The position numbers and the translations under genes are program-made. A stretch of DNA of 62,953 nt, filler included, from Neolecta irregularis DAH-3 (taxonomy: Eukaryota), in assembly GCA_001929475.1 (NCBI GenBank). It is 6 parts of 6 records of this genome, joined end to end, with 100 filler letters (N's around TTAATTAATTAA, not from the genome) between each part and the next. Parts side by side here need not be neighbours in the genome. Positions count along the whole stretch, not along the records: positions 1 to 16,119 come from LXFE01000996.1; 5 more parts are not named here. The stretch is one strand, 5' to 3'. Positions 1 through 62,953 of this stretch are shown here, piece by piece (the stretch's first letter is position 1; each line of letters starts with the position of its first letter). Below the pieces are notes generated by a model. The model was not told the origin of the DNA. It made no database searches and worked only from the letters and a program-made list of their open reading frames with translations.

Positions 1-227
1 CATGTATATATAGCACCTATGTGGAAGATAGCCGTCATCCTTACGGTGACGACTAACTGCCACATAGTTAGTCCTCAGTTACATCTTCCATCCCTTGAAT
101 AATCGATACTTTCTCTATTCGACACTCAAACATTAGATATGGAGACAAAAAACCCAGGCCATTAAACATCTAAATCGCTGCATGGAACAGAAAAAACTGG
201 ACGCTGTCCCTCTCAGTACACATTATT

Positions 228-3200
228 TCATTTATCTGATGACTGTGAGAATTTCCTTCCACCCGTAAGGGTCCGTATAATATTGCCGGCGCTCTTTTCA
301 AACACACTCGAGCCTTTCATTCGAAATGTGAAGCTTTTACGACTGCTTACACTATTTTGTCTAAGCGAGGAAACTGTACAATCAGAGGTAGTGTTTGGGG
401 TGGTTCGAGGTCTAGATATTGAACTGCTGCTCGCCGCCAGGAAACTCGGACCCTTCGTCGATGTCACAATATTAAGGTTCTGAGTTGAGGTCTCTACGAG
501 TTTGAAAGGGTTGGCGATGAGGATTGGCGTGCTTGGTGATTCATTAGGGTTGGGCAAAGTCGAATTTAATAGACCAGAAGGATCTTCCAGAGGAGTTAGA
601 CCTGATAACTCCTGTGCAAAGCTTTGTTCAAACCCTAGAATATTAAATTCAAATAAATACTTGACTGTACGAGCTGCAATTGGATCGTGCTCTGCCTTTC
701 GCTCCGGAGGTATCAACGACTCGTGAATTTGAAGTAATCGTCTGAGAATACTCACCTATCCCATTAATTTACGTCGGTATAGGCTGATAGACCTGGTCGT
801 CGATAGCAGCCTTCAAAGGTTTCACAAATTCTCCTTTTCTTTTCCCTTCATTCAGGAACTCATCTCGAAAATAAATAGTCCCTGCTCTTGGAGAAGAATC
901 AAGGGTTCTTTGAATGATTTTGGTCAATGGAGAGATATCAATCTTGTCTGTTTCAGTGACATATGCATACTTTCGCTCAATATTGAGGAGTTGAGTATTC
1001 TTTCGAGAAATTATTTCGATCGCGTTTTCGATAGGACTGGCACGTATCAGGGCAACAGTGATTATTTCAGACCTCCGCAGAATTGTTGGGAACACGAATT
1101 CGGTAAGCATGATGGTCTTCTCGGTCCAATTGTCAAGGAATGAAGAAGGCGTGGTCGACGAGATACCTAGCTCCTCCCTCGTCAGTGGCCTCGAGAAGCT
1201 GAATTTGTTGACATTATTATACTTGTAGTACTCCCGAACGCGCGGAAAGACATCAGATCTTTGGAGGACAGGCAGCTGTAGATCGGGTTCTGGTTTAACG
1301 TGGGTTATTTGGATGTACTGAATATTCTGATTAAGAACCTCCTCGTCGAATGGAGTACGGGAAGTGAGTAATTGAGCTGCAGGGTACAAACTAGCTATCC
1401 TTTCGCAAAATACTGAAAGTTTTTCCCCAGGTGCGCCCTGGTAAATGAAGTCCTTATTTCGTACGGAAACTGGACAACCGAGACCGTAAAATGCCACACG
1501 AAAATATTCTGGAAACTGTCGATCATGAAGAATGATATCCTCGTAAAACATAGCTTGTTGTCGAAGTAGCTTTGGCACTTGGGCGTAATTGAATGAAGTC
1601 CCTTGATATTGCAAAATAAGTTCTCCTACAAATTTAATAGCCAGTTCCCAGGCACGGCCTTGAGCAAGTAGCTGTATTATTTGTATAGCGAGGCTTTCCT
1701 TTCGCTCAAAGGCTGTTTGTGCTGGCATGAACGGCGACTGGAGCGTAGGGAGTATGGTGTCGAGATCCCAATCGTATATATCGCAGTGTAACTTCAACGC
1801 CAGTGCACCTTCGATATAATTCTTACTAATGACATGTGCTTCTACCATCTGATGCCTACAACTTTAAATTAGGATCGACGTAGAGATTATACACGAATCG
1901 AATGTAGATTTCTTCCCGATCGAGGCCCTTAACAAATTCCATCAATCGCAACGTGTCCATGATCCGGTCATTTTGATAAGCGTCGTCTTGTGGGAGACTG
2001 TAAAGATTTATAAGGAGCTCGAAAAATTGGTCGACCGTTTGAAGAACGTTATCAAGTTTCGCCATAAAATCTTGCCCAATATTGATTGCTTCAAAAGCGA
2101 CCTGAATCTGATCGAGAAAGAACGCCTTCGATATTCGATCTGCGAGATAGCGTTTAGAATAGAATAACCTATCAAGACACTATTAATTGATCAGCCATCA
2201 ATTTTCGGTTGGAAAATCACATCTATCATCTCTATTTGAATGACTAAAATGTCATCATTTAAGGTATATTCGTTGATAATCATCGTCTGTAATACTTGCA
2301 CGGCTACAGTTCGTAGATCGTCATGATGCGAGAGACATAGTTCAACGATTGGTGCGATAAGTGAAGGGACATATTGCACCTGATATCCTCCAATTCTGTC
2401 GAAAGGAATATATTTCATATCGTCCTGAGTTTGAGACCAACCTATTTCATGCCACAGGGTTTGGAACAACTCTGCACCGAGACCCCGAATGTCTCCTGAT
2501 ATCCTCCATACCGCCCGTCGTTTCTGAGGGCGAAAAGTTTCAATTGCGAGATCTTCCGATCCGATCAATCGTAAAAGCAGCATAAGATATGATTGCCATA
2601 CAGTTGTATTAAACAATTCAGCATTTTCTGGCTCGGGAATGAATTTTTTGAGGAAAGGGTCTGCAAGAATACTCGAGATACGAAGAATGGTTTTATGATT
2701 GGCAACATGTGAAGTCAACCAAGTTTTAGGAAAGGCATCGCCGGTCAATATTGATAGACAAGAGGTGAATATCTTTTCGAGTGTGTATGCCTTTGCTGGG
2801 ATAGCTAATTCAGAAAACTTTACTCTCACCGTAGGAAGAACATTTTCGAGATTAACGACTAAACCATATATGGTCATCAAAACGGCAGAGAGTTCTGCAG
2901 TTACCTCATCGTAATCTTCTTCTTGCGGTTCTATTGAGCGAAGGTTAGGTGGATTGCTCATGTTCGAGAATGGAAATGATATAGGAAATAACTGTGTCCC
3001 TTGATTCGGAGATTTGTTGTCCTTTGCGAGACAATAGACGTAGGTGATTTTTGGGAGGATATGAAGGAAACCTTGAATGGTATCACTAGTTCCTGGTTGA
3101 ACCCCATCACTTTTAAACGTTGTCCATAATTCATTAGTCAGAATAGCTAGGATAGTTGAGCATAATCGAGCTTGTTCTCGCCACTGAGTTCTCGCTTTCT

Positions 3201-6200
3201 CTTCTTCTGGTATAGGTTCCCCGAGGATAGGTTCAATCCATTCCATGACATTCGCAAATACTGTTGGTCGAAGAGTTTTTTCCATAAAACTTGGTGAGCG
3301 ACATATCGAAATTACGAGAAGGAGTTTATATGTTGCTATTTTTCCCGCGATTTCTCGACAGGCGGCCATGAAGTCCGATGCGATCTCGAAGACTGTTGCA
3401 ACTGGGAAAATGGCTTGGAGTTCTAGCAATAGACCCATAAAGTGTTGAAGAACTAGAGTTTGGGTGCCGAGGATTGAAGAGGGCGATGCTGTTTTAATGA
3501 TATTTTGCAAACTCTTGAATAGACCCTTGATATCTTTGACGAACGTTTGTTCCTAAGAATTACTTTCAAGAAGAGAAGCACCATCATACATTGTGCTGTG
3601 GGTTGATACCAATCGTATCCTCTTTAGGTCGTTGCTGCTGACGAGCTAAAATGATGAACCTAAGAATATGTTTCCAAACTTTAATAAACATCCTTAATCT
3701 CTTCGCAACAGCTGAGTTTGATGGATCAAACAATAGTCTATGGATTGCTCTGAATATTGCCGAGTTGGCGAATGGGAAAGTGAACCGGTGATTAATATAC
3801 TCTTCAACAATTGGTTCGAAATTTGGAACTCGACTGAAAAATTAAAAATACAGGGTCACAAAAGAGGATAGTACCGGTCATACATGATACCGAGCACGTT
3901 CACAATTACATCAAACACTAAATCATCCATATGCCCTTTTGGATTGGCCTCCGTAAGGATTTCAAATAGTGAATCGAAAACTTCAGGCAACAACTTTTAT
4001 AATCAGCACCAACAAATGAATATATCTTTTTCCACACCTTGACAATTTCCATTTCGGGGACAAAGATCGTCTTTTTTAGTATCTCTCCGAGAATTTCTCC
4101 ACGTTCCTGCTCGTCCTCGTTTGCTAGCTTTTTCCACGCAAACAACTGAAGTAGCGCTTCATTTTGTGTATATTTGGTCGAACAAAGAGACGTTGAGACA
4201 TGGAGAACACTTTTCCCTACAATAGTCGTCTGGGGTTGATTTCCTTCAGATATTGGAGAAGTAGCAGATGAGGGCCGACCGATGATACTACCGGGCCTTA
4301 ATTTAAAATGCTGAAGGTCAACATAGGTTTCCGGACGGTCTGCTATTTGGTCATATCGGTATAAAATGAGTTGATGATCCCCATCCTGAACGATGGTATT
4401 TGTGAACAGTGGCATCCAGGCAATCGCCAGGGGCGCATCTAAAATTCCTTCTTTCCGCAAATTAGCGAGTGTGAATACTGCAAAAGATCCTTCGATATCT
4501 TCTGGCGGTATCCTCAGATTGATCGTTTCCATCCACTCGGGATCATTGGTATGATGTATCACAAAAGACTGATAAGTCAACGATCCGCGTTCGACACCTC
4601 CTGATCGATATATCACACGATTAATTCTTCCTCCATGTCTATCACGTATTTCTAATGACAACTGTATGCTTCGGAGAGCTGTCGACGGAGTGCTAGAGGG
4701 TGCATGGAGACCGAATTTCTTTGGAAAAGGCAATGCACCGGATAGATCTGCCTTTTTAATTGTAAGGTAAAGGTCGGAACGAGGAAAAGTCGGCGCATTA
4801 TGAAATTGGAGACGTTGGATTATGGGTGTTAATTGCAAATCTATGGGATGGGTTTTCCGAAGTGAGGCGAGAGAATCAGATGTAAAAACCGATATGCTAA
4901 CTCCGATATGATCTGCTCGATGATGTTTGACACTACAAACGTTAGCCTATTTAATGAACAAAAAACGTTCAACTTATTCGTCCGCGAATTAATTATCTCA
5001 GCAGGAAGACCTGAAATTGCATTCTCTCCTCCGGTAGGTACAAAGATCCTCATAATGAGATCAAGAGCACCATTGACCTCGTTTTGTACTCTTAAGAGTT
5101 CACTGATATCGAGAACAGCGCACCCAAAAGCTCTTCTACAGCTTTGATGAGGAACGTTGGGTACAGAAGCGATAGTCGCATTCATTGTCAAAGTCTTCTC
5201 AGGACGAAATAACATCGATACTCTTGAAGTTGTGTTTCGACCGACAGTATTCTTAAGAGGACTTCGAGACATGAGATCGATCTGGTTGACACTGAATAAT
5301 TCCTTCAAATCACCGACTTTGAACACCTGACATATCAAAAAGATTTCTCCTGAAATATCTCGAGGGATAACTTCTGTAAATAGGGCTTTACGCTGGTTAT
5401 TAGTTGATACACCCTGAGAGTTGAGTGTCATTATCCAAGGTTCCGATAATGGCTTCTGTTCATTCCCAGCGTACAGGTAAAACACCAATTCTACATGTTC
5501 CCGTTTACCTGTGCAAACAGCAGCATTGAACTTTTGTACATTTAACAGGACATGTGTTGACGAAATCGAAGAACGAATGTGTGAACTGATATCTGGTTGC
5601 ATGAATGCAGGTGGCAGAACATTCCTGTTTTGCACTTTATTTCGTGATGCAATTTGAGCTTGCAGAGCCATCAAGACCACTGGACTTGATGAATTTTCGC
5701 CATCTAGAACTCTTCCATCGACCTCGTTTCGAAGGATGATTTCGCCTTGACCAGGACGAATGCGATTTCCCTCGGTCAACCGCCAAACAGCTTCACTCCG
5801 AACTTTCTCCAGTTCCCCTTCGGTAAAAATACAGGATAAGAGCTTCTGTCTGCATGATTCGAGTTGATTTATATATTCAACGATTGTATTGAATAAAGAA
5901 TAATTTTGATTTTGGAGAAGCGGATGGAGATGAGTATGCCATTCACGAACGGCAGCCGATATTTCGTCTATTAGAGGTTCTTTTTGACCCAGTTCTGTCT
6001 CATCTCCAGCTTTCAATGCAGGTAATGGAGGAGCAGGTCTTTGACGTTCTGAAGAGGCAGATGAAGGCATAGTGGGTAGTTTTGGGATCTTTACTGAAAC
6101 TCGATATCGATTGGGAGACGACGATGTATTCTGAGAATATGCAGATGCGGTGACAGAGCGAGATCTGCGAACTACTCGGTCGTATGCGGAAGACGAATCA

Positions 6201-6622
6201 ATAATTCTACCAGATATTGATTTAGCAGCATCATCATAATTGGGTTCGACGTCTTTTCCATCCCATAGATCATTGCCCTCGGAATCGCTCAGATAGTCTT
6301 TTATATGGACAAATGCGGCGGGGAATATCCCGACATATACTCTTGGCTCGTTTGTCCCTTCTGCAACTGTAGAAAGCAAGGATGAAGTAACGACGTAACC
6401 TCTGAGCCATGCTGCAGCTTGCTCAAAAACATACACTTCATCACCAATATCCAACGACACTTCATGGGCAACAGGATCCTCGGTTGCATCCGTCTGCTTG
6501 GAAACAATACTACTACGCCCACGACTCTGCAGGGTCCGGTCGTCAGAGGCACGAAAGGGAAAGATGGCTACACCGTATCCGATGTTCTGGAGCGGTTTCC
6601 AGGGGATGAGAAGGCTGAACAT
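228..6622 (-). CDS. DOCK180/DOCK1-2-family Rac guanine nucleotide exchange factor (SH3, C2/DHR-1, DHR-2), multi-exon
   Basis: Chain of minus-strand ORFs separated by ~40-nt gaps consistent with introns. N-terminus IPWKPLQNIGYGVAIFPF with SH3-like LDIGDEVYVFE..W.RG..VGIFP; DHR-1 RSDLYLTI..HHTNDPEWMETI; DHR-2 PEYFRVAFYGLG, SPIENAIE. Confidence 0.92.
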
Positions 6623-7201
6623 TGTGCTATGGCAACACTCTAAACCTCGATTCGAGTTTCAGAGTGGACGGAGACAATTACGGAAAAGGGGGAAGCTTAA
6701 TGGTCTGCGCAATCCTAGCGTCGGGGGTCATCTAGCCTTCATTTTCGTGTTTGTTCTGTCGGTCGAAACGTGGGTCCCCGGAATGTTCCAGATCCATTTA
6801 TGATATGGTGGTAAACGACTCTAGTCATGTTTCACAAATACTGCATTGCAACGCGTATCTTAGCAGGTGGTGGTCGGGATGTTTTTTTGGGTGGTTAGGC
6901 CAAACAAAATGCAGTCTTCTAAATCTTGGGAAAGCCAGTCTCGCTGCTATTACAACAGCCAAAGACTGCTAAACACATCTTCACTCTCCAAAAAGTAACA
7001 TAAAATCTGTGGTGGTGGCTACAAGTGGCATTGGATTGTCAAAATACTCTATTTTAGAGCGGTGGGTTTTCCAGGTCACAAAGCCGAGTTTCAGATTTTG
7101 TTCTTCTCCACTGCAAATAACCATAATATCTACCAACGAGAAGCACTTTGCTTCCGCATGCTTCCACCAGTAATGCCACTATTCTGAAGTTCTGGAGAAC
7201 T

Positions 7202-7946
7202 ATGTCGAATAGGCCTGCTTTCTCGAGAATAATTATCTATTTAATTCGGCACGGACAGAACATTGACGATGCTTCAAGCCGATGGGCCGGCACAAGGGAT
7301 TATGGGTATTTTCTTTTGAAAAATTGTTTGCTAATGTTAGACTTACACCCTTTGGCAAATTGGTAAATTCAAACTTGAAAATTTGATTGATTCGAAATAG
7401 CAATCACAAGCCTTGTCCAATTCTCTAAAATTGCGCCGCTTTGACAAAATTTACTCTTCAACCCTGAGAAGAGCGAAACAAACTGCGGAATTTATCCATT
7501 CCCTGCATCCATCAATACCATTAATCGAATCCTCTCTACTGATTGAACAAAATTTGGGGAAATGCCAGGGGCAGTCTTACAACGATAAAACACTCCCACC
7601 ATTTGAAGAAACGTCCCAAGAGTTATATAGCCGCGCCTCAGAATTCTGGAATGAAATAAAGCAAGAGAAAGGTAGCCTAGTCATCGTCTCGCACGCCCTA
7701 TTTCTGGCATCATTCCTACACTTTCTATGCGATAAATACGGAGTTGAGAAGCCTACGATATTCTATATCAATACCGGCTGGACTAGTCTGTCGATTGAAG
7801 AAGGAAGATTGAGGATTTTGGAGATTAATCAGAATGGACATTTAGACACCATCCATATGACAAGAACCATGCGACCACGACAAGGTAAAGCCATCCATCA
7901 GACACGGAGGTCAATTCGTGATTACTTTAATACACAAGGTGGGTGA
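7202..7946 (+). CDS. Histidine phosphatase / phosphoglycerate mutase-family protein
   Basis: IYLIRHGQ catalytic motif; two short GT-AG introns join it to FDKIYSSTLRRAKQTA, LIEQNLG and LVIVSHA motifs. Confidence 0.85.
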
Positions 7947-10218
7947 TTCTACTCTCAACTCCTCTTGATTGTTGATTCATTGGAATTCGGTATCCGCAAA
8001 CCAAAGCTTTTTCAGACACCTGAACTAGGAAGATGTTGGTTCCTAATGGATTCCAGATTCGCCTGGGGTCATAGCAAGCCTACTTCCATGTACAACATTC
8101 GCCTGGATCCGAGTTACCATCACTTTCGGATTGCTTATCACGAAAAAGCCCCATTGTCATCTGGCTCTATACTTTGGGCTTCATCAATCTGCCTTACTAC
8201 GATGATCTATGCCTTCGGGAGAATTTCGGAGGAATTTCAAGAGTGTATATCATCTGGGATGGAGTAGGACGATATTAAATGTGTCGGATTCGACACCAGG
8301 TTTATATTTTGTCTCAATAATTGCGAGACTTCCTCATGGGACCTATCCTTCTTCACTAAAGACAACTATTTACTTTGCATACAGATATTACTCGATATCT
8401 TGTCAACGGCTGCCTTTCAATTTAGATGTGCATCAACAACGCAACTCTTATCTTCGTCTTATTCTATACTTGGTGAAAAGAGACAGGTATTATGTCTGAA
8501 GAGTGATCTGTTAGTCGTGATTCTGGCATGTCCAATGAAATCCATAAGCCTTTTTCTTTTTCTTTTTCTTTGATCGATTCGAAAAACGATCATTGTTCGT
8601 ACCGTGTCTTCAGCCTAAGAGACATATACCCCTGGTTGTGCTGATGCCCGATAATACTTGTTCCTGAAACGATCTCCGTCTTTTCAGGATGATATGCAGG
8701 CGTCTCGGTGCTCTTTCCTTTCCAGATAAGCATTGAACCAGTTTGTAATTAACACCTGATAGCACAATCCTGCCGTGTATATCACCCAAATTACATAACC
8801 AAACAAAGGTTTGGATCAACAGGAATTTGCACTTCACTCAAAGTCTGACTTGCAATGGATGATGTAGAATCTTGGTGTGCCCTCTCAACAATGTAATTCG
8901 GCCAGGTAGGGTAATATCCGCTTTTTCCAGTCAACAAAATTTGTCTTGTTTCTGTATTTGATGAGGTCGGAGGCGATGAAGATTGAGGGCCTGTCATTCC
9001 CAATGCTTTACTATTTTTTGAAATTGGCTGGGTTTATATGATTTCAAGAAGTTGCCTATTCGGGCGCTTAATACAAGTATTACTTGTTCAGGCTGTAAAT
9101 GCAAGGTGATTGTGGAAAAACCGATGTCGACAAAAGGTTCTAGCCATAGTCTTTCTTTCAAAACAAAGGGAATACGGAACTATAGACCCTTGAAGCCTTA
9201 GAATCTCTTTGTTCTTTATGGATTTTTCTTTTTTCGTCGACCAACAGATCTCGCCAACAGACACTGTACATGACCAGTTACTAGAATAGATGATCAGACA
9301 TAACTGATCGAAAGACTTGTTGGAATTATAAGTTGGCAGAGAAACTGGAATGAGTTGTCACTTTGAGTGAGCGATTCAGCAAGATCTCTTCGGAGTTCCG
9401 GCAAAAGCCAGGTACAAAAGGCTTTTTCAAACTCAGTTGCCGCTTAACAAATACCTGTCCAGCACCGAAAGAAAATAGTCGTTTCTACTGCCGGATTAAT
9501 TGAAAGTTTTTTAACAGTAGAACGTCTTCTCAGCGCGCTATAGCACCATGTAAATTATGACATGCTCTCTGTTAAGCACTTTCACTAATTAAGAGGGAAA
9601 AATAAAGGCTGGAAAGTCGCGAAACAATAGATCTATCTGATATAGTATACTTTGTCTTGAAGAAGTTTCTAAATAAACAGGACAATGAGGATAAAGGGTT
9701 CGATCATCCGCTAAATTCCCGTTGTCTAATATTAGTCAACAGCAAAATATTTTGGATTGGCACAGGAAGCATACTTTAGTACAAGCAGAGAGTTGAGTTA
9801 TTGCATAAACATTACAATTGTATCAGTATCGTGTAACATCTCTCCATCTTTGACAATTCGATCAGAGGTTTTGACATAAAACATCCTCCTCAAAGTCAAT
9901 TGTCGAAAAATTGGTTTCCTGGTATCAAAATACCACGGGCCAATAGCAATCTCAGACTCCAGGTAAGAAAAAATCTGGGCGGTATTTCAGGAGGCAGTCG
10001 TTCTAGTGCGCAGCTTTGTGAACCTTTTGTGAAAGGTCAAACAAAAGCAGCCAGGTATATTCTTTTCCATTTGAAGAATCCATTCAAAGAATCAAAAATT
10101 AGAGCAGCTCTTTTAACTACTGCTACCGACACTGTACGGCGCTTAGCATAGTTCTCACCTCAGACAGGTGTTTGATAAGACAAGGCACATGAAGAATTGT
10201 TAGCGACTGTTACAGATT

Positions 10219-10228
10219 TCGGCGGCTA
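10219..10228 (+). promoter_or_regulatory. URS1-like element TCGGCGGCTA ~240 bp upstream of the methyltransferase ATG
   Basis: Exact match to the reverse complement of the budding-yeast URS1 consensus TAGCCGCCGA; function in this lineage is unknown. Confidence 0.3.
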
Positions 10229-10470
10229 AGAAACAAAATTAAACTGCATTCGATATTTGAGTATCTCTATATTATCTAATAAGAAATCAGAAACTCAAAG
10301 TGTCACGGCCTAGTTCCAATCTCGTTTGGCTTTAAGATCTGGAAACCCGTTTCATCTAAATTTATATTTCACCACGTAAGTTCAAATAATTTAATTTGGA
10401 AAGCCGAATAGGCAAAGTCTAACAGACCACTGCCACACGTTGTCGTCAAATCGACATTGATTGGTTAGAC

Positions 10471-13400
10471 ATGAAGCGAGTCTATCGATATTTTGATGAA
10501 CCAGAAAGTGCTACTATATGCAAGTCCGATAGCGAAATGGCCATTGAGGCATCAATAAAAAGCGAGTCAGCGAGCCTCAACTCCTTTGAAACAGATGAGG
10601 ACTACGATCTCGACATCTTCAATAAGTGGCTTGACGAGCCATTCGATGATGAAGAACTGGATCCAACTTATGTCGACGAAGAAGGAGCTGGGGAAAGTGA
10701 TGGATCTGGAGACGAGGAAGAGAGAACAGCGCGGAGAATCGAAAGCCGAAAATACCAGAAGAATCTTGAAAATGTCAAGTTTAAAGTCCAAATCAAGAAT
10801 GAAGACGACAACGCAGGGGAGCAAGATGTGGTCGAGGAGGACAAAGATGCTTGGCCTATTGAGGTGGGTTGTCAAATTCTTTGTTCGTTTTAAGGATTCT
10901 AGGATAAATCAGAGTCTGCGCGATCCGGATCATTTGCGATTTTGCCGTCCTTTCGAAAATATATACAGGTCCTTTGCAAATCCATTTGGAACTCTCATCT
11001 CATTTCATTTCTAGGAAGAGAAGGACCGCGAAAGTGCAGCTAATCGAGATTCCACGTCACCTGTTCAGCAGCCCAGTAATTATACTTCGGACCCACCACC
11101 TGACACAATATTTGTACCTATTTTCTTCTTTTTCTTTTTTAGAAAAGGAAGTATATTAATATTTAGTCTTGCACAGAGCGTCAAGGGACTTTGCAATCTG
11201 AACAACGAACCGATGGTCCGCCTCTCCATCGGCGAGGGCGAATTCAGTATCGCAGAAAACCGGGAAAACCGCCGGCAAGGCTTGAAGAGCTGTTTCGGGT
11301 ATATCGAATATAAAGAAAATTTTAATTCATAGATTCCTGGACTTGTTTCTGCTACGTTTATCCCAATCAGGCGAGCCAGAGGAGATGTAGAACCAGACAA
11401 TGACAACCGGCCGCAGGAACCACGAGAACGGCCTCCAAAACGCCAAAGGGTACTCACAAAGGAAAATGATGTTCGAAGCGCTGATGTTCAGACTAAAGCT
11501 ACCACTCCTGTAAATCCTTTGCTCGAAACTGTGGATGATATTGATGATTGGCAACAAGTCGACTCCTATCGCCCATATGAGATTGGTCAATTCTGGGCAA
11601 TCGATAATATTATAGTATTTCAAGTCCTTGGACTATATACAAGGGAGGAGGAAGGGATGGAAATCCTTGCTGCTAGGATACAACTTTATCTGCCATATTT
11701 CCGTATTTTGAACGACAACCTTCACAATGATCCCAAGGAAGTATGTGAAATCAGCCACGACGATACTCCGGTATACCTTCGAATTGGTCATTATGTTCCA
11801 GAAAAAGTTCATGTAACATTTCTCCCGTGGCATGATGAAAATCCATCCAATCAGGATGGTCCGTATAAATGTCGATGGAAATATACACCAGCTGATCGAT
11901 GTTTTACATATACTGTTCCTTGTACAGATAGCTTTCGTCTTACAGCTGGAAAAACACCTACAGTTGCTGATTTTTTCGCTGGAGCGGGTGGTCTTTCAAA
12001 AGCTGCTGCCGAAGAGGGATGCAATATAGAATATGCTGTCGAAAAGGACTCTGACGCATCAAATGCATGGCGGGAAAATGCAATCGCTGATCGAAGGGCT
12101 AATTTCGCTGCGGCTTCCGGGCAGATTTTCAACATGCCAATTGAGAATTACGTCGAAAGTCTGTTGACGAAAGAGATCGAGATTAAACATGTCGACATTC
12201 TGCTTTTCGGACCACCCTGTCAGGGATTCTCGAGGGCAAATCCAGGAGGTATGAACGATACTAAAAACCGAAACCTGGTCTTTTACATTGCACAAACCGT
12301 GTTTCTTATCAAGCCAAAGTACATCATGGTCGAAAACGTGCCTGGGATCCTAGATGCGCCTGGAAAGTTTTACTTTGAGTAGGCACTATGATTTTGAACA
12401 TCATTGATGTTATAGAGCTATGCTTAAGGATCTGTTACAGCTTGGGTATGCTGTTTCATACAACATCCTTCTAGCCGCAACATTTGGCGATCCTCAAGTG
12501 CGCTATCGAGTTATTCTGGTTGCTTCTGCCCCAGGGTATTTACATCCGTATCAGCCATGCGCCCATATCACCAATACTAATGAGTTCAATACCGTTCACA
12601 GGTAGTCTGGTTCTGTCTGTTTGTAATTTCTCATACTCTTTAGAGTCTTGGAAGGTTTAAGCGCAACAACTCGAAATCATACGGCAGATCATCATCCTTA
12701 TTTATACCCAGATTGGATTTATATGAACAAACGGTACCTTCGCCTCTCTATACATCCTCAACAGCCTGCAACTACTCTTCGAGCTGCACCTACGGATCGG
12801 TGGCGGTGTCTACGAGTGATCCGTCCGAATCCAAGGGCAAACGCCCAAATCCGATTACTTACACCACGAGAAGCTATAATGATCCAGGGATTTAGTCGAA
12901 AGTTTCACTTAGAAGGTTCCTATGCTGCGCAGTTCCGTCAGGCGGGTAATGCGGTGCCACTTGGCCTTGGACGAGCTGTTATTAAATCAATCATAGATGC
13001 ATTCCGACGCAATGTCAGTGGTGCTGTTACTCCCTTTGGACGTATGATCGAGGTTCAAGGAAGGTTACCGCGTTTTGATCTCGAAGATGATGGCCGAGAG
13101 GATCTAGATATCCCACTAGTTCATCCCCGCTTGCGAATAACTCAGGACAATGAGATTGAATATCAGATTAAGGACTTGCCCAGTCTTGAGGATGAATCAA
13201 AAGCAGTGAAAGATCATGAACAAAGGATTGATCAATTCATTGTCCGAGTCCCTTACACTATTTTTGTGGAGCCAATAGCAACCCCACAATCGGAAGAATC
13301 AGGATCTGAAGACACTTTCATCCAGGAGCCTGACACTGATGAGATTGCCGAGAGATTTTCGGGTAATGATCCTAATACGCAAGAGATATGGTGTGTAGGC

Positions 13401-13511
13401 ACACAAACGTGGAAACCAAAGGGTGCTTTCAACAAGAGACAGCAAAGGTTGAGGGAGGATAATAAAGCTAAATGTGAAGCGTGCCTGAGAAATGAAAGAA
13501 GACATCAGTAG
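10471..13511 (+). CDS. DNA (cytosine-5)-methyltransferase, RID/Masc1(DNMT4)-like, with BAH-like domain and C-terminal Stc1-like zinc finger (~929 aa)
   Basis: Exons 10471-10863, 10903-10968, 11015-11113, 11167-11298, 11333-12378, 12416-12601, 12644-13511 splice in frame via GT-AG introns. Motifs: I DFFAGAGG, II AVEKD, IV GPPCQGFS, VI MVENVPG, VIII PQVRYRVIL, IX RLLTPREAIMIQGF, X QFRQAGNAVP. Confidence 0.93.
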
Positions 13512-13573
13512 AGTTGTTTATTAAGCAAATACCAGCAAGGCCTTACTTAATAAAAGTAGACTCAATATTTTAT

Positions 13574-14801
13574 TCAAGCAACATCTGAAATTCCTCCTGC
13601 CAGAATACAATAACTGCATTCCTTCTCAGCCATATCTGGACTATCCAGAAGCTTTGCCACCCTTTCTTCGCCTCTTCCCTTCCTCAACATTATTCTAGTA
13701 GCACTGGCGTGCGCAAGGACATGCCCTCCAACAGGCTTCTTGTCGTTCGATGCAAACATCAAAGAAGCTCCAGGGTCAGATTGAACCTGATTTGTAAGGA
13801 ACACTGCAACATTGAACTCCTCGCTCATTCTTGAAAGACGACTCAACATAACATTGAGTTTCTGCTGCCTTTCTGAAAGTTCCCCTCGACCAGAATAATC
13901 GACTCGGAATAATGCCATGATTGAATCTACGATAATCAACTTGTAAACGCCCTTCTCTTCAGTAAAGGTAGTTGACAGACGGTTTATCAGATCCAACTGA
14001 TGTTCAGAATTCCAAGCTCGACCAACAACGATATTTTCCAAGGCTTGTTCAGCGTCGACACCGAAACGTTCGGCAATGGCTCGGATACGGTCCGGCCGAA
14101 ACGTTCCCTCTGTATCTATATATGCAACTTTCCCTTCTCCACCTCCCATCTCTTTTGGGAGTTGAGACGTGACACATAGAGTGTGACACAACTGAGTCTT
14201 CCCGCATCGGAATTCTCCATACACTTCGCTGATTGACATCGACATGATACCTCCTCCAAGAATTGCATCGAATTGCTTGGAGCCGGTGGAGATCGAGATA
14301 ACCCTCCGACGAGCATGAGATATCGTGGAAGCGGTAGAAAATCCAGCAGGCTAATGTCAGCGAAGAAATAGATGAATGGAAGTTACGCAGAGCTTTGATG
14401 CGGCTTCCTTTAACTTCTCCACCTTGGCCTCACTGAGCCCTTTAATCTTGCCGAGATTACGACGAGTGACCATTTGGACGGCTGTCACAGTACAGATTCC
14501 TGCAGCTCTCAGTTTTGAGATGTCGGAAGCATTAATTCCTGGTATATTTCAGCAAATGTGGAATGTATTTGATGAGCAAGGAGATGGGATTTCAATAGCC
14601 CACCTAAATCTTCGATAGTGTTTGTAGCACGACGGGCTCCCAGCACCAGTTTGAAAGAAGAGAACTTGCTATTGCTTCATTTAATTGGATTCAAGCCCTA
14701 TAACAGGCCACGAAAAGACTACCTTGGTTTTGAAGTTCTTCGATCTCGTAAAATAGTTGATCATCATCATCACCGTAGTCGGAAGTGGAATCACCTATCA
14801 T
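13574..14801 (-). CDS. DMC1: Meiotic recombinase Dmc1
   Basis: Exons 14801-14723, 14538-14387, 14350-13574. [21 protein letters not shown]; Walker [28 protein letters not shown]; Dmc1-type [37 protein letters not shown]. Confidence 0.96.
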
Positions 14802-15489
14802 CTCTAGATGAATACTTTTTTAGGAACAGCTAGATGCAATGGATAGAGACAAAGTATAAGACAAAGTTTGACAAACGAGAAGTGCCGACTCTCAATTGTA
14901 CAGATTTAAGCGATTATCAGGCACACGTAGGAACGTCCAGAGATGAATGAAGATAGAACAAGCTTTAGATATTGAAATAATGTTAACTTTAGGGCGAGAT
15001 ATGTTGAGAGAGTAGTTGGGAGTGGGAAGATGTCATTATTATGAGGATGTTTATTATATACCGAATGACATCTCGGCGCCACCTTGACGAGATTAGCTTT
15101 TGGGTAGATTGGTAATGGAACATGTATTGCATCTATTTGTGACTGGCGAGAAGCATCTCTGTTCTAGAAACACACTGATGAGGAAATGGTAATTGTGTAT
15201 AGCAATTTTGTTTGTTTCTTCTGGTCTGGGTGTTATTTATTAGGAGAGAAGATATCGAGTTGCTCTATCTCTCATTCATAGGAATTCTCATGACTGGCTA
15301 AGTAAGCCTATAAGTATCTCCTAGAGCAAATCGCGTCTGACAAAGGTAATTCATGCGACGTATATCTAACCCCCAAATCTTAGCATTTTTACAATCGTAG
15401 TGCTTCATCGCTGCCTGTCGATAAGGTTGGTCAGTGGTGTCATTACGGAGACCTCAGAAGAGGAAATATTCGGGCAAGTTCAGTGAGAG

Positions 15490-15520
15490 TTAGGGTGAGT
15501 TAGGGTTAGGGTTAGGGTTA
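15490..15520 (+). repeat. Short interstitial telomere-like repeat (TTAGGG)n
   Basis: ttagggtgagttagggttagggttagggtta: four TTAGGG units, three of them in tandem. Confidence 0.8.
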
Positions 15521-16119
15521 AGAAGGTTATGAAATCATTTTCAACCACATGTCCAAGCGTACGGCAGAGCCTTCGAGACCAGAAATCAACCCTAGCCATG
15601 CTTTAAGGGAAATGTGATATTGGACAGGTATAAACGTGGGAGAGTCCTGTCATGTGCCGAGGCCATCATGGTCGACGCAGAAACAAGATAACGAGGATAT
15701 TAGCCGTTGACGCAAAACAAAGTCGGCCCATCCAAAAACGGCGACTGTAAAACCTTCTTCGTTGATCAACACCACAACTTGCGCACCAGTAGCAAGGATG
15801 GAAATCTGAATGATCATGTAGCGAAATATAAGAGCGACAGCTGGCAATTCTTTTGCTCTCAGACCAAGTCCGAATCTTATTTCGTGATCGACAATATCAG
15901 TCATTACCAAGGCGTTTATCTATGCTTCCTACAGAGCGATTGGTTGCAGGATTGTTGGTCTCGTAGTTCTAGCGATTTAATAGTTAGACCCCGTTATGTT
16001 CCTCGTGCCGATAATTTTCTTCTCATAGCACAACCTCCACCATGAAGTAAAAGCAGCCGTTGAATGGATTTTACTAATAATATAGTTTTCCTGGAAATAT
16101 CGAAATTGAGGGAAGAAAC

Positions 16120-16219
16120 NNNNNNNNNNNNNNNNNNNNNNNNNNNNNNNNNNNNNNNNNNNNTTAATTAATTAANNNNNNNNNNNNNNNNNNNNNNNNN
16201 NNNNNNNNNNNNNNNNNNN
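16120..16219. other. Artificial contig linker (N / TTAATTAATTAA / N)
   Basis: 100-nt spacer with stop codons in all six frames; the same spacer occurs four more times. Confidence 0.98.
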
Positions 16220-16338
16220 GTTCACCTAAAGTCTGGTATAGGAGTTCTAGCCCTCAAGGCATACACACAAAGAGCTCCCACAGTTGGTATGGTGGTGGTA
16301 GGTATATAATCTAGGTATCATGTGAAAAAGCCTATCAA

Positions 16339-16432
16339 AGCCCATGGGCTAACCCATGGGTTTTTTTGGGGAGGCCCAGTCCATGGGTTAACCCATGGGC
16401 CGGGCTAAGCCCATGGCCTGTCCCCAACACTG
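16339..16432 (-). mobile_element. One end of a hAT-like DNA transposon or MITE (terminus CAGTGTTG plus subterminal CCCATGGG repeats)
   Basis: Five CCATGG palindromic cores (three as full CCCATGGG) within ~80 bp, ending in CAACACTG (reverse complement CAGTGTTG, typical hAT terminus); the other end is not in this contig. Confidence 0.55.
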
Positions 16433-16501
16433 GTGACACCTTGTCTTTGTATAGGTATTTACCACCACAGATACCCTGTGCCTTACACCATCCCCTTTAC
16501 T

Positions 16502-17545
16502 ATGAACCATCCCATTCAAGATATTCTCACTGAATTTACAGTCACTCCGAATCCCTGGAACATTGCAGACCTTCAAAATCAATCATCTGCAATCTTTTCA
16601 TTTACTTTGAAATACTGCCTCTCTAGAAACATCAACATTTACAATATCATTGTTTTTCTCAATTCAATGTGGGATGGTGAACTAGACAAGGTAATTTCTC
16701 TTCCCACACATGTTCAACATAGAATGTCTTGCTGGAATTAGTCAATCGTGGGATTACAAACCATGAATTAAATAATCTTGGAATGAAAAAAGAACATCAT
16801 GTTACATTTAGACTCCTTGTAAACCATGTTGAAGAACTTGCTGATCCCTCCTTAAGGAACTCATCTTGCCAAAGCAATGCTAATACTAGACATTCAATGG
16901 AAATTAGATTTCTTTTAAATAAGAATGCAGATTCAAACAGTTCCTATTACATCTCCTGGAAATCTGACTTGTTCAAATTCCATAAAATCTGGCCAATTCA
17001 ATGCTCTCCTAGCCTCCAAAAAATAACTTCAACTACCTCAATTCAACATTTATGTTTTGCCAGGTTCAAATTATCACTAGTTAAATTCACCAGAAAGTTC
17101 AAAGTGACGGCTTCTTGTCCGGCATATACTTGTAACAATCAATTACTAACTGCAACTGTATCCTGTTCTTCTGAAAAATTTAAATGGGATCATTCTAAAG
17201 TTGTCGTGTTTCCTCTAGATACCAACGGCAGAGCAATGACCGAGTTTAAAAAGGTTTCTGACCAAATAAATATAAAATCTCAAATTCACGTTTTACATGT
17301 GTTGCTCGATTTTTCTCCAGAAATACCTTCAAATCTACCTGTCATTGTGGAAATTATATCAACCGGAATAGATAAATACGGTCATAGAAAGGTATTCATT
17401 TTGTTGCTCGTCGTTTTAAATATAGGTCTTGACAAATAAATTCAAGACTATTCTTCTTCCTTGTCCTGAATCTGCGTTTATGGGAAGTTTTATTACAAAG
17501 ACTATTAAAGTTCCACAAGACGAAATGGACTCGATAGTTGTCTAG
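16502..17545 (+). CDS. Hypothetical protein (3 exons), weak SAM-like segment
   Basis: ATG at 16502; introns gtaatt..catag and gtattc..tcaag join the reading frames to TAG at 17543-17545. ELNNLGMKKEHHVTF loosely resembles a SAM helix; no clear family. Confidence 0.5.
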
Positions 17546-17618
17546 CGTTTTAGATCGTAAAATGGGTTTTATAGATCGTAAATCATGTGTTTTTATTCAG
17601 TTCTACGCCAATCGCCTA

Positions 17619-18200
17619 ATGAGCCGTCCCGAACACATCGCCCCTCCCGGAAATCTTTTATAATGACGCTGAAGCATCTAAATATACCAAAAATTCTCGT
17701 ATACAAACTATCCAAGCGGAAATGGTATCCATTATTTTTCCAGAAATAGCATTCATACAAACACGCTGCGTGCGCTCGACCTTCTTCAACTCGACCCTGA
17801 ATCAAGTTGTTTTATTCTTGATATTGGCTGTGGAAGTGGACTGTCTGGAGAAATTCTAGAACAAGAAGGACATACCTGGGTAGGCATGGATATTTCTCCA
17901 AGCAGTTGGGTATCTACATCATTTTTCTGCATTGATTGAAATAGGTGTGGCACTCAATAGAAAGAGATACAGAGGGAGATTTATTGTTATCGGATATTGG
18001 CGCTGGTATTCCATTTCGTCCCGGGTCATTTGATGCAGCTATTTCGATATCCGTGTTGCTGTGGTTGGGAAACGCAGATAAATCGACGAATCGCCCCGTT
18101 ACTCGATTAACCTGGTTCTTTGAATCACTATACACCAGTCTAAAGAAAAATGGGCGGGCAGTGTTACAATTTTACCCCGAGAACGACAAAAAGGCTGAAT
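17619..18200 (+). pseudogene. BUD23: BUD23/WBSCR22 18S rRNA m7G methyltransferase pseudogene, frameshifted and truncated
   Basis: Recognisable blocks [85 protein letters not shown] lie in different frames; the first intron lacks an AG at the expected acceptor; the C-terminus is replaced by repeat sequence. Confidence 0.85.
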
Positions 18201-18232
18201 TCCAAAAGTGTGAAAAAGAAAGAGGTCTATTT

Positions 18233-18323
18233 GGGTTACTCTCCCGCCCGTCTCTCCTTTCTCACCCGCCCGACCCGCCCGCCCGCCAATCTCTCCAGCC
18301 CATCTCTCCCGCCCTCCTCTTTC
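18233..18323 (-). repeat. C-rich low-complexity repeat segment, inverted relative of 19010-19180
   Basis: Reverse complement shares GAGAAAGGAGAG, ACGGGCGGGA and GGAGAGTA(G)ACCC-like motifs with 19020-19090. Confidence 0.55.
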
Positions 18324-18423
18324 NNNNNNNNNNNNNNNNNNNNNNNNNNNNNNNNNNNNNNNNNNNNTTAATTAATTAANNNNNNNNNNNNNNNNNNNNN
18401 NNNNNNNNNNNNNNNNNNNNNNN
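18324..18423. other. Artificial contig linker
   Basis: N / TTAATTAATTAA / N, 100 nt. Confidence 0.98.
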
Positions 18424-18557
18424 GGCAGGAGCAAGTGGGTTGAATGGCGAAAAAGATGACAATACCCGTCCGATATCAAAGGCGAGTGGGGGACCCCAGT
18501 TTGTGGCGTTGACCAAAAAGGTAATATTTTATTTCAGTATGGCGGCGAACGCGGTTT
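18424..18557 (+). repeat. Direct-repeat copy 1 (~135 bp)
   Basis: Identical to 19175-19312 except GAGTGGGGGACCCC versus GAGTGGAGCACTGACCCC; flanked by gaps on both sides. Confidence 0.9.
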
Positions 18558-19009
18558 NNNNNNNNNNTGCATCCTGTATAATTCTTCTTATTGAAGTCAT
18601 GGCAATTGAGGAAGCTGGTGGTCTTGTATCTTTCTATTGGTTCAGAAAAGAAAGATAAAAATAAAAATAAAAATAATTTCTTTAGGGTCTGTAGTATGAT
18701 GTATATAAACCGCCATTTAGGTAGAAAATCAGTATCTCTTTTGTTCAACACGCCTGTAAGCAATCACTAAGTTCCCCTTGCCGCACTGCACCCCAAGACC
18801 TAGAAATACTCTTGGGCTCCGCAGGGCTAAGTTGTGGTAGGCACTGATACGATTTCGCCTATAGGGCAGGAAGTGTAACTAAATAAACACAAAAAGATCA
18901 CGTAGTAGGAAACAGGTTTATAGGTTGTGCGTATATAGGAAATTCCATTCCAACGATAAGCAGCACAGAAGCTCAACAAATCGCTGGTAATCGACCCACA
19001 TTACAGGAG

Positions 19010-19312
19010 TCGGTTACAACGCGGGACGGGAGAGGAGGCACGGGCGGGATAGGAGAGTAGACCCAGGCGGGACGGGAGAGAAAGGAGAGGAAGGAGGGAC
19101 TAGTAGGACGGAAAAGGCGGGCAGGACTAGAAAGTTGGGCGGGACTGGAAAGGCGGGCGGCGGAACGTGGGCGAGGCAGGAGCAAGTGGGTTGAATGGCG
19201 AAAAAGATGACAATACCCGTCCGATATCAAAGGCGAGTGGAGCACTGACCCCAGTTTGTGGCGTTGACCAAAAAGGTAATATTTTATTTCAGTATGGCGG
19301 CGAACGCGGTTT
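19010..19312 (+). repeat. G-rich repeat element including direct-repeat copy 2 (19175-19312)
   Basis: GGGCGGG/GGAGAG-rich tract followed by the 135-bp duplicated block; GTTTGTGGCGTT occurs twice near its end. Confidence 0.7.
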
Positions 19313-19510
19313 GTGGCGTTTACAAAGAATAAAGTTCTCAAAATGTTAATTTCCACCGACAAGTACGATATTCCCTGTTTTAGAAAATGGAGATATTTTT
19401 CTTGTGTGGCTGGCGAACCCAGCCTAAAAGTTTATCTCTCCCGAGAAAAGTTGGGGTTTCCCCTCATTTTTAAATCTGCTTCCAGTCTTCGTCTCCCTTC
19501 AACGCCAATC

Positions 19511-19920
19511 ATGTCTCTCAAAAACCCAGATTTCCCTTCCTCCGCTACCTTTGAACAAATCTCTCAACGTTTCAAAGATGAATCTACAAGGAAAGAAGCC
19601 ATGAAGAAGGTATTATTTATCGCGTGCTTTGTGTTAATATGTAGGCCAACGCAATCTTCGCCTTTGAACTCTCAAACAAGGACAAGAAAGATCAATGGTA
19701 CATTGATCTCAAAAATACCGGCCAAGTAGGAAAAGGAGCCTCTCCCTCAAAGCCCGATTGCACTCTGATACTGGACGACGAAACTTTTGGAAAACTCGCA
19801 TCAGGTCAAGCTAATGCACAAAAACTCTTCATGACAGGCGGATTGAAGATCAAGGGAAATATCATGGCGAGCACAAAATTACAGGCTGTTTTAAACAGCG
19901 TTCAAAAGAGCAAGTTGTAA
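19511..19920 (+). CDS. Peroxisomal sterol carrier protein 2 (SCP2/POX18-like) lipid-transfer protein
   Basis: Two exons (intron gtatta..gtag); WYIDLK..KPDCTLILDDETFGKLASGQANAQKLFMTGGLKIKGNIM; ends in SKL (PTS1). Confidence 0.92.
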
Positions 19921-20153
19921 TAATTTGCCTTTGTAATTGAACTCTGGGTTCCTAATTAGTCGTCGATTCAGAATGCCTTTTCAAGGTCATTTGATTTTTA
20001 TTAGTGGAGACTTGTCGTTCTTTGTCTAGACAGCCTTATTCTCATTCCTATCTCCGGATTATTTGAACATGTTACTCGTGGAATCTTTAGCTAATCACAT
20101 CCATGTAAAAATAGACAACAAATGCGGTTGATATCGTTTTAGCTATTATTCCT

Positions 20154-20657
20154 TCATTTTGCAATAGCCATTTCAACTGCCGCAGCTGCCCAGTCTGGGG
20201 CATGGTCTCGTCCGTGAATACCGGCTCTTTGTTCCGCTTGTTCTTGTGTCAATACAGTCAATACACCAAATATGACGGGTTTCCCGGATTCTAGCTGGAT
20301 CTGCATTAATCCTGCAGAAACATTTTGGGAGATATATTCGAAATGCATGGTCTCGCCCTTAATCAGCACGCCGATCGCGATGGCTACATCGTAGTTTTGA
20401 ATATCTCTGGCTTGATCAGGATGTACAAGACAATCAGGACAAGTTTACTGTTTCAGTGCCATTGGCAGTTCCCAAGACCCTGGAACTGATCGAATTGTTA
20501 GATTTGCTTCCTGCACGCCATATCTCTGTAGCAAGGAGGCTGTTGTAGATTCAACCAGACGCTTAATGATGTAGGCATTCCATCGGGCGTGGACAATCAA
20601 GACCTTGATATTCTGACCCGAAGTCTTTGATAATTCAGCGAGTTCTGGTCCTTTCAT
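20154..20657 (-). CDS. RIB4: 6,7-dimethyl-8-ribityllumazine synthase
   Basis: [45 protein letters not shown]; one intron. Confidence 0.96.
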
Positions 20658-20741
20658 TTATCTGTATGAAAAAATATTGTATGATTCTGGGGTGGGCAGG
20701 AACCAAATTTTGTCTACTCCACCATATTCCAATCCACGTTC

Positions 20742-23104
20742 ATGGCAATCAGTATCGAGACTGTGGCCTCGGTTGAGGACATTATTACATATCTATCTGA
20801 ATTGAACGTACGCGAAGCTCAAGTTGACGAAGACATCATACAAATCGTCGATGATCAAAAGCTGATTGACCGGCAGTCTCAAGAACTGGAAGAATTAGGG
20901 TGGTGTTGAATATAAAACTGCCAGTTTGACACTTCTAGGTCTCGACTTTTGGAAGCACAGACACAGCTGCAGTTTCTGTTCTCGACTTTGGCAACTACGT
21001 CATCAACTGCATGTAATATTAGCTCTCAGGTCCGATCTTTAGATATCCAACAACAAAATGTCAATGCGACGATATCTCACGTCGACAATATTATAAATCT
21101 TAGAGTTCTATCCTTTCCAGGAATCAATTGACGGGAAGACCCAAATTCATCAATTGCACGAAGCAATACAATCTCGAGATTGGGAAACGGCCGCCCAGTC
21201 AATTCATACTTGTTCTCAGCTTCCCCCAGAAGTAATTACATCATCTTTTGCAAATTTGACTGTTCCCTCTACTGAAATCCCAGAACCTCCTGAAATCACT
21301 CTTCGAGATAATAGGGAGGGCTTATGTGCTCATTTTGCAAAAGAGTTTAATAAAGCTGTAGAAGCCAAGGATCAAGCCAACATTTCAAGATTTTTTAAAT
21401 TGTTTCCATTGATTGGAAAATACGACCAAGGTGTTGATTTATACTCCAGATTTATCTCTGGGATCATTGCCACTAAATCAAGGACGTTGATGACAAAGAA
21501 AGGTATTCGACCTCCCAAGAACCGGATTAATATAAAGCCGATGGGCCGCTATTTTACGCGTCGTGTGCATCGGGGTTATTTGAACATGTCGCAAAGATCA
21601 TTGAATCTCACCAAGATCTCATTATACGGTTTTACGGAATGCCCTATCTAGAACGAGTTATTGAGAAAATTCAACGAGAAGTAGATCGACAGGGAGGAAT
21701 TATCATCGACACATTAATAGATGAGAGGAGGATAGAGCGTCGAGTATTTATCAAGTCATACAACGAGATTTGACTGTTTAGGTTTCTGAAGTCAAGAGTT
21801 ACCAATTCCATGCTCTAGCCGACCAATACATGCCTCCATTGACTAAGAGTCTTACTCTAAGGAAAAGCGAAGACGATATCGTCGATGCCAAAGAAGTAGA
21901 CAGAATCATTAATGAAATCGGCACTCTTCTGAGTCGATGGGGTTTGTATTGCAATTTCGTTACATACACAATCACGGTTTGCTTTGAAATTTTACTTCTG
22001 TTGATTGTAGAGTACTGAAGATCCCTCCAAGATACCATCCTTTCTCGTGAAATCAATGCTCTCATCCAAACTCTCTCATTTGGAAGCCTTTTATGAAACT
22101 CTAGAAACATGGTTCTTCCGCCGCAGTATTGAACGTGCAATCATGCTTGACAAACTCGATCTTTACGCTTCCCCGCCGATATCTAGCGTAGTTGACGACG
22201 TGATGTATATTCTCCACAAAATTGTTCAGAGAACCTTGTCAACAGGCCAAATCGATTTGTCTGTCACACTTCTTTCAAATATCAGGAGAATCATGGAAAT
22301 GGACTATTGCGGAATGTTGAATAGACGACTGATAGATGGGGGCGACAGAATGAAGGTATTTTTGGCGGGTCTAAATTGCGTGGACGTCAGTGCGACGTAT
22401 ATTGATAAAGTAATAACAGCGAATACGGAAGGCGAGGTACCGGAAAAGATTGTCAAGGCCGTTCGAGGAATGACTTCTTTGAAAGAGCGACTGGATACGA
22501 TACTGGAGGTAGATATATCAGTTCATTTCATATTAATGGTTAGAACGGCGTGTCCACATTATTTGCTCAGATTCTTAAACCAGCTCTAAGAACAATCTGG
22601 AACGACATTTTTCCGGAGGTGTCGTATATTTTGCCCAGCTATGATGACTCGGAGGATCTAGTTAGAAGAAGGTTTGCTGCCAAGTGGGATAGCTTGATCA
22701 TTGAGCCATACAAGGTGCAATTTCCTGCCTTGTCTCTTGTGACCCTAACCTTGATGATAGACCAATATGACTGAAAACTCTTTTCAGACGCTTCTTCGCT
22801 TGAGCATCAATCAGCTTGTCACGCCGTTGGAGAAGAAGATATGGAGCTTCAAAGCGAATGAAGTTGGGTACCATTGCGGTGAAGAGATTACTGACTGGCA
22901 AAGATTGGGTCAATAGCCCTTGAGAAGGATATCTCGGCGATAATATCGCATGCTACGACCCATGCGCCGTATGGGACGCGAGAAAAGTTTAGCAAAATTC
23001 TGCAGCTATGTATGTTATTGGGAATGAGTACGGAGGAGGTTGGACAAATTGAAACAACGCTGAGCGCAGAGGAGGTTGTCCGGGTGGGACAGATGAGGAT
23101 TTAG
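20742..23104 (+). CDS. COG4: Conserved oligomeric Golgi complex subunit 4
   Basis: Multi-exon; DWETAA, VPSTEIPEPP, ISRFFKLFPLIGK, FFRRSIERAI, SSVVDDVMYI, LEKDIS..REKF. Confidence 0.88.
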
Positions 23105-23169
23105 GATAGAATTACATACGGCAGCCAAGTTTCCGCTTGAGAAATCAGCAGTGGTTACCTCCACTCCAC

Positions 23170-24289
<1,120 letters not shown>

Positions 24290-24349
24290 CGAGCACGTGC
24301 CGCGGGTAGAGGGGGAAACGTTAAGCGAACTACGACCCGCCTGCCGCAC

Positions 24350-26576
24350 ATGCCGCCCTCGCCGCCCTCGCCGCCCGATCCCACCGGTGCGCCGGCTGCA
24401 GACCCACTGGATGTGTGTGCTGTGTGCGCGGATTCTCTTGCTGCGCAGCGCTTTGTGTGGATCGGCTGCAGCGTGTGCGGGCAATGGTACCACGCTGCGT
24501 GTGTCGGCATCGAGGACTGCGCGCAGGTCGCCCAGTACCATTGTCCCGCCTGCGAACCGCTCCATGGTCCTTCTGAACGTACGCTGGATCTGCTGGCTGC
24601 GCCGTGCTGAGCCGCCAGTGCACAGGAGAAGCGCGCGCGCGCCGCCCAAAGTCGACTACGAGAGCCTCAACCAGGGCACGCCCGTCGTCGGAAACCGCCA
24701 TCTCCACGTCCGCCACTTTGGAGCCCGTGTCTACGCCCCAAAGCGCTTCTGCAGACTGCACGGCCACCAACTGCATGCCTGGGCTCGCGACTCGTACGAC
24801 GAACCCGTAGTCATCCCCAGAGAGTGGAAAGACTCGCTCGACATGACGATGCCCGAGCATCTGACAGTCGCACAGGTCGCTCACGCGGTCGGTGACGACG
24901 CTCCCGTAGAAGTCATCGGTTGCCTCCCCTCAATGGCCCGCGCTGACATCGCAGATGTATCTTCACAGCGAGAAGACAAGAACTGGACTCTCGGGCGCTG
25001 GAGAGACTACTTCAACACCCCAGTAGGCAAGAGAGACAAGATCAGAAATGTCATCTCTCTCGAAATAAGCCAGTCGCCGCTCGCAAAGGTGATCACGAGA
25101 CCAAAATTCGTCAGGTTCGTTTCTTGCGTGATTCCTCGTTTAATCTCCAGGGACATGGACCTCGTCGACAAAGTGTGGCCATCGCGACTCCTCAAGATCG
25201 GCGATTACCCGCACGTAAAACTTTATTGGTGTGCCACTACTTTCCACTCTTCTAATCAAACAGCCTCATGTCCGTCCAAGACTGTTACACGGATTTCCAC
25301 GTCGACTTTGCTGGTTCATCCGTCTTCTACCATATCATAAATGGTGCAAAGACATTCCTCTTCATCCCGCCTACTGAATTAAAAAAATACACCTCATGGT
25401 GCAATGATCCTGATCAAAACAAGTCTTTCTTCGCCGACCAGGTCAAGGAAACTTACCGCATCGACTTGACAGCCGGAGACACAATGATAATTCCAACGGG
25501 ATGGATCCATGCAGTTTACACACCAAAAGACAGTCTCGTCATCGGCGGAAACTTTTTGTGCCACAACCTTTCAGGACAAATTAATGTGACTAAAATTGAA
25601 CGAGAAACAAAAGTCCCGAGGAAATTTCGGTTTCCCGGGTTTGAGAGAGTTTGTTGGTATGCTTGTCATTGGATCGTACGACAAGCCATCGAGGACGGCA
25701 TTACATTTGCTGATCTTGACAAATTAACTACTAGTGGTGAATCTTTTCACGGATATCGACGATTAGATCTTGAGGCTCTCGCTTGCTATCTCCACGAACT
25801 TGTTCTTATTGCCCGTGGTCAAGTCAAAGGATTTAAAAAAACGGACATTCGCGATATTAAAGCGTCCGAAGCTTGCTCTGCTGAAGAACTCGTCGAACGA
25901 CTCTGCATTCTTCTCTGGAATAAGCAACCTGTATGGTGGAAAGGATCCGGCAAACGACAGTGGGCTACTGGTTGGAAAATGAAGCTTGGCGAGGTAGAAG
26001 CAAAGGATACTTCAAGTACTGTGGTCCCAGAAAACAAGCCAGCTGAAAACTTGCCAATTGCTTGGACCAAGACGTCTACTCTACACATTGTTCATCCATC
26101 GCTCGATGACGAGGTAGCTGAAATCGAACAGGTAACTTCAACAAGTGCCTCTGTGAAGATTCCTGCCAAGTCACCTCAATCTCCGTCACTGGATGCTAAA
26201 GTTCGGCTCGCTGAAAGTCCAACTAGGTTATCAAAAAGAAAGATAGATGAGCCACCTGACGGGCCGGACAATGAATTAATGCATAATTATCCCAAGCGAA
26301 AGACTACGGAAAATGGAAACGTTAAAACCCAGTCAACTGTTTCTACAATTCAAACTACTACAGACGACAATCGCTGTGGTTCCTCGGTGAATTTTGCAGA
26401 AATTTCCACGTTTCCTCCACAAAAGCCCTCTAGTAAGACTCGATTGAATCGTCATCAGCCTCACACCAACCCTATCGGTGTAACTAGTACACCTGCTTAT
26501 GACGCCAAATATCATAATATCCTTATTCAGAAACATGAATCGTCTTCCGATCTTAGCGATCTTTCGGACACAGACT
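24350..26576 (+). CDS. JHD1: PHD + JmjC histone demethylase (Jhd1/KDM2-like), 3' end lost in gap
   Basis: PHD finger CAVC..WIGCSVCGQWYHAACVG..YHCPAC; JmjC NVISLEIS, YTDFHVDFAGSSVFYH, IPTGWIHAVYTP..LVIGGNFL. Confidence 0.92.
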
Positions 26577-26676
26577 NNNNNNNNNNNNNNNNNNNNNNNN
26601 NNNNNNNNNNNNNNNNNNNNTTAATTAATTAANNNNNNNNNNNNNNNNNNNNNNNNNNNNNNNNNNNNNNNNNNNN
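26577..26676. other. Artificial contig linker
   Basis: N / TTAATTAATTAA / N, 100 nt; the genes on both sides are truncated. Confidence 0.98.
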
Positions 26677-29600
26677 GATCTGCAAACCCTCGAGACGATC
26701 CCCGTGTCGCTCTTCCGCCACGCCGCAGACATCGTCTCGCTCAACATCTCCAAGAACCTGTCGCTGCAGCTGCCGTCGGACATTCTGCAGTCGTGCGTCA
26801 ACCTGCGCGAGCTGCGCTTCGCGTACAACGAGGCGCGCCGCCTCATGTCCAACCTGTCGCTCGCGCAGAAACTCACCCACCTCGACGTCTCGAACAACAG
26901 GCTCGAGGACCTCGGCAACGCAGGCCTGCACAAGATCGAGACCCTCGTCGCGCTCAAGCTGCAGAACAACCGGCTGTCCGCGCTGCCCGCGGCCTTTGCC
27001 GACCTCCGCCACCTGCGCTCGCTCAACATCTCCACAAACAACTTTACAGAGTTCCCGCTGCCCGTCTGCAGCATCGCGTCCCTCGTCGACCTCGACGTGT
27101 CCTTCAACAGGCTCGAGTCGCTGCCCGCCCAGGTCGGCAGCCTCCACGCCCTCGACCGCCTCATCGCAAACAACAACCGCTTCCAGGGCGCCTTCCCAGA
27201 CACCATGCGCAACATGCAGTCGCTGCGCGAGCTCGACATCCGCTTCAACTTCTTCACAAACATCCAGGTGCTCGCGGAAATCCCAAACCTCGAGAGCGCG
27301 TACTGCGGAAACAACTCGGCGACCGCCTTCGACCCCAAACTGCTCCGCCTCAAGACCCTCCATCTCTCGAAAAACCCAATCACCCAGTTCTCCATCGCAT
27401 CGTCCACCCAGAGCCTCGTCTTTCTCACCCTCACCTCGGCCAAGCTCGCAGTCATCCCCCCCGCCGCCTTTGACAACATGCTCAACCTCGAGCGCCTGGT
27501 CCTGGACAACAACCAGCTGTCGACCATCCCCGCCGAGATAGGAAAACTCAAACGCCTCCAGCACTTCTCCTGCATAAAGAACCTGCTGTCGTCCCTGCCC
27601 CCAGAAATCGGCCAGCTGACCAACCTAAAGTCCCTCGACGTGCACAACAACAATCTCAAAGTGCTGCCCGCTGAAATCTGGCAGCTGACAAATCTATCCT
27701 TTCTCAATGCATCCTCAAACGTCCTCTGCTCGTTTCCCGCGCCCCCTCCTCAAGGCTCGCTATCCTCAACCGGCACCGCCACAACAACGCCCTCGGACGA
27801 AAAGATCCCCGACCCGCAACGAAAGCAAAGCGTCGTTTCCTTCTCCAGAATGAACACCACAATGGCCGCTACCCTGCGCACCTTGCTGCTCGGCGATAAC
27901 CGCTACTCAGACGACGTCTTTCAGGAACTCTCTGTCCTTACTGAACTGCGTGTGCTAAACTTGTCCTTCAACGAGATCATCGAAGTGCCCCCCTCAGCAC
28001 TCGGCCGCTTGCAGAATCTCGTCGAGCTCTATTTGTCGGGAAACGAACTAAACAGTCTTCCCGCAGAGGACTTTGAACGTATCCCCACCCTGCGCATATT
28101 GCACGTAAACGCAAATAAACTACAAACACTCCCCGCAGAGCTCGGAAAGATTCGCCGGTTGCTGGTCTTGGACGTTGGAAGCAATTCGCTAAAGTACAAT
28201 ATAAACAATTGGCCTTATGACTGGAACTGGAACTGGAATTTGGATCTCGTATATTTAAATATGTCGGGCAACAAGAAACTCGAGATTCGGCCCAGTATAT
28301 CCGTCAACCCTGCTGCTCGCGAACGCAATTTATCCGATTTCACGGCTCTGACTAAACTCCGTGTTCTCGGCTTGATGGACGTTACCTTGATGGTTTCTTC
28401 CCCTCCAGATCAGACGGAAGACCGGCGGGTGCGTACTACCAGTTCCGAGATCCACAATATGTCCTACGGGATGGCAGATTCACTTGGTCGTGATGAGCAT
28501 CTTTCAATCATCGATCTTGTCGTGCGTCGCTTTCGAGGAAACGAACACGAGGCCGTTTTTGGACTGTTTGACGGACAAATCAGTTCCACCTGTGGAAACA
28601 AGATTTCTCATTTTCTGCAGGAATCGTTTACTACCTATCTTTCTGCCGAGCTCTCTCGTCTGCGCAAGGAAGAAGGCATTCCAGACGGTCTACGCCGAGC
28701 TTTTCTCAATATTAATCGAGAGATGGGTCTAGCTGCTGGTGCAGGATTCAATGCAAAGAAAGGAGCTCAGCCATTATCCCAGCAGCGACCCTCCTTGGTG
28801 TCGATGCTCGGACCCGAAACTCTCACATGTGGTGCTTCCGCGCTGGTAATTTACCTGGTGGGCAAAACAATGTACGTCGCCAACGCCGGAGACGCCGTTG
28901 CGCTTCTTTCAAAAACAGACGGTGAAGCCAAACTGCTTTCTGAAAAACATCACGCCGCTTTGGAAATTGACAGGATTCGCGAAGCGGGCGGTGTCGTCTC
29001 GCGAGATGGGAAAATTAACGATATTCTCGAGTTGTCTCGCGCAATCGGGTATTTCCATCTCGTTCCTATAGTTCAAGCTGCACCGTACATCACAGAGATA
29101 ACTTTATCCGAGCAAGACGAGTTTGTCATCTTGGGCAATCGAGAGTTGTGGGAATACATCTCTTATCAAACGGCCGTCGATATCGCTAGAACAGAACGAG
29201 AAGATCTGATGCTTGCCGCGCAAAAACTGAGAGATTTCGCAATCACTTATGGCGCCAGCAGTAAAATCATGGTCATGATCATCGGAGTCGGAGACCTCTT
29301 TCACAAAAAGTCAAAAGCACGTATTCGAAATGCCTCTGCTCAGCGCGGTCTCTCTGGAAGCTCTGCCATCGAAGAAGAATTTATTTTGAAGAAGAAACGC
29401 GGAAAAGATGAACTTCCAGCTGACTCTGTATATCCCCAGTGTACTCCTGCTGACATGTAGGATCTAGCCCGCTTGGAAAGAGAAGTGCCCCCGCCTGTCG
29501 GAGAACTAGCCATGGTCTTTACCGATATCAAAAATTCAACAGCACTATGGGAAACAAATTACATCGCCATGCGCTCCGCCATAAAAATTCACAATTCTCT

Positions 29601-30632
29601 TATGCGCCGCCAACTTCGTATTATCGGCGGCTATGAAGTCAAAACTGAAGGCGACGCCTTCATGGTTTCGTTTCCAACTACTTTTTCAGCAATGCTGTGG
29701 TGTTTTACCGTTCAAACCCAACTTCTTCTCGCGGACTGGCCACAGGAAATTCTCGATTCTCCCCATGGAAAAGAAATATTCGACCCGGTATCGGGAAACG
29801 TCATGTATCGCGGCATCTCCGTCAGAATGGGTATTCACTACGGATCGCCGGTATGTGAACCAGACCCAATCACTCGTCGCATGGATTACTTTGGACCAAT
29901 GGTAAATCGGGCTTCCCGTATCAGTGCCGTTGCCGACGGTGGTCAAATTACTATCAGTTCAGACGCTGTTCGCGAAATTAAAGCGCTAGAGACTCTTCTT
30001 GACGACGGAGATGAAGAAATCGACCAAGACGAGTTTGGAGATGAAATACTACTCGCCTCGACTAGACGCGATATGAGCATGTTGAAAAAGATGGGGTTCG
30101 GTTTAGTCCCCATCGGGGACAGAAAGTTGAAAGGTCTCGAAAATCCAGAGTTTATTTCACTAGTGTATCCCAAATATCTTGGTCCGCGGCTGGAAATGGA
30201 CCTGTCTAGTGCTGCTAAACCAATTGTACCGGCTGGCCCAGAACAGGTCTTTCAGTCGGAGCAAAGATCAATCGATCTCAGAGACCTTCGCCACCTCGGT
30301 CTATTATGTCTTCGACTAGAGAGATTATGTTCAGAATATCCGCTGCCAGGATCCACACAGTCAAAAATGGAACTTCTTACCGGCCCGCTCGTTATCAAGA
30401 TCAAGGAGGACGAAGACAACATGGTGCTTGCAAAAGTGTTGGAAAACATCGTCACTCGAATCGAGGTGCCTTCTTGCCCGCACTTGAACTAACAGCACAG
30501 AACAGTATCTCCACTTTGTTTCTGCGTAGTGTTGCAGAGGCTACTTTAGGCAACCACGACACTTGTGATGCGGATTTCGTAGAACTTCTCAGCAAACTCA
30601 AGTTGTATCTGTCTTCTGGAGCCACTCTATAA
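26677..30632 (+). CDS. CYR1: Adenylate cyclase (LRR, PP2C-like and cyclase domains), 5' part missing
   Basis: Long LRR array, NWPYDWNWNWN, PP2C-like domain, catalytic VFTDIKNST..GGYEVKTEGDAFMV..RMDYFGPMVNRASR. Confidence 0.97.
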
Positions 30633-30888
30633 AAATCATTTTAATTAGTGCGTCTGTTTGAACAAGTAATTTATGTCTTAATCAGGCGGTCGTTTCCAGG
30701 AGTTGGTTTGTATTTTTTCAGTGGAATTCTCTTCGACAACTGTATGTACGTTTTTTGTGTACTGTAGAATAAGTATTGCAAGTTGTACGGAAAGGAATGG
30801 TAGGATGCTAAGAATTGTGTGCGGTTTTAAATTATATTGCAGTATACAGATCCAATGTTTATTGTCCGAGGTTATCTCGACCTCCACC

Positions 30889-31852
30889 ATGTCAACTCTG
30901 GCCTCTGTAAAAAAGTTTCTCAGCAGCAATGATGGTAATTCCCCAACGATACAGTCTCATTGGACAGTTACAACTGCAGTCCAGAACCGATTGCTCGTGG
31001 AGAATTTTGCGTTGGACAAACTCATGAGAAAATGCTACGATTATTCGACCCAAGAAATATCCCAACAAGAGTTGTATGCTGTTTCTTTTTCAACGCCGAT
31101 GCGTGTAGAGCGGAAAGACAAGAGGAAATCGATATGATCTTTTTGAATTTAAACGCGCTTTACCAAAAGGCTCAACTGCAATACGACTGCTGCCAGCGCG
31201 AAATTGCATATTATCGAGAAAAGGAGTCCGATCTAAGTGCGACGTTTCAGCGGTGATTCTGACTTGTAGATGCTCAATATATCGAAGCTGAAGCCGATAT
31301 TGTTGCTCTGCGAAAAGACTTGGAAGAGGCCCAGCGCATTCGGAGTAATAAACTAGAGTACGACGATATCGTCCAAAAGATCAAGGACAAAAGTCTCAGG
31401 TCGCGGTCAGAACAGCAAGAGTAATTCTCTTCCGACTGGTCAGAGCCAACTTTAGAGCAATCTTGAATCTCGAGAATGAGATAGCAGCGCTGGAAGCCGA
31501 AAAAGGCACATATTCACAGGTGTGGCATACGCGGAAGGAGCAGTTCCGGGCTATCATGGAGGCTTTACAAGGAATGCAAAGGCAAATTCAAGAAGAGAAA
31601 GAAGAACAAGGTATGTTGCTCGATTTTAAAGCTAATAGGAAAGAAAGGAAAGAAGGATTGGCTGAAGACGATCAGGATGACGGCGAAGAACTATCTGATC
31701 TCATGGACATTGACAAGGTTAAAGACTCTTCGCCCAAAAGCGAACAAGCGAATGGCAAGCTTTATCCTGAACCACAGGAGGCTGCTCCGGAAAGCGGTGC
31801 ATTATCAGAGGGCGAAGAATTAGGCACTGCAGAACAGTCTATGGTGGAATAA
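30889..31852 (+). CDS. THOC7: THO complex subunit 7 (THOC7/Mft1-like)
   Basis: Multi-exon coiled coil: QNRLLVE, QREIAYY, DIVALRKDLEEAQRIRSNKLEYD; acidic tail; start codon uncertain. Confidence 0.75.
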
Positions 31853-31992
31853 TTTACTTTTCTCGTACTTTGTTTTCCTGTCGAGCTGATTTCAGATTAT
31901 TTGTCGGGTAGGCATTAGAGTTTCACGTGCAATGGTGAATTTAACGCGGGTTATCGCGCCAAGCTGCGATAGCAATTGCGACTTTTTCCGCT

Positions 31993-34315
31993 ATGAATTC
32001 CGAGTCTCCTTTGTTGCTGTCCCAGAGAAATCCCTTGATCCAGCTACTCACACCGCAATTCACCCTTCGAGCAGTTGTCGCGGGGCTGGGAGTTGGTATC
32101 TTGTCCTTGACGGCAAATACATACTTTGGTCTGCAGACTGGCATGTTTATCTATGAAAAAAACAGTAACAGTCTAGGATGGGTATCAATGATGAGGTGAT
32201 CAACTGCCATCCCTTGTGCTCATCCGTCAGTCTTCCCTCGGGTCTCATCTCATTTTCTATCTTTAAAGCATTCGAAAAGAAGCTTGACACCCCCTACTCG
32301 AAACTCGAGAATGTTCTCAGCCAAACGATCGCAGTCGCTGTTGGGACAATGCCTCTTGCTGCAGGATTAGTCGGAATTATTCCCGCGTTCGAGAAGTTCT
32401 TACTCCCCGAAGAAGGAGGGCCGTGGATATTCTCTACCTGGGAACTTATCGTATGGAGCTTTGGAGGTCACATATCTACCCATTAACCGCCATTCATTTA
32501 TAGTTGCATTCTTTGGCGTATTCTTTGCGATTCATTTACGGCACCAAGTTATAGTCAAAGAGAAGCTGAGGTTTCCCAGCGGAAAGGTAAAAGTTAAAAG
32601 TGCTATTTACGAACTGTTCGTTCCTAGGCCACAGCGATGATGATCCAAGTGCTGCACCAGGGCCCCGAAGTAAATCTTCCATCTGCCACACTTGGTCATG
32701 AAGACAAATTATGGAGACAAAAGGTCAATTGTCTTATTTATTCATTCGTCGCATCCGCTGCATATGTATGAATCCGTCAATGTGATTGACCACCCTTTAG
32801 ATATCTTTCTCTTATTTTTTTCCAATAATTCGTAATCTTCCAATTTTTGGATCATATCTAGCCCAGCAATGGCTTTTCGACTTTCAACCTTCTCCAGCTT
32901 ATATCGGTCAAGGAATAATAATGCATCTACCTACAACGCTTTCTATGTTATTCGGGTGTTTTATTGGCTGGGGGATACTCTCGCCACTAGCAAAGAGTCA
33001 AGGATGGGCACCAGGACCCGTTGATGATTGGCAGTCCGGATCCAAAGGTTGGATCTTGTGGGCATCATTGAGTATAATGTCGGCCGACAGTATTGTCTCA
33101 CTTGCTGTCCTTCTTGTTCAGAACCTTCGATCAAAGTATCCTGGAAACCAGTATAAAGAAATCGGCGAGGAAATAGAGCAGTTCGATGACAACCCTCAAA
33201 CACATGATGATACAATTGGAGTCTCCTTTACGGTCGTGGGGATCTTGGCATCGAGTGTTATTTGCGTAATAGCGACAAAGTTCGTTTTTGGAGATGTGGT
33301 TCCGGTTTACACTATCATCTTCGCGATCGTGATAGCGGCTTTTCTCTCGATGTTAGCGGTGCGAGCTCTCGGTATGATTCGCAAAGCTAAAATTCGCCTA
33401 ATCTTCAGGACAAACTGATCTCAATCCAGTCAGCGGTATTGGGAAAATTTCACAATTAAGTGGGCTTTTCCCTGTTCATTTGCCCTAATTGGTAGTTTTC
33501 ATGTTTGTGGTTCCCAGATCAAATCCGAATGCCGTTATCATCAATTTGGTTGCTGGGGCAATTGCGGAAGCAGGGTATACTTGGTTTAAACAGACTCCAG
33601 TTTATTTTCAGTGCACAGCAAAGCGGTGATCTCATGCAGTATATGATTTTTGCTAGATGGATGGTTGATTATCTAGGGACTTGAAGACGGGGTATTTGCT
33701 ATCAGCTTCCCTCACTGCGCAATTTCATGGTCAGGTAAAGCTCAGTATTGCTGTTCATTAATTTCAAGTTAATTGGGTCTTTGTTCGGGGTTATCCTTGC
33801 GCCTTTGATATATCGGCTTTACACACGCATATATACAATTCCTAGTTCTCTATTTCAGATACCTACAGCACATGTATAAGCCTTGAAGCAAAATTGACTG
33901 ACAATTAGGTCTGGATCGATTGCTCTCGTCTAGTGACAGGGCAGGGCTTACCACCATATGTCCAACCGACATGTCTTGTCTTGGCAATCATTTTCGGAGG
34001 CATTTCATGTCTCAAAGCTATGAGTAAGCATCCATGGGTTCCCTATCTTCCAAGCGGGCTCGCTACTGCAATTGGGATGTATAATGTGCCGTCATTTACT
34101 TTTGCTCGTTTGATTGGAGGAATGCTATCGTGGTATTGGCTTCGCAGATGTCGGAAGAGGAATAAAGACGCTGATGAAATTTTGATGATTATTGTTGCGA
34201 GGTCAACGATTTATCCTAGTCGTATGCTGATATCGATAGTGGACTTGTTCTCGGGGAAGGAGTATTCTCAATTATCAATTTACTACTTGCGGCGTTTGGC
34301 GTGCCACATTTGTAG
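31993..34315 (+). CDS. OPT-superfamily oligopeptide transporter (YSL/YGL114W-like)
   Basis: QFTLRAVVAG, NTYFGLQTGWVSMM, ENVLSQTIAVAVGTMPLAAG, EKLRFPSG, GQTDLNPVSGIGKISQ, DLKTG; many short introns. Confidence 0.9.
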
Positions 34316-34435
34316 TTTTGTATGGGTTTGAAAGGAAAGGCTACATACAGAGGGTCAGGAAACTGGACTCGTGCATGACTTTAAAGGATTCATTAGAAGG
34401 TTGATAAAAAATCATTTAACCCAGTCGATTCCACT

Positions 34436-37400
34436 TCACTGCGGAGGACTTTCAACTCCGCCAGTGTATAATTTGTTGTACATTGGACATTTCGAACTAG
34501 ACTTGAATGTCAGCACTATTCTAAAATATCAATACCCTGGTATGTCCAACCTGTCCACAGGCGCTACATTTTCGCTAAAAATTGATTAAAGGAGCTTAAA
34601 TAGAGACCATACGATAGTTTGTTTAGGCTTTATCATACTAGGTGAACCACCTTCTGTGGTTACCATTAAACCTCCCTTTGCAGCTTTTCGAGCAATTCGC
34701 CGCTCCTGATTTCGTTTCAGTCGCGCAAGTTCATCTTCAAGTCTTCAAGGTAAGTTGAATATCTAAAGAAGAGACAAACAATTTTTTGCGACGTCGGTTC
34801 TTTTCCTCGTCGTCTGTTGGGTTTAATTGATCGGCTGTTACTGTCATATCCTCCATTCTTTGACGTCTCCTGACGTATGCATGAATGACAACTGGATCTC
34901 GAACAACCTCAACTCTGCGTTCCAAATGACCGTTTATATCGCGGACCTGATGGTTAGGTGGAATATGACTTGACAAAAGGAACCATTCGGACGATACGCA
35001 ATATTTTGTTGGCACTGCCGGCACTTAGATGGGAGTTTACAGATATATCATCATCATGGTCATCCGGAAATGGCGAAGCAGTTTCTGAGCGGGGAGTACC
35101 CATTGCATCCCGATATTCAGTAAACATTGTAAAGAATGAAATACCTCATCACGATGAACATCGTCGATATCGAAATCCGTGAGCGCTTGTTCTTCTGTAA
35201 TTTGTAAGCTAGCAGCTTGAGAATTCCAGATCCGGACAATCGCTTGATCATAAGCTCGTTGTTGTTGTGCAACGTTATAGCTATGTGTCGATTTCGAAAT
35301 GTTTTCAGGTGTACCGACTTTTGATAATTTCTCGTCGACGGATTCGCCGAGTGCTTTATACCCTCCCTTCATCGAAGTTCTGATGAAACTTATACCCTCG
35401 CCGCGACTAGTTGGATCTCCCTCTCCGTGAAGTTTGAGCATGGCTTTACCTTGCGTAGCGTTGATAAAGTTCCGAGTCGCGATCCAGGGCGCTAGTTGTT
35501 GCTCAGTCGTCAGGCTTGATTCATCTTCATTTTCTTCCTCAGCGGTCTTTCCGTATCCCGCATCTTCGAGAACACGCTGACCAACTTGCATGCTTTCGAT
35601 CAAGCAAGCCGTCTCTGGTGCAACCATAGCTCGAGTATTCTCCTCTGTAGGTAAAGTCTCAGTGGGTTTTAACATCCAGTAGCCCTGATTTTCGCCCTTC
35701 CTCTGGAAATCCATGAATTCCTAAAAGTTGAAAATACTTTTCTGGACAAAGAAGCAAACCTTCAAACGTTGTCTTATTTGCATCTCATTTTGATCAGGAA
35801 AATGAGGACTGAGATGTTTCACCAGAATCCTCAGATTTTCCCTCTTGAGCAGGCGGTATGCAATCATTTTCAGTCGATTCTTACTGGCCGTAGTTACCTT
35901 TCTAGCATTCGGTCCAGGTACGTCCACCACCGGTAGCGTTTGACCAACTACAAACAAATTTGGAATAGTTCGAAGATAATATTTTGAAGTCGATTTCACT
36001 TGTGACCGTATGACTAGAAAATCATTCAAAACAGGTTTATGACGGAATATCGGAGCACGGATGAGTTTGTTGTAATAAGTGGGGACGACTTCTCCAGAGT
36101 TTACAAAGCCAAAATTCCAAAAGGGACTTCTATCCATTGGATCTAGAGTTTGTGTTTCTCCGAGGTCCAGTTTGGGTCGCGTTTCATCATCCGGTGAAGT
36201 CTTTCTATAATAATTCACTATGCGAGTTCCCATACCAATATTATTCAGAACGAAAGGATATTCTTCCTAGGAAGATGAGAAACTGAGGACAAGATCGGAT
36301 ATACCGAAAACTCGAAAAGCACGAAATGAGAATTATCTCCTAACGAGAGATCCTGACTGGTTTTCATCAAAGTCATAGCGTCTTTCCCGCGATCCTTCTT
36401 TCTTTTCCGCGATTTTGTCTTTGAGAACCGCAGTGTTTGCTCTGGTTTGACGACAAGAGCAGATCTGTGAAAGGAACGAGCATGGGACTTGGACAGGATA
36501 GCTCGGTACTGGTCTCTTAGCTGTGGTCTCAGCGAAAGACATACAAATGGACTCTGTAGACGATAAGCAACCATACTGTGGTCTATATTTAACTGGCCGA
36601 GATTTGATCGAATTCTAGATTGCGTACTTTCTCGCAAGGCAGCGTAAGCTTCGTCATTTGAGATGTTGTATCGTTTGTTCAGATCAAGGTCTCGGAGTTT
36701 TCGATCCAATGGAACAAGGGAATGCTTGATTTCTTCTAAAGAAGATGAATGTATGAATTTGTTTAGACATACTGTGTTGAACGTCTAGGAGCAATCGCTG
36801 GTCATTCAGGTCTAGAATAACTTTGGTAAACGAAGATAAATCTCCTTCGATAATATGATCGTCTAACCAGTCGTCAAAGTTTAAATCAAGGATATTATAT
36901 CGAGTCTATTGTCAAGCTGAATGAAAACTTTGGAGAATACTGCAGTCTGGCTTTTTTCATCTTTCTCACCTTGGTCCCATGCGATTCGACTTTCCCAGTC
37001 GTCGCAAGCCAAGAATAAGTCAAAGTCTGGTGTATCTTGAGATGACTATGTCAATCAGTGCTATTAGTTAAGAGAAAAACCATTTCGCGAGAATTCTGTT
37101 GTTCCCTGGCTGAATCATCCATGTTCATCAGATTCCCTACCAAAAATCGAGTATTGACCGCATCCTTTTGATGCCGAGAAACCGGTCGTCGCATGCTATT
37201 GAAATATACCAGTTCGTCCAAATCGACTTCTAGCTGGATCTTTGTTGGAGCGACGACTGAATTATCAGCGTACCGATTTCAGAGCTGTATTGAACCTTTG
37301 GGAGTTTTTGATTTGGGGATATTGAAGCGTACGGGCTTGGAGGCAAACAATTCGCCGAACCGTAAAACATGGCCATCTTGAAAGCTGGGAAATCTGGTTC

Positions 37401-37683
37401 TGAACAACTTTTCCCTGTCGATTTCTGGGATTTGTGGGGTAATGGGCTGATGTAGATCCCACGATAAAGATCTCAATGGAACTCCCAGTCCGCCGTTTAA
37501 AAAAGACTGCAACTGGCCTAGACCTGCAGTTCCAACTTCCTGAATTAATTCTGCCACGTTATCGCCAGTTTTATTCGTATTCGTCGCTTCTTCCTCCTCG
37601 GGCAAATCATCATCTCCAATATCGTCAAAATCCAAAGGATCGTCAGCCATGTCCACTGGGGGATCGCCGAATAAACTGGCCAT
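34436..37683 (-). CDS. TAF1: TFIID subunit 1
   Basis: RYNISNDEAY, APIFRH, DQNEMQIRQRLK, EQQLAPWIATRNFINATQGKAMLKLHGEGDPT, C-terminal knuckle RKCSACGQVGH. Confidence 0.95.
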
Positions 37684-38401
37684 CCTGATATACTAGTACG
37701 GCATTCTTCGGTGCCGAGCTTGAGAGCGGCGTTTCGCGGAGGAGGTTGATATCAAGTCAGGGTTTCACGTGAAGGGACAGCAGACATAGTTCTACCGCTT
37801 TGCGATACGGATTTTGGGGTTCTTATTCAAGTAGAGATTATTTTCCGCACGAGACAAAAGCAGCAAGACCAGTTCCCAGCCCTAATTTTGACGCTAAGAA
37901 GAAAGCGTGCTTAATAAAAAGCACTGCGGCTGTCATATTCGCTGTACCGGTACTAGAAAGAAAGAATTTGGATGCAGGTGGGACAAGTTCGCTAATACAA
38001 ACCCAAGTATGCAACAATGCTGTAAAGAAGACTTCCAGGTGGTGAATTACAGCTAAGGCGCTGACTAAGCCGACCGGTGTGGCTAGGTGTGGCTGAGCCC
38101 TGAGACAGACTCACCACCAACGGTATGAACATTTCTGAAAAAGCACTATGAAAGTGCTCATACTGTTTTGTCTGTTATTTCGAACCGAATGCAGCAGTTC
38201 CCCTTCTTTTCTTTGCTTTTTGCTCTTGCTTTGCCCGGTGAAAGGATCTTTTGCCGCATGGCTTCCTTTCGAAGCCGGCCGAGGGGGGTGCTAGTCGCAT
38301 GTTGCCTTTTACGGCTCCCAATAGCTTCCTTTGCTTGCGAGTCGGGCCACTCTTGGCCGCCTTAAAAATGCTGCGTCTCCAACAAAAACTCGTTATTCCA
38401 A

Positions 38402-39631
38402 ATGTCTTTTGTCCCTTCCATAGTTCACACCTCGGGTGAATATCTTTTGCTGCCAGACACCTCAGCTGTCCTCGCACCGGGATTCATCAATCGCGATTCC
38501 GCCCTCGTCAATCTCCAGGGCGAGCTCCGCATCCAGGTCCTCAAACCAGTTACCATAAAAAGCATACAGTTCAAGTTCGAGTCGCAAACCTCGTTCGCCG
38601 ATCACAATGTATTCTTTTTCGCTCTATATGGCTCTCATCTCTCTTAGGACAGCTTGGCTCACTACATCCTCTATTCTCGTGTCAACGACCTTTCTCTCGA
38701 GTCCTCCTTTCTGGACTCGGGCGAGCATATCTTTCCCTATTCCATTCCCGTACCGACATGGCTCCCGCCTTCCATCCAAACAGCACACGGCCATGTCTCG
38801 CACCAAATCCATGTTTCCATCCGCAAGTCGGGTCTTCGCATGGTCAAGTCGCAAACTTCACAGCTTCGACAGTCAATCACTGTCTACCGCACCCCGCAAT
38901 TACAGCACGATGCATCTTTTGTGAAAAGATGGACGGGTGAACGAACGGACAGGAAACTTGCCTGGGCCGTGTCCAGTCCTACTTTTGCAAGCATCGGCGG
39001 CTGCATCAACCTCTCCATCCGCATGTATTCGCAAACGCTCGCAAATGTCATAAAGTGCTGTACCGCGAATCTTATCCAGCAGGAAACTCACACAACAAGA
39101 CCCGATCGGAATACCTGGGGCCTGATCATGGATGATCAACCCGATCTATTAATGACTTTGGGAGACTTTGGCTCTGTAGACGCTACAACCACGGAAAAGG
39201 CATTCGTCTTTTATCCAAGTACTAATCTCCAGAAACGAATCCTTGGATCTCCTGTCACGGCGAAATTTCCCCCGCCACCCGCTACACATTCAATCATCGC
39301 CCCCCAAGCCAGAAGGACAGTTTACCGACTGAACATCACAATCCCACTACATCCGAGCAAGTCAATCTACCCATCACATTCATCATTGCTTATAACCATT
39401 GTGCATAAAGTCTCGCTGACGTTTCGAATGGTGGGTGCAAAAGACTTACTTATAACGTTACCAATCCTCATTCTCCCCGAAATTCTGGGGCTGAAAATGG
39501 GAATTAGCCACCTTTCGCCCCCTCCGTATGATGAAGCAGTCGTAGTAGAAGACTCCACCGATACTGAAGCTTGGTTGGAAGAATCGCTGCCTCAATATGA
39601 ACCACAGCAGTCTGTAGACGTCGTGGGATAA
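38402..39631 (+). CDS. Alpha-arrestin-like adaptor protein
   Basis: Arrestin-N features (LQGELRI..KPVTIKSI, GEHIFPYSIPVPTWLPPSI..HGHVSH); PY motifs PPPY and LPQY; one intron. Confidence 0.8.
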
Positions 39632-39793
39632 AATCTAGACTAGTTGGGTTTCTCAGAACTAGGAATTTTGCTAGAGATGGCGTCGCGTATGGGGGATAGA
39701 TATACGACTATTTATGAGGTGCTATTTCAATAGATTTCTTATCAGTACCGCCATACGACACTGGAAATTCAATTTACACAATGTACTCATCTG

Positions 39794-41299
39794 TTACTCT
39801 TTCATGCTTTCCTGTCCGTCAATTTCCTCGTCAGATCCCTCGTCGTCCTCGCCTTCATCAGAACTACTATCAACTGGCTCCGCAAGCCCAACAAGTCTCT
39901 CTTTCTGAACTTCGTCATCCTGAATTTTAAATGCATCTCGAACAGCTGCATTCGTCCGTGTATCCCAAATCTGAAGAGATCCTTCACTCCCACCGACTGC
40001 TAACCGCCAAGAAACCTCGGCATCAGGCGCCCATGAAATGGTAAATACTTTTCCCACCCCCAAATCTCGTGAAACTACAAGACTAGGCGAATCCTTGACA
40101 TTCCAAAGTTTGGTTTGCTTATCTACACTGCCGGTGGCTAGGTACCCTGGAATATGAGGATTAATTGACATCGAGCTAACAGGCCCAGAATGTGCTTCTA
40201 ATTTCCATTGAGCGTCTTTTTTCACTCTCATATCAAAGTAGAAAACACTCCCCGATTCTGTTGATGCAAAAAAGTGATATGGAGAATGAGGATCCCAGGA
40301 AATGGACTCAATGTCCCCGTCAGCAGAAACCTTCATCGATGGTGCACTGGCCCTCATATCAGAAATGATGATCTGCCGATCATAACCGCCGGATAACAAT
40401 ACAGTCGAATCAGAAGCATGCCACTGAACTGCACTGACTTTGTCTTCATGGTACGAAGTACTTGACGCACATTTTGAATCTCGCAAGTCCCATAATTTAA
40501 CGGTCTGGTCAGCAGATCCTGAAGCCAGGAGATTCCGATGATTCCTGTTGGCGCTTAATGAGAGGACAGCACTGACGTGGTACGACTCATTTGCTTTCTT
40601 CTTCTTCTTCTTTGTCGAGCCGCCGAGAATGGTGTGAGGGTAGTACCCGTCGATCGTATCGACATCCCAGACTTCAATACCGGGTTCAAAAGTCCCTACT
40701 GCGACGAGATTCAGGCCGTCTTCTGGGTACAGCCATTCTAGACACAGGGGCATCGAGGGTAGCAAGATATCATGGTGGACGTACAAATTTTCGGCGGAAT
40801 CTTCATAGACGTAGATCTCGAGATTTGAAATGTCATCTTCGGTTTTAGAGGAAAGTAGGATATTGTCAGTAGGTAGAATTTGCAGCTCTGCTCGCTCTTT
40901 ATCTTCCTCTTTCTAAGAGCGTGTCAGTATTCGATTTTATAGTTGAGAAAGGTACTTCGTCCAGAACGATATATGGATCTTCGGGATTTTCAAAGTATGC
41001 GATCTTGCTACCGGAAAGAAACCCGGTCTCTGGAGAATAAGAATATACTGGAAAAGACAAGTACGTTCAATATCTTCTTCATCGTCATAGGCTTCAAGAT
41101 TATACTCCTCCAAATCGTCATTCAGGTCTCTAGGGGCGTCGAAGCCATCTTCCGTCATCTCCTCTCTCGCATGTGAAATCTGTTCTTTTGTAGCATTTGA
41201 AATCTGCCTGATCTCTTCTTCTGTAAGACTTTGCTTTTTGGGAAATTCAGCAGGAAACCCGCGTGGGATCCAGCAAACCGACGATATGAGGGTAGCCAT
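39794..41299 (-). CDS. PWP1: Periodic tryptophan protein 1 (WD40, rRNA processing)
   Basis: MATLISSVCWIPRG, DDLEEYNLEAYD, ILPTDNILL, YVHHDILLPSMPLCLEWL, WD40 repeats. Confidence 0.93.
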
Positions 41300-41560
41300 A
41301 ATCTGCGACAATAATAAATTTTTGGAGAAATTTCGACACCGTTTTGGGATGGTCTCACCTCAACTATGATAATGCCAAAGAATCTTGTCATAAATATAGG
41401 AAAAATCAAGAAGATACATTCCAGTAAAAAGATTTATGCTTCAACTATGCATAGCCAAGAACAACACATAAAAATAGACTATCAAAAAAGCATGACCAAA
41501 ACGAATTGTCAACACCACGAACCCTGTGGTTGCGTCGCTCCCATTCATTCAGTTGCTCAC

Positions 41561-43428
41561 TTAGAGCTTGTTCGGCGATCTCTGTGTTGTAATTTCATTA
41601 TAGAGCATTGCAGTCAAGAAATCACTCCATTGGTTATCTTCTCCGGTAATACAAGTCCCGAAATATCGAGTTGCCAGTTCGAATTTATTACCATGTTTTG
41701 CTTTTTCAGTGAGTTTTTCAGCCTCTTCTTTAAGAATATTTTGAAGATACTGCTTGTTAATTGATATCCCTTCTGCAGTCTTGACATTATGTCGTGCCCA
41801 TTGCCAGAGCTGTTGCAATTACTATGAGGATCAAATACGAGGTATACTTGAGATCGACTGATTTCTGCAGTCGCGGCGTCTTCCATGAGATCATTGATAG
41901 GAACGCATCCCGTTCCTCGAAGCCAAGCCTCAATATATCCCAATCCAGTTGTAATGTTCTCTCGAATACCTTTCTCGGTAATGGTCCCAGGAACGTTCAT
42001 GTTAAGAAGGTCATGGGCAGTTATTTTGACGTCCTCTCGGCGCAAAAACAACTGATTTGGGGTGGGCATATACTTGTTAAAGACTAACAAATAAGTTTGA
42101 GCAATAAATGAAGCCAACCTTCCATCGCAATCTTTCCCAGGGCTGGATGAGCAATCCATGTTCCATCATGCCCAGCACGTACTTCGCGCAACTTATCGGC
42201 GTACACTTTATCCATCGCAGCTTTGTTGGCATTGGGATTATTTTTGACTATCCTTTTTAGCAAAATAATCTTTTCCCAAGATACCTGGAATTTGAGCTGC
42301 CATACCGCCCTGATTGTCAACCAAAGAAATCAATGCAACAAACCATGGCATGGACACCTCGTTTATGGCAAGTCTTGATAAGGAGTTCGACATACGCATT
42401 CATGAAAGGAACAGTCATCGTGATGTCACTTCGATTGGGAAGAATAAAATTGGGGTTCTTGCGAAACTTTTTAATCGTGCTGAAAATGTAATCCTAAGCC
42501 GAATAAGTTTTTAGGTACTCGGAAAGAAGCTGCACCCATCGGCCACAGTTGAGTCCAGAACTATGGTCTCTTAATTCATAAATAATTTCGTCCATTTCAA
42601 ATGCCGCAAGGATGGTTTCGATTAAAACAGTGGCTCGGACAGTTCCTCTGGGCATTCCAATGTAATCCTGAGATACATTAAAAATATCGTTCCAAAGTCT
42701 CGCTTCGAGATGCGATTCCATTTTGGGCAGGTAGAAGTATGGGCCAGTCCCTCGTTTGACAAGCTCCTTGCCATTATGAAAGAAATAGAGACCAAAGTCA
42801 AAAATTCCCCCAGAAATAGGCACTCCGTCTACTATGAAATGCTTCTCATCAAGGTGCCAGCCGCGAGGTCTAGAGTTTAGTGGCAGATCACAAAAACGAC
42901 CGATACCGAACGATGAGGGTGACTTTTTTATCACCGCGTAACTTGTATTCCTTTCCATTTGCAGCAGTAAAGCTACATTGTTCACGGATGGCATCGTAAA
43001 GATTGATTTGCCCCTCAATGTTGTTATTCCAGGTGGGTGCATTGGAGTCTAGAAATTCAGCGGTTGATCCTACCTATATGGATCTCAGTACCCTCGAAAT
43101 CGGCCATGTAAGTTGAAACGTCAGTATTCAGCGCATTGATGACCATTTTTCGATCGACAGGACCAGTGATCTCGACTCTTCTATCAATCAAACCTGGTGA
43201 GGGTGGTGCAGCCTTCCAGTCACAATCGCGAACGAACTGGGTCTCGGGAAGGAATTCGGGAAGAATCCCCGCATCGAGCTGCAGTTGGCGAATGTCTCTT
43301 CGGGCAAGAAGCTGTTTTCGTCTTGCATTGAAGGATCGATGAAGGATTGCGAGGAAATTGCAGGCTTCGGGAGAGAGAATCGTTTTTGCGTTTTGAGAGA
43401 CCTGACCTAAGATTTCGACACCAGACAT
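41561..43428 (-). CDS. MLS1: Malate synthase
   Basis: [81 protein letters not shown]; ends in NKL (PTS1-like). Confidence 0.97.
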
Positions 43429-43755
43429 GACAAAACAGGTTTGAATATAATAGAAACAATGGAGGTTAGAAAGGTGGGGAAAGCGTATTTAGGTTCGGGT
43501 AATCCTCGGATCCTTTGGCCAATTTCTCCTCATCGTCGAAGATCACATGCTCAATGACGCGGTATTATCGGAATGTCGCACCACTGCGACCTACCCAGTG
43601 TTCAGCTGACCTCTTAAACCCTTACTTGGCCATTCTGTACTCATAGTAAACATTTCTAGTACTTGGCCCCATTAGTGAGAAGCTTGATATACTGTTTTCG
43701 TTTCGGGTATCGATGTCGTTTATCTCTGTAGTCCAACGTTCATCGTCCCTGTAGC

Positions 43756-44556
43756 ATGCCAAACACGAGTCCATCTTCATCTCGCGTATCTCTGAATCCT
43801 GGAAACGGCCGTATTCATTGTACACGAACATCGTTGAGTACTCTCGCATATAGATATCCTTTGAAGCTCATCTCTCCGCACTCATCGCTGTGTTACATCC
43901 TCTCCTACGGTGGCGGCATTGTCGGCGGAGATAGCATTGAAATATCGGTGAAAGTTGATAAAGACGCGACTCTGACTTTCTTGACTCAAGGAACCACTAA
44001 AGTCTTCAAGCCAAAGGCTTCAGGCCTGATATCCAAACAAATAATCTATGCGGAAGTCAATGGGACCTTGCTTCTCTTACCCGACCCCATCCAACCGTTC
44101 AAAGACAGCTCGTACATTCAAATACAACGATTTGAAGTCTATGGGCGAATGGTGCTTTTGGATTGGGTGATATCGGGACGCTATGAAGAAGACTGGCTGC
44201 TCTCATCATACATCTCGAACAATGAGATCTACAAGGATGGGAATCTGATTATACGCGATGTCCTACGACTGGACAGCTCTGTTAGAGAGTCAATGGGTTC
44301 GTTTCGATGTTTTGCGAACGTAATTATATTTGGATTTCCAGAAATGGAAGCCCGGTGTTTGCAATCGTATGTAAACGAAAAGAAGGTTCGCAAGGGGACT
44401 ACATTAGATAAGATCTGGTCTGTGAATCAGGTCAGAGGATGTACTGTCATCAAAGCCGCGGGGAAAGATACAGAGATGGTCAAATCTATATTAAGGAGAT
44501 TGCTCGACGAACTACAACTAATCGGCGGAAGAGACTGTTTGAGGCCTCTGGAATGA
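43756..44556 (+). CDS. ureD: Urease accessory protein UreD
   Basis: YRYPLKLISP, YILSYGGGIVGGD, TQGTTKVFK, LLPDPIQPFKDS, LLDWVISGR; single exon. Confidence 0.93.
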   Translation: MPNTSPSSSRVSLNPGNGRIHCTRTSLSTLAYRYPLKLISPHSSLCYILSYGGGIVGGDSIEISVKVDKDATLTFLTQGTTKVFKPKASGLISKQIIYAEVNGTLLLLPDPIQPFKDSSYIQIQRFEVYGRMVLLDWVISGRYEEDWLLSSYISNNEIYKDGNLIIRDVLRLDSSVRESMGSFRCFANVIIFGFPEMEARCLQSYVNEKKVRKGTTLDKIWSVNQVRGCTVIKAAGKDTEMVKSILRRLLDELQLIGGRDCLRPLE

Positions 44557-45298
44557 TTTGCCGTAGCTATGGTTTTGAGGTTTAAATGCATATTATCCGA
44601 TTATATCGACAATAATAACAACTTATCACACCAAGGAAAGACTTGGACCCATTTATAGTGAAAGGCATCAACTGCTATCGTGACAGCTACGGGATATCGA
44701 CTCGAAAATACCCCTCCGTAACTATGTTTTCCCAATCTCCACATTTCTAACCATGACCAAAGCCATATAGATCATGGAAAAATTTATAACGCTTCTGGAA
44801 TCATGAGTGAGGGACAGAACAAGTCCCACCTCGGAACCGAGTACCATTCTTTTCCAGAACAATCTTTTGCAAATATTAATTTGGGCAAGGCGAAGTTATG
44901 GCCTATTTCCAGTAAATGGACTAAACCGAGCGGAATCAACAAAAAAATCCCGAATTTCCGGTAACCCTAGGGGCCCGGAGAGCGCCTGGAAGATCGTTAT
45001 CATAATGAGTGACGATTGCTTTCAGAGGGGCACAGTTCAAGTGCTAACACTGTTAGCTATTACACCTTCACGAAATCAATTTAAACTTTCATGTTGATCA
45101 AATTTCTATCTTAAGATCCAAGGATTATTCGTATGAGTCTTGACCTAGCGGTCTGCCCCGCCATGTTTCCAGTTTGGTTTAAAGTTTCATGAAAAATCTA
45201 CAACCTGAAAGAATGGAAATTGGATTATGGAGATCCAGCGTAGAATGATAAAAGGGATGCTCTTCCAAAAGGCAAGCCTGATAATCAAGCTGTCAAGC

Positions 45299-46802
45299 TT
45301 ACAAGAACAGAGTCACGCTGACACCTAATGGATTAGCTTCGATTAGTTTTCGAAACTTACCCAAAATACATACGCAAATTCCAAGTGTCAAGGCGGCAGC
45401 CGCAACCTTGTCGTTTTGCGTAGCCGGATCGATTTTAGTTTTATGCCCACTGGAGGATGTTCGACCAGCATTCACATCACCTATACTGGTAGCTCCAGTA
45501 TTCATTGCCGAAGGTAATGATGCATCTTTAGCTAGACACGATGTTATCGTCTCAAGGGCTGCAATCGTTCCACCCACTCCAGAGTGACCATCAAATTTTC
45601 CCAAAGTCCAATTCATACCACAAGTCGTACCTGATCCTCCAGTGCACGCTTTCCCCGCAGCAACAGCTGAGGTACGGAGAACACTGAAAATTCTTGCAGA
45701 TAATTCAGGTACGAGTTGGGCTGTATATCCGAGATTCCGAGAAAGATATCCCTTGAACGAAATTTGATCATCATTACAAGTATTATAGGGCTCGCAAGCT
45801 GGCTCGTTGACAATGGCTTCCTGATAGAAGAATGATGAGATAGCTTTGCTAAGGAGCCCCTTGATAATTTCAAGCCATACCGGAGATTTATTGTACTGTT
45901 TTATGAGAGTCGCTTCTAAATCAGTTCATACGTAGTCATACATGAACGCTGCGCCACCTAAGAGCATTGCATTATTGTAGCTCCATAGGATCGTCGAGTT
46001 CTTTACAAAAGCACACGCCGGAAGATTTCCTCCATCATAAATGTTCAAAGTGTCATCCATGAATTGAATTTTTCGCATCCATTGGAAAGTCTTTTCTGCC
46101 CATTGTGCATATGTGTCGTTTTTGGTATAGCGAGCCAATCGTGCATTCAGTTGAAAGAAGATGCCGTTCGAAATCGAGTTTTTATAAGTATACCCATGAT
46201 TGAAGGCAAAAATCTGCCATCTTAAACCACCCCCGCAATTCTCATCGTCCCACCTTTCCATTTGTCCATGAAGAGCACCTTGAGCTAATGCAAGCCATTG
46301 GGGCTGCCCTGCCGGAAGGTCTGGGAAATTTCTTTCCGCTGCAGACATTGCAGCAAGAGCCCAAAACCCCTGATCATCGTTCCCTTCAGCAAGAGTTTGG
46401 TTAGGTGGCAGGAAATCTCGATTCGGACCGATCTGATGGAAAATTGCCTGAGTAACGATTTCATCATAAGTCGTATCACCTGTATAATTTCGGTAGTCAA
46501 TCCATGCCTATTATTTGTGTAAGCGTCGCAGGACAGGCTCATTACATTTGTTGCAGCACCGGCCAGCCACCAGTACGTTGGATATGGGAAAAGTCCAGGA
46601 ATTTGTCCCGGTTCATCCCCATGATAACTCGAGCGCAGCTCTGCAGCAATAGTAGATGCAGCTCTCTTCAAAGACTCTTCACCATATAAACCAGACTCTG
46701 AAGTTTCAGGCAATTACCTTTAGAAGAAGGATCGACATCAACGGCAGCGCCATATCCGAACAGGAGTAAGCTGTGTAAAAGAGCGGACAACGCACAAACC
46801 AT
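45299..46802 (-). CDS. GH76 Dcw1/Dfg5-family GPI-anchored mannanase, copy A
   Basis: Signal peptide, [45 protein letters not shown], hydrophobic C-terminal GPI signal. Confidence 0.93.
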
Positions 46803-47270
46803 GTTTTCACCACAAAATATAATGGGAGTATGGATATAAGGTTCAAGACTGAGGATAGCTTTCGTAGTCCTTACTTTCTCCTAACAAAAGATTATCGACT
46901 GCGTGAGATGTATCACGAAAATAACTAGCCTGCCTCGTGCATATTTTTATCTGTTGGAGTGACTTCTGAAGCTCTGGCCTAGCAGGGCCCCTTTATAATT
47001 AAAACGAGAAATACTTCGTTTATTGCGAAAATGATGAGAGAGATCTTTCAGACGCAGGCTTTCATCAGTGAAAAAGAGCTTGACAGACCCTGAGATTGAT
47101 GTGCAAATTTCAAAGAATGAAAGAATGAAAGTTAGAAAATGCATTTTGCTTAGTTCAAAGGCCAATATCACGCCAAAACAAAAAGAAAACGCTAGAAAGT
47201 CTCCTTAGATCCGTGAATAAATATAAATAGTTGCAAAAAAGAAAACCAAGTAAAAGATTACCTTTAGTAT

Positions 47271-48782
47271 TCAAATCACTAACCAAGCACCCATTCCTAT
47301 ACAACATTAGTGTCTGCTTGATTTAGGCCAAGTACGTACCAAAAGTACTTAGTGAAACCAGAATGGTTACAAATACAGCGCTAAATTTCCCAGCTGTCGT
47401 GGGTGGTGGCTCTGTAAGTGTATGACCACTCGAACTCGTTGTGCCGGCATTGACATCTCCTGTACTTGTACCGCCAGTTCTCGCAGATGATGGCGAAGAT
47501 GCGTATTTCGCAAGAGGTGCCTGTATCACTTCAAGAGCCGCAATCGCTTCACCGACTCCGGTATGCCCATCAAATGTCCCTTTAGTGTAATCGTTCCCGC
47601 AAACTGTGCCCGTTCCTCCATTACAGCATTTCCCAACAGCAACGGCAGATGAGCCAAGCACATTAAAGATTTTATCTGCTAGAGAAGGAATGAGCTGTGC
47701 GGTATAACCCATATTTCGAGCGAGATATCCCTTGAAAGAGGTTTGATCGTCGTTGCAGGTTTGTTCTGGCTCGCAAGCTGGTTCGTATACGATAGTCCCG
47801 CTCGAAAAGAACAAAGAGATTGATGAATCAAGAAGTGCTTCCACTCTGCTGAGCCATATGGAGGATTGGTTTTGCTGACCAATTTAGAGGTTTAAAAATT
47901 ATGACAAAAACGTACGTAAGTGTACATGAACGCAGCTCCACCGAGATACATTCCAGTATTATAGGTCCATTGGATGCGATCAAAACCGGTGATACAGTCG
48001 GGAACGTCGGCTCCATCATAAATAATATATGTCGAAGTCAGGAACTTGACGCTGGTGGTCCAGTTATACGCCTTCTCCGCCCATTGTGCATATGTGTCAT
48101 TGCCGGTATACTGAGCAAGCCGAGCACCGAGCTGGAAGAAGATTCCATTCGATATTGAATTCTTGTACCCGTATCCATTATTAAAAGCGAAGATCTGCCA
48201 GCGAAGTCCACCACCACAGTTCGCATCGTCCCATCGAGTCGCTTGGCCATTAAATACAGCCTGAGCAAGAGCTAGCCACTGGACACCGGTCGATGGCGGG
48301 TTGGGGAAATTGCGTTCTGCTGCCGACATTGCAGCGAGTCCCCAGAATCCCTGATCGTCATTTCCTTCAGCCAGTGTTTGATTGGGCGGTAGGTAATCAT
48401 TATTCGGTCCCACTTGAAATAGCATTGCCTGCGTCACAATAGCATCATACGTGGAATCTCCGGTATAATTACGATAATCGATCCACGCCTACGCTGTTCA
48501 GCTCTGTGAATTTGTGGTCATCCTTACGTTCATGGCAGCACCAGCTTGCCACCAGTAGGTCGGATATGGGAAATTTCCTGGGATCTGTCCTGGTTCATCG
48601 CCATGATAGAATACTCTCAAGCCAGCTGCGTTTGTAGTAGCACCGCTTTTCAAGGATGCTATCACAATAAATGACAACTCGACACCGGGCCTTATACCTT
48701 GTGAAGTAGGATCTACCGTAAAGGAATGACAATATGATAGCAGCGTAAGACTGTAAACGAGCGAAACATGAGGGACGAGCAT
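47271..48782 (-). CDS. GH76 Dcw1/Dfg5-family mannanase, copy B
   Basis: [37 protein letters not shown]; same intron positions as copy A. Confidence 0.93.
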
Positions 48783-49346
48783 TTTTGATATCCAAGAGGT
48801 TGCGCAAGTCAATCGCGATTGTAGTTTAGGCAAGTCGGAAAGGGCCGGAGACGCTTGCCTTTCTTGGCAGTTCTACTCCGATAGGGGCAAGTATTTGAAA
48901 TAGTGGCTATTTATATAATATATATGCTTGTCTGGATTCTGAAATGGAAGATTTAGTATGGCAGCGAAGGAGAGTTTTGCTAAACAGCGATGTTGGTACA
49001 ATACTATTCAAGTAATTGGCATTTGCGTTCTATAACCTCAAAAAGCACTGGATTTGATGCATATTGGGCTTTCCTATTCTCGCAATCGCATGATGGAACA
49101 CTATTGAGGTATTGAATAAATAGAGTTTTTGGGTGACAACGAATTGAGCTCAATATATACAAACACAGTGAAGTGGCGATACTAACCACTTCCACATTAA
49201 AATACGAGAATCATAAATAGCATCAGAAGACTGCCAATAAAAATCCTAGAGCGATGATGATCTATCCGAAATTTCAACATAAAACGCCGAACGAACAAAA
49301 AGGCCTTACATCCCCTGTATTTTTACTGAAATTCAAACAGCTTTAC

Positions 49347-50854
49347 TCATAGGAGTAACCAGACTTCGCATGCTATCTAATGAGCATCTGGCTAGATTGC
49401 ATAAATTACCAAACATCAAAATCCCAGAGACAGCCGTCAAGATAATTCCACCAGCCTTATCCTTGGTCGTTACGGGTCGATTAGAAATTGATGAACCAAG
49501 TCCTGAAGTTGGGATGGTTCCGGCTTTTGAATCTCCTTTGCTCGTTCCTCCGGATTTCGCAGTGGCAGGAAATTGGGCATACTTGATCAAATTTGCCTGA
49601 ATCGTTTCCAACGCAGACAACTGTTCACCAACACCCGTCTTTCCATCGAATGTTCCAATTGTCCAGTCCATACCACATGCCTCTCCAGAAGCTCCCCCAG
49701 TACACGATTTTCCAGCTGCTATGGCACTGCTAGCAAGAATAGAGAAAATCTTTTCTGATGTTTGTGGAGCCATTTGAGTTGTATATGCCATCCACCGAGA
49801 GAGGTATCCCTTGAAAGAAACTTGGTCGTCGTTACACGTTCTAACAGTTTCGCAAGCTGTTTCTTGGACCGTGCCATTTTTCGCAAAGAAGAGTCGAATG
49901 GCAGAGTCAAGAAGACTTTCAACGGCTGTTCCCCACTGAGTAGCACCGTTCGTCTATAGCGTCAGCATCAACCTCGCTGAAAGGGGTGTACATAATGATA
50001 CATGAATGCAGCCCCAGCAAGAAATACGCCATTATTATACGTCCATTGAATTCTATTGAACGGGGCACAGGTAGGAGTATGTGCTCCATCAATGATATTC
50101 CAATTCTTATCAATGAAACCCACCGCTTGCACCCAGTCCCATATTTTGATGGCCCATTGCGCGTATGTATCATTTCCAGTGTATACAGCTAAGCGAGCTG
50201 CTAGTTGAAAAAGGCATCCATTTGAAATTGCATTTTTATAATCATACCCATTATTGAACTGGAATACCTGCCACCTCAGACCTCCGTTGCAAGAGTTCGG
50301 ATCCCAACGCTGAGACTGCCCGTTGAATACTGCCTGAGCAAGAGCTAGCCACTGCGGTTGGTTAGACGGTGGATCTGGAAATTTCGATTCAGCGGCGGTC
50401 ATAGCTGCAAGACCCCAAAACGCCTGGTCATCGTTTCCAAGTGAAAGTGTTTGATTTGAGGGCATGAAATCTCTATCAGCACCGGCTTGCCATACCATTC
50501 CATTAGAAACAATCGAATCGTATTGCGTGTCATTCGTTAGGCGGCGATAGTCAATGAATGCCTAGGGGCAATCAGAATTTGACATGGGTAGGAGCGTTGC
50601 GGTTACATTCATGGCAGCTCCAGCTTCCCACCAATATATTGGGTACGGGAATAAACCGGGAATTTGACCCGGCTGATCTCCAGTATATAAATTTCGCAGC
50701 CCAGCGGCAGCTTTTGCAGCACTTGTCAACAGAGATTCTAATAGTAAGCAGAGGCGCCCAAATCATAATTCTTGCTCTGATTTGTAGGATCCACATCAAA
50801 GGCGAAAGCAATACTTAGCAGGAAGAATAGCAGATTTGGCGCTCCCTGCAGCAT
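49347..50854 (-). CDS. GH76 Dcw1/Dfg5-family mannanase, copy C
   Basis: [37 protein letters not shown]; first intron is GC-AG (50775-50738). Confidence 0.92.
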
Positions 50855-51399
50855 CACTGGGTTGGAAGGAAATATGAAGAGATGCAAACGTGCGATAACT
50901 GGTTGATGACGTCGATCTGCCTAATCCAGGAGAAGAAAGGATAAATAAAGCTGTACCAAGAGATTGGGTGACTAAATTAGACATTGGACAACCATTGATT
51001 GATTCGATAGGAGCAGCGGCCCTACATATCAAAGCCGCTTCGGACTGACTCTAAGAATCTCCCTTCAGATCACGCACAAACTCCTAATTTTAAACGCATG
51101 TTGGCAGAAAAATCGACAGATTGGAGTTTTAGTTCACGGTAGTCGCTTTTAGACTCTGGACTGGCGAATAGTTGCCCTTTACAGTCTAGTGTCGGCAAGT
51201 GCGCCATTACTAACACCCTTTGCAAGACAAGCATTGTTTTACATGTAAATCCACAAGAATATTCAGTTGAATAAGCCTTAAATTACGGTTGTTTAGGCGG
51301 AATAGACTGAGGCACTCCATCATTCAAAGGTTACGACCTCGCCTGAGACCACAAACCAAATCCAACCCGCATCCGTCTGACGTTTTGCAAGTCGCGACC

Positions 51400-51858
51400 A
51401 TGTCAAACCTGCCATACGACCCATACGTCCCCAGCAGAGAGGCAGCAAACGTCTCCTCAAATTCCAGAACCGCGATTATCCAAAAGGAAATCGATGAAAC
51501 CGTCGGAGTCATGCGAGACAACATCAACAAGGTCGCCGATAGAGGCGAGCGACTCGATAACCTCCAGGATAAGACAAGTAATGCATCCCGAAAGCTGGTT
51601 CTTGATTGGATTAGACAACTTGGCTGTTTCCGCTCAAGGTTTTAAACGTGGTGCCAACAGAGTTCGGAAACAAATGTGGTGGAAAGTACGATTGCATTTA
51701 TCTCATGAATATTGCGCTTACTCCTCTTAGGACATGAAGATGAGACTGTGTATTGCCGGCGGTATAATTATTTTGTTGATCGTCATCATTGGTCTCCCAC
51801 TATTCATTGTCTGCTTATACTGACCTTTGCAGTACCTTCTGTCATCCACTCTAAGTAG
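51400..51858 (+). CDS. SNC1: Synaptobrevin / R-SNARE (Snc1/2)
   Basis: [57 protein letters not shown]-terminal transmembrane segment; three introns. Confidence 0.95.
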
Positions 51859-52137
51859 ATTGAACCATCTTTACTAACAGATATCGGAATTCTGCTGATG
51901 ACGTGTGTTGGTTTAATTGGTTTTTCTTATCCGTGGATGCTCTTCCTATTCGCCGTACATTGACATGGCTCCCTCTGTTGTTTGTTTTATGATTGTTGTG
52001 CTTCTTTGATTGGTATTTCAGGAATACTGCTATTATGATTGAGTTTAAATGATCCAGATGTCAAACTCCTAGTTCTTATCTATCTATTATCAAAGAAAAG
52101 AACTTTTCCACCATTACCGCCGACGATCCCCAATCCA

Positions 52138-54425
<2,288 letters not shown>

Positions 54426-54525
54426 NNNNNNNNNNNNNNNNNNNNNNNNNNNNNNNNNNNNNNNNNNNNTTAATTAATTAANNNNNNNNNNNNNNNNNNN
54501 NNNNNNNNNNNNNNNNNNNNNNNNN
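54426..54525. other. Artificial contig linker
   Basis: N / TTAATTAATTAA / N, 100 nt. Confidence 0.98.
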
Positions 54526-55245
54526 AATACACAAAAGAGGTATTGGTAACTGTTGATCAATAGATAGGACTCCAAAGAGTAGATTCTATAGGAATGGATG
54601 TATAACAAAGGGTCTTTTCCTAGGCAGCCCTAAATCCCTACAGTTAACAGTTACCCAATAGACCAAGTTCAACCCAGAATACACAGATGTAAAAAGGTGA
54701 CCTCAAAATCTACTTACTAAAGCCAACTGAGTATACTGGCAAAGTTTTATGTGTAACAAATGGAACTTTTATTATCTGCACAGAAGGGAAATGTTCTTCC
54801 CCTTCATATATCCTGAGGTTACCATATGATCGATTTTCGCCAGGACCAATGGAATGTCCTTTTTCCACCAAGCACACTCTAAATACAAAAATATTTCAAA
54901 GTTCCCCAACTACCACCATATTTTCCCCAATATCTCGCAATCCGAGTAAGCAAGGTATAGCAAACTTTACACAAGCATGTAGAGCACATTGAGGCGGACA
55001 TCTTTTGTCTATAATTCATATGGTGGATCGTCGTTGTTAAGGAACCGTTCAGGGTTTAAAGCATGAATTTCTCTTTTTTTCACATAAAATGTTGGCGTTC
55101 AGCTTAATCGATAAGGTAAGGCATCCAAATCTTTATACGTCCGGATAGAGGTAGTCGAGCTGAGTATTGCCGTCCTATATTTGCCAAGCTGGATTGAGGT
55201 GGTTAATATGTTATTGAGCTTTAAAGCAAAAGTTTTCCATAAAAA

Positions 55246-55553
55246 TGTAAACAGCTAAGATCCACGATAGTTACACAAACAAGATCACGTTACACAAGGC
55301 ACACTAGCGGATCTCGTGTGACACTCCAGGCAGTGTTGCTGAGCAAGCAACAATGAACAAGTCTATTATCTCAGAAGATACAAAGTGAGAATAGTAGGTA
55401 TGGTGGAGGTGACAACATTATATACTAAAGAAAGGTCCCTAATTAACATACGTTGTGTGACGTTGCACAATGTTATACCACATTACACAACATAGTACGA
55501 TGTAGGACAAAGTAAAGGAATTGTAGTAAGCAGATAGAGCTTATGTGCTTACA
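55246..55553 (-). mobile_element. Solo LTR (308 bp) of the neighbouring Ty3/gypsy family
   Basis: TGTAA...TTACA termini; near-identical to 60590-60736 and 55650-55851; flanks AAAAA / CAAAA (one mismatch from a 5-bp TSD); no PPT or internal sequence attached. Confidence 0.85.
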
Positions 55554-55649
55554 CAAAACCACCTCAATAGGAGAAGGTTATCTCCAATCATCCATAACCT
55601 GCATTGATGATTGTTCAGGCAATAGAGGGCNNNNNNNNNNCCATCATAC

Positions 55650-58600
55650 CTATTATCTCAGAAGATACAAACTGAGAATAGTAGGTATGGTGGAGGTGAC
55701 AACATTATATACTAAAGAAAGGTCCCTAATTAACATAAGTTGTGCGACGTTACATCAACATTGCACAATGTTGTACCATGTTACACAATGTAGTACAATG
55801 TAGGACAAAGTAAAGGAATTGTAGTAAGTAGATAGAGCTTATGTGCTTACACTCCTCCCCTCTTTCTCTTTTTGAAGGGAGTTATGATAATCAATGATCA
55901 GTGTAGCATCAACATCATTTTTGTGTACCTATTGATTGTCAGAGTGTGGCCATCCTACCCATTTGATTAGGTATTCCTGTCTTCGATATCAAGTTCTGTG
56001 GTCCAATATCTGTTCCACTTCATAGTGATCTGTGACAGGGATAACAGGGCCAGGGCATGAAAATTCTCTTTCTGGGAAAAGTGTAGCATCATTGGCAATA
56101 TATGGTTTCAACAGTTTAGCATGGAAAGTGGGGTGTAAACCATTTAGTTCCAGGGACAAGTTAAGGACATATGTTGAGGTACAGGGGTTAACTACTTTGA
56201 TAGTGAAGGGTCATAAGTAGCACTGGAAAAATTTGGTAGCTCAATTTTGCTGTTTTAGGAGGTGACATATATTTTTAGAGTCTAACATTACAGAATCACC
56301 AATGGCGTAATTGGGTTCCTGTCTACAATTTCTATTTGAATATATCATCTGTTGAGTTCGAGAATGTACAAGGTTGTCCTGAGCAATTTCATTGTAGAGA
56401 TGGATCTTGTGACACCAATCCTCCGCAGCTGGGACCGGAGAGGTGTCACTTACAATTTACGCAAAAGGTGTGGACGAGTGCCATACAGTAGTTCAAAGGG
56501 GGAGAAACCAGTAGAGGCGGAAAGCAAGTTATTCATCACCATCTCGACTTCAGGTAAGGCTTTGACCTAATTGGATTGCCTCGCATTGACATGGTAACGA
56601 ATTGCAGTTTTATTCTAATGTTCCAATACTCCGTCTGTCTCAGGGTGAAAGCATGTTGACATCCAGAGTATGATCCCGATTTTGGTGTGAATCTCCTGCC
56701 AAAAGTTTCATGTAAATCGGGTGTCGCAATCAGACACTATTGATGATGGTAACCCATATAAACAATACCATGATCAATAAATGATGTTGGCGATAGTTGA
56801 GGCTGAATCTGTGATGTGGGTCAGATGGATCTGAACAGTATTAGTGAACCGTTCAGTAATAACTAGAATAGAATCATATCCTTTGGAACGAGGCAAAGAC
56901 CCAACGAAATCCATCACTATATCGTCAAATCGGGCAATCGGAATGGGGAGCGAATGTAGGAATCCGGCCGGAGGTTGTGTCAAAGATTTCAAATGCTGAT
57001 ATTTATAGCAGGACCTTACGTATTGTTCAACATCTTTACTGAGTCCTGCCCAGTAAAGATCATTGCAGATCGCGCGATACGTCTTATCAAAGCCATAATG
57101 GCCTTGACAATAGTGGTAGGGGTGGAGTAATCGGGAGTGGATAACTTGTTGAGTCAGAATACAAAGACTATGACTGATAAAAAGAAGTCCATCCCTCTTT
57201 ATATAGTTTTCAAATCGTTCAGGGTTAGCATTTGCTGGTCAGAGAACTGGATCATCCTCATATGTGACAATAATCTTCTTAATTTCCAGTGGCGAAATTT
57301 GTAATGAGGTAAGAGTAGAGGAAACCTTGCCTCAACCACCTTCTCCCAGCCCCTCCTGCCTGACTCGTCCCCTTAATTCGTCTAATGTGCTGATAATTGG
57401 CATAACGTCTGGAGAATCTTTCTCTGTGCTGTAGTTCGGTGCTGTTTCCAGATTATCCTTGTACCGAAATGGAGTTGATCATGTCAGATTGTCCTCTTCA
57501 TCTAATTGATTGTCAGACTCGCTCTGTCTTTGTCCTTTCTTCATTGAATTCATAGAGATTGCTGAGAGGCTCATTTCCGACGTTGTATCCCCGAATCAAG
57601 GCCTATAAGTAGGAGGTCTCCCTTCTCTTTCCATCTACTGCATTTGCCCCTCTTGACCCAATGGTTCCTCGAAGCATGATAAGGCGTCTGCTGCGATGTT
57701 TACTTTCCCTTCGATATATTGTATATCGAAGTCAAACTCACTCAAGAAATCGAGCCAGCGAAGTTGTCTTCAGGATTAGTGGCTCTGGGTTTTCCAATGT
57801 TTTAACTATTCGTGATTAGTAAGTACCACTAATGGAAAGCCAACAAGGTGATGCTGCCATTTTTTGAGTGCAAATATTACCTCTAGCATCTCCTTTTCAT
57901 GGGTTGGGTAATTTGCCTTGGCCGGTGAATACTGGTGACTCTCAAATGATGCCAGGACTGCCGAGCACCAGTCATGTCCCTGTGCTATAATGCACCCGAT
58001 TCCCAGGTCACTGGTATCAGTAATCACTCATATCGGTTCATCCCATTGTTCATTGACAGGTCATAACCCAGGCATACTAACTGCTAGATCCTTTATTTTT
58101 TGAAAAGCTGCCTCCTGAGCCAATCCCCACGCAAACAGAGTGGCTTTCCTCGTCAATTTCATCAAGGGTGCTGGGTAAGTTGCTAAGTTGGGAATAAACT
58201 GACTTACCCAGTTAATGAACCTCATGAATTGCTGGACCTGCTTAATCGTCTTCAGCTGTGACCATCTTGCGATCTTGTCTACTTTCTCTAGATCGATCGT
58301 GATTCCCACATTTGATATTACCTTGCCTAGAAACTGTAATTAGTCGGCAAAGAGAACCGACTATGCTGCAGATGCTATGATTCCATTTTCCCGCAAGATG
58401 TTGAGAATTGCCTGAATGTTTTCAAGATAGTCCTTTACTGAATTAGACCATACCACAATGTCATCCAAATAAACTGGCCAACAACGCCCCAAATGATCCC
58501 TTAACAGGTAGTTCATGAATTGTTGGAATGTAGCTGGCACGTTGCAAAGGCCCTGCAGCATTACTGTCCACTCGTAAAGGCAGAATGGGGTTTTGATCAC

Positions 58601-60736
58601 AGTTTTTCATATGTCCTCTTCTTCGACTGGTAATTGATAGTAGGCATTGTTAAGATCTAACTTTCCTAGTATTATTGCCTTGGCTGCCAATTCGATTATC
58701 TCTTCTTGATGTGGCAGTGGTGTTCGTTTTTTACCGTGTTGGCAGTGAGTGCTCAATAGTCCACCACAACCCGAGGAATGGCACTGGGATCTTTTTTACT
58801 AACCATGAACACCCCAGATGATATCTCACTTGACCATTCGTATAGCCATCCTGCTCGACTATGTTACGCGAGAAATTGCTGCATGTGCGACCAATATCTC
58901 ATTGGGACTGGGAGTAGTCGGCCATTGATCTTAGTTGAATCGTCCATGAGCTGAATCCTATGTTTTGGGACACTCTTATATGGACGTCTATTCAGTAGAG
59001 ATGAAGAAAACACATTAGGGTACTCAGCAAACAATTTATTACTAAATTGTATATACTTTTCTGCAGTTGGTATCTCCCCTTCCTATTTTACTTCCAGATT
59101 TGCTACTCTTTCAGTAAAGATGATTGTTCGGTGCTCTTGGTCTGGATAACACTTGTGACCTCAGAGAAACTGTGTCCCGAGAATCACGTCATAACTTCCC
59201 AAGTGCGCGATTTTGAATGAGATCCGTACCATCGTGATGCCCACATCCAACAATCTAATTGGAGTTTTGATCATGTGCGTTATATGTGTTGCAGTAGCTT
59301 CTAACTCTTGTCGCAATTGACTCAGCTTCTCTAATTCGTATAGATCCAGGCCTCCTGCATGTTTCTGTAACATTGTTTCTGAGATGAAGTTCGACTTGGA
59401 TCCTGAATCGATCAGGGTGAGAGTTTCGATATTTCCGATCTTAATCGCCATTGTCAACTGCTCAATCGACTGACCCTGAGTTGAGTCAGGAGTCAAAATC
59501 ATAATTGAAGTATCCATGTCAGATGGTATTAACGATTCATAGGTATCTTCCAACGTAATCTGATGAATAGATTCCTGAGTCTCTCAAAAACTGTCCAGTC
59601 CTTCTGGCATTTCAATTGCCGCCTTCGCCCTATCATTCGGAACACCTGAGCGTCGAAACGGGTTGGAATTCAGCTTAGATATGTCCTTTATATATCTGTG
59701 TTCCGCGGATCCAGAAGTCGTTGCCCTGGAAGTGTTTTTACCCTGGTTTGATAAATTGGATTTACCAGGACAATCTCTAGCCCAGTGTCCTGCATTAAGC
59801 TTTCTGCAGTGCAGGCACCCATTATTGTCAGTAATGTACTGGAGCTCCTTATCCGAAAGCTTGGATAAAGCTGGTTTCCATCCTGGTTTAGTACCTGAAG
59901 GATCAAATCCTGATGATGATTGCAGATTTCGTCTTAGTTGTGATAATATGTTGTCTGCTTTCTCCCAGGTTCTAACGATTTCGTTTAATGTGACGTTTTC
60001 GAGTAATCCGGGTTCCACCTGTAATCTCAAATCGAGATTCATGCCCATGAGAATAGTTTCACATGCAAACTCTTCTTACATCTTATCTTTACCAATCTCT
60101 GTCCATAAACCTCTGACTTCAAGAGCATAGTCAGTAAATGATTTACTTCCTTGCTTCATGGATCACCATTCCTGGATTTGTAATTTTTGATAGTTAGATG
60201 GTAAAAAGTTATCTTTTAGCTCTGTCTTGAATTCATCATATGAAAGATTGTCATCTCTGACACTTTCATACCACTGTGTTGCATTACCTTCTAGGTAACT
60301 TGCTGCCACTTCTGTCTTGAGTGATTCCGGGACACCTGTTAACTTCATGTATGATGAAATTGACCCAAGCTAGGATTGCACTACTGATGGTGTACAATCC
60401 CCCTTGTATTTGGATGGGCTATCAACCTTGAATGATGGCTGCATAAAGAGTAATTTCGAGTCTTCTGACATGTCTTCTTGTTCCTGTTCTATTTCCTTGT
60501 CTTGTCCTGTTATCTTGTCCTGTGTCTTGGTTTTGTTTCGAGTTTGCATTTGCATTTTATGAGGTAGCTTATTGAATTGTTGAAAAAAGTGTAAACAGCT
60601 GAGATCCGCGATGGTTACACTAACGCGATCAGGTTACACAAGGCGCACTAGCAGATCTCATGTGACACTCCAGGCAGTGTTGCTGAGCAAGCAACAATGA
60701 ACAAGTCTATTATCTCAGAAGATACAAAGTGAGAAT
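55650..60736 (-). mobile_element. Degenerate Ty3/gypsy chromovirus LTR retrotransposon (gag-PR-RT-RH-IN-chromodomain)
   Basis: 5' LTR 60736-60590 (cut by gap), 3' LTR 55851-55650 (truncated), PPT 55868-55852. Zn knuckle CLHCRKLNAGHWARDC, protease LIDSGS, RT YLDD, RNase H YPTHEKEML, integrase HPETDG, chromodomain YEVEQILDH..YLIKWVGW; many stops and frameshifts. Confidence 0.95.
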
Positions 60737-60836
60737 NNNNNNNNNNNNNNNNNNNNNNNNNNNNNNNNNNNNNNNNNNNNTTAATTAATTAANNNNNNNN
60801 NNNNNNNNNNNNNNNNNNNNNNNNNNNNNNNNNNNN
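60737..60836. other. Artificial contig linker
   Basis: N / TTAATTAATTAA / N, 100 nt. Confidence 0.98.
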
Positions 60837-62953
60837 GTAGATGGCGTCGTGGGCGGCAGTAGTAGGATTCATTTGATTAACGAGTTGTCTGACGGGTGCT
60901 GAGTTTGGATTAGATTTTGCCCAGCCGAGTTTTTGCAGAATCCGGATATGAAAGGGGGGATTTTGGGATTCATCTTGCAAGACTTTGGGCTGGAGTATTA
61001 GTTTTGAATTTGGAGGATTCCTGCATTTCTGGATCGCGATCGTTCGTCTAAAAAGTCGTGGACGACAGCTTCTTTCATGAGCATGTTGAGAGCAGTAAAT
61101 TCTGTTTCCTCGTTGGTTGATTTTTTAAATCGTGCGAGTAGAGCAGTAAAGGACATGTTTCTACTTTTAGCTTTTGCTAGAAAAGACGTACGTTTGGTTG
61201 GGACGGCTTGTTAACAATGGCACAGTTTTTTCTATATAGGTGCGCACTTGATGTCTGCGTTTTTCTTCTTCGGGAACTTCGAAATTTTCTTGCTACAAAT
61301 TAGTCTAGTAGGGTGATTGAATACAATGACGGCGATAAACATGCTCAAGAGGATGGCTTTGATTAGCATAGTATGAATATTGCGTACTATTTGCAAAAAA
61401 GAACCACGCGATGAAAAAGATTGCGGGGATCCATCTTGTGGCGTTGTCGACATAGGTGGTGCTGCCGTAGAGGATGATTGTCCAGTTTTCTGAGCTCAGG
61501 ATCTGGTACATGGCCAAGAAGCTGTTGAATAGAGATCTAAAGTTGATTGGGCTGCTAGAGTCTGGGATGTAGCCTCTCATGAACTGTATGGCGAAGAGGG
61601 CGACGACAAAAGTGATGAAGAGGAGAAAAAAGATCAAGTTGAGCATGCCTTGCCAGTTTCCCAAGACGGTTTCCTGGGGTTAACAGGGAATGCAGCGACA
61701 TACCAATAGTCTGTGGGAGATGGGGACAGCGATGATGAGGCGGTATATTCTGAGGATTTGAAAGATTGTGAGCCAGGGGTATGATGGCGAATTGTGGATT
61801 GAAGGGATTTGAATGATGCAGGTGGCGATGACGAGAAAGAGATCAAACAAGTTTGTGGGCGAGTGAAAGAAGGATCTCCAGTTTGGGAAATGGATTGCGA
61901 AACGCACGATGATTTCGAGAGCAAATATGGCGGTCATTGCCGATTCGGCGAGGGCTGGATTAGTGGTAAAGGTAAAAGGGCGATACAGAGGAATGTGGCT
62001 GATTGTGAAGACATTTCAGCCTGTGTAAAGGACTGAAAGGTCATGTCCAAGGCGACGAGGGCGACCCAGAAGAGTCTAGTTTTTTTGAAAAGGAGTTGCG
62101 GGGGGGATTGTCTCTGGGGGAGAGGGGGGAATTGCGGGGGGTGTGGGTCTTTTAGTTTTGACTCTTCTCTGATGAGACTAAAGGAGGAGGTGATTACTGC
62201 GATGACGAGGTTGAGGAGCCAAAAGGTGAGGACCATTCCGGCAGCGATAAAGTCTGGGATTAGCGACGCAGTGCGGTGGCATACAAAAGCAGGAGGCGTA
62301 GTAGTCCGAGTCGATAGTGTAGTACATGAGGTCTGTAAAGGTATTGAAGCTCATGATGACGGCGACGAGTTCGAGGGAGTGCCAGATGTTGTCGAAGCTG
62401 ACAGAATTGTTGTAGGGGTTCTGGTCCTCTACGCAGAGGAGGCCTGGGGGGCAGAGGTAGCCTTTTGGGGAGTAAGGGGAGGGCGAGCCATCGAGGTGGA
62501 GAAAGGGCAGCGGGAGGCCAGCGGGGGAGAGGTGGCCGCCGCAGAACTGGAAGGGCTGGGTGTAGTTTTGCTGTGTGGGATCTGGGGCGATCCAGACGCA
62601 GTTGCGGCGGAAGGAAGACTTGAAGCTCTGGACGCCGATGATGGCAAAGAGGAGCCAGAAGAAGGCGACGAAGAAGGCGACGTTGAGGAGGAGGGGCGCG
62701 GAGAGCTTGAGGCTGCGGAGGATGCTGGTGTTGCCGCGGGTGATGACGAGGAGGCGCAGGATGCGGAGGCAGGCGAGCATGCGGAAGACATGGAGGGGGT
62801 AGCGGTCGTCGAGGGAGACAGAGACCCAGAAGGCGAGCACGGCGACCAGGTCGAGCCTGTTGAACGAGTGGCGCAGGAATGCGGTGCGTGCGGGGGTGGC
62901 TGGACCGGAGAGACCTGAGAGATACGAGGGGGGGATTGAGGGGGGGATTGAGG
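60837..62953 (-). CDS. CCH1: Voltage-gated calcium channel Cch1 (internal fragment, repeats I-II)
   Basis: FRMLACLRILRLL (S4), IGVQSFKSSFRRNCVW, SFDNIWHSLELV..SFNTFTDLMYY, LAMYQILSSENWT. Confidence 0.93.

Follow-up and report, generated by a model that had tools for sequence, protein, structure and literature searches.

RID and Masc1 are required, before meiosis, for RIP or MIP, and the DNMT1 and DIM-2 enzymes typically carry an N-terminal RFD and/or BAH domain. Neolecta represents the earliest-diverging multicellular lineage of the ascomycetes. One report (PMC7862722) describes fission and budding yeasts as devoid of DNA 5mC enzymes and the Agaricales lineage as lacking enzymes of the RID/Masc1 type. 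RIP was absent in the Taphrinomycotina examined, Neolecta not being among them, according to another (PMC7882544). Both N. irregularis and S. complicata had been reported to possess DNA methyltransferases (10.1101/2023.05.12.540427), and a DNMT4 was reported in Taphrina deformans (PMC10538959). In addition, DnmtX of Kwoniella combines BAH and DNMT domains and is presented as a de novo methylase in two sources (10.1101/149385; PMC11185503), and it has been termed an orphan DNMT (PMC10538959). The label 'DNMT4' given here to diatom sequences comes from the diatom literature (PMC9998398) and not from named sequences. A literature search on Neolecta methyltransferase, RID and DNA methylation gave a Pneumocystis preprint as the only relevant item, and no classification of the Neolecta protein was found in the papers searched.

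In this study, we report a locus of N. irregularis DAH-3 which we read, with a probability of about 60%, as a native intron-bearing gene whose product is probably an active DNA cytosine-5 methyltransferase, dependent on SAM and with DNMT4-type affinity, placed outside RID by sequence comparison. An intact conventional DNMT in Neolecta bears on the repertoire of the ascomycete ancestor and on the origin of RID/Masc1, given that the yeasts lack 5mC enzymes and that RIP was unseen in the examined Taphrinomycotina. It must be noted that the value of the finding is limited because the protein is already in GenBank, DNMTs had been reported before, and the deep branching is beyond the resolution of the catalytic domain alone. 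What is new here is the link of the Neolecta protein to a group of Agaricales proteins.

Gene structure and genomic context

The gene was found in a window (the whole stretch of DNA analysed, 62,953 nucleotides, filler included) in which the first-pass annotation had proposed seven exons spliced into a frame of ~929 aa. This model agrees with GenBank: the seven exons joined at the coordinates given below reproduce letter for letter the GenBank protein of N. irregularis DAH-3 (P0001, 929 aa), to which the largest exon is 100% identical. The joined exons hold a single stop, which is terminal, and no frameshift. The six introns are 34-53 nt long and all of them are bounded by GT..AG.

10471..13511, + strand: methyltransferase coding region, seven exons, 929 aa, TAG stop at 13509-13511; exon joins equal to P0001
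10471..10863, + strand: exon 1, residues 1-131, acidic N-terminus; 0 Pfam families, pLDDT <50
10903..10968, + strand: exon 2, 22 codons, predicted (GenBank model); adjoining introns of 39 and 46 nt; absent from the alternative six-exon model
11015..11113, + strand: exon 3, 33 codons, common to the GenBank and alternative models
11167..11298, + strand: exon 4, predicted (GenBank model); 11177-11298 in a different frame in the alternative model
11333..12378, + strand: exon 5, residues 231-578, N-terminal extension and motifs I-VI; open frame, PF00145 E=2.4e-20 at profile positions 3-117
12379..12415, + strand: intron 5, 37 nt, GTAGGC..TTATAG; supported by homology, the PF00145 match being continuous once it is removed
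12416..12601, + strand: exon 6 (residues 579-640), with motifs VII-VIII and the first part of the target-recognition region; PF00145 E=1.5e-07 at profile positions 124-165
12602..12643, + strand: intron 6, 42 nt, GTAGTC..CTTTAG; supported by homology
12644..13511, + strand: exon 7 (residues 641-929), with the second part of the target-recognition region, followed by motifs IX and X and the C-terminal tail; PF00145 E=5.2e-10 at profile positions 229-323

Introns 5 and 6 are supported by the fact that PF00145 matches three separate exon ORFs in the correct order. The four 5' introns are those predicted by the GenBank model, and neither 5' model is proven. An alternative in-frame model of six exons and 891 aa, with introns that include lengths of 151, 63 and 72 nt, was set aside; the GenBank model was preferred since its introns are all 34-53 nt long and those with homology support measure 37 and 42 nt.

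The G+C content of the gene (0.42-0.44) is similar to that of the remaining window, and the neighbouring genes are ordinary fungal ones (DOCK, histidine phosphatase, DMC1 and COG4). The locus is read as a native nuclear gene of N. irregularis with introns. These data bear on the reading in which a methyltransferase of the bacterial restriction-modification type was transferred horizontally into fungi, independently of RID/DNMT4, and gained its introns later. That reading agrees with the NCBI name of P0001, 'Modification methylase SinI', which follows M.SinI, but neither structure nor context is prokaryotic: the six introns are of the spliceosomal GT..AG type, two of them lie with homology support within the catalytic domain, and the G+C content and the neighbours are those of the fungus. 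Together with the comparisons presented below, this makes a separate bacterial origin quite unlikely.

Catalytic domain

PF00145 was detected over residues 441-758 (profile positions 3-323 of 324, E=4.4e-46) and was the sole Pfam family in the whole protein at E<=0.01. The motifs expected of a C5-methyltransferase, all of which had been claimed before, were read directly (I, IV with PCQ, VI with ENV, VIII, IX and X), and the 11 columns that are invariant across 50 aligned DNMTs are all kept in the Neolecta protein.

11969..11992, + strand: motif I, DFFAGAGG, SAM binding; G447, G449 and G450 invariant (50 aligned sequences)
12209..12232, + strand: motif IV, GPPCQGFS, catalytic Cys526; P525 and C526 invariant (50 aligned sequences)
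12326..12346, + strand: motif VI, MVENVPG, ENV kept, Glu564; E564 invariant (50 aligned sequences)
12495..12509, + strand: motif VIII, QVRYR; R608 and R610 invariant (50 aligned sequences)
12852..12893, + strand: motif IX region, RLLTPREAIMIQGF; motif IX, PREAIMIQGF; E717 invariant (50 aligned sequences)
12945..12959, + strand: motif X, GNAVP, read in the sequence

In the AlphaFold2 model, pLDDT was ~90 or higher through most of residues 440-770, and the best Foldseek matches were MET1, DNMT1, DIM2, M.HaeIII and M.HhaI (E 1e-18 to 1e-23). No part of the catalytic core is missing and its make-up is conventional, with a predicted C5-methyltransferase fold that is shared with DNMT1/MET1/DIM-2, the best structural matches, as are ENV and PCQ. 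The C-terminal tail of 160 aa is without a known domain and mostly shows pLDDT <50, with a terminal helix predicted at 902-928 (AlphaFold2).

With respect to motif VI, it had been stated that RID enzymes replace ENV by EQT or EET and that the Neolecta protein retains the canonical triplet. The former holds, ENV being found in none of the 88 RID-clade proteins, which carry EQT (43), EET (33), ENT (4), EEA (3), EEV (2), ETV (1), EES (1) or EMA (1). The latter is correct for the Neolecta protein, which is unlike RID in this regard, but it is not a special feature, as ENV was found in every group compared except RID. ENV is the ancestral state, lost in RID alone.

Given this core, we weighed whether an intact gene might nevertheless have no part in DNA methylation, either because its product uses an RNA substrate as DNMT2 does or because it is unexpressed or decaying. 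We know of no demonstrated methyltransferase activity of RID itself, which would fit such a reading, but here a stretch of 330 aa keeps every motif for catalysis and SAM binding intact and has neither stop nor frameshift, and in a search of PDB sequences the DNMT2 chains scored 28-32 bits against ~64 bits for DNMT1. We regard this possibility as very unlikely. In the same search DIM2 scored 34.5 bits, and the order DNMT1 above DIM2 was likewise obtained with a DmtA-named RID protein and with a Mycena protein. The best PDB sequence match was a bacterial prophage enzyme (3g7u), tied with DNMT1, and this tie is in line with the bacterial origin discussed above.

Target-recognition region and N-terminal block

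A stretch of 100 aa (R610 to R711) separates motifs VIII and IX, and the earlier estimate of a short region (~95 aa) was thus close.

12510..12851, + strand: short target-recognition region, residues 611-710, 100 aa, split by intron 6; contains TLRAAPTDRWRC

The median lengths of the same region were 232 aa in DNMT1 (range 192-239 in 20 rows), 210 aa in CMT and 88 aa in RID, and the ranges were 152-187 aa in the P0087 group, 86-126 aa in Agaricales and 93-100 aa in diatom-like sequences. The Neolecta region falls short of the ~200 aa or more expected of DNMT1/DIM-2, the region being more than twice as long in DNMT1. The segment TLRAAPTDRWRC fits the pattern T[VL]R..P[ST]DRW.C of P0121 and Mycena galericulata P0125, and the remaining Agaricales rows carry variants that end in RW (P/L-G-[NS]-RW or S-N-RW).

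A G-x-N-D-x-x-N-type segment after motif IV had been put forward as a RID/Masc1 trait. The Neolecta protein does carry the D..N segment, but the trait is not specific to RID: 'PC..D..N' was found in 150/189 domains of prokaryote-type or unnamed proteins, 73/88 RID, 7/7 Agaricales and 10/11 diatom-like sequences. Only in DNMT1 (1/20) and CMT (0/5) is it nearly missing.

Residues 1-135 contain 43 D+E and 17 K+R, so that the N-terminus is acidic, as had been noted, and it is probably disordered. Upstream of motif I, a conserved block was delimited by the starts of the HMMER/BLAST alignments, at residues 346/347 with P0121 and 356/358 with Mycena crocata P0139.

11678..11962, + strand: conserved block of ~95 aa before motif I, residues 346-440, common to P0121 and Agaricales; in the region called BAH-like earlier

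The BAH assignment was not sustained. Residues 244-441 matched no Pfam family even at E<=10, hhalign of the N-terminal block against an alignment of 10 BAH sequences gave a probability of 0.6%, and the AlphaFold2 pLDDT was <50 over residues 261-418 of the full model, with a mean of 39.9 for the block alone. BAH, RFD and CXXC were not detected by Pfam, either in residues 244-441 (E<=10) or in the whole protein (E<=0.01). The block has a beta-rich pattern that is reminiscent of BAH.

These regions bear on the reading in which the Neolecta protein would have arisen by reduction within the DNMT1/DIM-2 family, or be a DnmtX-type enzyme, with its reader domains lost and its target-recognition region shortened. 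Such an origin is suggested by the DNMT1 chains being the best eukaryotic PDB sequence matches, with some alignments starting 45 aa before motif I, by the beta-rich pattern of the block, by Kwoniella DnmtX as a described BAH and DNMT de novo enzyme, and by the T.R..P..RW.C.HP end of the target-recognition region, which resembles that of the BAH-carrying DNMT1-like P0087 group and, more loosely, DNMT1. Against it stand the lack of BAH, RFD and CXXC matches in these searches, the 100 aa of the target-recognition region, which lie below the ranges of both DNMT1 and the P0087 group, the D..N segment, the DIM2 score of 34.5 bits and the low DNMT1 profile score given below. By its description, DnmtX is like the Neolecta protein in being a short fungal DNMT that stands alone, belongs to none of the classical classes and has an N-terminal module directly before the catalytic domain. 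It differs in having a BAH, a domain that Pfam and hhalign did not detect in the Neolecta enzyme. On balance, descent by reduction from DNMT1/DIM-2 or DnmtX is unlikely, and a DNMT4-type affinity is preferred.

Nearest relatives

Among 1.84 billion representatives searched, only the Neolecta protein itself fell below 1e-30. The next-best matches of the word-index search (E 5e-22) were for the most part methyltransferases with two domains, and the few that carried a name were bacterial, which is a point in favour of bacterial origin. The best three feature matches in the ESM Atlas (0.90-0.91) were Ascomycota clusters with PF00145 alone, which are taken here as a lead only. When metagenomes were scanned for sequences close to the main exon, 39 pattern matches were obtained, of which 0 were confirmed.

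Against the catalytic domain, single-domain scores were highest for P0121, a 600-aa protein (171 bits), and for Mycena proteins (145, 128.5 and 128.4 bits), the next being 117.5 bits; BLAST alignments reached upstream to residue 347 with P0121 and 356 with M. crocata P0139. On these scores, the closest relatives are P0121 and an uncharacterised Agaricales group (M. crocata, M. galericulata, M. metata, M. polygramma and Desarmillaria tabescens), and not RID. With scores of 128-171 bits, these proteins share with the Neolecta enzyme ENV and PCQ (P0121 being the exception, with PCP), a short target-recognition region with the RW motif, the block before motif I and PF00145 as the only Pfam family. 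They differ in that identity to the Neolecta protein is just 29-33% and some Mycena members have N-terminal extensions of ~1000 aa.

At the level of group profiles, the broad prokaryote-type profile (189 sequences) scored 218 bits, above every eukaryotic one; the 7-sequence Agaricales profile scored 192.5 bits and the diatom-like profile 184.5 bits, and DNMT1 was second lowest (130 bits). RID profiles scored lower than those of Agaricales, diatom-like and prokaryote-type sequences. When subsets were matched in size to 7 sequences, the medians were 177 bits for prokaryote-type, 174.6 for diatom-like, 147 for RID and 117.5 for DNMT1, and 2 of the 30 prokaryote-type subsets reached the 192.5 bits of the Agaricales. 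The top score of the broad profile and these two subsets again speak for a bacterial source, and the N-terminal block and target-recognition motif held in common with Agaricales proteins speak against it.

Phylogenetic placement

The more careful tree was calculated with IQ-TREE (73 rows, 330 columns, LG+C20 PMSF), five of the 78 chosen rows (P0335, P0361, P0292, P0126 and P0143) being left out as incomplete, and an overview tree of 328 domains was obtained with FastTree, with 97 of 425 domain units left out for the same reason. The tree set excludes DIM-2, Masc1, N. crassa RID, DnmtX, Taphrina and Saitoella sequences, and its RID set was assembled from homologues of a Phyllosticta protein and three sequences that bear the NCBI name 'DmtA', N. 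crassa RID and A. immersus Masc1 not being identified in it.

In the IQ-TREE analysis, a split with UFBoot 90 / SH-aLRT 91 placed the Neolecta protein with RID/DmtA, diatom DNMT4-like, Agaricales and Glomeromycotina sequences, and DNMT1, CMT and prokaryote-type sequences on the opposite side. The Neolecta protein and P0121 form a pair (100/99). Both the RID clade (14 rows, 100/98) and the prokaryote-type clade (100/97) exclude the Neolecta protein, as does the 88-row RID clade of the FastTree analysis. Internal supports inside the DNMT4-type set were 37/14, 59/49 and 62/80, and the grouping of Agaricales with Neolecta had 59/49 only. The FastTree analysis of 328 domains recovered the same neighbourhood, with the diatom DNMT4-like sequences as sister (0.866).

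None of the alternative placements was rejected by AU tests. For the DNMT1/CMT side, delta lnL was 7.4 with p 0.161 under PMSF and 18.7 with p 0.21 under LG+F+G4. For the prokaryote-type side, p was 0.161 under PMSF, a test numerically identical to the previous one, so that reuse of one constrained tree is possible, and delta lnL was 25 with p 0.15 under LG+F+G4; by bp-RELL and c-ELW, the tree with the prokaryote-side placement is excluded (0.044). These AU values leave room for the DNMT1/DIM-2 and bacterial readings, to which the free tree is opposed, by the 90/91 split and by the 100/97 clade, respectively. Among the other constraints, the RID-sister position gave delta lnL 1.2 (p 0.57), the Agaricales clade 0.8 (p 0.50) and the diatom sister 13 (p 0.33). 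The DNMT1, prokaryote and diatom constrained trees came from fast searches, and their likelihood deficits are therefore upper bounds. A quick search had apparently rejected the RID-sister position (delta lnL 60.6, p 0.018), a result judged to be a search artefact because the full search gave the values above.

The protein had been proposed as an early branch of the RID/DNMT4 lineage. Firm nesting within DNMT1/DIM-2 or bacterial enzymes, which would contradict this, was not observed, as the 90/91 split separates it from both, with AU rejecting neither side. A DNMT4-type affinity is retained as the more probable reading, and membership of RID is not. The tree supports moderately a position in a loose DNMT4-type assemblage, outside the RID clade proper, and on sequence criteria the protein is no RID/Masc1 enzyme in a strict sense, its resemblance to the RID/DNMT4 group being loose. 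With RID/Masc1/DmtA it shares a single PF00145, the lack of RFD, CXXC and BAH by Pfam, the short target-recognition region, the D..N segment and the same side of the split. The diatom DNMT4-like sequences (Skeletonema marinoi, Cylindrotheca closterium and relatives) are like it in ENV, PCQ, a target-recognition region of 93-100 aa and the D..N segment, and unlike it in lacking the RW-containing motif and in not being its sister in the IQ-TREE tree.

Proposed function

A SAM-dependent enzyme of this kind would methylate DNA by the standard covalent Cys-C6 mechanism. It may act as a stand-alone, de novo type methyltransferase on repeats or transposons, possibly around meiosis by analogy with Masc1/RID, and its targeting would depend on the N-terminal block or on partners rather than on BAH, RFD or chromo domains. 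RIP-like dinucleotide indices were found in 0/62 windows of 1 kb, a count of little information in a 63-kb window with few repeats, and this agrees with the RIP absence published for the examined Taphrinomycotina (PMC7882544).

A broader scenario can be drawn, which we consider rather doubtful. In it, the Neolecta, P0121 and Agaricales proteins would form an ancient fungal family of ENV-retaining, stand-alone enzymes with a short target-recognition region, their own N-terminal targeting block and the RW motif; this family would represent the conventional, still methylating ancestor-type of RID/Masc1, and its Neolecta member would be a de novo methylase acting on repeats around meiosis.

Gene structure of the methyltransferase

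The largest open reading frame of the locus (window 11372-12379) was 100% identical to P0001, the 929-aa GenBank protein of the Neolecta irregularis DAH-3 methyltransferase gene, whose NCBI name is 'Modification methylase SinI' (database annotation). Joining the following seven exons yielded exactly P0001, with one terminal stop.

Exons of the methyltransferase gene; the joined translation is P0001
10471-10863 (+), exon 1
10903-10968 (+), exon 2
11015-11113 (+), exon 3
11167-11298 (+), exon 4
11333-12378 (+), exon 5
12416-12601 (+), exon 6
12644-13511 (+), exon 7

The seven exons and roughly 929 aa proposed in the first-pass annotation, a reading of the sequence alone, are thus those of the GenBank model, and their splicing reproduces P0001 letter for letter. 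All six introns were GT..AG and 34-53 nt in length. The Pfam family PF00145 was detected in the correct order on three separate exon frames (profile positions 3-117, 124-165, and 229-323), and on the spliced protein the match ran unbroken over positions 3-323 of 324 (E=4.4e-46). Because the match is continuous after splicing, the two introns of 37 and 42 nt that interrupt the catalytic domain are supported. The four predicted 5' introns fall where homologues are absent. An alternative in-frame model has six exons, 891 aa and introns of 151, 63, and 72 nt; we prefer the GenBank model for the 5' part, as predicted splicing, for the sole reason that its intron lengths match those of the two homology-supported introns. 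Judged by its sequence, the gene is intact and encodes a C5 DNA methyltransferase of the conventional type; it had been annotated already.

Catalytic domain and fold

A complete motif set, including the canonical ENV, was read in P0001, as had been claimed.

Catalytic motifs of P0001
motif I, DFFAGAGG
motif IV, GPPCQGFS
motif VI, MVENVPG
motif VIII, QVRYR
motif IX, PREAIMIQGF
motif X, GNAVP

P0001 conserved each of the 11 columns that were invariant among 50 aligned eukaryotic DNMTs. In the AlphaFold2 model, built from a 50-row alignment, pLDDT was mostly >90 at residues 440-770 and <50 nearly everywhere else. Foldseek matched the model to MET1, DNMT1, DIM2, ZMET2, M.HaeIII, and M.HhaI with E from 1e-18 to 1e-23. 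With P0001 as the query the DIM2 chains (PDB 9bap and 9baq) reached 34.5 bits vs. about 64 for DNMT1, and DNMT1 likewise ranked over DIM2 when the query was a Mycena protein or a RID protein with the name DmtA.

The target-recognition region (TRD) of P0001, between R610 of motif VIII and R711 of motif IX, measured 100 aa, close to the ~95 aa first estimated. Median lengths were 232 aa in DNMT1 (n=20), 210 in CMT (n=5), 177.5 in the BAH-carrying DNMT1-like group, 136 in prokaryote-type or unnamed proteins (n=189), 88 in the Pezizomycotina RID/DmtA set (hereafter RID; n=88), and 99 in the diatom-like proteins (n=11). A short TRD was common to the entire DNMT4-type side of the trees described below, and some prokaryote-type rows were equally short (minimum 95 aa).

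Closest relatives

An exhaustive HMMER search of the main exon against 1.84 billion representatives gave 3354 proteins at E≤0.001; P0001 alone was below 1e-30, and the next best hit had 6.5e-18. When the entire catalytic domain was scored against the 450 gathered proteins and the best single domains were ranked, P0121, a protein of 600 aa from one 4.5-kb contig, came first (171 bits), followed by P0125 of Mycena galericulata (145 bits), P0124 and P0139 of Mycena crocata (128.5 and 128.4 bits), and P0211 of Mycena polygramma (117.5 bits, the next best single domain). Below the latter were many prokaryote-type domains with about 98-111 bits. Every named member of the nearest group belonged to the Agaricales, namely four Mycena species and Desarmillaria tabescens. 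BLAST alignments reached upstream of the catalytic domain, to residue 347 with P0121 (32% over 422 aa) and to residue 356 with P0139 (29% over 429 aa). The motif at the end of the TRD, T[VL]R..P[ST]DRW.C, was exact in Neolecta, P0121, and P0125; the remaining Agaricales rows had variants ending in RW, and the RW motif was absent from RID and diatom-like proteins.

Two relatives in the Agaricales group, P0139 (1427 aa) and P0262 (1297 aa), are extended at the N-terminus by about 900-1000 aa; the extensions have conserved stretches in common (e.g., G.HGEGMKVGI.AL), for which no Pfam family was found at E≤0.01. The last residues of P0001 (…KCEACLRN…, window 13440-13508) match the beginning of a tail in P0121 that is rich in Cys and runs about 70 residues further; the Neolecta frame ends there, and there is no space for a further exon because the DMC1 gene adjoins.

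Group profiles and phylogeny

The Neolecta domain scored 218 bits with the prokaryote-type profile (189 rows), 192.5 with the Agaricales, 184.5 with the diatom-like, 172.7 with the RID, 130 with the DNMT1, and 73 with the CMT profile. In size-matched profiles (7 rows, 30 draws, with the Agaricales score of 192.5 as reference) the medians were 177 for prokaryote-type (2/30 draws reached 192.5), 174.6 for diatom-like, 147 for RID, and 117.5 for DNMT1. From these scores the domain is conservative or 'generic', nearest to the Agaricales group and distant from DNMT1; nor is it particularly near RID, the derived group.

The RID/DmtA references were gathered with a Phyllosticta hit, three relatives carrying the NCBI name 'C-5 cytosine methyltransferase DmtA', and those of DNMT1 and CMT with a DNMT1-like hit; the diatom-like rows came from Skeletonema and Cylindrotheca, Glomeromycotina contributed two rows, and the trees contain neither DIM-2 nor DnmtX. 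FastTree, run on 328 complete domains, joined Neolecta and P0121 (0.988) and placed them beside the diatom-like proteins (0.866) and then RID plus Agaricales (0.096). IQ-TREE (73 rows x 330 columns, LG+C20+F+G4, PMSF) recovered a split with UFBoot 90 and SH-aLRT 91. The DNMT4-type side held Neolecta with P0121 together with 14 RID, eight diatom-like, seven Agaricales, and two Glomeromycotina rows; the opposite side comprised 23 prokaryote-type rows along with DNMT1, CMT, and the DNMT1-like group. Each named group formed a clade supported at 95 or more (Neolecta with P0121, 100/99), and the branching order within the DNMT4-type side had supports of 37/14, 59/49, and 62/80.

No alternative placement was rejected by the AU tests. 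Under PMSF, placements on the DNMT1 side and on the prokaryote side both gave delta lnL 7.42 and p 0.161, identical figures for which we suspect that these two tests were not independent. In a second set, under LG+F+G4 with its own constrained searches, delta lnL and p were 1.2 and 0.57 as sister to RID, 0.8 and 0.50 as sister to Agaricales, 13 and 0.33 as sister to diatom-like, 18.7 and 0.21 on the DNMT1 side, and 25 and 0.15 on the prokaryote side. A placement as sister to RID had earlier seemed to be rejected (p 0.018), which turned out to be a fast-search artefact.

ENV at motif VI was found in Neolecta, P0121, Agaricales (7/7), Glomeromycotina (2/2), diatom-like (11/11), DNMT1 (20/20), CMT (5/5), and 188/189 of the others, and in none of the 88 RID rows. 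The replacement of ENV in RID, as first described, is real; it marks RID alone, and keeping ENV simply places P0001 outside RID. The D..N segment after motif IV, which had been taken as a RID trait, is indeed present but widespread (150/189 prokaryote-type rows); DNMT1 and CMT are the only groups without it. Its presence speaks against membership in DNMT1 but lends no support to membership in RID.

Identity as a RID/Masc1 enzyme is thus rejected, the RID clade not including P0001 and ENV being kept. Of the proposed membership in the RID/DNMT4 lineage, a position on the DNMT4-type side, outside RID, is favoured by the IQ-TREE split (90/91); the AU tests reject nothing, and the deep placement is tentative. 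From its sequence, P0001 is best called an orphan enzyme of DNMT4 type, taken in the wide sense, with uncharacterised Agaricales proteins as its nearest kin.

In the literature searched, DNA methyltransferases have been detected in the proteomes of N. irregularis and S. complicata (10.1101/2023.05.12.540427), and nothing beyond that report was found on Neolecta and DNMTs. Other papers describe DIM-2-like and RID-like sequences, with no RIP, in Saitoella and Taphrina (PMC7882544), DNMT4 encoded by T. deformans (PMC10538959), RID and diatom DNMT4 as a family with moderate support at best (PMC9998398), and RID/Masc1 as being without BAH and absent from Basidiomycota (PMC7862722). Kwoniella DnmtX, a de novo enzyme that is short and combines BAH with DNMT, has been treated as an orphan DNMT and is a possible relative of P0001.

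N-terminal region

The acidic N-terminus noted earlier was borne out by a composition count. Residues 346-440 were conserved in both nearest groups of relatives, with a pattern of beta-rich appearance. The BAH-like character attributed to this block in the first-pass annotation was not confirmed: no Pfam family was found on residues 244-441, even at E≤10; hhalign against an alignment of ten Pfam-delimited BAH domains gave a probability of 0.6% (pairwise E 0.09; RID N-termini, 1.7%); and pLDDT of the block was <50 in the full AlphaFold2 model, with a mean of 39.9 when folded alone with six relatives. Since the alignment was very shallow, this outcome does not exclude BAH; on sequence and model, a BAH domain in P0001 must be regarded as unproven.

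Genomic context

The neighbours of the methyltransferase gene are ordinary fungal genes, and its GC content is that of the surroundings.

Other features of the window
13574-14548 (-), DMC1, a recombinase specific to meiosis (bit scores of 378 with yeast Dmc1, 346 with human DMC1, 287 with RAD51)
23297-24286 (+), Sir2-family deacetylase gene
25256-26629 (+), JmjC/JHD demethylase-type gene
26629-30489, adenylate cyclase gene (LRR, PP2C, and cyclase domains)
45302-50561 (-), three tandem glycoside hydrolase family 76 paralogues
55241-60736, retroelement remnant
56777-57238 (-), integrase zinc-binding domain frame in the remnant

The methyltransferase and DMC1 genes lie tail to tail, with their 3' ends facing and the reading frames some 60 nt apart. 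Because Masc1/RID have a role before meiosis (PMC7862722), this adjacency is suggestive, though it does not amount to evidence of co-regulation. The Sir2 and JmjC genes are 10-13 kb downstream, and the proximity of these chromatin modifiers is probably a coincidence.

RIP-like dinucleotide indices were found in 0/62 1-kb pieces of the window. The glycoside hydrolase paralogues share 66-68% nucleotide identity, and their mismatches are without transition bias (166 transitions vs. 195 transversions in the longest pair). In the retroelement remnant the integrase frame lies between direct repeats of 152 nt (55241-55392 and 60585-60736; 92.8% identical, 8 transitions, 3 transversions), and there is a further repeat pair (55363-55554 and 55650-55852). 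The stretch at 26001-28000 is GC-rich (GC up to 0.52-0.56), has a strongly negative GC skew (-0.286), and shows numerous long frames that overlap on the two strands; this is where the adenylate cyclase gene encodes its leucine-rich repeats.

Follow-up and report, generated by a model that had tools for sequence, protein, structure and literature searches.

A gene of Neolecta irregularis DAH-3 (assembly GCA_001929475.1) encodes a C5 DNA methyltransferase whose last residues resemble a zinc finger of the fission yeast protein Stc1. This raises the question of whether the enzyme carries its own adaptor for Argonaute, as proposed in a preliminary description of the locus, in which a finger fused to the C-terminus would let small RNAs recruit DNA methylation directly. 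If true, this would be a one-protein RNA-directed DNA methylation link in an early-diverging ascomycete and would connect small RNAs with 5mC in a new and directly testable way. What is presented here falls short of this. We tentatively favor, at a probability of about 0.45, a reading in which the tail derives from one copy of a widespread zinc-ribbon module that has decayed and would now act as a basic C-terminal targeting tail. The analysis used a window of 62,953 nucleotides, by which we mean the whole stretch of DNA analysed (six parts of the assembly joined by filler). The features of the locus are given in Table 1.

Table 1 Features of the methyltransferase locus and of the adjacent gene, in positions of the window
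Feature	Position	Strand	Detail
C5 DNA methyltransferase gene	10471..13511	+	last exon 100% identical to public protein model P0001
Methyltransferase coding exons	10471-10863, 10903-10968, 11015-11113, 11167-11298, 11333-11449, 11492-12378, 12416-12601, 12644-13511	+	
Annotated 5' introns 10864-10902 and 10969-11014, with the small exon that they flank	10864..11014	+	
In-frame intron, 42 nt	11450..11491	+	kept as 14 residues in P0001
Methyltransferase catalytic domain	11963..12995	+	P0001 441-758; two introns inside
Acidic linker	12996..13382	+	P0001 759-887, net charge -15
Basic C-terminal end piece EIWC...RRHQ with finger-like motif	13383..13508	+	P0001 888-929
End-piece residues	C891 13392-13394; T894 13401-13403; K898 13413-13415; C918 13473-13475; C921 13482-13484; H928 13503-13505		
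Convergent RAD51 gene, last large exon	13574..14350	-	PF08423 Rad51, E 1.2e-117

An expressed methyltransferase with few relatives

The methyltransferase gene is spliced and expressed in Neolecta irregularis. A 4227-nt RNA-type contig lacks five GT..AG introns of the gene and runs unbroken, with 0 other letters, from 12642 to past 13700. With all seven GT..AG introns removed the spliced model encodes 915 aa, and in a scripted comparison it equals P0001 (NCBI source name 'Modification methylase SinI [Neolecta irregularis DAH-3]') minus 14 aa. The GT..AG intron at 11450..11491 is spliced out in the RNA-type contig X2. Both annotated 5' introns are unspliced in the sole RNA-type contig there, which is unbroken over 10300-11113, and the true N-terminus of the methyltransferase is therefore uncertain. 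When these introns are retained, the main reading frame is open from 11015 and has its first Met at codon 172, close to where the relative P0003 starts. A protein with its start at MEILAAR would have about 590 aa in place of 915. The public protein model needs correction, as it retains one intron and has an uncertain N-terminus. At the other end of the gene, the RAD51 stop is only 62 nt from the methyltransferase stop, which leaves no space for another methyltransferase exon. The spliced contig comes from a sequencing run labelled 'DNA?', and no RNA run is listed for the organism.

Judged by its profile matches and catalytic motifs, the enzyme is a catalytically complete C5 DNA methyltransferase. 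PF00145 matches P0001 441-758 with E 4.4e-46, and TIGR00675 matches with E 8.3e-39 (134 bits, cut-off 100.65). Motifs I, IV (PPCQGFS), VI (ENV), VIII (QVRYR), IX and X (GNAVP) are present, residues G447, C526, E564, N565, R608 and R610 are invariant across 50 alignment rows, and the AF2 pLDDT of the domain is mostly >90. A Pfam scan of the whole protein returned PF00145, one weak methyltransferase family and nothing else. A BAH-like reading of P0001 residues 300-430, made by eye, gained no support from sequence searches: PF01426 (BAH) did not match the enzyme, and the 160 residues before motif I matched no BAH protein in the PDB. Some DNMT1 alignments to P0001 begin at residue 396, and AF2 places strands at 313-351 with pLDDT <50.

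P0003 is the sole relative with >30% identity to the enzyme among 1.84 billion representatives. In a tree of 50 rows, built without RID, DNMT5, DNMT3 and DNMT2 references, P0001 and P0003 group on a long branch as a clade of their own (SH-aLRT 98), with no firm position relative to the other groups. Neolecta has an expressed, apparently intact and nearly orphan C5 methyltransferase. A passage of an earlier preprint version gives the subphylum as without DNA methylases (PMC10327204), and a passage of a later version lists DMTs in N. irregularis (10.1101/2023.05.12.540427).

The basic end piece and its finger-like motif

The motif is located where it had been reported. In-frame translation of 13389-13484, in the last exon, gives exactly WCVGTQTWKPKGAFNKRQQRLREDNKAKCEAC (P0001 890-921), and motif X followed by the acidic linker precedes it. 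The linker is probably disordered, based on AF2 pLDDT <50 over P0001 769-903. No alignment of a relative covers 759-887, and the 128 residues before the end piece (760-887) contain zero Cys. The motif is a single finger unit with three Cys (C891, C918 and C921) and T894 at the position of the second ligand. This Thr is real, as the DNA run and the spliced RNA-type contig both carry it with no other letters. Contrary to the first description, the protein continues past CEAC with eight further residues, LRNERRHQ (including His928), up to the stop at 13509-13511. The last 42 residues of P0001 have a net charge of +6.

In the AF2 prediction of the whole protein, residues 905-928 form a helix (pLDDT 61-77) and there is no knuckle. 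Predicted alone, the tail gives helices and no confident fold (pLDDT 59.5). His928 is 7 residues past C921, inside the predicted helix, and with C891, C918 and C921 it might hold zinc in a non-canonical knuckle; a second subunit might supply the fourth ligand instead. Such a knuckle would be a DNA- or RNA-binding add-on, consistent with the strongly basic tail and with the presence of this module class on DNA-cutting enzymes. We consider it unlikely, given that AF2 places no knuckle here, that the alignment to the finger profile described below leaves out the first half of the motif, and that the fingers in that profile are always Cys4.

The match to a Stc1-domain pattern, asserted in the preliminary description, holds for a relaxed form of the pattern and fails for the strict form, which has 0 matches. 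The relaxed pattern has no other site in the 51,499 aa of collected proteins or in a six-frame translation of the window (125,902 aa), and shuffling the last 170 aa 200,000 times gave 0 matches, but these counts overstate its significance because the pattern was fitted post hoc to the same sequence. Both the late origin of the relaxed pattern and the failure of the strict one favor an accident, in which the pattern is matched by coincidence at three Cys and at a few Lys, Phe and Gln residues. The end piece would then be a lineage-specific basic tail of no zinc-finger descent, for instance a helix that contacts DNA or a signal for nuclear localisation, and the plain helix predicted by AF2 is consistent with this. 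We regard such an origin as possible, if somewhat doubtful in view of the searches that follow.

Resemblance to Stc1 finger 2 and to phage nuclease ribbons

Residues 40-121 of Stc1 are described, in a section of the original study, as two tandem zinc fingers that make up a LIM-like domain (PMC2875855). A phmmer search of the PDB with the tail matched finger 2 of Stc1 (2luy_A) at E 0.72 and 1.4 (~13 bits), among the 7 and 5 sequences with E<=10 out of 177,635. The aligned tail and finger 2 have 11 identities (I-W-C ... Q ... K ... F-x-K-x-Q ... C-x2-C ... R), and finger 1 of the same structure (2LUY) scores 0.4 bits against the tail. The match to Stc1 is no better than those to unrelated PDB proteins (IP6 kinase and dengue prM among them), as would be the case if the likeness were accidental.

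In Pfam scans at E<=10, tails of 60, 53, 43 and 38 aa matched 0 families, the Stc1 profile (PF12898, 84 positions, cut-off 24.8 bits) included, and the whole of P0001 did not match that profile either. The Pfam scan also misses the fingers of two out of two phage-type proteins tested, so its negative result on the tail is weak. Across 401 genomes of one bacterial phylum, PF12898 had 10 weak matches, 0 of them above the cut-off. The two feature clusters closest to the tail in the ESM-Atlas, at scores of 0.86 and 0.85 that count as leads only, have PF12898 in 13% and 34% of their members, and two of the ten structure rows are PF12898 clusters with TM 0.55 and 0.56, under the bar. The likeness to Stc1 is real at the level of the motif and specific to finger 2. 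Membership in the Stc1 domain is not supported: PF12898 does not match, one of two fingers and three of four Cys are present, and no fold is predicted with confidence.

The best calibrated match of the tail is to the PHROGs family phrog_2633, 'endonuclease VII' (E 0.011, 16.9 bits, positions 9-51 of 142), whose members begin MKvCSkCKxEKPxxxF...CKxC. Against a profile of 44 phage fingers, which is narrow (80 loci found by peptide patterns derived from the finger's own sequence, 57 kept by regular expression), the tail scores 9.3 bits. This score was equalled by 47 of 20,000 composition-matched shuffles, a P of 0.0024 that would no longer hold once many families are corrected for. Comparison of the tail with the same profile using hhalign gave P 0.0093 and a probability of 4.4%. 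The HMM and hhalign alignments both start at K898, past the broken first knuckle, and the four Cys of the phage fingers (C4, C7, C28 and C31) are invariant in 44/44. A search of the PDB with the profile links the phage fingers to Stc1, since its top two matches were Hpy99I (E 0.02) and, after it, finger 2 of Stc1 (E 0.62).

All similarity scores of the tail are at or below the usual threshold, a result that favors chance. Against chance, four partly independent tools (phmmer, ESM-Atlas, PHROGs and our own profile) agree on the module class, and the tail has K-P-x2-A-F and K-C-x-A-C in common with L019, a member from a bacterial genome with identical viral copies.

No relative shares the tail among the 1.84 billion representatives searched, a word-based homologue search of shorter proteins gave no candidate, and tblastn against 50,697 phage records gave no match. 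Among 112 collected proteins, the finger profile found no other methyltransferase homologue with such a finger, and P0001 itself was best (E 0.61). A metagenome scan with the last exon returned one locus, a bacterial-type tandem methylase with only motif IX in common, and it was set aside. P0003 ends in an unrelated-looking Cys4 motif, CSCC-x20-CNAC. The C-x2-C-x20-C-x2-C spacing of this motif in the sole relative is that of Stc1 finger 2, which argues against an accident. Searches with it found no Stc1 in the PDB or the Atlas, and 1647 of 20,000 shuffles scored as well against the phage profile. The P0001 and P0003 tails are not alignable, their likeness being within that of shuffles (1200-1764 of 5000 as good), and this favors chance.

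A possible decayed ribbon or a proposed Argonaute adaptor

The reading that we favor starts from an ancestral module of the type C-x2-C-x3-K(P)-x3-F...C-x2-C, as in Stc1 finger 2 and the phage nucleases, from which the end piece would descend. One of the four zinc ligands would have been lost (Thr894), and zinc binding with it. What is left would be a basic, largely helical tail with a targeting role next to an intact core; it may aid import into the nucleus or binding to nucleic acid or to a chromatin partner, roles suggested by charge alone. Decay is suggested by the Thr at the second ligand, seen against the invariant Cys4 of the phage fingers and against Stc1, where the part of the study describing single Cys-to-Ala changes reports that C83A and C93A destabilise the protein (PMC2875855). 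It is also suggested by the start of the alignments at K898 and by the predicted helix without a knuckle. With one ligand lost and no partner finger, the tail would not be a working Stc1 (LIM-like) domain.

In the Argonaute proposal, a working Stc1-type finger would bind a RITS-like complex or the Neolecta Argonaute itself, and the enzyme would thereby be recruited directly by small RNAs, in a fungal form of RNA-directed DNA methylation. Neolecta and Schizosaccharomyces pombe both belong to the Taphrinomycotina, a relationship that favors the proposal, as do the expression of the enzyme and its predicted catalytic completeness. The resemblance is moreover to finger 2 specifically, and this finger holds both Ago1-critical residues: in the section of the study on these mutants, K100A and R116A abolish Ago1 association and keep CLRC recruitment (PMC2875855). 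The alignment, which is not significant, puts K898 on K100 (identical) and K917 on R116 (conservative); 2LUY chain numbering was converted to that of full-length Stc1 by an offset of +29, which fits C83, C93, K100 and R116 (4/4). We nevertheless find the proposal very improbable. The tail lacks a zinc ligand in a domain that single Cys changes destabilise (PMC2875855, same section), it has only half of the tandem LIM-like domain and no PF12898 match, and its motif class is also found on phage HNH nucleases and Hpy99I, with no Argonaute involved.

The step from motif to Argonaute binding, made from sequence, is weak. The 'Stc1 finger' motif is part of a wider module class that is also found at the head of phage nucleases. 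Its presence on these and on Hpy99I indicates a general module mark and not an Ago1 adaptor, and since the class is shared with Argonaute-free enzymes, the motif does not predict Ago binding. The motif alone should not be read as an Argonaute-binding signal. It is hardly credible that a minimal working Stc1-type finger docks the methyltransferase on Argonaute, with K898/K917 as the binding face and His928 or a partner in place of the missing Cys. Piwi and PAZ are absent from the 20 ORFs scanned among the 44 ORFs of at least 170 aa in the window, a result that applies to the window and not to the rest of the genome. Literature searches, at the level of search results and of the passages cited here, turned up no DNA methyltransferase with a fused Stc1-type finger.

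Plants have an established RNA-directed DNA methylation pathway, in which AGO4 acts with DRM2, and we know of no fungal case. The plant pathway is a functional precedent for an Argonaute-guided de novo DNA methyltransferase, but its link runs via separate proteins and Pol V transcripts and not via a finger fused to the enzyme. In its core, the Neolecta enzyme has the complete C5-methyltransferase fold and motifs common to the DNMT1 superfamily (DNMT1, MET1, ZMET2 and Neurospora DIM-2) and to prokaryotic Dcm-type methylases. Foldseek gives E 1e-16 to 1e-21 for both groups, and phmmer matches DNMT1 and a prophage Dcm at E ~1e-17. In contrast to the DNMT1 superfamily, Pfam recognises no BAH, RFTS, CXXC or chromo domain in the enzyme.

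The tail shares its motif pattern with finger 2 of S. pombe Stc1 (SPBP8B7.28c; PDB 2LUY; PF12898), including the Lys at the K100 position, with Lys replacing R116. Both proteins belong to chromatin silencing in the broad sense. The tail differs in having Thr for the second Cys, a loop that is 3 residues longer, and no first finger, hence no tandem LIM-like domain. The Stc1 domain is at the N-terminus of a small adaptor, whereas the tail is at the C-terminus of an enzyme.

Phage endonuclease-VII-like HNH nucleases (phrog_2633), of which Pfam PF02945 covers the nuclease part only, have an N-terminal zinc ribbon, C-x2-C-x3-K-P-x3-F ... C-K-x-C, followed like the tail by a basic stretch, and the restriction endonuclease Hpy99I (PDB 3FC3) has a related stretch of the same motif type. 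The phage ribbon is N-terminal and Cys4 (44/44) and its partner is a nuclease, whereas the Neolecta tail is C-terminal and Cys3, with Thr at the second position, and its partner is a methyltransferase. Both pieces are additions to DNA-acting enzymes.

The methyltransferase gene and its transcript

P0001, the public N. irregularis C5 DNA methyltransferase protein (929 aa; 'Modification methylase SinI [Neolecta irregularis DAH-3]' at its NCBI source), matches PF00145 over residues 441–758 (E 4.4e-46) and TIGR00675 over the family cut-off. In an alignment of 50 rows, Cys526 (catalytic), E564-N565, R608 and R610 do not vary. With this alignment AlphaFold2 models residues 435–768 confidently, and residues 1–434 and 769–903 have pLDDT <50. 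Foldseek matches to DNMT1, MET1, DIM-2, ZMET2 and the bacterial M.HaeIII and M.HhaI all lie at E 1e-16 to 1e-21. The presence of a methyltransferase in this species is already on record, because the 2024 version of a preprint on Pneumocystis centromeres reports DMTs in N. irregularis and Saitoella complicata (10.1101/2023.05.12.540427); its version 1 had DNA methylases absent from all Taphrinomycotina (PMC10327204), and the table of a review has S. pombe as its sole Taphrinomycotina entry (PMC7862722).

The methyltransferase stretch is present in two sequencing runs of one study. The run labelled 'DNA?' holds a single 4227-nt contig on positions 10300–13700 that skips five GT..AG intervals (53, 34, 42, 37 and 42 nt) and is otherwise identical to the window. 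Its source is therefore spliced RNA, which makes this an expressed gene. Its last exon, including the finger motif, is uninterrupted in the contig. A script check gave a 915-aa protein from eight exons, and P0001 is this spliced model plus the residues of one retained in-frame intron. All seven introns of the gene (10864–12643) are very short, 34–53 nt. Because the two annotated 5' introns are unspliced in the contig, there are two readings of the N-terminus. The C-terminus is settled. With both introns kept, the first Met of the main frame is codon 172 after 11015 (about 11659), roughly the start position of P0003, a relative of P0001, and an upstream ORF is closed by its own stop. The retained introns may reflect an upstream ORF or alternative isoforms.

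The preliminary description had the protein ending in a 32-residue string. Translation in the reading frame of the ORF around it gives the string exactly, but the protein continues for eight further residues (LRNERRHQ). A further 3' exon is impossible, because a convergent RAD51 gene (PF08423, E 1.2e-117) ends 62 nt beyond the methyltransferase stop. Beyond 13700 the transcript contig continues for about 800 nt over the RAD51 gene, and the two transcripts may therefore overlap at their 3' ends.

Features of the methyltransferase locus and sequence gaps (positions in the window)
Feature	Position	Remark
Upstream ORF (MKRV...), 5' introns kept	from 10471	stops at 10891-10893
Annotated 5' intron	10864-10902	unspliced in transcript contig
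Annotated 5' intron	10969-11014	unspliced in transcript contig
42-nt in-frame intron	11450-11491	kept in P0001 (14 residues), spliced out in RNA-type contig
Region before motif I	11560-11960	P0001 residues about 300-440; conserved with P0003
Last exon	12644-13511	100% identical to end of P0001
Quoted string	13389-13484	P0001 residues 890-921
Methyltransferase stop codon	13509-13511	
Interval between converging stop codons	13512-13573	62 nt, methyltransferase and RAD51
End of methyltransferase-bearing contig	16119	
Runs of N	16120-16219, 18324-18567, 26577-26676, 54426-54525, 55631-55640, 60737-60836	mostly paired 44-nt runs; window read as a gapped scaffold

Likeness of the tail to Stc1

The tail (residues 888–929) holds the stretch that had been described as an Stc1-like zinc finger, a fusion to a DNA methyltransferase for which the literature searches listed no report. 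Four cut-outs of the tail returned no Pfam family at E<=10, and PF12898, the Stc1 domain, was not found in the whole protein. The strict form of the Stc1 finger pattern does not match, but the relaxed form, which was fitted after the fact to the Neolecta tail, does. Occurrences of the relaxed form are few, with an expectation of about 4e-4 in 2.5 million residues and 0/200,000 shuffles. Among 177,635 PDB sequences, phmmer reported 7 (60-aa query) or 5 (43-aa query) at E<=10, including S. pombe Stc1 (2luy_A; E 0.72 and 1.4, about 13 bits). Taken alone this score is at noise level, since unrelated IP6 kinase and dengue prM score equally. The alignment is restricted to finger 2, where 11 identities fall on the residues that define the pattern; the score of finger 1 is 0.4 bits.

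Bayne et al. 2010 (PMC2875855) give C83A or C93A as destabilising Stc1, and K100A or R116A as abolishing Ago1 association with CLRC recruitment unaffected. With +29 added to the 2LUY chain numbering, the Cys, Cys, Lys and Arg fall exactly on 83, 93, 100 and 116. In the 43-aa-query alignment K100 is identical to Neolecta K898, R116 corresponds to K917, and the finger's second Cys (C96) is T894.

In the ESM Atlas, the nearest feature neighbours of residues 860–929 are two clusters with PF12898 in 13% and 34% of members (scores 0.86 and 0.85), and PF12898 clusters make up 2 of 10 structure rows, all at lead level by the tool's own rating. AlphaFold2 gives the 70-residue tail alone a low-confidence pLDDT of 59.5 and, in the whole protein, a C-terminal helix at 905–928 (pLDDT 61–77). 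Neither model of the tail has a zinc-knuckle fold, a weak negative as the tail was modelled without an alignment. A working non-canonical zinc knuckle sits poorly with these models; we consider it unlikely.

Of the window's 44 ORFs of at least 170 aa, 20 were scanned; these 20 are ordinary fungal genes (DOCK, RAD51, JmjC, adenylate cyclase, OPT, TAF1-like, UreD, Arg5,6 and others). No Piwi or PAZ domain was found in them, a result that has no bearing on the remainder of the genome. The motif alone is no predictor of Ago binding, because its class sits on enzymes unconnected with Argonaute. We regard the proposed bridge to Argonaute as highly improbable.

Relatives of the enzyme and their C-termini

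Sequence identity of 32% with P0001 across 422 alignment columns (E 3e-60), which take in some 95 residues ahead of motif I, marks P0003 (600 aa) as a true relative. The two form one clade (SH-aLRT 98); their wider placement is not fixed by the 50-row tree, built without RID, DNMT5, DNMT3 and DNMT2 references. Word-based searches and an exhaustive search of 1.84 billion representatives returned no further members of this lineage. Before motif I, AlphaFold2 places low-confidence beta strands at 313–351, and some DNMT1 alignments from the PDB begin at residue 396. The guess that this region holds a diverged BAH-like domain was unsupported by Pfam or PDB sequence search.

In one of these searches, none of the 54 matches besides P0001 reaches the finger (query residues 247–288); the best stretch of every one lies within query residues 11–151, the methyltransferase part and just past it. 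Residues 533–560 of P0003 read CSCC-x20-CNAC, an intact Cys4 motif spaced C-x2-C-x20-C-x2-C as in Stc1 finger 2, placed after an acidic stretch and followed by an acidic tail. That P0003 too ends in such a cluster hints at a C-terminal finger ancestral to the lineage. With the P0003 stretch, however, Stc1 was not found in a PDB search, nor a PF12898 cluster in the ESM Atlas; on the phage finger profile it scores 3.0 bits (1647/20,000 shuffles equally good). Similarity between the two tails is within the shuffle range (1200–1764 of 5000 equally good).

Comparison with phage-type fingers

The best calibrated match of the tail is PHROG phrog_2633, 'endonuclease VII' (E 0.011, 16.9 bits, profile positions 9–51 of 142). 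Two bacterial-genome members and 80 viral loci were collected. By regular expression, 57 of the 80 carry the finger (44 distinct), and the profile of these 44 is narrow, the loci having been recruited by peptide patterns taken from the finger itself. On this profile the tail scores 9.3 bits (K898–R927 aligned; 47/20,000 composition-matched shuffles equally good), and hhalign gives P 0.0093 with a probability of 4.4%. The observation stands and lies slightly above chance level, but no membership test placed the tail as a finger of a known family. The most likely reading (0.45) takes the tail for one decayed copy of a zinc-ribbon module that is widespread, now in use as a basic C-terminal tail. 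Resemblance by pure chance comes second, a tentative reading to which the noise-level Stc1 score points and against which the shuffles of the tail speak.

The 44-finger profile retrieved six PDB sequences in total at E<=10. The restriction endonuclease Hpy99I heads the list (E 0.02), followed by Stc1 finger 2 (E 0.62). As these are its two best PDB matches, the phage, Hpy99I and Stc1 finger 2 sequences look like one module class. Pfam did not call PF12898 on the two phage-type fingers tested, which weakens its negative on the tail. The finger of Stc1 may be one member of a larger module family that is under-annotated. The phage-type fingers are N-terminal and open with MKvCSkCKxEKPxxxF...CKxC. 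A bacterial-genome member (L019) has K-P-x2-A-F and K-C-x-A-C in common with the tail. Of the four Cys, invariant in 44/44 phage-type fingers, the second is Thr894 in Neolecta; on sequence comparison the tail matches the module class of phage, Hpy99I and Stc1 fingers weakly and incompletely.
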